This document shows positions 1 to 64,000 of a stretch of 64,000 bases of DNA, one piece after another; the stretch's first letter is position 1, and every line of letters begins with the position of its first letter. The notes beneath the pieces are model-generated. The model was not told where the DNA came from, ran no database searches, and was given only the letters and a program-made list of their open reading frames with translations. The stretch is from contig OY986949.1 in the NCBI GenBank assembly GCA_963920595.1, positions 4,030,001 to 4,094,000 of the forward strand. The letters are read 5' to 3'. The position numbers and the translations under genes are program-made. Source of the DNA: Eimeria praecox. Taxonomy: Eukaryota.

Positions 1-11520: not shown

Positions 11521-14111
11521 GCTCTTTACACCTGTTTTCGGGCTGCCTCCCTCCCTGGATGAGGCGTCGATCTTCTCAGCGGATGGGCGGCGACGCGCAC
11601 TGGTACCCGTTCATATTGGAGGAGAGTTGACCACTTGCCTTCACTTCCTGGATACTGAGCCGCTGGGCTCACCACACCAGGAGACAGGAGGAGAGGCAAG
11701 ATGCCTTTTGGAAAGGGACATCCTAGGTATTTGGAGTCGTTGCATTTTGTGAAGGTCCTCAGACATGCATCAAGACCCCCTTATACGGAGTTTATCCAGC
11801 TTGCTGGTGACGCTTGACGCGGGCTGCAACGTGGAGCCGGATATCCACCGCTACGGTTATGTGGTACTATTTGCCTATATACACTGCACGCTGTTCAGGA
11901 GAGCTCTGGGCGAGAAATAAGAATCCCTAGCACGCCGTTAGTTGCTGGGCGGAGGGCACGAATATGGCATCCAGAAATGAGATCTCTTTGCAGTGCCAGT
12001 GTGCACCTCTCAGTGTTCTCCACTGCCTTTTGTGAACAGAAGTGCCCCCAAAGTAGCGTCAGATCTCTTTTCGTCTCTCTAGTATTCCTGGGGGCAGGGG
12101 CGTATGATCATGGGGAGAGTACAGGGAGGGAGCAGTCTGGCATGTGGTGTAGCACTTCCTGCTACACCTCATGCGGCAAGGCATCTCTCCACTCAAACAT
12201 AATGCCCTAGCCGCCATTCGATGCATATAGAAACTCCGGAAATGATTGTTAAGCAATCATGCTGGTGGCCCTCACCAACAAGCATACACCTGCGTAGAAA
12301 TACATCTCCCAACCTCTAAAAGACCTTGCCGTAACCTTGCGACGGCTTCACGACAATCCCAAATTTGGGGCATAGGTTCCATGTAGCACCCGAATAATAG
12401 TGAATGAGGGCACTATGATCACTGTTCAAGCAATTACCCCACGCATTGAATTACAAGGACATTCTAAAGAGGGTAATAACCGCTGGAAGCCAAATGCAAC
12501 GCGCCGAAGCCACCCGTTGTGCATTCCCCGGCTGTGTTCGGCTGTGTTCGATGGTATAGACAGCCCATGCCGAAGTGGACATCGAGCAGCAGACTGGCGA
12601 TCGGCTGAAAATTGCTTTTCAGTCGATAGAACTGGCTGCCGCAGTCCAGTAGTAATTAGGTTATTGAACTGGCCAGAGGGCGAAACGGCCACCTTGATAC
12701 AAGCAAATCGACGTTAGAGAAGGTTACGGGCTTGCCATGGCTTCAAAGCTGGGATTCATGCACTCTCACTCCTTTGGTACGCGTCAAAATGCCTGAAGGA
12801 AACATGCATCCATGATGCATCAATGATCCATCCACGGTTTGAACAGGATTCCCCCACTTTTTGTCAACATGTATTCACTTGGGACTTCGCTAGTTGCATG
12901 GGAGTGTTTGCAGACGAGATGCTATCTTGCCGTATTGGTCTATTCCAGAAAAGTCAAGATGCCATATCAGTTATGCCTCACAGAAGAATCAGCAACCTGG
13001 TGAGCAGTAACAGTCAAAAGGAACAACACTGGAAACAGAGGGTGCTTCCACAGTTATAATAGGTGCAAAGCACACAGCCCAACAAGCTACCAACTCTGTT
13101 CGTGCTCAGTCTGCGGGCACCACCTGAAACTGCAAATTTTGGCGGTTAGGATTGCAGAATGCGTATAAGCATGCTCGAATGGAGCTGCACAGCTTCGCGC
13201 TCCCAATTGTTCTATTTCTACATCCATTGTAATTAATGACCGAAATACCTGTGGCCACGATACGCGTTCTTAGACAGCTCGGAATAAGGGTAAAATAACA
13301 AGAAGGCAAGAAAAATGGTTCGCAAGAGGCACGCAAGAAGCAGCTCAAAGGCACCGATACAGTGCATCATGCCATATTGTTGTGGAACTCCATTAGCCAA
13401 AGCAGGAAGAAATATTTCTTCCCCACCACAAGCAGAAGATATTTCAACATCCCTCAATATTGCATGCCTGTAGACATTTGAACGAATACTGTTTGCAAGC
13501 GCCTCCTTCGCACCGGACCCAACTGAAATGTAAACAGGGCCGCACTTTACCATTACTTTCTCATTCCGTTTTACTGTTGCCTGGGCAGGAGAAGCAGCAT
13601 TCTGCACGAAGAAAACTTAAATCTACTCAAATAGGCTGTCGTCCTCTCCCGCCTAGACATGAACCTTTACAAGAAGCATTTAATTTGGATCATGCCCTGC
13701 GACGAAACTGCCAAGCTGTTTTTTCGCGACAGTACCTGGGATGACCCAGTTAACTGCTGATGGAAATAGAACAAAGCAGGCAATGGAACTAATTGGCGTA
13801 TTTCGTTTTGGGACTTGAAGAACTGTTCCACCTTCGAGCGTTTTCATCGATATGGCATCGCTCGTTGTAGCAGTAACCAATCTATCGTTTTTAGACTGTT
13901 GAATCAAGCTGTATCTGGTATTTGTGCTGTGGAAGCTCAAGAGCTTCGTGCCACTGAAAGCAATGTTGGGGCATTTGCAAAGCATACTGTGGAAAGTGGA
14001 GCTACAACAAACTATGTATCTTTGGTTTGTTCACCATCGAATCGGTTATCTATTTCCACTCTGCTCACTGGGTGGTATGGTTATGCGCTCAGTTTTAGCA
14101 AACAGTCTTAC

Positions 14112-17100
14112 TTTATGAATTCAGTTGTATGCAGTTCCTGCAAGGCAAGCCAATAGGCAGGAGTGCGGTTTCGGAGAGGCAAACGCGCATGCTTGGAAAT
14201 ATGTGCATACCTGAAGAGTCAGTGCTGCTCGAACTGACTGCCGAGAGGCATGCACAACTCGTCATTGCCTACTGTAAGGCAGGAAGGAAACTGAAAAAGG
14301 GGGAAGTCTTGAAGTCTTCGCTCTGCCACTCAAGCGCCTGTTCAATCTCCTTATTGGTTTCACCACGCAGCGCCAATTTGAGCATATTTTGTGTGTCAGT
14401 TGACAGGTGATTGAACGCATTCGTGGCAATAAGTAATGCACCAACTCGTTGTAGGAATTTCAAGGGCAATATAGTGTCGAATGGATCCTTGACGAGGTGG
14501 TAGTTTGTCAAGCTGAAGAGAAAGTCGCAGCACAGATTCCTGGAACCTCAAGTTTATTTTTTACGCAACCGTCCATCCATCACGTACACACTGGGTTCCG
14601 TCCCTTGCGTTCCTGGTTTAAAGTTTACTGAAGCCAATTCTTTTGCCTCGGCTACACGTTGATCTCACTGGTGGCCTATGGTTCTCGGCACAACCAACCC
14701 AGTGAGTTTCACGAACTAACACGTATAAAACGAGCAACAGGTTTTGCTCGCGCATTCGTTGCTGCACGGAGCAGTTGCCGACTATCTTGTACCCGTACAA
14801 CTTACCAGTAGGCAAGCGTTCTCGTCCAAACTTCGCTAGGATTGGGGAACAGCTTCAAAGCGCCAGGAAGGCAGGCCTCTACATTTGCCGTTGCAATTGG
14901 GAAAGCATCGTTCCTGTCAAGGTCTTCAGAGAACCAGTAACGCCTCCAAAACTGCACCGCACACTCAACAGTCTCTTAACAAAACAATTTGTGGATCTTC
15001 ATTCGTCCCCACGCCTTCTGGCAAGCTAACTGGCTTGGGGCGATAGAAGATATCACATGTTTTAGCGTTAACTATTTTTGGACAAAGGGTCTTTTGTTGC
15101 TCTTTACAGTGTTCGTAATTAACAAGGCTGCGTACGCCTCAATTTGTGCCCTTTTCACGTGTGCATGGCTTGACTCACACGCATAACAGGGAGCAGAGTG
15201 TAAGCAGCTGAACCATTTTGGTTGTTTTCGATTCCTCGGAGAAACTCATCTTCACATGACTCTCGGAACGGAATATTCAAAGCACGCAAAGTTTGACTGA
15301 TGGCTTCCCGTCGGACCCCAAGCGGGTTGATAATGTGAATGACAGCTGGGCGATGAGAGCTTCTTGAAATTCTAGTCAAGATATCTGTTGAAATATCAAT
15401 GGGAGTGCTTATGAAGGGAGGCCCTACAGGCAATACTCCAGGAGGTACGACACCCTGTTGCAAGGCAGCCATTGTGATGGCAAAGAATGGGTTCCGGAAG
15501 TCGACCCTGCCATTACTGAAGTACATCGCTGAATTTGGAAGCCTATATACCGTAAAGTTAAACTTGGTTCTGATATCTTGTGAGTTTTTTGCTGCAGATG
15601 CATGCAGATTTTCTACCCAAAGCTGACATTTTGCAAGTACCTCTTCGACAGCCCAACGTGCCCAAGGGTAGCCCATGATGCTCGCTGGCATTTGGTTTTC
15701 CATCCTGTCCATCAGTGGCTGCGGAACAGATAGCTCTTCTAATATTGGCTGATTGAGGTCACCAGCAAATGCTGCGAAGTACTGGATATGCGCCGCAAAG
15801 TCTGACAGCACGTGAAGGTGTTTAGCCTTTCCTGCAGTGCACAACTCCACCAGAGGAAGAAGAGACAGGACATTGGCTTTACGCATTGCTTCATAAGGCA
15901 TTGCAAAATCTACAACCCTTCCAGCATGGTAAACCGCCTCAACTTTATTCGCCAGTGCATCAAATGTCGTCTGAGAGAGGCCCAGCCTTGGCGCCCTCAA
16001 ATCCCCGACAACTGGCACAACTTGCTCAAAGAACCGTTGCTTCCATTGATTCCCTCTCCCTATGATAGCATCCACAATTCGGTACATCGCATGCATGCGG
16101 TCCCGAGCTTGGACCAGACAGTATATGCGAGGGAAACCGTTTTGACCGTCTCTGCCGCAAGCAATTTTCTGTTCTAGCAAGCTTAGCAAAATCCTGCTGC
16201 CAGTGAGACCCGTAGCCCCGGTTAAAAAGATCTCAGAAACCAGATGAGGGGGTGTGCAAGGGCTCAAAGTTTCGAGGTTCTGTCTGCTCAACATGCTGCT
16301 GCAGATGCAGCCTGTCAAGTAGGCTACATCGTCACGGGGTGTTTGTTTCCTGTCTTGGGCCAGCAGTGCTGCAGCACCCAATAAGAAGACAAATTTCTGA
16401 GAATCCAGTGGGAAGGAATTGTGCTTCCAAACATGGCGCGTTACCTGCAAGCATACGCATCCTGCATGTTTTAAGATTTTGCCCAACACTGCTTACGCCC
16501 ATCTGAAATAATAGCACATTCCTCTTAGTACCGCCAATGGTTAAACCCTTTTGTCCATGTGAAAATTCTCAGTAGATGGAAATGTACATCGAAAAAGTGG
16601 AATCACCCACCTGCGGCGCTGTTTCAGGGTCGTCACCCTCTTCGGTGATAGCGGCCACTACTGTACCACCCAGGCCATAGGCAAGATTAGCACCGAATAT
16701 CTTTGTTTGGTCCCCCACCGTACAAATAGCCTGCCCTTCCCTAGTGTAAACTATCCTTTCCATGTCGAACGTATCAATATCTGGATGTATCTTGCTGAAC
16801 TGGATATTCGGCGGCACATAGCGATGCTTCAAGGAGAGAACGGTTTTCATGAACGCAACTAGTGCTGCAGCCGAATCAAGGTGCCCAATGTTGTTGTGTG
16901 CAGTGCCCACGATCAGGGGAGACTCTTTTGGTCGTTTCTCAAACACATGCTTGACTGCATTCATTTCTATAATGTCTCCGAGAACTGTGGCTGTGCCGTG
17001 CGCTTCGTAGCACCTCACCATGGATTGGTCAACTCCACCATCGTTAAGCGCCAGAGTCAGAACTCTGGCGAGAGCTCTAGTATTTGGAGCCGTCAAACGT

Positions 17101-20100
17101 GCACCCTGCCCATAATGAGATATTGCCGTGCCACGCACAATGGCATGCACGAATTTTGACTCTGACCGTGCAGCAGCTAGCGGCGCAAGCAAGACTCCAG
17201 CAGCCCCTTCACCACGCACAAGGCCATCTGCTGCAGCATCAAATGTACGGCATCTGCCAGATTTTGAAAATTGTCGCGTCTTGCTTCCACCCAAGAAGAA
17301 ACAAGGAACAAGAATCAAACTAACTGCACCAACGAATGCTTTGGAGCATGCTGAAAGCCTCAACTTCATAATAGCGGTATCTAGCGCTACTAGACCTGAC
17401 GCACATGCGGTGTCAACGCCTATGCTGGGCCCGATAAGGCCGAGAGAGTACGATATCCTATTGGGTATCAAGCACATCATACCTCCTGGCTCAGGGTATC
17501 CAGATGCTTCACCTAAGCGGGGTACACCACCATTCACCCCTTCTCCAATTGCAAGGATGCCGTTTTCTCCTTTGGTCAGACTGGCCAGTTGATAGTCATT
17601 TGTGTATGTTGTACAAAATACCCCTATATCCTGGCCTTTTACATCTTCCCGTCTATACTGCGCATCGACGAACGTTTCGTAAGCCACCTCCAGCAGGACA
17701 CGCTGCTGAGGATCAATATTCCTCGCCTGACCCTCAGTCATTTGAAAGAACTCATTGTCAAATAGGTGGGCATTATCAAGTAAAGCGGCTTCCTTTACGT
17801 AGCATTTGTTTTCATCAGGATCAGGGTCAAAAAGAGGCTGTATATTGAATCGCTGCCACGGAATATCTTCAACGCAGTCGGTCCCAGCAAGTAACATACC
17901 CCAAAACTCTTCAGGCGAATTGCTCTTTCCTGGTAGTCGGCACCCCATGCCGATCACGGCGAATGCCCCTTCCGATTCGCCTGAGAGATGACGCCTTAGA
18001 GCTGCTGTTCCGCTGTTGATGCTCAAGGCGGATTCCCCACAAAGACCTTCGGCGATATACTCTATGACCTCGCCTAGGGTTGCAAATTCGAGTAGCAGAG
18101 AAGCTGGCAAACTCATTGCGAGACGCTCTTGAAGCAGATTTCGAAGCTCAACAGAGCCCAAAGAGTCAAGGCCCAGCTCGTCCAAACGGGTGTCTGGATG
18201 GATTCCTCCATCTTTGTCAACCAACGACTTTGCAGCCTCGAGAACTACTGCTTCGATGGAAGCTTTAGATGGGACGTCCTCCCTAGTGTTTTTGGATGGA
18301 ATTTGCATTTCCGACTCTATTTCTGCCAGGGCTCGTGGAATATTTTGGTTGAATGCCTGGGAATACTTTTTCCAGTTTACATTCAAAGCGCACACGCATG
18401 ACTCCTCAGTTTCTAAAGCCAGCTCCATGACGTGTATGCCTTCTTCAGGCAAGAAGGGTTTTATCCCACGAGTCTTGAATACCCTTTCAAGCTTTTCGTT
18501 CCTCGTGACCATGCCTACATCATTCCACGGACCCCACTGAATGCTCTGGGCCTGAAGTCCTTGCGACCTTCGCCAATATGCCAGCGAATCCAAATATGCG
18601 TTGGCAGCAGCATATGTGGCTAAAGCATCGTTCCCAGGTAAAGCAGAGATGGAGGAAAAGAGAACGAACATATCCAGGTTGGGCTCCAAATCTAGTTCTT
18701 GGCAAGCGAGGTGCAGGTTCCACGCTCCATGTGCTTTCGGATTGTAAACGCCTTCAATGCTTCTCAGGCTGGAATCAAGAAGACTAGCTTTTCCCTCATA
18801 TCCAGCGCAGTGAAATATTCCGCCAATAGGAATGATTCTGTGGATTTTGGATAGCGTATCCTTGAGACGTTGAGCATCTGCTACGTCACACAGCATGATT
18901 GCAGCCCTATGATTATTGAGTCCTTCCATAACAGCCTTCCATGCTGCCGTTTGCAGTAAGCCATCAGCTGGCTTGCCAGTCCTTGACAAGAGAGCAACCA
19001 GTCCTGCGCCGGTTTTTACCAGCCACTCTGCAACGGTTAAACCTAGTCCCCCAGTACCACCAGTAACTATGTATGACCTATTAGGCTTAACTGCAATCCT
19101 ATTCCTTGACTGAGAAGTTAAACATTGCTCTAACCGGGGAGCCATGTGGCAATTACTCGTGATGATGATGTCTTCCTCGACTGACGCAGATGGTTTGCCC
19201 TTCAGTAAGGCGCACTGAGTATCAATCCAACTCCAAGCCTTGCTCAGGCATTCCAGTGAATCGTCTTCAACATTCACGTATAACAACGGGAAAGGCCTGC
19301 CACAAATTCTTTGAACTTCCAGGCGGCTTGTCCGGCACATTCCTAGGAGACCTGCTTGTCTTATGTCGAAGTCAGCTCCGTGCTTGGTGGGAGGATGGTG
19401 AGTAGGGACCCCAAAAGCTCTATTGCTGCAGCGTGCAACAACATAGAAGGGAGGGCTGAATCCCGGGTCGTTTTGTGCTGATCTTGAGTAAGCAAGGAGC
19501 ACATTTCGCAGTTCTTCAAGGCAGGCTGTGGGGCTGGATGACTGCCACAGACCACCAACGAATATCACACTGTCTACACGCCCAGAAGGTGGACGCGGAA
19601 GCGGGGTCTTTGACTGTATGCAGCCGGTCTCCACAACTCCAGCGTCGCCCAAGTCCGACAACTTGAGAAGGCTGCAGAAGGCAGAAGCATGCTCCTTGGG
19701 AACCCCGCAGAACAGCCAGTTCTGCGCACGTTCTGAGGCAGATTTAGGTAACGCGTTAGGCGGTGTGAATTCTTTCCACGTTATTTTCCACAGTGGGCCT
19801 CGAATTAACGGGGTAACCTGCTCAGATAAATCGGCGGTTGCCTGGCGGCGTTGCCGCTGTGCACTTTCGAATGGGAAGGGGAACCTCCTGCAGGAAAACG
19901 CGCAAGACAATGCTGCAGCGTTAAACAGCATAATTGCTCACGTAAGGTATGCCGTATTCTCTAGTGGGCTTTGAACATTATAGAGTTTGCAGTGACAAGT
20001 GCTGAGGTCAGAAAGCTCACTTGTGCTGCCAGGGGCACGCTAGACGACCCGACACCGCAGTGGATATTTGCTGAATTCGCGCTTCCAGCTCATGTCTGGA

Positions 20101-23100
20101 CTCTGAAGTGCGATCACGTCCTGCCAGTTCGTAATACTTCACCCAATTGAGTTGCCGATTCCCCAGAATCTGGCTTGCAAGATTTACAAGGGTCTTCTGG
20201 GGCCCGACCTCCAAAAATACGATACGATCGGAAGCAGCTGCCTTTACAGCTGCCTCGACAGCTTCTCTAAACCTCACAGGCAACGTAAGCTGTTCTCCCC
20301 AGTAGTGAGGATCTTGAGTCTCTGACGGTTCCAGCACCCTTCCACGCACAGTTGAAGCAATTGTGACAGCAGCTGGCTGCAAATTGACTGTGGCGACAAT
20401 GGCTTCCATTTCCGGGACGGCGCCGGCCATCAGCGGTGAGTGGAAAGCATGGGATACCTGCAGGCGCCTGGAAGTCTCCGAAACTCCAAGATGTTTCAAC
20501 AGCACGTCCACGTGCTCTTTGGTTCCTGAAATAGTGACGCTTTGAGGAGCGTTGTCTCCTGCTAGTGCCACTGCATTTAAATGTTGCATGTCGGTTGAAA
20601 GGGCTGATTGGATTGCAGCAGCTGGCAGCCGACAGGCAACCATGACTCCGTTCTGCTGTGGCTGTGCAGCCAACAATGAAGCGCGCTTCGCAACCAAGCA
20701 CAACGCATCCCTCCACCCCATGACACCAGCAACAGTAGCTGCTGCGTACTCACCCAGGCTGTGACCAACAACGACATCTGGCCTCATTCCACGTTCCAGA
20801 AGAACCTTACTCAGACCGAGCTCGACCGCAACAATGGCGACTTGCGAGTACCGCGTCTGGCTCAAAAGCTCCTCCATTGCTTTTCTGTCTGACTGTGCGC
20901 CTGCACCGTATATCATATCTTCAATGCTTTGTGGGCCGTTATCTGGGAACCAGTGCATTTCCTTCAAACAGGCAGTGCACTCAGCAAGCATATCTCTGAA
21001 TACTGCATTGTGATGGAAGTAGGCGCATGCCATGTCCAAGTATTGTGACCCCTGTCCAGTGAAAAGCCATATGACCTTCGCGCGTCCTTCTGCTTGATCG
21101 GTTGTAGTCTGCTCCCAGTTGTCCATCCATGTGGACTTGAAAGTTGGGCTCACCTCGACAATGGCATGTGCATTCGAGCCACCAAATCCAAATGAGCTCA
21201 CTGCACCCAACAACGGGTCTGAGTCTCGAATACCAAATAGGGAATCAAGAGGGATACCCTTGCTGGGGAACATGAGACCTCTGTACTTCTCATTCCTAGT
21301 TATGTCAATATGAGGGTTCAGGACATTTAAGTGCAAATTAGGGGTAGCTTGTCTGTGTTGCAGGACGAGAATGAGCTTGATGAGGCCGGCAATGCCTGCC
21401 GCGCCCTCAGCATGGCCCATAAGCGATTTGAGTGCGCCAACGATAAGGGGAGGGCTGTCTCCGAAGCCGTTGCAGTATACTGCTCGAATCGCGCCAACTT
21501 CAATAGGATCTCCCAGAGACGTCCCTGTGCCGTGCGCCTCCAGGACGGACACGTCTGCTGGCGATTGAACTCGGCCATCTCGCAAGGCTGCTCGTATTAC
21601 AGCTTGTTGGGCAGGGCCATTGGGTGCTGTTAGACTGGCGCTTCTTCCGACATGGTTGTTGGCAGCCCCACGAATCCACGCGTAGACGGACGAAGGGTCC
21701 GTAGATTGACGTGGGAGTGCCTTTAGAAGCAGCGCGCCGCAACCTTCGCTGCGAACGTAGCCGTTGGCAGATGCGTCGAAGGTCTTGCACCGACCATCGA
21801 TGCTGAGCATGCGTGCCTTGCAAGTCTCAATAAAGTATGCCGGTGTCAGAAGGGCATTAACGCCTAATACGAGAGCTGGGAGGTCAGGTGCTAGCATTGA
21901 GGGAAGGGACAGGCATAGGGCAACGAGAGACGAAGAGCAGGCAGTGTCAATCGATATGCTCTGGCCTGTCAATGAGTAGAAGTATGATATGCGGTTTGCC
22001 AAGACGGCCACGGCATTGGATGTTGCAGTGAATGCAGTAATGGATGCGTTGTCCTTGAAGACGTCTTCGTGGTTCATTGCTCCAACAAAGACACTCACAG
22101 GAAGGCCTTCTAGATCCTTTAGACCATATCCGGCATCAACTGCAGCTTCAAGTGCCACCTCTAGCGCAACGCGCTGCCGAGGGTCCATCTGTTTTGCTTC
22201 TTCATCAGATATATGGAAGAATCGGTTATCAAACAGGTCCATGCATTCTAGGAAGCCACCCTTCTTCACGTACATCTTCCCTGGGGAATCCGGGTTAGGA
22301 TCATATGACCCCTCTACGTCAAATCGATTCTCCGGGATGTCTGCAATGCAGTCTATTCCTTGGGATGCCATCTTCCAGAACCCGCTAGGGTCACTGCCAG
22401 AAGCAGGGAATCGACATGCCATTCCCACTACTGCAGCGTCTACTCCTGACGAAGTGTCCAAAGGCGTAACCTGTTCAACAACTGTGCTCGAAGAGGTCTC
22501 TGCTGGGTCTTCTTCGCTAATGTCCTGCAAAAGAAACTTGGTCAATGCGTCAACGGTTGGATGGTCGAATAAAACCGTAGCGCTTAGCCTTACATGCAAT
22601 GCGTTTTGAATTGCATCGCGGAATTCGATCGCGCCTAAGGAGTCGATACCAAGTTCCTGTAGAGGTGCATCGACGGTTATGCCTGCTGCGTCATTTAGAA
22701 CGGACTTTGCAGCTTGCAGGACGACTTGCTGAATGTGCTCACGCTTGTCCTTTTGCTTTCCCTTGCTCGCGTGCTGTGCAGACTCTAGACGAGGTCCACC
22801 ACGTGAGCTTGATGTAGCAGCCAGTGTGTTAGAGGCGGCTGCTTCAAGCATTCCAATCTCTTCAAGGACTTTAGGAATGGCAAACCTGTACCGCGGGAAG
22901 AAGCGACCCCAGTACACAGGTTGGCATCCTACGACGGACTCCGCATTCTGCTGCACCACAGCACTGAGGGTAAGCAAACCAAGAGCGTTCGATATACCGC
23001 CAAACCCCGTCTTTGCGAAGCGCCCTTGCAACTGAGCGGCCATGCCCTGCTCTACCCATGGACCCCATTGAATGCTGTGGGCAGCAAGTCCAAGCGAACG

Positions 23101-26100
23101 CCTATATAGAGCCAGCTCGTCAATACAACAGTTAGCGGCCGCATAGTTTGCCTGGCCAGCATTCCCCAGCAGTCCGACAGATGAAGAAAACATGACGAAG
23201 TACTTTAGATGCTTTTCCATTCCTCGTGCTCCTAGGCAGTTGTGCAAGTTCCAAGCTCCTTCTACCTTTGGCTTGAAAACTAACTCCACGGCGCGTTGGT
23301 CTTGCTGCGGCAGCGGCTTGTCCATGAGCACCCCTGCGCTATGGAAGATGCCAGTTACAGGCTCTACAAAGTGTAGCTGACCAGTAACATGGCAAATCAG
23401 ATATCCGTTCTGGATACGAGCAAACAGCGTTTCGACATCAGACGCCCGCGCAACATCGCACTGTTGAACGATAACATGTGTGCACGTGCACTTCTCCATA
23501 AGCTGCTGCCAAAGCTTTGCTGTTGTACCCTCCCGTGGAGGTGTCCCCGTTCTAGAGAGCAAAATAACCGTCTTTGCGCCGTTGTCTGCAAGCCAAAGGG
23601 CTACGACGAGACCCAAACCACCGAGTCCACCTGTTATTATGCATGTTTCTCCGTGCCCAACGTTGCTCACTGCCCGTCGGGTGTGAAGGAGTCGAATATC
23701 ACTGAACGTAAGCTGCGGAGTAAACATTCGGCCTCCGCGAACAGCAACTTCAGTCATGGCGTATTGCCGCCCACCTGCTGCAAAGCCTTGGCGGAAATCT
23801 GTTTGATGATACGCATGCAAAATTGATGCAACCTGTTGAACCATATCGGGTGTCAAAGGGGTTGCCTGCTGACCAGGTGATTCAAGATCTATTAATATTA
23901 GAGGCACAGGCCTATTCGCAGCGGCTTCCATTTCAAGCTTGGCTGTTCGGCACAGGCCTCGAACCCCTGCTAGAAGTGGATGAGCTGCCTGTTCCCCAGG
24001 CCTCACGGAGGAAGCACTCGCAACTACAATGACTATAGGGGGTATTGGCTCGGTTCCCTCGGCACCCAGATTCTTTGTAATGCATTGAAGAAGCTCCAGA
24101 ACGTCTGCTGTGTACTCCACTGCCCCGTTCCAGCATTGGCATGCACCGCCCAAATGTACCACTGCATCCCACTCCTCAAGTTTAACGTCTTCCGTCTTGC
24201 GCAAGCCTTTCGAACTATAGTGCAGTTCAACACTGGTGTTATCAGATATGTCCATTCTTTGAAACGCCGAACAAGTAGTCTCTGCTTCTACTCCGTAAGC
24301 AAGCCACTGCAGAGCGCGCCCCTGCTTGGCAGGCTTCTGAGGTGTTCGCCACATTTTGCTTTCGACCCACTTCATGCTCCATAGTAGTCCACGACCAAGG
24401 TCCCGTTCCTTGGGCAGCACCTGGTCTTCTACTACTGGCTGCAGACGCATGGTACCAATCTGAGCAACTACATTGGCGCTCTCATCCAACAAGGTGATCG
24501 ATACGACAGCGCCATCAGACTGTGAAATTGGGCTGGTACTGCCACCAACTATATCTACGTTTGCCCAGTAAGAGCTACCAGATACATCAGTACTGCCCCA
24601 CACTGTGATATCCGATGCCGAAACAGGCACCAAAGCTGTTGCCCAGTCTGGCGCGAGGTGAAGCACGAGGAGTGCAGCGGCTTGGACGCATCCGTCCAGA
24701 ATCGATGGGTGCAGAATAAAGCTACGTTCAAAGTCAGCTACATCATGCCTGAACCGGAGCTCAACAAGCGCTGAGGTTCCGGCGATAGTTATTTCGTTGA
24801 TTGTTTGGAAGCAGGGACCATATTCCAGTCCACGCTGTCTGAGTTCCTGGTACGCTTCAGCTGCAGTGTAGCGCTTGCTCATCTTCTCGAGCATGCGCTT
24901 AGCGGATTCGTTGATGCCGACTGCTGGTGGCTTCGTAGCATCTGTGCAAGCCACCACCGATACCCACCCTTCAGCATGTACCACTGCAGTGGAGAGGTTT
25001 GTATCAGCCGAGACGCTGCCTGCGTGACTCGAGGACAGAGCAACATATGTGCGTTCACCCGCACTCTCTAGTCCTAATGTCAGTCGCACATCGCTGTAAC
25101 TGGTTGGACAGCGTGAGACGTTTGTTCCCCACTTTTCAGGGCCTTCATTCAGAACCATTGGCTGCATTATTGCAACGTCGTGCAACGCAATGCCCTCCTC
25201 GCCAACTTTAGCACCAGACCGTGCCAAGGCGGCACCTATCATCGCATCAATAAAAGCAACTCCTGGAAGGATAGGCGTGCCCCACACAACGTGGTCCTTG
25301 AGTACATCAAGGACGCCGCTGCGGATGATTGCCTCGCAGTGAGTAACCTCGTTGTTGGACACGACAGTGGAGGCAGCAGCGTCACTGTCAATGAGCGGAT
25401 GAGGAACCTTTCTCCATTCGAAGGACCTACAAAGGGAACGCATCAGGGACAGGAAAAGGAGTCTATAAGTGCTTGCCCCAGGTTGAAGCATGAGACACCG
25501 TTTCAGCCGGAATCTACGCTGCTGGTATCCCCCGTCCTCCCTCAACCCCGGCTCTGCAGCAGTCTTACTGGTGATTCCAAATGTGTTTCCGCCTAGCTGC
25601 GTCGTTAAAGCTGCACATTTGCTCGCATTGACGCAGTCGCTCTTTCAGCGTATCTTCATCTGCCTCTTCACCCCGTTCAACCAGGTTCAGGAACTCCGTC
25701 TTTACATCCTCCTTTTGACTGACAATTTGAGCCGTTAGGTTGACTAGTGTTCTCTGCGGCCCGACCTCCAAAAATACGATACGATCGGAAGCAGCTGCCT
25801 TTACAGCTGCCTCAACAGCTTCTCTAAACCTCACAGGCAACGTAAGCTGTTCTCCCCAGTAGTGAGGATCTTGAGTCTCTGACGGTTCCAGCACCCTTCC
25901 ACGCACAGTTGAAGCAATTGTGACAGCAGCTGGCTGCAAATTGACTGTGGCGACAATGGCTTCCATTTCCGGGACGGCGCCGGCCATCAGCGGTGAGTGG
26001 AAAGCATGGGATACCTGCAGGCGCCTGGAAGTCTCCGAAACTCCAAGATGTTTCAACAGCACGTCCACGTGCTCTTTGGTTCCTGAAATAGTGACGCTTT

Positions 26101-29100
26101 GAGGAGCGTTGTCTCCTGCTAGTGCCACTGCATTTAAATGTTGCATGTCGGTTGAAAGGGCTGATTGGATTGCAGCAGCTGGCAGCCGACAGGCAACCAT
26201 GACTCCGTTCTGCTGTGGCTGTGCAGCCAACAATGAAGCGCGCTTCGCAACCAAGCACAACGCATCCCTCCACCCCATGACACCAGCAACAGTAGCTGCT
26301 GCGTACTCACCCAGGCTGTGACCAACAACGACATCTGGCCTCATTCCACGTTCCAGAAGAACCTTACTCAGACCGAGCTCGACCGCAACAATGGCGACTT
26401 GCGAGTACCGCGTCTGGCTCAAAAGCTCCTCCATTGCTTTTCTGTCTGACTGTGCGCCTGCACCGTATATCATATCTTCAATGCTTTGTGGGCCGTTATC
26501 TGGGAACCAGTGCATTTCCTTCAAACAGGCAGTGCACTCAGCAAGCATATCTCTGAATACTGCATTGTGATGGAAGTAGGCGCATGCCATGTCCAAGTAT
26601 TGTGACCCCTGTCCAGTGAAAAGCCATATGACCTTCGCGCGTCCTTCTGCTTGATCGGTTGTAGTCTGCTCCCAGTTGTCCATCCATGTGGACTTGAAAG
26701 TTGGGCTCACCTCGACAATGGCATGTGCATTCGAGCCACCAAATCCAAATGAGCTCACTGCACCCAACAACGGGTCTGAGTCTCGAATACCAAATAGGGA
26801 ATCAAGAGGGATACCCTTGCTGGGGAACATGAGACCTCTGTACTTCTCATTCCTAGTTATGTCAATATGAGGGTTCAGGACATTTAAGTGCAAATTAGGG
26901 GTAGCTTGTCTGTGTTGCAGGACGAGAATGAGCTTGATGAGGCCGGCAATGCCTGCCGCGCCCTCAGCATGGCCCATAAGCGATTTGAGTGCGCCAACGA
27001 TAAGGGGAGGGCTGTCTCCGAAGCCATTGCAGTATACTGCGCGAATCGCGCCAACTTCAATAGGATCTCCCAGAGACGTCCCTGTGCCGTGCGCCTCCAG
27101 GACGGACACGTCTGCTGGCGATTGAACTCGGCCATCTCGCAAGGCTGCTCGTATTACAGCTTGTTGGGCAGGGCCATTGGGTGCTGTTAGGCTGGCGCTT
27201 CTTCCGACGTGGTTGTTCGCAGCCCCACGAATCCACGCGTAGACGGACGAAGGGTCTGTAGATTGACGTGGGAGTGCCTTTAGAAGCAGCGCACCGCAAC
27301 CTTCGCTGCGAACGTAGCCGTTAGCAGATGCGTCGAAGGTCTTGCACCGACCATCGATGCTGAGCATGCGTGCCTTGCATGTTTGTTGAAACGCTTCAGC
27401 CCTTAGCATGAGATTTATGCCAATCACCAAGGCCTGGGATATTGCCTGGTTGGCCATGTAGCTAAGTGCGAAATCAAGCGCAACAATTGAGGAGGAGCAT
27501 GCTGTATCAACGGTTACGCTTGGTCCGGAGAACCCATTAACGTATGAAATCCTGTTTGATAATATGCTTATATGGGCTGCGGTGACCGTGTAAGCGGTGG
27601 CAGACACTCCGCCGTCCAAGGCAGTTTCGTGATTCATGGATCCTACAAAGACTCCTGTTGCTTCCGCGTGCGTCCCTCCGCGCTCAATCCCGGCATCAAA
27701 CATGGCCTCATAGGAGACCTCCAAGGCTACCCTTTGCCTTGGATCCATTTGCTGTGCCTCCAAAGTGGAGATCGAAAAGAAATGGCAGTCAAAGAGATCA
27801 AAATTTCTAATTGATCCACCAGCACGCGTATAAATGCCAGCATCATCAGGCATGCCCGCGCTGTACGCATCGATGTCAAACCTGGAAAGTGGAACATCAG
27901 CGATACAATCCACACCTCCTGCAACCATCTCCCAGAAGCTGATGGGATTACCCACTGAACCAGGGAATCGACATGCCATTCCCACTACTGCAGCGTCTAC
28001 TCCTGACGAAGTGTCCAAAGGCGTAACCTGTTCAACAACTGTGCTCGAAGAGGTCTCTGCTGGGTCTTCTTCGCTAATTTCCTGCAAAAGAAACTTGGTC
28101 AATGCGTCAACGGTTGGATGGTCGAATAAAACCGTAGCGCTTAGCCTTACATGCAATGCGTTTTGAATTGCATCGCGGAATTCGATCGCGCCTAAGGAGT
28201 CGATACCAAGTTCCTGTAGAGGTGCATCGACGGTTATGCCTGCTGCGTCATTTAGAACGGACTTTGCAGCTTGCAGGACGACTTGCTGAATGTGCTCACG
28301 CTTGTCCTTTTGCTTTCCCTTGCTCGCGTGCTGTGCAGACTCTAGACGAGGTCCACCACGTGAGCTTGATGTAGCAGCCAGTGTGTTAGAGGCGGCTGCT
28401 TCAAGCATTCCAATCTCTTCAAGGACTTTAGGAATGGCAAACCTGTACCGCGGGAAGAAGCGACCCCAGTACACAGGTTGGCATCCTACGACGGACTCCG
28501 CATTCTGCTGCACCACAGCACTGAGGGTAAGCAAACCAAGAGCGTTCGATATACCGCCAAACCCCGTCTTTGCGAAGCGCCCTTGCAACTGAGCGGCCAT
28601 GCCCTGCTCTACCCATGGACCCCATTGAATGCTGTGGGCAGCAAGTCCAAGCGAACGCCTATATAGAGCCAGCTCGTCAATACAACAGTTAGCGGCCGCA
28701 TAGTTTGCCTGGCCAGCATTCCCCAGCAGTCCGACAGATGAAGAAAACATGACGAAGTACTTTAGATGCTTTTCCATTCCTCGTGCTCCTAGGCAGTTGT
28801 GCAAGTTCCAAGCTCCTTCTACCTTTGGCTTGAAAACTAACTCCACGGCGCGTTGGTCTTGCTGCGGCAGCGGCTTGTCCATGAGCACCCCTGCGCTATG
28901 GAAGATGCCAGTTACAGGCTCTACAAAGTGTAGCTGACCAGTAACATGGCAAATCAGATATCCGTTCTGGATACGAGCAAACAGCGTTTCGACATCAGAC
29001 GCCCGCGCAACATCGCACTGTTGAACGATAACATGTGTGCACGTGCACTTCTCCATAAGCTGCTGCCAAAGCTTTGCTGTTGTACCCTCCCGTGGAGGTG

Positions 29101-32100
29101 TCCCCGTTCTAGAGAGCAAAATAACCGTCTTTGCGCCGTTGTCTGCAAGCCAAAGGGCTACGACGAGACCCAAACCACCGAGTCCACCTGTTATTATGCA
29201 TGTTTCTCCGTGCCCAACGTTGCTCACTGCCCGTCGGGTGTGAAGGAGTCGAATATCACTGAACGTAAGCTGCGGAGTAAACATTCGGCCTCCGCGAACA
29301 GCAACTTCAGTCATGGCGTATTGCCGCCCACCTGCTGCAAAGCCTTGGCGGAAATCTGTTTGATGATACGCATGCAAAATTGATGCAACCTGTTGAACCA
29401 TATCGGGTGTCAAAGGGGTTGCCTGCTGACCAGGTGATTCAAGATCTATTAATATTAGAGGCACAGGCCTATTCGCAGCGGCTTCCATTTCAAGCTTGGC
29501 TGTTCGGCACAGGCCTCGAACCCCTGCTAGAAGTGGATGAGCTGCCTGTTCCCCAGGCCTCACGGAGGAAGCACTCGCAACTACAATGACTATAGGGGGT
29601 ATTGGCTCGGTTCCCTCGGCACCCAGATTCTTTGTAATGCATTGAAGAAGCTCCAGAACGTCTGCTGTGTACTCCACTGCCCCGTTCCAGCATTGGCATG
29701 CACCGCCCAAATGTACCACTGCATCCCACTCCTCAAGTTTAACGTCTTCCGTCTTGCGCAAGCCTTTCGAACTATAGTGCAGTTCAACACTGGTGTTATC
29801 AGATATGTCCATTCTTTGAAACGCCGAACAAGCAGTCTCTGCTTCTACTCCGTAAGCAAGCCACTGCAGAGCGCGCCCCTGCTTGGCAGGCTTCTGAGAT
29901 GTTCGCCACATTTTGCTTTCGACCCACTTCATGCTCCATAGTAGTCCACGACCAAGGTCCCGTTCCTTGGGCAGCACCTGGTCTTCTACTACTGGCTGCA
30001 GACGCATGGTACCAATCTGAGCAACTACATTGGCGCTCTCATCCAACAAGGTGATCGATACGACAGCGCCATCAGACTGTGAAATTGGGCTGGTACTGCC
30101 ACCAACTATATCTACGTTTGCCCAGTAAGAGCTACCAGATACATCAGTACTGCCCCACACTGTGATATCCGATGCCGAAACAGGCACCAGAGCCGTTGGG
30201 CAGGTAGGGATGTTCTGAAGTGCAAGAAGGACACCAGCTTGGACGCATCCGTCCAGAATCGATGGGTGCAGAATAAAGCTACGTTCAAAGTCAGCTACAT
30301 CATGCCTGAACCGGAGCTCAACAAGCGCTGAGGTTCCGGCGATAGTTATTTCGTTGATTGTTTGGAAGCAGGGACCATATTCCAGTCCACGCTGTCTGAG
30401 TTCCTGGTACGCTTCAGCTGCAGTGTAGCGCTTGCTCATCTTCTCGAGCATGCGCTTAGCGGATTCGTTGATGCCGACTGCTGGTGGCTTCGTAGCATCT
30501 GTGCAAGCCACCACCGATACCCACCCTTCAGCATGTACCACTGCAGTGGAGAGGTTTGTATCAGCCGAGACGCTGCCTGCGTGACTCGAGGACAGAGCAA
30601 CATATGTGCGTTCACCCGCACTCTCTAGTCCTAATGTCAGTCGCACATCGCTGTAACTGGTTGGACAGCGTGAGACGTTTGTTCCCCACTTTTCAGGGCC
30701 TTCATTCAGAACCATTGGCTGCATTATTGCAACGTCGTGCAACGCAATGCCCTCCTCGCCAACTTTAGCACCAGACCGTGCCAAGGCGGCACCTATCATC
30801 GCATCAATAAAAGCAACTCCTGGAAGGATAGGCGTGCCCCACACAACGTGGTCCTTGAGTACATCAAGGACGCCGCTGCGGATGATTGCCTCGCAGTGAG
30901 TAACCTCGTTGTTGGACACGACAGTGGAGGCAGCAGCGTCACTGTCAATGAGCGGATGAGGAACCTTTCTCCATTCGAAGGACCTACAAAGGGAACGCAT
31001 CAGGGACAGGAAAAGGAGTCTATAAGTGCTTGCCCCAGGTTGAAGCATGAGACACCGTTTCAGCCGGAATCTACGCTGCTGGTATCCCCCGTCCTCCCTC
31101 AACCCCGGCTCTGCAGCAGTCTTACTGGTGATTCCAAATGTGTTTCCGCCTAGCTGCGTCGTTAAAGCTGCACATTTGCTCGCATTGACGCAGTCGCTCT
31201 TTCAGCGTATCTTCATCTGCCTCTTCACCCCGTTCAACCAGGTTCAGGAACTCCGTCTTTACATCCTCCTTTTGACTGACAATTTGAGCCGTTAGGTTGA
31301 CTAGTGTTCTCTGCGGCCCGACCTCCAAAAATACGATACGATCGGAAGCAGCTGCCCTTACAGCCGCCTCAACAGCTTCTCTAAACCTCACAGGCAACGT
31401 AAGCTGTTCTCCCCAGTAGTGAGGATCTTGAGTCTCTGACGGTTCCAGCACCCTTCCACGCACAGTTGAAGCAATTGTGACAGCAGCTGGCTGCAAATTG
31501 ACTGTGGCGACAATGGCTTCCATTTCCGGGACGGCGCCGGCCATCAGCGGTGAGTGGAAAGCATGGGATACCTGCAGGCGCCTGGAAGTCTCCGAAACTC
31601 CAAGATGTTTCAACAGCACGTCCACGTGCTCTTTGGTTCCTGAAATAGTGACGCTTTGAGGAGCGTTGTCTCCTGCTAGTGCCACTGCATTTAAATGTTG
31701 CATGTCGGTTGAAAGGGCTGATTGGATTGCAGCAGCTGGCAGCCGACAGGCAACCATGACTCCGTTCTGCTGTGGCTGTGCAGCCAACAATGAAGCGCGC
31801 TTCGCAACCAAGCACAACGCATCCCNNNNNNNNNNNNNNNNNNNNNNNNNNNNNNNNNNNNNNNNNNNNNNNNNNNNNNNNNNNNNNNNNNNNNNNNNNN
31901 NNNNNNNNNNNNNNNNNNNNNNNNNNNNNNNNNNNNNNNNNNNNNNNNNNNNNNNNNNNNNNNNNNNNNNNNNNNNNNNNNNNNNNNNNNNNNNNNNNNN
32001 NNNNNNNNNNNNNNNNNNNNNNNNNCCTCCACCCCATGACACCAGCAACAGTAGCTGCTGCGTACTCACCCAGGCTGTGACCAACAACGACATCTGGCCT

Positions 32101-35100
32101 CATTCCACGTTCCAGAAGAACCTTACTCAGACCGAGCTCGACCGCAACAATGGCGACTTGCGAGTACCGCGTCTGGCTCAAAAGCTCCTCCATTGCTTTT
32201 CTGTCTGACTGTGCGCCTGCACCGTATATCATATCTTCAATGCTTTGTGGGCCGTTATCTGGGAACCAGTGCATTTCCTTCAAACAGGCAGTGCACTCAG
32301 CAAGCATATCTCTGAATACTGCACTGTGATGGAAGTAGGCGCATGCCATGTCCAAGTATTGTGACCCCTGTCCAGTGAAAAGCCATATGACCTTCGCGCG
32401 TCCTTCTGCTTGATCGGTTGTAGTCTGCTCCCAGTTGTCCATCCATGTGGACTTGAAAGTTGGGCTCACCTCGACAATGGCATGTGCATTCGAGCCACCA
32501 AATCCAAATGAGCTCACTGCACCCAACAACGGGTCTGAGTCTCGAATACCAAATAGGGAATCAAGAGGGATACCCTTGCTGGGGAACATGAGACCTCTGT
32601 ACTTCTCATTCCTAGTTATGTCAATATGAGGGTTCAGGACATTTAAGTGCAAATTAGGGGTAGCTTGTCTGTGTTGCAGGACGAGAATGAGCTTGATGAG
32701 GCCGGCAATGCCTGCCGCGCCCTCAGCATGGCCCATAAGCGATTTGAGTGCGCCAACGATAAGGGGAGGGCTGTCTCCGAAGTCATTGCAGTATACCGCG
32801 CGAAATGCTCCAACTTCAATAGGATCTCCCAGAGACGTCCCTGTGCCGTGCGCCTCCAGGACGGACACGTCTGCTGGCGATTGAACTCGGCCATCTCGCA
32901 AGGCTGCTCGTATTACAGCTTGTTGGGCAGGGCCGTTGGGTGCTGTTAGGCTGGCGCTTCTTCCGACATGGTTGTTGGCAGCCCCACGAATCCACGCGTA
33001 GACGGACGAAGGGTCTGTAGATTGACGTGGGAGTGCCTTTAGAAGCAGCGCACCGCAACCTTCGCTGCGAACGTAGCCGTTAGCAGATGCGTCGAAGGTC
33101 TTGCACCGGCCATCGACACTTAGCATGCCAGCTTTGCAATACTGTTCAAAAATATGATGGTTAATTAATATGTGAACGCCTGCAGCAAGGGCCGCGTTGC
33201 ATCGTCCTTCGTTGAGAAGTTGCTTAGCCACGTCGAGCGCTACAAGAGAAGAAGAGCAGGCAGTGTCGATGGTCATACTCGGTCCGTGAAGGTTAAATAC
33301 ATAGGAAAGCCGGTTGGAAACGATTGATGCAGCTCCACCAGTCCCAGTCAGGCTTTTAGCCGCTTGGTTTGAGGTGCAGGCTTCGCGAGCCCAGTCATTG
33401 TTGCAGCAGCCCACGACAATGGCTGCATCCAGTATACTGTTTTCCTGCAGGTCACTGGCAATGGCCTCGTGGCACACTTCCAGCAAGACGCGTTGATGCG
33501 GGTCCATCAACTGGGCCTCAGCAATGGAAATGTTGAACGATGCATTGTCGAATAAGGCCATGTCTGGGTAGATTCCAGCATCATTAACGTAAAGTTTATT
33601 AGATGCCTCTACATCAGAATCTCTGTACTTCCAAGGATCAAAACGAGTGAGCGGAATGTGGTGAATACAGTCCTGGCCAGCTTGGAGTGCATCCCAAAAC
33701 TCCGACTCACGTCGAGCCTTTGGAGGGAACCTGCAAGCCAGTGCAGTCACCGCAACGGAGCATCGAGCAGTAGGATGTCCCACCCCTGGGAGCATCTGAT
33801 TGCCCACATCCCCCTCCTGTGCAGAAGATATTTGCTCCAAGTATTCCACAAGCTGCTCAACGCATGGATGGTCGTATAAGATGGTTGCTGGTAGCTGAAT
33901 TTTGAGCCTCTTCGAGAGGCCTTCCCTGATTCCAATAGATGTCATTGAATCTACTCCTGCCTCCACAAATGGGGTGTTTTCTTGCAAAGGCTCCTCCAGG
34001 TTAAGCGCTAGCTTGAGTGCCTCGTCAACGGCTGCCTTTATCTGTTCGCGGGAGATGGTAGGCGCGGAGGATGCTGGAACGTTATGATGCGGCGAATTAA
34101 CTGCCAAAGGAAAAGGTGAGGAACGCCCCGGAGAATGTGAGCTGCCGTCAGGGCGCATATCCAGTTCCTCACTGCCAGATGAGAACGTGCCAACCTCAGC
34201 ATGCGTCGCTTGGTGACTACCATTTCCACAGCAAATGGAGTTCAATCTATTGTCCTGGTGTGTTTCCTTGGGTCGCCTGTGAGTGGCCACATTGCCGGGC
34301 CCGAGGACTGGTACCTCAGTGAACACTACAGAGCCACTCCGTCCAGCATCCTGGTCCGTCGACGGCCCGATAAGACTGAAGGTCGTCCCACAGAAAGATG
34401 AAGTGGGGGTTGCAATACAACCCTCAGGAGTGATTAATTCCACTGGAGAAACCCCTCCATTGCTGCCTCCTGGCATGCTAATCAGGTGAGACCAGGGAAA
34501 CCTGTTCTTCTTCCAGTAGCACTTGTCGTTCAGCTGTGCCTTAAAATCATGCTGACCAGCCGCTGGGCCTTCCAAAATGACGTGACCGTTACAGCCGCCA
34601 ACACCAAATGAGCTGACACCCACCACCAGTGGCCGATCAGGGACAGGGAACTTTGTTGCCGTTCGAGGGATGGAAAAGTATTGTGGCACCCTATCTATTA
34701 AGCTGCTAAGGCGATTGAAGTGAAGGGTGCCCGGCACACAACGGTTGATGAGTACAAGAATAGCCTTGCAGATTCCTGCGCCCCCCGACGCGCCTTCACA
34801 ATGGCCAATATTCCCTTTGATTGAACCAACAAGAAGTGGCCTTGCGGGTTCGTGAGAGTTCCCAAAGACAGCTGCAAGGCTTTGAACCTCTACAGCATCA
34901 CCCATCCTCGTTCCTGTGCCATGCGCCTCAATGTAATCGACATCGTTTGGAGAGATATTTGCTTTGCTTAGTGCTCCCTCCATGACACGCCGTTCAGCAC
35001 CTTCGCTGGGAGCTGTGGTTGAGAACGCCCTCCCACTATGCACCACAGCGTGTCCACGAACATACGCGAGTGGGCTTACGAGCGAAGTGTCAACATAATC

Positions 35101-36486
35101 GGAGACATAATCTTCTCTAACCAGCGAAAGAACGACCACCCCCTCTGATCTAATAAAACCATCAGAAGCTTCATCAAAAGGGCGGCAGCGGCCTTTCCGC
35201 GACAGCATTCCTAGATTACAGAGAGCCACTGTGACCTCTGGAGCAATGATGAGTTGGGATGATCCTGCCAGGGCGCATATCATGCGGCCTGATTCAATGT
35301 GGCTCACAGCTGTGCAGAATGCCACGATTCCCGAGGACGTAGCCGTATCGATTGTCATTGAAGCTCCCTCCAGGTTCATGCAGTACGAAATGCGATTCGC
35401 AAGCATTGCATGCTGGAGATCTACAATGAAGCACGAAGGGCTGTCTCTTGCAGTGAGTTTTGCGTGAACCAGAAACCTGAGCAAATGCATAAAGGGCATT
35501 ACGTTTTTGAGGAGGGAGACGGAGGTTCATTCTCTGGTTCAGATCGCATGCTAAACGGCAAAATCAGCAAGCCACCAGTCAACTGTATAAGCAAAAGCGA
35601 GCACACTGGCTGCTCAGTTGATAGGAACGTCCATATTCACAGCTTGTAAGGGGACAGTGTTCCCGCTTGATGCACGCTAGCGCATACTAGACTAAGGAAC
35701 TTACCAATCAGCACACGAGCATCCAATAAAAACTCCAGTCTCATCTGTTGGGCGTATACGGCCCTTCATCAAAGGGGCCCTAGCTTCGAAAGCAGCTTCC
35801 AAAAGGAGCCGTTGTTGGGGGTCCATCTGTGAAGCCTGAGAAAGCATAGTAATTCAGAAACCGCAAGTGTTATGCCGACTCGCCCTGTGCTGGAATGCGC
35901 TAGGTAAACTTACTTCATGATCAGGGATTTCGAAGAACCGGTTGTCGAACGCCTCTGCATCTTCAATGAATCCTCCTTCTTTGACGTAAATGGTACCCTC
36001 ACCTCCTTCTGGATCGTAAAGCAGATCTGCATTCCATCGCGAGGCAGGAATAGGGGTGATCGCATCCCTTCCCGGGACAAGGATATCTGACCACAAGTCC
36101 CCCAGTGTTTCGACTCCACCAGGCAAGCGACATGAAGCGCTTATGATTGCCACTCGCGGGGAACGTTGATGCGGGCGGATTGCATGTAGAGGAACTCTGT
36201 TGCTCCGATCAGAGCAGACCCCCTCAGACAACTCAGTGATCTTCGCAGCGACTTCCTCAATTTTTTTGCATTGGAGAAGAGACGAGGGAAGTTCTAGCCC
36301 CAGAGAAATAGAAAGGGACCTTAGGAAGAATGAACCTGCCACTGAGTCGCTAGACACCAATTCCCACTGCCGCGCAGAGTCACCTCCTGTGAACTCCACT
36401 GCGCAACTGGCAGCTTGCAGCGCCTCAGTGACCAGATTTATTGAGCTCATGCCAACTAAAGCGCTGCGCATGGGCTGGGTTTCCAT
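14112..36486 (-). CDS. Modular type I polyketide synthase (multi-exon; 5 KS, 3 AT, 2 DH, 3 KR, 5 ACP, terminal reductase); 3' end unresolved
   Basis: Start aaaATG at 36486. GT-AG introns include 35836-35913, 30984-31125, 25427-25568, 19888-20020, 16445-16610, 14952-15178 and 14513-14805, and they join the large ORFs in frame. Motifs: KS DTACSS/HGTGT/GH, AT GQGSQ/GHSLG/HAFHS, DH DHVVWGTPILPG and HPSILDGCVQA, KR GGLGGLG/YAAAN, ACP GIDSL/GVDSM/GLDSL, R domain TGATGLTG. Confidence 0.92.
14806..16240 (-). other. PKS terminal thioester-reductase-like (extended SDR) domain
   Basis: IFLTGATGLTG, IYCLVQA, VVGDLRAPRLGLS, VYHAG, YEAMRKANV, GYPWARWAVE, VYRLP. Confidence 0.85.
16630..17970 (-). other. 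PKS terminal divergent KS5
   Basis: FAVIGMGCRLPG, IDPQQRVLLE, DTACASG, HGTAT, HNNIGHLD, AYGLGGT. Confidence 0.85.
18045..22440 (-). other. PKS module KS4-AT-KR-ACP (no DH)
   Basis: After the post-AT linker (WQHK|RFPF) the chain goes straight into the KR structural subdomain and KR (GGTGGLG, HCAGYEGK, YAAAN), then ACP GLDSL. Confidence 0.85.
22520..28000 (-). other. PKS module KS3-AT-DH-KR-ACP
   Basis: Same motif set; near-identical 5,557-bp paralog of the upstream module. Confidence 0.9.
28080..33760 (-). other. PKS module KS2-AT-DH-KR-ACP (preceded by an ACP at ~33830-34050; AT spans the N gap)
   Basis: DTACSS, GHSLG, HAFHS, DH and KR motifs, GIDSL. Confidence 0.88.
31826..32025. other. 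Assembly gap (200 N)
   Basis: Run of N. Confidence 1.
34570..36160 (-). other. PKS KS1 (active-site Cys replaced by Thr; no AT follows)
   Basis: VAIISASCRLPG...MDPQQRLLLE...TIDTATSS...HGTGT...KGNIGHCE...SSFGVGGCNGHVILE, followed directly by a WKKNRFPW linker. Confidence 0.88.
36223..36450 (-). other. PKS N-terminal degenerate ACP-like domain
   Basis: VSSDSVAGSFFLRSLSISLGLELPSSLLQCKKIEEVAAKI matches the ACP DS+...L...LGL+LP+SLL pattern, but lacks the G of GxDS. Confidence 0.6.
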
Positions 36487-38163
36487 TTTAGGCACACAGA
36501 TTATGGCTGTTCACCTAGGGCAGAGCATTGCACAAGCACACCTGGGTGGCACCAGACGGACACACAATACGGCTGTATACGCCTCAAGATAAACACGAAA
36601 ATTGTAGAAGTCGTGGTGGAATAGTATACTAGCGGCGTTGGACTTGTGATTTGCAGCTCCCTGCCACCACAGGAAGGCACCATACAATGGGCAACTCCAC
36701 GGGTGGTCACCACGATCCGTTGGGCAAGGGAGCACCTTTCCAGAGCGACCCCACCCATTGAAACCGGAGCCACGCAATGCACATTAAAAAACCCTTTTCT
36801 CTTCTCTGAAGGCTTTCTTATCCGAAGATTACAGATGCGTCAATTACACGTGTGGGCTTCTTCCACGCTGACCTGCCAACCGCTCAGAACGATCACATCA
36901 ACGCTTGTGTGTGCAGCAGCATCCTGCAGCAAACCCACTCCTGGTGTAAAATCGTACCAAAACTTCCAATCCTGATATTTTCTCTTTGTGCAATACTTAT
37001 TTTCCTCTGTGTTTTGTATGCTTTCCCGCATTCGGGGTGCTCTAGGTGACACGTACCAAAACAGGGCACGGAACGGGGAGTGGACTACCTACGGTGATTG
37101 CTAAGATTGATGAAATCACAACCATCAGAGCGCTTAAACTGGCCTCGCCAACTCGATAGCACAGGCCCTGGAAACCTTTTCCGCTTGGTGTGCATCTCGT
37201 TGCGCAGCCACCATTGCGTGAACCTTGACCGTTGCTGGATACTGCAAGACACCCTTTACCGTGCTGCATTCGCTGCTAATGTAGCTTCGAGTTTTCCGAT
37301 GTGAATGGAGGCACATCATTACTCAAGCATTAATCTGATCCCCACGCACCCTTACTACTCTTTAAGATACGCGGCATATAATGCTCACCCACTTACATGC
37401 TAATCGTGCGGAGGCAAGAGAGTGCCGCTCCCTGCCTTTCAAGCTGCAGCCATCGCTTCGTCAGTGTTTCAAAAGAGTTTTGGTCTCTGCAATGCAGACC
37501 CTATCAATCACTAAGCAATACGCCAAAAACCAAGCAAACCACTTCGCTGTGAGAACGGATAGTGGGGCTGCGCACAGCACTTACTCAACATGTACATCAA
37601 CCATGGGGTAAATGCCAATAGGGCCAGCAATGCCAGCAGATGCTTAGGTACAAGCGTATCAGGTAAAACTGCTGTGCTTCCATAGCCGGCGCACATCCGA
37701 CATCATTTGCAAATTTCATAGGTTTTGACAAGCGCTATGCGCTTTGCAAGGGTTCGCAATCAGCGATATTCGACAGCAGGATCGTGCAGTCCCACGCCTC
37801 CTAAGCAGATAGGTGCTTTCAGACTGCTCATGCAGTGAAGGGTTTAATATAGTGTTTATCTCCTTCTAATCGAGCGAGAGATTCGGCGCCATGCTTATCC
37901 AGCCGCCTCATGATCGCAAATAATTCCTCGGCGAGTCTATATCGGTACGCGAAGAATCCTTCTCAGAGTATTCCTTGCGCACTTTCCCTAGTTTAAAGAA
38001 GGCGACTGACGAACAGGCACGGGGCTTAGTTAACGGAGAAGCCATCCATAATGGCTTCTGGTATAGGCAAGATGCGGAAATCTCTCCTCAAATAGCCCAT
38101 GAGGCAAACCAGCAAATTCCTATAATTGGTGCGCCGTCTTTGGTTGATTTCTACAAGAGGCGC

Positions 38164-41100
38164 TTACACTCCCCGACAGGTTGACTTTAAGGCCTGAATT
38201 GTAAGATACAAAAAGTTGCACTTCCTCACGTCTTGGTGTGGAGAACGACCAAATCAAGATGACCCCACTTTGGGCGATTCAGCTTGGCTAATAGAAACTC
38301 TCTATGTGCATTTCGAAGGAAAGAGTCAGCATCTCACGCTCAGAAGGTCAATGTAGTCGAGAGCGCAACCTTTTGAGTACGGCAACAATTCCTCAAGTAT
38401 CGACCTGATCTCGTCTGGCGACTGCGTAAATCCTGTTATCCAGGAAAAGTGGCATTGGCTTTGTCTCAGTTATACACTGCCACTCTTGAAGAAATTTATA
38501 AGCGGCTTGTGAGCACTCCCAAGCTACGTCTCACACGCTTACCACAGCGTTCGAAAACTTCAACAGCTTCACCTACAGAAACTTTCCGGCCAAGGGATGA
38601 CCGAGCGAACTCTTTGGTCAGCAACTGGATGAGTCGCGGCTGCTGGTACAAACGGCTCCTATCACATGCAGACAACACAGCTGCTGGATACAGGTTGATA
38701 TAGGCCAGGTCGCACTCGAGACCAGGGCAGCATGTACACTGCAGCTCCTCCGGCTCACTGAAGTTGCTTGAAGCTTTGCTTGATTGCCTTTGTATCTTCG
38801 AGCTTTGCAGATTCGACTTTGGCTGTGTCCCTGTATGCCTGGATATTCTGAAGGAACAGGCAGGGTCAGAACAGACGGAGTAATGCCAGTTCAAAGAATA
38901 CAAGCTAAATGCCCTTCTCCCGCGATCGCGTGAAGGAAGTAACTCACACTGTGCAAAGTTTCATTTAGCCGCTGGCTGTTAGATAGAAATGCCCCTTGGA
39001 GCTCCAGCATGCCTTTGCAGAATTCTTCGTAGTCTACTTTTCCATCGCCAGTTGAGTCGAAATACCTCGACAGGAGAAGAGCGTCCTGAAGTATAGCGCA
39101 CAGCAATATTTGCTGACTTTGTTATTATCAAGGCTAGCTTACGGTCCTTTTTTCTGTAATGAGAGTATACCTGTTCAGATATTGAGTAGCCAAAGCGCTC
39201 CAATGCATTCTGAAAATCTTGAAATGTCAGAAACCCCCTGCGCCGCTGAAACGCCGACGAAAACAACCCCCAAACAGCCTCAATTCCCCTTAGCTGCGTC
39301 AAGCTTATTATGGTTGTACCTTCGCCCTGTGGCCTGTGTTATAAACACTGAACTAGTTTACAAGGCACCTCATCGCAAGCGGTGAACATCTGGCCTGATT
39401 TGATATCGTTTCCACGAAGACCATCCCACAGGCGCCTGAGATGCAAGAGGACGCGTGCTTGATCCGGTTCGAGATCTCCCTCTTGGTTAGGCCGTTCGGA
39501 AAGGTCAAATACGTCTGTTACTTTAAAGGTTTGCCTATTTATGGTGACTAAAGACCTGCAGAAAGTCAGCATACTGAACTAACATCTTCCAATGAAGGCG
39601 GTTTAGGGGGCCACACAGAAAAGAACTAACATCTCCCAATGAAGGCAGCTTAGGAGGGTATACACAAAGAAGCACCCTGATCACCAAGGCGGCTCTTACC
39701 CTATAACAAAATCGCTTGCTTCAAAAGGCCGCTGTGCATCTTCATTGAAATATATGGATTTCTGAAGCAGCTTCTCTCCAGCTGTTGTGCTGTGCCTGAA
39801 AACACCCGTCCTTATCGCTGCGTCAAATTTGCTGCATAGAAATATTTCCAGCACAGGAGTACCGAGCCCCACTCTAATTAGATTAAAGTGGGGACCTTAG
39901 CTTACCCGTCTGCTTTGGGTTCAAAGACAGAAACATATTGTTCTTCGGGGTAGAAAAGTATGTGTACTTCTCTTCCAAAAGCATCAGGGCATATCATGTC
40001 TGCAATCGTGGCCTTTATAAACAATGGCCCAGTCTTCCGATCACACTTCGAGTACACAGGATTCGCCTCCTCGTGGTTTCTCAGATTTGCTGAAGTGGGT
40101 GGCTGGCTTGGCACCTCAAAAGCTTCAACGTTAATAGGTTCTTGAAGTTGTATGCCCAGGTTATGCCTGCCACAAGAACACCGGCAACACTACATAGTTC
40201 ATCCGGTGTGCCTGCACGCTTTCCCCAGCTTCTTAAGACCGCCGGCCTTACAAAACTAGTGTTTTACCACTGGAACCCACTTTACGTAAGCCATAGTAAA
40301 CGGGTCTGCAGCGTATATGAAAAACTCCCGGTCCGCGATCGTCACTACCGAACCAACCTAAAAAGGCAAACGCAGCCGTAAACAGCAGGACGGAAAATTT
40401 CACGGTGCAGCCCGCATTCACCTTCACTGTTCAAAAGGGAGTTCCAGCTCCTTACTTTGAAATCCTCTAGCTTGAAATACGCTGCTTCGGGAGGACGCGG
40501 GTAAGATGGCCCCACGCTTAAAACATCCCCTGCGCTCATGCTCTTTTGGGCTCAGTAATATGTACAGGCTGTACTTACGATCAACCCTTCTCTGCGATGA
40601 AGAGTGAGATCTTTGGCATATTCCTTGCCTTACCCTTCAACAACTTTCTTCTGCCAATGAATATTGTAAATCGGTTTCCCCCTAGAGGAGGTAAATTCTC
40701 TCGAATTTCCAGTGTGTCATCTCTAAGCAAGGCACAAAACCCACAGCTGGTAGATATCCATGGGGATATGATGCAAGAAAAGGAATCTGATTTGGGGTAG
40801 GGTTCACTTGGTCCTTCGGTGCAAAGCACTAGCTGCCCTGTTTGTTCAATCACGCATACCTGGGGAAATACAATATTGTATATAGTCGCCGTTCAAGCAC
40901 GTTCGTGAAATTGTCGTCAAAGAAGGCTCTAAATCTACAAACCTGCAAGCCCAACAGTGTATCAGCTGGCCGATTACCTTAAGTGTGGAGAAGCCTGTTG
41001 CTGCAGCCAACCATCTGGTGAGTAAGACGAACTCTTACCGGCTCGGGGCTCTCAACACGTTCGTAAAATTCGTCAATGCATTGCTTGTCTTGGTTTGGAG

Positions 41101-41884
41101 CTGACCTGCAGGCGTGCGCACCAGCTTTTTCATAAGCCGCAGCCTCAGCATGCAATGTGAGTTAACCCGGGAAACACGGAAGCTAAAAGGGCTCCGCTTG
41201 TGTAGAAGCCATACTTTTGTGTACATTGCTTGTTATGCATCTTGTGGCATGAATAAGCTTTAGAGCCTGGAAGCTCTAAGGTGCAGTTGGATGGCTGGTT
41301 CATTCCCGTTACCCTGTACCACTCCTTCACAAAAACACAACTCAGTGTTTGAGAATATAGCTTACTTGAATTCTACACAAATGCGCCACAGCTCTGTGGC
41401 ATGCACTATATTTTAAAGCCATTACCACAGGAAATCAAAGAAATCCCTACCCTTGTGAATGCGTCGCATGCCGTTATTGCAAACGTCTTTCCGTATGCTG
41501 TGAAAGTTGTGCCGACACGCAGGTCTGACGGAGACACAAGCCTGCCAGGCTCATCCACATTAGGGAAGCGATGCCTCTTAATTAAGGAGCCGCTGTTCAT
41601 GCCGCTGTTGTCGATCTTTGGCTCGACAATCTCCATTGTATCGTCCTATAATGATGCAGATCACAAGGTGGACGGTACCCGCCTCATTACAGCTCCGTCT
41701 GGGACCACGTGATATGGTATTCTAACTGCACGTGAGTTCTTACCTCGAGGTAATACAAGATTTCACATGGTCTGCTGCGGTAATTCTCCGTTCTTGATTC
41801 GTCGACGTGTTCATTGAAGTGGCTAAAAAACCTGAGGACCTTATGCTCCATTATATCCCAGGCCGGGGCGTTCATTGGCGCCAA
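38164..41884 (-). CDS. EFHC1/EFHC2 (Rib72)-like axonemal protein with DM10 domains and EF-hands; multi-exon, start uncertain
   Basis: DM10 motif KVLRFFSHFNEHVDESRTENYRSRPCEILYYLE|DDTMEIVEPKIDNSGMNSGSLIKRHR...DLRVG...YGKTFAITACDAFTR. Further DM10 pieces (DDTLEIRE; REVHILFYPEEQYVSVFEP) and an EF-hand (FDSTGDGKVDYEEF). Last exon ALKSTCRGV* with stop at 38164-38166. Confidence 0.82.
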
Positions 41885-43650
41885 TATGTCCTTTCTATAC
41901 GTGTCTCTAGTGGTCGCGACTGGAAGTGTCGAGCCATTGCGCCAAGGGTCTTTCTCTCTGAATAAAGACGAACCACGTACGGGGACTGGAATTCAGTCGT
42001 CAACAGTAGTACGCGCGCGGAGGCCCAACCTGGGGGAGCTGCTCAGCGGCCCTTTTACCTCTCCAGCGCAACAAAACGAAAAGCCTCGATGGAGCGAGCA
42101 TCTTCTGGGGAGGCTATGGACTTGTTCGTATGTCTCGTTCTTCCTTGCGCAGCCGTGCAGAGGCCCAGAGAAAGCTTGAGAGTGACGGAGGCATCGCACA
42201 AGCAAAAATCCGCAGGGAGAGCAATCTCTGCCTCGACGATCACACACTGCTTGCAGCTTTTTCAGAGGCTCCTATGGCTGCACTGTTGTGTGTCTAGTGG
42301 GGAATCTGGGGAAAACCTGCCGAGTGGAACCAACAAATTATTCCGTCCTTGTACCCCCGCTACACTACCAACCTGGCTGCCACAATCCTGATACATTTTC
42401 TGGACCATCCTTGATTAATACTCCAAATATGTCATATGACCAGCTGACGGCAGGGTACACCCTAAGATTCCGCTGGACACCCGCAAGGCCCTTGCGAGCG
42501 ATGCACTGCTCGCCGTGCACAAAAATACGGTAATCAGCGAAGCTCCATGCAAACCTCCCACCGGGGTAAGCTAATGCCGGTCGAAAATCAGATTCTTTTT
42601 CGCACGTAAAATTGGCAAGCGTTTCGTGCAGAGCTATGTTCGGCGCCTGCAGCGAAGACAGTCGCGCAAGCCCCGAAGTCGATGCGGTAGCACCACGATT
42701 CCCGAAAGATGGCCCTCAGTTGTGTACCTCGTGAAACTAGCGAAAACACTGAATACAAAATTCTCTTGCGAAGTTCAGTTGTGGACTTCCTCTATATTCA
42801 AGACCTGTTTCGGAAAGACTGGTGGCGCTCTGTTTTCGTGACACTGATCCGGTCCTCTGACAGGCCAATGATGCACTGACAAAACCGTACTCTATGAAGG
42901 CGTGACATTAAATGAAACTATTTTCCCTATATTATATGGATATTACAGGAAGTGAAGAGGGCTCAATGATGCACTTTAGCGCTCCCCTGCAATGCTTGGT
43001 TGCTAGCGTCCCGCAGACGCAACGCAATGCAAGCCCGCTTCGGTTTAAGTGTGCTTCGAACTGTGGGCTCTTGAGGGACCTAAGGTTAAATAGCCTTCTG
43101 GGATTACTCGCATTTACAGCGAGGGTCCTACTGGTGGCTTTCCTGCAGCCTGCATAGAATTTGAAGCTGGATTTTGTCTGAGATGTAATTGCGTCAGGTG
43201 CATAAGCTCATCCTGGGGTCGCCTCCCCCACCAGGCACCCATCTCTTGTCAGAAAGCGTCAGGCTGTATTCCACTTTATCTGGAAAACAGGGGCGAGCAC
43301 ACTTTCAGCTAATGTGCGCGAGCTAATTTGCACGGGCTCTCCCCTGCTAAATGATAAACACGTTAAGCGATAGGCACAGCGGGGCATAGTATCTTTCATC
43401 GGAAATTTTGAAGGTCATGCTAAACCAGTTGCTCATTAGCGTTCTGAGCCCATTTGCAGAACCAGATATGCTGAGTTTCGCCCATGAAAAACACCGCCAA
43501 AATTTATTTCACGAAGTTGGAACCCTCCAGTAGCTTGAAGTGATCCCAAATAGCTAAATTAATTCAGCCCGTAGGCCAGGTAAAAAAAAGGCAAAAATGT
43601 GATAGGAATGGGCCAAATGCAACTGGAAAGCTCAACTGCTTGACAGCATT

Positions 43651-46600
43651 TCATTGCGGGTCAGTGCTGGTAGGCTGGGAGAAGCACAGTGTATCTGGCT
43701 TCCTGGGGCGCCTGTTTAACATGCTAGAACCGCGCATATGCCTTTCGTGTGAACCAGTTGGAGAAGCGGAGGTAACAGATGGCCTGGCAGTTTTACATTG
43801 GGGTAATCTTGAAGCGGTCACGGGAGTGGCAGGCAATTCGCAGGGATGCCCGTCCACGCCTCGCATAGAGTTAGAGCGCCCGAAAGAACCTCTGGCCGGC
43901 CGTTGCGCAGCAGGCCTCAGCACGCGTGTAATGGATGGAGCTTCTGCGCCTTTGGAAGTGGCATCGCAGTTTCCCGCAAGCGTCTGACCACTATAGAGAC
44001 CAGCGGAATCAGCGACAGTGTTTCGGTCTGCCGTGAGTTCGTTAGCATCATTTGCGAAGCAGTCACTGTCCCGAGTTCCTGCTGCATTAGGATGAGTGCC
44101 ACTTAGCTGTGTCTTCCCCAAATTAGAAGGCTCTGGGTAAGCGCAGGTGCCCGAATTAAGCTGGGGCGCTTCAGCTGAACTGGAATGCCGTTGTAGAACA
44201 CCGGCACTCGCATTAGACGGTTGGGGGTCAAGCTTGTAAGACCGACATACTGCGGCGAGATCGAGCCAATCTGTGGGGACGCACTCACGATTTGCAGCCT
44301 CAGCCCTTAGTGTTGCAAGCTTGTGGTGAGGGAGAGCCGCTGAAGTGCCAGCGCAGAATCGGAGCATGTGTAAACCGTTGCGAGTTGAATCCTCAAGGTC
44401 ATTTGGGCGTGAAGCCACGCTCGAATGATTCTGTAGCAGTGTGCGCTGTTGAGCGGGGGACAGAAGGCATTCTCGAACTTTGTGCACAAAGGGATAGAGC
44501 ATGAAATCGTCGCTGCTGTCGTATGGCTGTTGCTCAATGGAATGACCGCCAGAGGAGAGCCAACGCCGAGCATTGCCGCAGAATGGGCCCACCTTCTGAT
44601 CCTGAATAGCCAACAGAGAGACAAACTGAATTGGGCCCTAGGTGGATATTCTACATCCTTCACCTCAGCAGCGCAGCAACATCTCTGGGCCCTGAAGAAG
44701 AGTGCAACTCGCTGGCGTCCTAGGACCACTCAAACATAATTAGTTTTGGCTGACAATTTACAATCAGTTTTAGGCTATAACTACTTGCTGTGCTTTGTGA
44801 CCGGCGTATTCGCAAATTTGCGATGCCTAAGCTCCAGGATAAAGAAACTGCGGCTGGCGTGGCAGAGGCAACATACACCCAAAAGTCACTCACCTTCACC
44901 GGATCAATGCCTCCCCGTACAAAAAGCGCCCGAAGCGCTGTCCTTTTTGCCTGATCGCAAATATCGGACAGGCGCAAGATCTGCTTGAGGCACGGTAAAT
45001 AGCTGCATACCGTATTTCCTGCAACAGGCTGTGCGATGCTTTACACAGAAGTGGCCGCATGCACCCAACAAGACAGCGCTAGCGAGAAATTGCCAGAGCG
45101 CCTTCATGCAATCATAGCGCCGAGTATACTGCAGTCCCCAGCATACGTGAACTGTGAGGCTGCGGAGACGCAAAGATGCGTCTCCACTGCACATGCTCAA
45201 AGATATATGGCGCCACATTTCACATATATGAAAAGATGTCCACACACCTTAAGGAAGTCCTCTACCATACACGAATTGTCTTTGTGGTCGGAGGATGGCG
45301 AATCTACTTGCATCGCGCAGTCCTCGGACTGTGCTCTTTCTGCTTCTTCTAGATACCTCCGATGGAGTGCCACAATTTGCGGAACAGTACACGACATCGC
45401 TGCAGCAGCACTCGCTGCGCACGAGAAGTTGCTCAGCCCTCTGCACGCCTCTTCTGCCCCTCGAACTTGCAGCAACGCCTCATTTAATTCCGTTGCAGGT
45501 GCAGGCGGGCCCTCCATGTGCATTTGAACATCGTTACCTTCGTAAGCATCGTTGCTGCGAAGCAGTCGCTCTAGCCGCTCGCTACGTTCTGCTGACTCTG
45601 TTATGCCGGCTGCCTCCAAATGGACACCCAGAAGTGTTGGGCTGCAAAATGGTGCATCACACAAAGCAAGGATGCCTTTCAGAGCGTGCATCAATGGCGG
45701 CCGCCATTTCGATAATATCAAGGCACTCGTAGTCTTGTGCATTGTAGCCGTAGTACGCTCAGCAATTCAAAGAGAGATTTGATTCAATAATATGCGCATC
45801 ATATGGCTTCTATGCGGAAGAACGAAAGCGCTAGGTTTCGCATACCACAAAGTAACGAATGAATGCATGAAGATTTTGGCATGGAGGAGGAACATCAGAC
45901 TGTCCTTTTGAAGCGCCGCGAGTGATTTTTCGCGACTGTCGTAACCTGGTTGCAGACCGCGCTCCTCTGTTTGCTTCCGGTTTTGAATGTGCTGCTGGTA
46001 GCTCTGCTCTATAAGAAGCTTCGCAGCATGATATGCGCCTTCTAGGCGAGAAAGGGATGTCACAACTGTCTGCAATGTGTACATAGACAGCCCAAAGTCC
46101 ACAGCGACACGCATGCACACAAGTGTACACATCATACGCACAAGGCTTGTGTTTCAGCGGCGGCCCTCTTTACTCTCCATGGACTTTGACGATACTTACA
46201 CTGATGAGGTCCAAGATACTGAGGGCCTCAGCAAGGCGCCGTTCTTCCGCCTCTGCCAGTCCTACACCCGAAACCTGCTTTCGCTGTTGAAGCTCCGCCG
46301 TTGCGTGCTTCTCCAGCAGTGGCACTGCCTTCTTATGAACTTTGCCGACAAGGCGCCATAAGGTGTCAGTGTGTTTTCGATGAGGCCCCTGGGAAGCGCT
46401 GCCCAGATTTTGGGCGGCTAGCGAAAAGCAGCATTCAGCAATGCATGATCTGCAGCGTCAAAACGACCCCAAACTGTTAAAGGCTGGTGCATGCTGAATC
46501 AATGTGAATTAGACGGAGTGCGTACTGTAAAGTCTCCACAAAAGCGCAATCTACTGGTGGCGTTCTCTCATGGATCAGGTCTCAGCTAGGTTGGAGCGAC

Positions 46601-49600
46601 TTAAGCAGGGGAGAAAAGGCAGCTTACAGGACACGAATATCGCCTTGCAGGATGCTTCTCCCCAAGACCTGATTTAGCAGAAATGTAACCAAGTAGCGCA
46701 CCGAGCCAAGCCGTGAGTCCATCTGAGTCGAACGTTCACCCCACCCATTAAGAACCAACCTCACATATCGCCTGCAGACGCAGATCTTAGTGCTTTAGTG
46801 AAATGCAAAAGGTGCATTCGCTGTAGACATCTGCTAGAGAGGAAGAACTGACAGCGATTGGGCTTTTGTAGAGATAGTCTTGGTATCTTCCCATGCACAA
46901 GAGGAGGCACCTGCAGCACTGCTGCAGCAAGTCTTTATCGGGAAGTGGCACCAAGGCTCCTTCCTTCAGCTCGAGAAGCTTCATTTTTTTCTGCCTGCAG
47001 GAGGCAGAGCTACCTGAGGTTTTGTACGACTGCATGAGCCAACGTGTAACTGCCTCCGCAATCAACAAAGCTGACGCCGCACCCTGGAGACTAAGGCCAG
47101 CACCATGCACCGTTTCATAATGTTGCGGCTCAAAAAAGAATTCAAGCGCCTTGGTAACTCCATCAAACACAAACTGAGAACTAAGGGGATGAGCACTCAT
47201 CACTGCCTCGCCGACGGACGTCAGCTGAATGTATGCGCGGCTGCTTCTGCGGGCTGATCGTTGATCAGCATGTTGCTGCTGCATGCTGCCATCCGCTGCC
47301 TTCCCTTCTACTCCATCGACGGCAGCCTGTGCAGCAGCTGCCGCTGCTTTTGTCGCTGCCGTTGCTGCCGTGCTGTTTGGGTTTGGAGGAGCCGACGTCA
47401 GCAGAAAAAGTAAAGAATGGGCTCCAAAGGCAGCTCGAGGCAAGGACCTCAATTTCAGCTCTGCGCACCACGTTTTTAGAGCCGTGAGACAACACAGCAA
47501 TTCGACCGAGATATTGGGCACCCTTTTCCCTTCTCCAGTCGTTTGGCCGCCTATAGGATCGTCTTTGATCACGGCAGCTTCGGGTTTAAACAGCGTTGAG
47601 TCGAGATGAGCGGCAAATGCTGCACTGGCTGATTTGCTTTTCATGTGCATCTCTCTTGAGGCTGTTATCCAACCCTCCAGAGCACTAGCCTGCTGGCGCA
47701 GTTCTTCTTCCCCGGTCTGCAGCAAAGCATCCGCTTCTGCCACTGCATGCACCAACGCAGATGCGGCGGAATCCAAACTTGCAGCTTTGGCAGTCGTTGT
47801 TCCGGAAGGGTCGCCAACTGGAGCACCACACAGCAAGCAAACACAGCCGGCCGCTGTATGTCCTTGCCACTGCATGTGTGGGCCCAGGGATTCGCAGAAG
47901 CTAATTCAGATAATTGAAGCGCATTACCACAGACACCAACGCCAGCGGCCTTCAAAAGTGAAGAACGGAGCTGAAAGGCGGGAGTAAGCACGACGGGTAT
48001 TCGTCTCAATGCGTTATTTTACAGCGGCCCTGTTCTACAAGCTTATACGTAGTATGCCATTTATAACCTACTATCTCCTGTTTGCGAAAAGCTGAGGCTG
48101 TTCGGATCGCTGAAGTCGGAGCCTGGGCGCTTTGTGTCAATGGGTCCTGTATCTGCAGCGGTGTCATAGGGCAAATCAGGAACGCACGCAAATACACAGT
48201 ATCAGCTGCATGCGCAAGATGCAACTCTACCTTTTATGGAGAAGCAAAATGCCTCTAATAGGAGCCCCACCGGATGCCTGTGAGGGTGGAACGGTCGGAG
48301 GCGCTGCAGGTAGACTGGGCTGATTCGTAGCCTCCTCGACTACACGACTGCAGCCGTCCCCGTGGCGGGCAATCAGGCTTTCGAGTCGGCCTTGAGAAAG
48401 ACCAGAAGCAGCAATCTGCTTTGTGGCCTCCACAAGTCGAGCTCGGCATTCAGGAGACAGTGATGGCAGCAAGCTACAAATAAGAACCACACAAGAAGCC
48501 CACCGTGCAGCAATAAGGCCATGCAAAGCAAAGTTTCCTACCAACGAATCTTCGCTCATGTGGCACAGATGAGGACGATATGCATGCTGGTGAAAGCAGG
48601 GGCACTTACTGGAGGGTCCCGCCCTTCAGTGCCAAGTTGCAGAGAACGAGGAAGTCAAAGGCCAAACCGCGTTGCTCGCTTGAAGCCTTTGCATCCGTGA
48701 AAAGGGCGAAGAAACGGACAGCGCACTGCTGCGAAAGAAAGTCACTCAGTATCTCGCTGCCAGGCGCAGTACCCCCCTTAGACTGCAACTGGATCTGCAC
48801 ATGCTGTCCCAAAGCTCGAGTCATCGCAGCCATCAAGTCTACAAGCAATCTGAGCACAACGTTGAACACTCCCCCATCGCTCCTCTTGAAGAGACAGAAC
48901 AACAAGAGAGCAGGGTTGCTAGCGGCAAATCGATGTTTACACAGAAGAGCAGCATGATATAGGAACAGGAGCAAAGATTCTCCAAGCAGCAGACCGCTTT
49001 TTAAAACACCATTTCCCTTCTAGATAGGCTCAATAAAGAGATATCGGCTCACTCTTTGTTCTTGCAACGGATAAGGCTTCTATGAACAGCAGAGAGGAAT
49101 CTAGGACGGTCCTCTACAATAGCTGCTAGCAGCAGGAGGGTCTCGCGTACGAGCTGGCGTGGCTGCTTCGAAGTGGGTTTTGATGATGGCGCTCCCTTTG
49201 CGTTGGGAGTAACTGCGCATGCAGAAGCAACATCCAGTAACTGCTGCAATATCTGCTGCTGCTCATAGAGAGGCAGAACAACGCGCAGGCTGTTGTATGG
49301 CTGCATCACGAGCTGCAGCAGCTGGAGCAGCACACACAGAGACTCCTGTGTTTGGGCAGCCCGCGGCTGCTGCAGAACTTCTGTCACGCTGCACAACCAC
49401 CCCGCAACGCAAATCAACGCCCTGGTTCCCCAATAAAGCAGCAGCATAGGCGGTAAAGTTGCAAAAGATATACACAAGACGAAAGCCCAAAGCTTCACCA
49501 AAGCCAGCAATTCTCCAATGGCGGCGGGCTAAAGTAGGCGAGGGATACAGGTAAGTTTCCCTGCTGCTGTGGCTGAAAGTAGACAGTGAGGCTTTCAGCT

Positions 49601-52600
49601 TTCCGACAGCTTACCAAAAGGCGATCCACTTAAGAAGTAGGTCAGTAATGCATTTTTCCCCTTGTAAAGGGTGCATGCGAGATCCAGACTGCCCTGGGGA
49701 GAACGCTTCGTTGCAGTCCGTGCCAAACAGGGGCTTCCACGCATCGTAGACTGACTTGAGCTGGGACAGCTGGGGCACAATTTGTTTGTTGCTCCCCGCA
49801 GCTGAAGAGCCGTGGGAAGGAAACATTAGCAACAAGAGACTTGATTCAACGCGCCCCCTGAACTCTTGATACAGCTCCTCCCGCAGAGAAGCGGGCTGCC
49901 GTCGAAGGGTGACAAAGCCTGCGCCACTGCTCCTCTGGATCCTCTGGGAGCGCGTCGAGAGAATTGAAGGACTGACATCAGTACAGGGCACTGCTGTTGG
50001 TGCGTCGGAAGCAACGGCTGGCGTGGTAGCCCGGGTCGATTCCTCTGAAACAAGATCCACAGCTTTCTGCTGGTGATCCTGCTGCTGCAACTGTGTTTGT
50101 TTCGTGCTGGCTGTGCTTGGCGACTGCGCTGCTTTTAAGAGGGGATCTCGTAGAGAAGCCTGAATTTCCTGCTGTGCTTTAAGGAGAAGCTTGAGGGTGT
50201 CAGACGGAACGAGAAGTTGCTTCAGCGCAGCTTCCGGTGAGTGCCCTGCAAGCGATTGGAGCCCCTGCCCTGACATTCTCTGCTGCATCACTTCTACGAT
50301 GGACTCAGGCGGGCAAGCCTCATGCACAACAAGAGACAGCAAGGCGTTGGCCGCAGAAGAACCTACAGCACTTTCTCCACGGAGCTGCGGAAGCACCGCA
50401 TCCAGGAGGTGAGGCACAAGGGACAAGAGCAACAGAGATTTCTGCGACGGGTCTACGGGCATGGCAACAGCCAACAGGGCAAACAACGCCTCTCTTATCT
50501 TGTTGCTCTTATTTTGCAGCATGACTCCAGATGCACCGATAGAGAAAGGCCGCCGCAGAACCGTCCCCGATAATGGTCTCTGGGAGATTGACGTGGCCCC
50601 TGCGCTGCTGTTGCTGCTGCTGGAGAGGAAGGGATTCAGAAGCGCCATTGATTCCGCGAGACCCAAAGCAGTCATCCATTTAGCCGTTGCGATGTAGGCT
50701 GCCTGCATAACCTGTAAAACGAGGAGGAAAGCAGGAAAACAACTAAACTGAGCGCATTACTTGCTGAGGCTGCGGCCTGACTGCATGATACGTGGCTCCC
50801 AGATTTCAGCAGCTGCACAGAATGAGTAAATAATAGAGTAATAATACGGGAGAGTTGCTAGCAAAGCCACGAACGCTATTTTCGACCTGCCCCCACAGCT
50901 TACGAATGCATACCTTTTTGTCGGAATCGCAGAGGCATTCAGCCGCCGCAGGCAGCATCTGTTTGTATACGCGGGCAGCGGGAAGGGGAGATGCTGCACT
51001 GCCAACGTCTTGAGGAGTTTCGATCCCCAACCGATCACAGAAAATAACCAATGTCAGCAATACGTGCCGCCGCACCGACACACTCGGATCCCCTAGGCGT
51101 TTTCGCAGCAGCGAAACAAGACCGCTAAGCCCTGCGTTGTAATAAGCAAGTCAAAGGGTTCTTAGATAATAACGACGAGCTATGCTTGAGGAAGTGAGGT
51201 AACATGATTTGCACACCCAGTTGGTTAACTACTTGCATGCATTTCTGTTCTACATTCGCCTCTGGAGGTCAAACAGCTCTCGTTCATCCAAACGGGGGCA
51301 CGACCATGCATGCATATGCGCATTAGAAGCGTGAGACGAGTATGGGATCAATTACTCGCCATGCACACTAGGCGTGTTTAATCTATTATTACACTGCTAT
51401 TCAGTTACAGATATTGAAACAACGGCTGTCTAGCGTCCAACCAAGCTACTGTTGTGGCGGGGAGGAGCCGCATTAAAAAGGGCTCCTCCCCTTCTATTTG
51501 AATACAGATGGACATAGGGAGAGACAGAGCACGCAACCACAGACACACAGACAGTAAAAACGCGCTGTCGCACATGGTTCAAGGGAGCAGCTGAGACCTT
51601 ACCTTCGGGCTTCACCCTTCCCCCAACCTTGTTGACAAAGATATGCATGAGCTCATTCAGCGTTTTGATGAGCGTCTCTTCATCTTGGCCCTGCTGCAGA
51701 CGCTGCAGCATATCAGGGCTGATGTATGGCGCCACCGACACGCAAGGAGCATCAGCCAACGACGGGGAATCGGTGCAGGCAACAGAAGCAGCTGCTGATT
51801 CAGCAGCAGCAGCCCCCGCCGTCACTGCAGCAACTGCAAGCTCCCAAGATGCTCCAGAGTCCTCAGTCGTGGACTGTCCATGTGCCAGTTGCGATTCCCT
51901 CTGCTGTTGCTGCTGCTGCTGTTGTCGTTGTTGCTTGAGTGCGTGCTTCACCTCATCCGGCAAGGGGTGGGCAACGAGCATAGCGGTCATGACTTTATCG
52001 CCAAGTTCCGCATGCAAACGCTTCAGCAGGGGGAACACGACTGAGCGCGATCCCTGAACAAGAAAAAACGCACAAATCAGCAGGAAGTGCACCTAAAGCT
52101 TCTGTGCCTGATCATAGCTACCGTAAGACGCAATGAGCGCTGCCAGGGGGGACAGAAAAGAAGCAGAAATGACAGTTATTCTGCCGCGAGTTGTGGTAAT
52201 AAACTCTTGCAGTCCGTCTATCTCACCTTGCTCGGCTCAAGCATCTGTCGCACGATCATCAACAACTGCTTGGGCGGAGTAAAAGCCGACAACCCCCACA
52301 TATGCAGCAGCTGCTCGAGCAGCTGACACACGCCATGCATGATGCGGCCTCCCCCTACACGGCCTTCGGCGAGAAGAGCGAGTTGAGCAGCAACAGTTGT
52401 CGGGGTGTCTACGCACTTGGCTAGAAGAAGTCCAATGGCCACAATGGTGTTGCCCACCCGCGGATCCCCCAAGCGGTCACCTAGAGGCTCCAACACCACA
52501 TTGACAAGGGCCTTATCAACAGGGGGCAGTTGCCTTCCTTTGGGGGCATGATTCCTCTGAGTGTTCATTTTCCCCACATCCTTCCCCCCTGTTGCTGCTG

Positions 52601-55600
52601 ATGTTCCTGTTGTTGCTGTAAGTGCCAAAACTTCCTTTGGCGGCAGCAGGCCCTCCAGGACTGCTCGAAGACACGTGATGCATGCATCTTCTAGAGCGGC
52701 GGTTCGCTCCCTGAACCCTCTCATCTTGGAGCGCAGATGCACCAGAACCTGAACAGCAGACTTCCGGAGCGCTTCTAAACGGCAGCTGCTGCCGCTACTT
52801 GTGCTTGTGAGTCTCTCCTCTGTATCCATTTGCCCATCATCAACCCTGCAGAGTTTGCAGTCGCAAGGTTGACGAAACCAGTTTTCAAGGGCTTCGTAAG
52901 CCCTCTTACGTTCCAGTCCTGCAGGTGCCTCAAGGTTCTGCAGAAGCTCGAACGGCAGTAGCTCTCTCGTTCTTGTCTCGGCCTCATCAACCCCTGTAGC
53001 TGCATGCGGCGCTTCCCATTGGCCTCCTCCTGCAGCAGCCCCATGAGTTCCTGCTCCTGCGGGCAATCCTAGAGCCGGTCCTGCTGAACCCAGGCGTTGC
53101 AGAGGTGCCCTTGCCGTTACATTGCCAACAGATCCGCTGGCTTGTCTGCGGAAAGTGCTTTTGGTGCCCCCAGTGGCCACACCGCCACCCGTCCGCTCGG
53201 AAGCAGCTGCAGGGGCCTGCACTGACGCCGCTGCTGCTGTTCCTCCTGCTGCTCCCACTGCTGCACCAGCAACGCCGCGACTGCGCATGCGCGAAAACGG
53301 AACCCCTGGTGTGGAAGCTCCTTGGTTAGGCAGACGCCGAGGGGAGGATATCAAAGGCTGAGTCCCTTTTGCTGCTGAGCCTGCCGCCGCCATTGCCTTT
53401 TGTAGCTGCTGTCGCTTAGGTTCAGACAGTTTCTGCATGGCTTCCCCCACTGCAGCAGAGCCCTGTGCATACTTGGCAACAGCAGCAATCAGTCCCACTC
53501 CTGCTGCTCTCACTGCTGCGTTGCCGTCGTCTGCTGCTGTGCGGCCTGCAGCAAGGAGCTGAGCAGCAACCTTCTGCAGAGCGGATGTTCCGCCAGCCTG
53601 CTGCTCGACTGCTTTCGTTATTTCGTCGAGCAGCAGTTTCTGATAGTGCGCCAGCTTCTCTTTAATTGGCAGCAAATCTACCACCACAACATCCAAGGGG
53701 ATGCAAGAAAGATAAGTCCCAATGCATGCGCATGCAGCCGATTGCACTGGCCTGTTGTTGACCTTCAGCTTCGCTAGAGCGTCAGGCAGCAGGCCACGAA
53801 GCTGTTGCTGCAGCTGCTGCTGCAGCTGTTGAGAGCCTTCCCCCACGAGGGGCTGCAGCAGTAGCTGCACAAGCATCTGCAGCGTTTTCAGCGCGCACGT
53901 CACCACAGGGAGCGTCGGCTCAGCTGTAAGCACACGGTGCAGTAGCGGCAACAGTTGCTGATGCAGAAACGGGTTCTTCTTGTACAGACAGACGCAATCC
54001 CGCAACGCCTGCAGGCAGCAAAGTGAACACAGACAGAAAAATAAGCAAATGAATGAGAAGATGCTTCCTCCTAAAGAGCACAACTAGGCGACAAGAGCAT
54101 CTGCAGTGTCATGAATCATTCACTACACCAAAAGATAAAATAGGTGCAAGGGCACATCTTTGGCATGCAGATTTGGTGGTGGTGCTGCAGTAACAACAGA
54201 ACCTGCTTCAGCTGTAGCAGCTACAGAAGCAATAGCGAGAGGAGAGGAAGAGGCGACTGACAGTCTCCAGCTGTTGCCACGCTTGCATCTTGACTTTCCA
54301 CGGGGGTTCTTCGGCTTCCTTATCCCCGCGTGCTGCAGGCAGCACTCCTTCTGTGACTCTCACGACCCAGTCTGTCTGCTGCTGACACACTGTCTTTAGT
54401 ACGTCTGTCTCGGCCACGAGACAAGACGCCAGAGAGGCCCCTCCCCCTCCTTGTCCTCCAGAAGCCTGAGGGTTTTCTGCACTTGAACCTTCAGCTGCCA
54501 TTCCTGCAATGGAGAGGGAAGGGGGTGGCGGTGGCTCTGTCTGAAATTTCTCGATTAATTTTTCGACCTCTGTCTGCATCGATTTGCTGCTTTTCAAGCT
54601 TTCGAGGATTGTCTTCTTGGCTGCTGCTGCCGCAGTCTCACCAGCTGCAGCGCCTGTGAAGTACACTGCAGTGGCAGCTATAGAGGATAGAGCTCCCCTT
54701 ACTCGCTTGTCGCTGCATGCAGCGAACGCCCCGGTGGACTTCATCAGATTCTGTACGCCCCCGACTGCCACTACAAGCTGCAAGCCGAAGCTTTCCAGCA
54801 TCTTCAGCAGCAGCTCTAGACTGCTGCCTACAACCCGAATGCCCTGGCCCTTTATTGCTGCTACGTTCCCCTTCTTCTCAGCTAGCAGGCCTTGCACACT
54901 CGCGGATAAGAGGTTTACGGTTTCAACTGCACAGGCTTCTGAGGCCCGACTGAGCTGCAGCAAAACGTCACAGCAGCTAGAGAAGTGCTTCGGGTTCGAC
55001 AAAATCTGCGATATGATTTGCTTCCCGTGCTGCTGCAGCAGCGGCAGCGCTGCTGCAGCAGGAAAGGCAGCAGCACCAGCTGCTGCTGCAGAGCCTGTTG
55101 GCGTGCCACCAACAAGCGCCTGCAGCAGTTCAACTGTCTTCGTGCCCATAAGGGCATTTGTATCCTTAAGGATCGAACTAAGGTGAGGCTTAATGAGCTC
55201 ATCCCACAGCTTAACCCTTTCTTCACAGCTTCCGCAGGCTTCTAGGCGCCCCACCACTTCATCGCACCCATGTGCTCTCTGTTTAATTGCTTTACTTTGG
55301 AGGCGGGTGGCGAGGGGAATCCCCGAAAAATCCTCTACTTTCAAGGGCCCCAATCCCCCGTCCCCTAGGTCCCCAAGCGCATGCAACACCCCCTCCCCTT
55401 CTGCACAATCGCAAGCCCCAGATGATGGCCGCTTCTCCGGGGGACTCTTCCGGGCCCCTGCTAAGCCCATCAGAGCCCCCCCATCCCCTCCTTGGTTGCC
55501 TGTCGGCGACTTTAGAGTCAGCCGCTGGACACCTAAGCAAGAAGAATCAAGAAAAGCTGTTGAGGCGGAGAGGGCCTCAGGTGTTGCACCTACAGCTCCT

Positions 55601-56274
55601 CCTGAATCACCAGCACTTAGACCCCCTGCAGGCGCACCCGCTCCTCCTCCCTGTGGACCTGTCGATGTGTTGGTAGAGGATAAAGGGGTTTCTCTACTTG
55701 TGTGTGTTTCAACGTCAGAACTCAGAGATGCTGCAGCACCATCAACCTTCATTTGTCGCTTGTCAGCATTCAATACATCTTCCAGTGGTGTTGCTGCCTC
55801 TTTCTTTGTTGCTGCTGCCTCAGGCTGTGCCGCTGTTGCCCCACCACAGGCGCTTGGTGTCTGCTGAGACTTTTCTGTTCCTGGTGCTGCGGCCATTGCG
55901 TCCTCGAAGGACCGTCTGACGCTCATTCTTCCTTCTCCACATCCGCTGCTGTCGCCGCCTTCGGCTTGCTGCTGTTCTTGCTGGGGCCCCTGAGGTGGTG
56001 CAGCATTTACATCAACTGCTCGAAACTTAGACCCTTCAGTCGAGTCAGCAGATGAGTTGAGCCGACGCCCCAAGAACTCTTGCATCTTCTTCGGGCGCGC
56101 CTTCGGGAAGAGAAGGCGACGCTTACGAGGGGGGTCTGTTTCCTGTGCACCTTGCGGGGCCGTAGGACCCTTGGGTGCTGCTGGAGGCGAATCCCGTGGT
56201 TCCTTAGACTCATCTGCAGAAGCAGAGGGAGGGATGGGCCCTTGTGGCTGCTGAACATCCGGCTGCGGCTCCAT
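43651..56274 (-). CDS. XMAP215/ch-TOG/MOR1-like microtubule-associated protein (TOG/HEAT repeats), multi-exon
   Basis: TOG1-like start EDFSGIPLATRLQSKAIKQR...ILKDTNA, TOG-like PPWKVKMQAWQQL, and HEAT motifs (SDKRVR, DDGNAAVRAAG, DSDKKVR). Successive long minus-strand helical ORFs are joined by GT-AG sites. That the distal exons (43.6-49 kb) belong to the same gene is inferred. Confidence 0.65.
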
Positions 56275-57869
56275 CGGGTAGGATAGAGAAGACTTCAGGC
56301 ACGCTGCATGCACCCCCCCTGCCGGCTCCCTCTATGAAAGAGGGTCACTTTAGAAGCAATATTGTTGGGGGCAGGCGTTGATTCATTATACGCAAAGTAG
56401 CAGGGGAGGAGGTGGGCGCCATGAAGGTTGAAGACACCAGTAGAAACTACGCAGTGGCTCTGGTACTTAGCAGGCCACTGAAGGAGGTTAGCTGCAACAT
56501 CAAGAGTACATGCATCCCCTCTTTCAATTTATAAATTATTCCATCCACAATCTTATTGTTTTTAAGGGGAACAGAAGATCATGCAGCCCCCAAGTCGGCA
56601 GTGGCTTGGCGGGGTTGTTGTACTAAGGGGAGGACAAGAGCACAGCAAGGCACAGCTCCTTGCCTGCCGCCTCCTGACAATAAAGAAAAGAGAAGAAACT
56701 GAAACTTTATAGTATCTCTACAATACTGCTAAGCATATTATCTTGAGCCGACCTCCAGAAGCCCCAATGGCCTGGCGGGTGGAGGGTGTTGCTTGAAGGA
56801 GGGTCGGACACGCGAGCGGTTTTATTTTTATATAACGCTGCGTTAGTAAACAACTGGTTTGATTATTATGTAATGTGTTCACTTCATTATATTATTAAGA
56901 GTTTATTCATTAAGGATCAGGGGTCACAGTTTCGTGCTAATTGCATGCTTAGAGGCTACTACCTGCTCTGCACCCATAGAACGCCTTCTTCGGTGTACCC
57001 GTGTACTAATAACCCTTAATATTGCAGGGAAAGATTAACCCTTTCCCACATTTTATTGTTTGTACTGCAAGTCTGGAAAAGGTCTAAAGCAGCAGCTGAG
57101 CAGAATAATTTAAAGGCTGGCGTCCACCCCCCAAAGCGCTCATCCATAACCCTTTGGTTGAAATAAATGCGTATTTGCCACACCCTGCTCCTTAGTACGC
57201 TAGAACAGGTGATTATATGCAGCTGTTTACCCCTGCGTTTTAGGAGGAGGACGCACAAGTTCTCCTTCTACCACGAACCGTTCAGTAGATCAGCACAAAA
57301 CTCAGCCATCCATCGCATTCCAGCCCCATACTTCCTTGCCACCTCAAGGAAGCGGCTTTCAACAATAGTGCCTGCATAGAGCTCACTGGGGAAGCTAAAT
57401 GGAACGCAAGTTGCCTTCTATGTGCTCCTCAAGCGTAAACCCTCCCGTTAGCAGTCTGCGAACAACCTCGAAATATTGAACAGTGATCTGCCTAAATGAC
57501 AGCCTGAATTTCCATCACATTTCTCGTGGCTTTGTATCACAAGCCAGCTGTCCGTTTTCCGTTGCCCGGAGCATAACCGTTTGGCCTACCCTGCAGGTCT
57601 CTGGTGTGTATTCTGCCGAATAGGAGGCAAGATCCGCTAGAATAAATAATAATAAATTATTATTTATTATTATTTATTTATTATAATAAATAATAAATAA
57701 ATAAAATAATTATGAATAATTGAGAAGAAATTCAGGTTTTCTGTATCTCGGTGGCTTCATAGCGAATGGACGGCTGCGGAGTGCCTCTAAAACGCACCGA
57801 GGGCTGGCCTCTGACGAAGAGGGCCATGATAGACAGTGCAAATAAGCCAAGGCATGCATGCAAAGATAC

Positions 57870-58633
57870 TTATTTGCGGCGCCTGTTGTGGTTTTTCACC
57901 CACCTGTTCGAGTTGGGGTTACCAGGCCCAAGTCCCACAGTAATTTTAGGTGGCGGTGCAGCTGCGGCTCTGCCGGAAGCTGTGAAAGCCCGTACATGCC
58001 AGCTTTGCGCCTCGAGGCAATAATTCTGCAAACAAAGAAGACAAAATCAGGCACAAGAGCACAACACAACACACGCTTTGTGAAGGGTGTACGCTGTAAG
58101 TGTATGTGTTTTCGTTCCCGGACGGCTAGGTCTGGTGCCTCGGATCAATTAGCTTCTGTCCTTCCTGTTGTAAAAGGGGTAAGGCAATTCGGCTGATAGA
58201 TATGGCGACTAACAGGAGAGAAAGGATTTTTGGACTCCACGTCTTTCCTCCATAATTTCTCCTTGTGCCTCAACTCACGATCCAGCCCCCCCATCATCAG
58301 TTGATCTGCTGCCAGGATAATCGGCCGCTGGAAGAAATGAGGCAGGAAAAGACAAAGGAAAAAAGCAAATGCAACGAGATACATGTGCGCATGCAAACAA
58401 AAAAAATAAAAATATTATGAGCATATTACTGCCTCTTGCCATCGAACTGAGGAGAAGCGAACTCCTAAGAATTGAATTTGCATGCAGGCATTGTCTATTT
58501 GTTCGGGTGTTCATTGAACGGACACAAACCAACTACCCTGCAGTCGTGACCATAGAAAGACCCAATGTATTGTAGTTCTGCCTCTCCCATTGTTTTACGT
58601 CTGAGCTCGAATGGGAGTGCCTGTCAGTCTGTT

Positions 58634-58667
<34 letters not shown>

Positions 58668-60511
58668 TGTGTGATTCGTGCTTAATGTTTATTAATATGC
58701 ATTCTCATTTGCCTCAAGGAGGCAATCAGTCTATTTGCACGGCGGTGCAGGTGAAACGCGTGAAGAGCTTACTGAGTGTTTTCCTCCCTTATCCTTTGGA
58801 ATTGAATACACCTGCCCCCTCTTTGATATCTTCTTTCGCCCATCAAAGACAAACACTTTCCCCGTCGTCTGATCGAAATACAGAGGAGTTCTATCCAGGG
58901 TGTAGTGGCCGCACTTTGAACAAAACAGCAATCGAGTTTTCCTTTCAATATGCCCACAGGCCCTGAAGCCACCAAACGTATTTCGCCATATCATTAGCAA
59001 TAAACTCAGAAACCTGCATTATTATTCCTATTATTATTATTATTTATTTATTTATTATGCTATTACCATGCATTGTAAGCTTAAAACAAAGGAAATACCC
59101 TGACGAACAGCATCAGCACATCGTGAGAATGTGAGCACAAGAACCACAAGGAAGGCTTCAAACACACCTGCCGATCGAATTGCTATTTTTATTCGTAATT
59201 ACAAATATTACTGCATTGTATTGCGTGTTTAAACCATGATACAGGCAAAATATGAGATGAAGAAACAACGAAGACTGCATCCTACCTGCAGAGAAGAGCC
59301 CAAATCTTAACAGTTCGGATTTTTCTGCCGTCTACGGCGAGGACTTTGAGTCCCATTTGTAATAAAACATTTTGCATAGAGAAGTCTGTTGTCATGCATG
59401 AAACGAGATCTTCTATTTGTTGCATATCGGCACGCAGATCCAAGCCGTTGAATGCCTTAGAAAGCGTATTGTCTAATTCCTGTGAATCTCCCTCTTTAGA
59501 TTCATCAGCATCATTTGTCTTCAAGATATCCTTAGTATTATTACTATCATTCGAAACAGCAAGACCCAAGTGCTCTCTCAGTACCTCTTCTGTCACCCAT
59601 CCCTCCTCTGGATCCATATCATCATCATCATCATCATCTTCATCATCATCATCATCATCATCATAACTGTCCTCTTCGTCAGATGCTAGAGATTCATTTT
59701 CTCTGTTTTCTTCTACTTGTTCTGTAGGGTCTAATTCCTTTTCGTTTGTATCTGATGCGCTATTAGGAGCAGTAGAAGAAGTTGTGTTCGCTTCTTTACT
59801 ATGCTGAAGTGTCCATGCATGCCTTCCAACCCCACCGCTTTCAAGTTTCTGCATTAGCGCGGCCTCGTTAAAGAACTCAAATGCTGGAGGTCTTGTGTTG
59901 AGGTGTTCTATCTGTCCTGTGGTTCTTTGCAACATGTATGTGAGTGCAATAAGACCCAAATCAGTGTGAGAGAGGAAGGGAAGATCCCCTGTCATATCCG
60001 CAAACTTTTCTGCCCAGCTTCTGTCTGCAGCTGAGGGTTCAAGTGTATGGACATCCAAAAACCGCGACTCAATACGCTGTCTAGCCATAGCGTCTCGCAC
60101 TTCCTGTGCAGCTTCTGCTGTTGTAATAAATGTGCATTTTTCTCTATACCGATCTAACGCATCTACTCGCATTAACGCCCCTGCATCTAAAACAATCACA
60201 GGACGGTCCTTAGATGCCTGGGCGAATGCAGGCAGAGATGGGGCTGGCGTCTTCTTTGCTGCACTGTCAGCTGGAGGACGCTGCAATGGCGGTTTCCCTT
60301 TATTAGGATTCTCCTTAGAGGGCCCCTTGGGGGCCCCGGTGGGGGGCCCCTTAGGGGGCTTAGAGTTAGATACTGTTGCTGCTGCTCTCGAGGCACGTTC
60401 TGCCCAAGATAAAACTGTTGGAGAGCTTTGCTCTTTTTGAGTTTGAGAATTTGGGGTAGAAGGCGAAGTTTCAGCGACCCCAGCGCCGGCCGGCTGCTGC
60501 GGGAGGGTCAT
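57870..60511 (-). CDS. NOB1: NOB1 20S pre-rRNA D-site endonuclease (PIN domain plus Zn ribbon)
   Basis: Exons 60511-59286, 58962-58773, 58327-58214, 58025-57870 in consistent phase. Motifs VIVLDAGA, LSHTDLGLIALTY, EEGWVT, CMTTDFSMQNVLLQMGL, LLCRACG...FCSKCGH, and C-terminal GNPNSNRW...RRRK*. Confidence 0.92.
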
Positions 60512-60921
60512 TTTCGGGGGTAACAACAGGAGATAAACTCTTGGGCGTTCCTCATGAATGCATTCATGCTTTAGGTAAAAATACAATTTTAATTATAAGT
60601 TGCCAGTTAAAATGACAGATTTTTCTTATATTGCTCTCCCAGGGAAACCGCGTCGTGGGACGCATGCGGGGGGCCCCCGCAACCATCGAAGCCCCGCCTG
60701 GGGGGGGCCCGGCATTGGCAAATCGACTGAAATAATTATTTATTATTATTTTTGCTTCCATTTCCTTGGAAATAATACCATTGCATGGGGAAACTGGCAG
60801 TCTCTTTGCTCCGTTTCCGCATCCCGCGGGGCCTTTCCGTCATTAGGTCGGTCGCCTCCTTTTAGTAGTAGCCCCTAGACATCTGTTGTTGTGTTTATCT
60901 TTAATTTGCCCTTGAGCTACG
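60512..60921. promoter_or_regulatory. Putative bidirectional promoter between NOB1 and DUS3
   Basis: Only ~410 bp separates the divergent start codons. Confidence 0.55.
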
Positions 60922-62067
60922 ATGACCACGAACCAGTTGGATGCCCCCTTAGGAGGGGAGGCAGCCAAGGGGGTGGAAGCTGCATCTGACCCGAAGTGTA
61001 CGTACACCGCAGCATCGGCTTCCTGCGAGGGTCCGCCTTTGCCTTCGTTTGTTCATTTCAACGAATCACACCTGCCGTCTGCTTTCCCTCGAGTGTTTCT
61101 AGCGGCACATGCAGCATTTTGTCTTAAATCTGGAGAAGCTCCTCAAGTTCCCGATTATCTCACGACATGTAATTCAGAGTTCTCGCGCACTGGCTCCTCA
61201 TCAGCGTTGAACGTTTCTGAGTCCTCCGCTCCACAAAGAGATGATACGAATTCTTCTGATTCGAATAATAACCCGAAACTCGCTACAGATCCACAAAATC
61301 AAGTGCCAAAGCCTTTGCAGCGCAAGGCACTTCGCTGCGCCGTTGAGTTTCTTAAGCAGCAAAATTTCGACTTTACTTCCTTCTCCAGCACCCTCATGGA
61401 TGCTATTATGGAGGAACCGCCCTCAGGTACCTTCGCGAGAGAAGCGAATGGGGCTGATCCCATATCACGTACTACGAAAGAAGGAGAGAATAAGCATCAG
61501 CAGGCTGCAGCAGCAGCTGCCCCCGCCTCCTTTCCTCCGAGTAACAAAAGCAAAGCTGAATCTGATGCTTCAGATGCAGCACAAAGGGGCGTGCTAGCGT
61601 CTTCTTTGCAAGTAGATGCTGCTGCAAATAATACAGCAGCAGGACCTGCTGATGCAGCTGATGCAGCTGCTGCAGCTGATGCAGCTGCTGCTCGAAGTAC
61701 AGAACACAAGGGCGCTCAGCATCTTGGAAATCCTTTGCTGGATTCTGCAGAAGAGAAAACTTCTCTTCCTGAAGCTGTTGCTGCTTCAGTTGATAGTAAA
61801 GAAGCCCCTAAGAAACGACGGGGTTTAAACACTGCGGCGATGCGACATAAAAACTTAGAACAAGTTTCCAGCGAATGTGCATGGAGTGTACGTACTTGTA
61901 GTCTTGAAGAAGCGACTGTTATTTATCCGTATTTTGTGCTCATATCTTTCTTCCCTATTCATTTTCTGTATTGTACAGAAACATGATTATTTGTTTTCGT
62001 GTTGACTTTGCTTTGTTTGATCGCTCGCTCATATCGATGTTAGTATTACCTGTTTTATCATATTGCA

Positions 62068-62103
<36 letters not shown>

Positions 62104-63638
62104 CAGGGTTATTAGAACTGCTTTGTCTATGAAGGGGGTGCTGTCGTGTATTCAGACTTTTCTGTTGCATGTGTGTCGGTTTTTCTCGTATTTTTCTTTC
62201 TGTCTTATTCTGTCTTTATGCTGTTTTATTTATTTATTTGTGTCTTTGTCTTGTCCGTAGGTCCTCTGTCTTTCACAAGCTGCCTGCGGTGCATGCGATA
62301 TTCCAAATTGCAACAAAGACCATGACGTTGCAGCCTTCATGAAGGTCTCTTAAGAAAACCCTAAACCCTAAACCCTAAACCCTAAACCCTAGACTTTGAG
62401 CACAGTTATTTGGAGTGTTTCAGTATTTTCTTCGCGTGTTTTTGTTGCATAGCATGCATATATATTCTGTTTGGGTTTTGTGTCTTTGTTTTTTTTTCTT
62501 ACGTTTACTTGAACAGACGAGGCCTGAGGACTTAGAAGGAGATTGCATCTTCTTCTCGCGATACGGACTTTGTCCCTATGGCTGCTGTTGTCGTTTTAGT
62601 CGTTCACATCTCACTGCTGAGGGTAAGGGTTTTATATTATAGACACAGACAGACAGACAGCGCTTTGATAAGCATTTCTACAAGGGAAAATATAAGGGGC
62701 ATACTGTATACAACATCTTTAAACTGCTTCATCTTAGGGTTTCAGGGTTTAGGGTTTAGGGTTTAGGGTTAAGGTTTCAGGGTTAAGGGCTCAAAATCTA
62801 GAGCGTAGGGTTAAGGGTTCAGGGTCTAGCGTTTATGGTTTAGCTTTTGGGGTTGAGGGTTTAGGATTCAGGATTCAGGGCTCAGGGTTTAGGGTTTAGG
62901 ATCCAGGGTTTAGGGTTTAGGGTTTAGGATTCAGGGTTTAGGGTTTAGGGTTTAGGGTTTCTGTGGTCTTGCTTCAATGCAGGGGTCAATTTGCACAGGG
63001 ATGGAAGACCAGTCACTTTGGTGGATTTGCACAAATACAAAGATGAGCACAAAGCAGATGAAATAAATATTTTAACAACTCAATCTGTTTTATCTTCTAC
63101 AAAAGGAGGAAAGCGACACTGCAGAAGAAAGAAACAAAACACATCAACTACAGAGCAGAACGGAAATACTAACGACCAAAATAATTCTTCAGTTTCCCCT
63201 TCTTCTCCACCTCTTTCCCTAAACACAGTGGAATCGAAACCTTCTAGGCTCCAGGCAGAGGCTGCTGAAGGGGCGGCTCACTGCGATGCTGCTTCTTCCC
63301 CTGCTCCTGCTGCAGCTGCTGCTCCTGCTGTGGGTGCTGCTCCTGCTGTAGCTGCTGCTGCTACTGCTGATCTTGCCGCTGCTGCTCCTACACCATCCCC
63401 TCCGGCCGCTCCTGCTTCTGCTGATACAGTAGTTGCCGATGCTGCTCCTGCTGCTGCTCCAACTGCAGCAAGCAGAGTGGGGGCAGTGGACATCATGTCT
63501 GCTGATGATATGAGTCATGAGGAAAGCAGACGGCGATTTGCACAGCGAATTCGTGGGAAGACGTTTCTGGCTCCCCTAACAACTGTAGGAAATCTTCCAT
63601 TCAGAAGATTGTGTACGCGTCTTGGAGCTGACGTTACG
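60922..63638 (+). CDS. DUS3: tRNA-dihydrouridine(47) synthase DUS3-like, partial (continues beyond the window)
   Basis: Exons ~60922-61863, 62261-62344, 62517-62622, 62983-63638. Two CCCH fingers ([42 protein letters not shown]) and the DUS3 signature [25 protein letters not shown]. Confidence 0.9.
62356..62960. repeat. Intronic telomere-like heptamer arrays
   Basis: (AAACCCT)n at 62356-62391 and degenerate (TTTAGGG/TTCAGGG)n at 62733-62960. Confidence 0.95.
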
Positions 63639-63904
63639 GTAAGCAATGCATGCATTCATACATGCACATATACTTAGTACACTTGTATATGCATGCACCT
63701 GTGGACTCAGCCACCAATAGTAGCTGCATGCATGCAAGGGCAAATACCGGCAAACACCTGCATTGGTAAACAGTTATGTAAGCGTATGCATACAGACTAT
63801 GTAGCTAATTGATGGCTTACATATACTGCGCTCACTTGTTCATTATCACCACTTACGTCACTGCAGCGACGGGCTTCCTTGGACAGGATCTGATAGAACC
63901 TCTG

Positions 63905-63907
<3 letters not shown>

Positions 63908-63999
<92 letters not shown>

Positions 64000-64000
64000 T
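63908..64000. repeat. (TA)n microsatellite
   Basis: Directly visible. Confidence 0.98.

What the first reader, a model, noticed from the sequence alone, without database searches (positions are those of the whole stretch)
14112..36486. Apicomplexan modular PKS with a hybrid cis-AT/AT-less, ER-free architecture
Seen: ACP-KS*(no AT)-ACP-[KS-AT-DH-KR-ACP]x2-KS-AT-KR-ACP-KS-R, with no ER domain and no N-terminal acyl-ligase loading domain. All ATs carry the HAFH motif. Established: HAFH indicates malonyl-CoA specificity, and Cryptosporidium FAS1/PKS1 load through an acyl ligase-ACP, with FAS1 modules fully reducing. Inference: this is not a fatty-acid elongase but a true assembly-line PKS making a short conjugated-diene, hydroxylated polyketide, i.e. 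a candidate uncharacterised parasite secondary metabolite with non-standard initiation and release.
Basis: partly seen in the sequence, partly recalled or inferred. Interest (0 to 1): 0.85.

Follow-up and report, generated by a model that had tools for sequence, protein, structure and literature searches.

The report
Eimeria PKS2 with rewritten first module
This is a real, spliced 6,868-residue polyketide synthase gene of the chicken parasite Eimeria praecox, the counterpart of the already studied Toxoplasma PKS2, and it differs mainly in an extra intact reducing unit in its first module, so it likely makes a short diene alcohol that nobody has yet isolated.

Summary
The gene is real: minus strand, 36486-14269, 9 exons, 6,868 aa, matching two Eimeria praecox fragment annotations. 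Domain order: ACP-like remnant, KS1(Cys->Thr)-ACP, [KS-AT-DH-KR-ACP]x2, KS-AT-KR-ACP, KS5-TR. No ER or acyl ligase was found, with positive controls. A 200-N gap lies inside AT1, but read-contig depths of 1:2:3 in two DNA samples fit three ATs and two DH-KR-ACP units; 6 of 8 introns are spliced in an RNA library.

It is coccidian PKS2. TgPKS2 is published with three HAFH ATs, four ACPs, a loading didomain, KS5-TR release and no fully reducing domains; EtPKS2 is linked to gametocytes and oocysts. Most of the claimed novelty is known. 'Hybrid cis-AT/AT-less' is overstated: all three extension modules are cis-AT. The first 'ACP' is unproven, probably vestigial.

Not found in the papers I could search: Toxoplasma models have a dead DH and no KR in module 1, whereas Eimeria has a 99%-identical copy of module 2's DH-KR-ACP; KS1 lacks only its Cys; KS5 lacks the conserved Lys; modules are homogenised within each species. 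Predicted product: octa-4,6-diene-1,3-diol or its aldehyde (untested).

The parts
14269..36486 (-). PKS2 coding span, 9 exons, 6,868 aa. Introns at 35913-35836, 35704-35477, 31125-30984, 25568-25427, 20020-19888, 16610-16445, 15178-14952, 14805-14513
   Evidence: stop-free model, GT..AG ends. 6 of 8 introns seen spliced in RNA-library contigs; the two identical AT/DH introns are inferred from frame and splice sites only. Matches E. praecox EPH_0011870 at 100% and CDI75658.1.
36223..36459 (-). N-terminal ACP-like helical segment, probably a vestigial non-carrier
   Evidence: In register with ACP helix II but not above shuffles; Ser in 4 of 7 eimeriids; similar Ser-less segment in Toxoplasma; folds inconclusive.
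34576..36168 (-). KS1, loading KS with Cys->Thr; His, Lys, His intact (KSQ-like)
   Evidence: Thr in the window and 5 of 5 orthologues that cover the site; 365 bacterial KS had C (359) or Q (6).
33832..34056 (-). ACP1 (GVDSM)
32476..33774 (-). KS2 (Cys-His-His)
31254..32397 (-). AT1 (GQGSQ, GHSLG, HAFH), interrupted by the N gap
31826..32025 (.). 200-N assembly gap; flanks overlap by 2 nt relative to AT2/AT3
28076..30904 (-). Module 1 DH (His and Asp intact), structural KR subdomain, KR (B-type VLMD), ACP2; missing or dead in Toxoplasma models
25697..28009 (-). KS3-AT2
22522..25347 (-). Module 2 DH-KR-ACP3; 25 of 3,169 nt differ from module 1, 21 of them in one DH patch at 24633-24679
20140..22455 (-). 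KS4-AT3 (Gln at the Toxoplasma Q/H72 switch position)
18042..19887 (-). Module 3 structural KR subdomain, KR3 (Lys, Ser, Tyr intact; no LDD), ACP4; no DH
16632..17954 (-). KS5: Cys-His-His kept; conserved Lys->His, HGTAT, SFG->AYG, Asn->Val
14506..16243 (-). Terminal thioester reductase (TGATGLTG; Asp/Tyr/Arg where TgTR has Asn/Tyr/Lys)

Best explanation
This gene is the Eimeria praecox orthologue of coccidian PKS2, a three-module, malonyl-using, ER-free assembly line that likely makes a short unsaturated hydroxy chain and releases it by reduction. Shown: domain order, catalytic motifs, splicing, orthology. Inferred: KS1, which has lost only its acyl-accepting Cys, likely decarboxylates malonyl-ACP1 to an acetyl starter, as KSQ domains do. 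ACP1 would be loaded by a neighbouring AT or in trans. Modules 1 and 2 would each extend, reduce and dehydrate (crotonyl, then 2,4-hexadienoyl). Module 3 would extend and reduce (3-hydroxy-octa-4,6-dienoyl-ACP4). KS5 likely does not extend; it would act as a gatekeeper or scaffold. The TR would release octa-4,6-diene-1,3-diol (C8H14O2) or the aldehyde. By analogy with E. tenella the gene is likely used in gametocytes and oocysts, feeding wall formation.
For: Architecture and motifs. Orthology: TR clade 100/99 with Toxoplasma and Cystoisospora; KS5 59% and TR 43% identical to Toxoplasma; collinear with T. gondii ME49 model P0292. Copy structure: contig depths 52.8/105/149 in X1 and about 560/1150/1746 in X2. 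Published TgPKS2 data: AT1 and AT2 use malonyl-CoA; TgTR reduces octanoyl-CoA and octanoyl-ACP4, giving octanol from the CoA ester with NADH, and the authors call C8-C10 rational for the module count; TgKS5 showed no decarboxylation. KS5 lacks the Lys kept by 365 of 365 bacterial KS, which a review calls required for efficient extension (PMC12664062). KSQ loading chemistry: PMC11350588. EtPKS2 is up in gametocytes and in oocyst-wall fractions.
Against: No product of any coccidian PKS is known. Thr is not Gln, and no test of KS1 exists here; the Toxoplasma models lack the KS1 active-site stretch, so Thr could not be checked there. The loading unit has no AT, and TgACP1 is the one ACP not reported to self-acylate, so priming is unexplained. 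The Eimeria TR has Asp/Tyr/Arg, so activity and cofactor are extrapolated. Oocyst-wall lipids described so far are long polyhydroxy acyl chains, which a free C8 diol does not explain. Depth is an indirect measure of copy number, and X1 may be the assembly's own source.
Confidence: 0.55

Rival explanations
1. Lipid-tailoring elongase. ACP1 is loaded in trans with a medium or long acyl chain (from PKS1/FAS1 or an acyl-CoA ligase elsewhere), and the three modules add a diene-ol tip before release as a fatty alcohol for the oocyst wall. KS1 would be structural.
For: No loading AT. CpFAS1 works as an elongase of long chains (PMC2995488). Wall lipids hold long polyhydroxy chains. EtPKS2 appears in gametocytes and wall fractions. 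TgACP2-4 accept many CoA substrates.
Against: No ligase in the gene or the 64-kb window. KS1 keeps His, Lys and His in 5 of 5 orthologues. TgTR was less efficient with decanal than with octanal; longer chains were not tested in the text I read.
Confidence: 0.22
2. KS5 is catalytic. It takes the chain from ACP4 onto its Cys and condenses it with a re-loaded ACP4 or a second acyl chain (a fourth extension to C10, or a non-decarboxylative head-to-head join) before the TR reduces it.
For: KS5 keeps Cys-His-His and is the most conserved tail domain measured: 84-92% within Eimeriidae, 59% to Toxoplasma. Its pocket changes (Lys->His, F->Y, His->Ala; Asn->Val or Ile) are shared by 5 of 5 orthologues, which fits a kept, altered role. 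TgACP4 self-acylates.
Against: TgKS5 did not decarboxylate malonyl-ACP4 and did not change octanoyl-ACP4 in vitro. No fifth ACP follows it.
Confidence: 0.18
3. The second DH-KR-ACP unit is an assembly artefact, and the real gene resembles Toxoplasma's.
For: N gap amid 98-99% repeats. Related annotations look collapsed or chimeric (Cyclospora P0001 has one AT; the ME49 model has duplicated KS pieces).
Against: DH-KR-ACP contigs sit at twice and AT contigs at three times the unique depth in X1 and X2. Both DH variants occur in X3. KS2, KS3 and KS4 N-halves are only 40-52% identical to each other.
Confidence: 0.05

Closest known systems
Toxoplasma gondii TgPKS2 (D'Ambrosio 2022, PMC9301873; Keeler 2023, bioRxiv 10.1101/2023.05.23.541938)
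   Same: AT-less KS-ACP loading unit, three cis-AT modules with GHSLG/HAFH, four true ACPs, KR-only last module, ACP4-KS5-TR end, no ER, near-identical ATs within the protein, ~110-aa N-terminal segment before KS1.
   Different: In Toxoplasma models, the unit before KS3 has a DH without the catalytic His and Asp (3 of 3 models that hold AT1 to ACP2; the fourth, a fragment, lacks the same KR) and no KR: 545 aa from HAFH to the ACP serine against 1,072 here. All three ATs here have Gln at the Q/H72 switch. The TR has Asp/Tyr/Arg rather than Asn/Tyr/Lys. The published domain figure could not be seen.
Eimeria tenella EtPKS2 (ETH_00005790/ETH_00005785)
   Same: Named Eimeria PKS2, expressed in oocysts and gametocytes and cited as a similar cluster to TgPKS2.
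   Different: Its sequence was not retrieved, so its module-1 content was not compared.
Cryptosporidium CpFAS1 and alveolate FAS1-type enzymes ending ACP-TR-sulfotransferase
   Same: Modular malonyl extension and reductive release; their TRs are the next relatives.
   Different: CpFAS1 has an acyl ligase-ACP loader and ER in every module. The alveolate relatives mostly carry ER, have no KS between the last ACP and TR, and end in a sulfotransferase.
KSQ-AT-ACP loading modules (e.g. GfsA)
   Same: A Cys-less KS with the decarboxylation residues ahead of the first ACP.
   Different: Thr instead of Gln, and no loading AT.

Membership tests
Coccidian PKS2 (TgPKS2 type) | C-terminal ACP-KS-TR release unit | tested here: met
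Coccidian PKS2 (TgPKS2 type) | Three cis-AT modules with GHSLG and HAFH | tested here: met
   depth 3x
Coccidian PKS2 (TgPKS2 type) | AT-less KS-ACP loading didomain; five KS and four true ACP | tested here: met
Coccidian PKS2 (TgPKS2 type) | No fully reducing (ER) module | tested here: met
   (positive control)
Coccidian PKS2 (TgPKS2 type) | TR groups with TgTR | tested here: met
   one 100/99 clade of 10 rows (8 named coccidian, 2 unnamed); midpoint root only
Coccidian PKS2 (TgPKS2 type) | Same tailoring domains in module 1 as TgPKS2 (variant feature, not family-defining) | tested here: not met
   on automatic Toxoplasma gene models
Coccidian PKS2 (TgPKS2 type) | NADH-dependent 4-electron TR; malonyl-CoA use by ATs | not testable with these tools
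   Published for Toxoplasma only
CpFAS1/PKS1-type fatty acyl elongase | N-terminal acyl ligase-ACP | tested here: not met
CpFAS1/PKS1-type fatty acyl elongase | ER in each module | tested here: not met
trans-AT or hybrid cis/trans-AT PKS | Extension modules lacking AT | tested here: not met
   3 of 3 extension modules carry an AT
KSQ loading decarboxylase | Cys->Gln at the active site | tested here: not met
   Thr; it may still work like one
KSQ loading decarboxylase | His-His-Lys decarboxylation residues intact | tested here: met
Acyl carrier protein (N-terminal segment) | ACP fold and conserved phosphopantetheinyl serine | tested here: inconclusive
   Ser in 4 of 7; profile score within shuffles; Atlas PP-binding hits at 0.89 and 0.87, first hit another family; folds disagree
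GRINS (Nivina 2021) | Duplicated region with mean absolute GC and TA skews above 0.15 | tested here: not met
   0.10-0.12; definition

The most novel reading that the evidence does not exclude
Coccidian PKS2 splits the ketosynthase reaction between its two ends: KS1 (Cys->Thr) is a new 'KS-T' decarboxylating primer, and KS5 (Lys->His, remodelled pocket) is a non-decarboxylating condensing or transfer enzyme coupled to the TR. Gene conversion in Eimeria overwrote module 1 with a DH-KR-ACP copy, so Eimeria and Toxoplasma make different small polyketides from one orthologous gene.
Probability: 0.25. Interest if true: 0.65.

Novelty: new variant of a known kind. Interest (0 to 1): 0.33.

Why it matters
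No apicomplexan polyketide has been identified, and PKS2 is tied to the cyst and oocyst stages that spread these parasites. A near-complete Eimeria model with intact motifs in every module gives a concrete target mass (C8H14O2, or the aldehyde) and two cheap enzyme tests (KS1 Thr, KS5 His). It also warns that Toxoplasma's product may not be Eimeria's. The family, its lack of ER and its KS-TR end are already published, so this is an increment rather than a discovery.

Tried and rejected
No whole genome is held, so trans-acting ligases or ATs elsewhere could not be sought. Missed ER or ligase exons: not found (0 of 78 flanking ORFs hit a biosynthetic family; one weak ferredoxin hit at E 0.008). 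The upstream gene is a DM10/EF-hand protein, not a ligase. No tailoring cluster was seen next to the gene. The first protein search was swamped by bacterial PKSs (1 coccidian row of 120 listed). Folding of the N-terminal segment was inconclusive: pLDDT 29.7 with helices, and pLDDT 55 with an alpha/beta topology; no fold search was run on either. A PDB sequence search with the N-terminal profile gave nothing below E 0.09. GRINS was rejected. The look-up of sequencing runs listed no holder on record as RNA; X4 is a guessed RNA library, and only its spliced joints are used. No joint was listed for intron 25568-25427; intron 31125-30984 was outside the laid stretches. Earlier scan findings: none. 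The Keeler 2023 ACS Chem Biol paper is not held. Paper figures are not held and the bioRxiv supplements are closed; they may already show Eimeria architectures or the KS1 and KS5 residues. E. tenella and Besnoitia full-length sequences were not retrieved. An N-terminal profile search of the large protein library was not done, so wider relatives of that segment are unexamined.
Full report
Observation. Seven long minus-strand ORFs between 15155 and 36510 carry PKS domains. Splicing at eight GT..AG introns gives one stop-free frame of 6,868 aa from 36486 to the stop at 14269. Contigs of a guessed RNA library (X4) are spliced at 6 of the 8 introns. One of them runs from 36588 through exons 1-3 without an upstream joint, and an in-frame stop lies just before the ATG. 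Orthologous models from six other eimeriids begin at the same place. The upstream neighbour is a DM10/EF-hand gene. The 3' part is 100% identical to Eimeria praecox EPH_0011870 and the 5' part matches another E. praecox fragment annotation.

Missing domains. ER and adenylation queries found nothing in the 64 kb (best E 0.56), while the same queries detected those domains in related alveolate synthases. None of 78 flanking ORFs hit a biosynthetic family.

Assembly risk. A 200-N gap lies in AT1 among repeats of 98-99% identity. Its flanks overlap by 2 nt relative to the other copies. Contig depths on unique, DH-KR-ACP and KS-C/AT sequence were 52.8, 105 and 149 in X1, and about 560, 1,150 and 1,746 in X2. 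The ratios still fit 1:2:3 in two samples. With three distinct KS N-halves (40-52% identical) this leaves the domain order fixed, apart from which variant comes first.

Active sites. KS1 has Thr for Cys with His, Lys and His intact, in the window and 5 of 5 orthologues covering the site; of 365 bacterial KS, 359 had Cys and 6 Gln. KS2-4 are canonical. KS5 keeps Cys-His-His but has His for the Lys found in 365 of 365 bacterial KS, plus three other pocket changes, in 5 of 5 orthologues including Toxoplasma. All three ATs have GQGSQ, GHSLG and HAFH. The paper's Q69, H/Q72, S166 and H272 map onto GQGSQ and these motifs, so the inactivating His72 of RH-strain TgAT3 is absent here. Both DHs keep His and Asp. 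KR1 and KR2 have an LxD motif, B-type by recalled fingerprint rules; KR3 has none but keeps Lys, Ser and Tyr. The TR has Asp/Tyr/Arg where Toxoplasma has Asn/Tyr/Lys. The N-terminal 'ACP' aligns in register with ACP helix II but scores within shuffles, keeps the serine in 4 of 7 eimeriids and lacks it in Toxoplasma. The Atlas gave only sub-0.9 ACP leads and two folds disagreed. I treat it as a likely vestige.

What is known. TgPKS2 was described with three GHSLG/HAFH ATs and no fully reducing domains, with E. tenella ETH_00005790 named as a similar cluster (PMC9301873: parts 1-3 of 9, passages and the text of supplement 1 read, spreadsheets not read). It has three modules, loading and release didomains, four ACPs, a KS5 inactive in a decarboxylation assay, and an NADH-dependent TR that reduces C8-C10 substrates; it is up about 4-fold in bradyzoites (bioRxiv 10.1101/2023.05.23.541938: parts 1-4 of 6 read, figures and supplements not seen). 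EtPKS2 is expressed in oocysts (PMC3760245, passages), up in gametocytes (PMC4345034, passages) and in oocyst-wall proteomics (PMC10707475, passages). Two 2026 papers state that the product or function is unresolved (PMC13749307, part 1 of 5; 10.64898/2026.07.29.741455, passages). The window's TR groups with Toxoplasma and Cystoisospora TRs at 100/99 in a 20-row tree; two unnamed proteins fall inside that clade. The next relatives are alveolate ACP-TR-sulfotransferase enzymes, mostly with ER and without KS5.

What differs. In T. gondii models (ME49, GT1, VEG and a 686-aa fragment) the unit before KS3 is a DH lacking its catalytic His and Asp, followed directly by the ACP, with no KR: 545 aa from HAFH to the ACP serine against 1,072 here. 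These are automatic models, and the ME49 one is garbled further on. The 527-aa gap does fit most of the 610-aa offset between the published TR start (5775) and this one (6385). In E. praecox the module-1 DH-KR-ACP is a near copy of module 2: 25 of 3,169 nt differ, 21 of them in one DH patch, and the introns differ at 0 of 142 nt. The three AT cores are 99.5-100% identical to each other but 74-77% to other species' ATs, while an E. media first AT and an E. intestinalis last AT are 90% identical. KS C-halves are homogenised and N-halves are module-specific. This points to ongoing gene conversion that spares substrate-facing parts; skews of 0.10-0.12 fall below the GRINS definition (PMC8256042 passages). 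Searches for TgPKS2, ETH_00005790, PKS2 with oocyst and Eimeria with PKS and gene conversion (0 papers) showed no account of these points in the passages I read. The key architecture paper is not held and may contain them.

Mechanism. Most likely: KS1 decarboxylates malonyl-ACP1 (by analogy with KSQ, PMC11350588 passages); two reduce-and-dehydrate rounds and one reduce-only round give 3-hydroxy-octa-4,6-dienoyl-ACP4; KS5 does not extend (Lys role from PMC12664062, one passage); the TR releases the diol or aldehyde. All chemistry is inferred. Rivals are a long-chain starter supplied in trans, as CpFAS1 elongates long chains (PMC2995488 passages), a catalytic KS5, and a misassembly.

Verdict. 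A real gene, correctly read for the most part, but a member of a published family. The added value is a near-complete Eimeria model, a module-1 difference from Toxoplasma and two testable active-site changes. Interest 0.33.

Noticed in passing
window 38020-41900, minus strand: Multi-exon DM10 plus EF-hand gene (EFHC/RIB72-like; family name recalled) directly upstream; 8 spliced joints seen in X4.
   Followed up: partly
window 54208-56331, minus strand: ORF with an XMAP215/CLASP TOG domain.
   Followed up: no
window 59282-60592, minus strand: ORF with a PIN_6 ribonuclease domain (NOB1-like; name recalled).
   Followed up: no
window 3468-6671, minus strand: 1,067-aa ORF in a CAG/CTG-repeat-rich region with no Pfam hit.
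   Followed up: no
window 20257, 21634, 21736, 22522: Assembly letters not supported by the main contigs of X1 and X2: likely assembly errors or copy mixing, so the repeat copies may be even more alike than the window shows.
   Followed up: no
proteins P0001, P0133, P0292: Public PKS2 models of Cyclospora (one AT only), E. maxima (apparent KS2/KS3 chimera) and T. gondii ME49 (duplicated KS pieces) look collapsed or garbled by the internal repeats.
   Followed up: partly
proteins P0142-P0157, P0161-P0170, P0185: Widespread modular synthases ending ACP-TR-sulfotransferase, named ones from Cardiosporidium, Rhytidocystis, Chromera and Gregarina; a Chromera and a Gregarina protein have AT-less extension modules, i.e. 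truly hybrid layouts.
   Followed up: partly
window 34066-34575, minus strand: About 170-aa poorly conserved linker between KS1 and ACP1 where an AT would normally sit; Toxoplasma has a similar-length linker.
   Followed up: no
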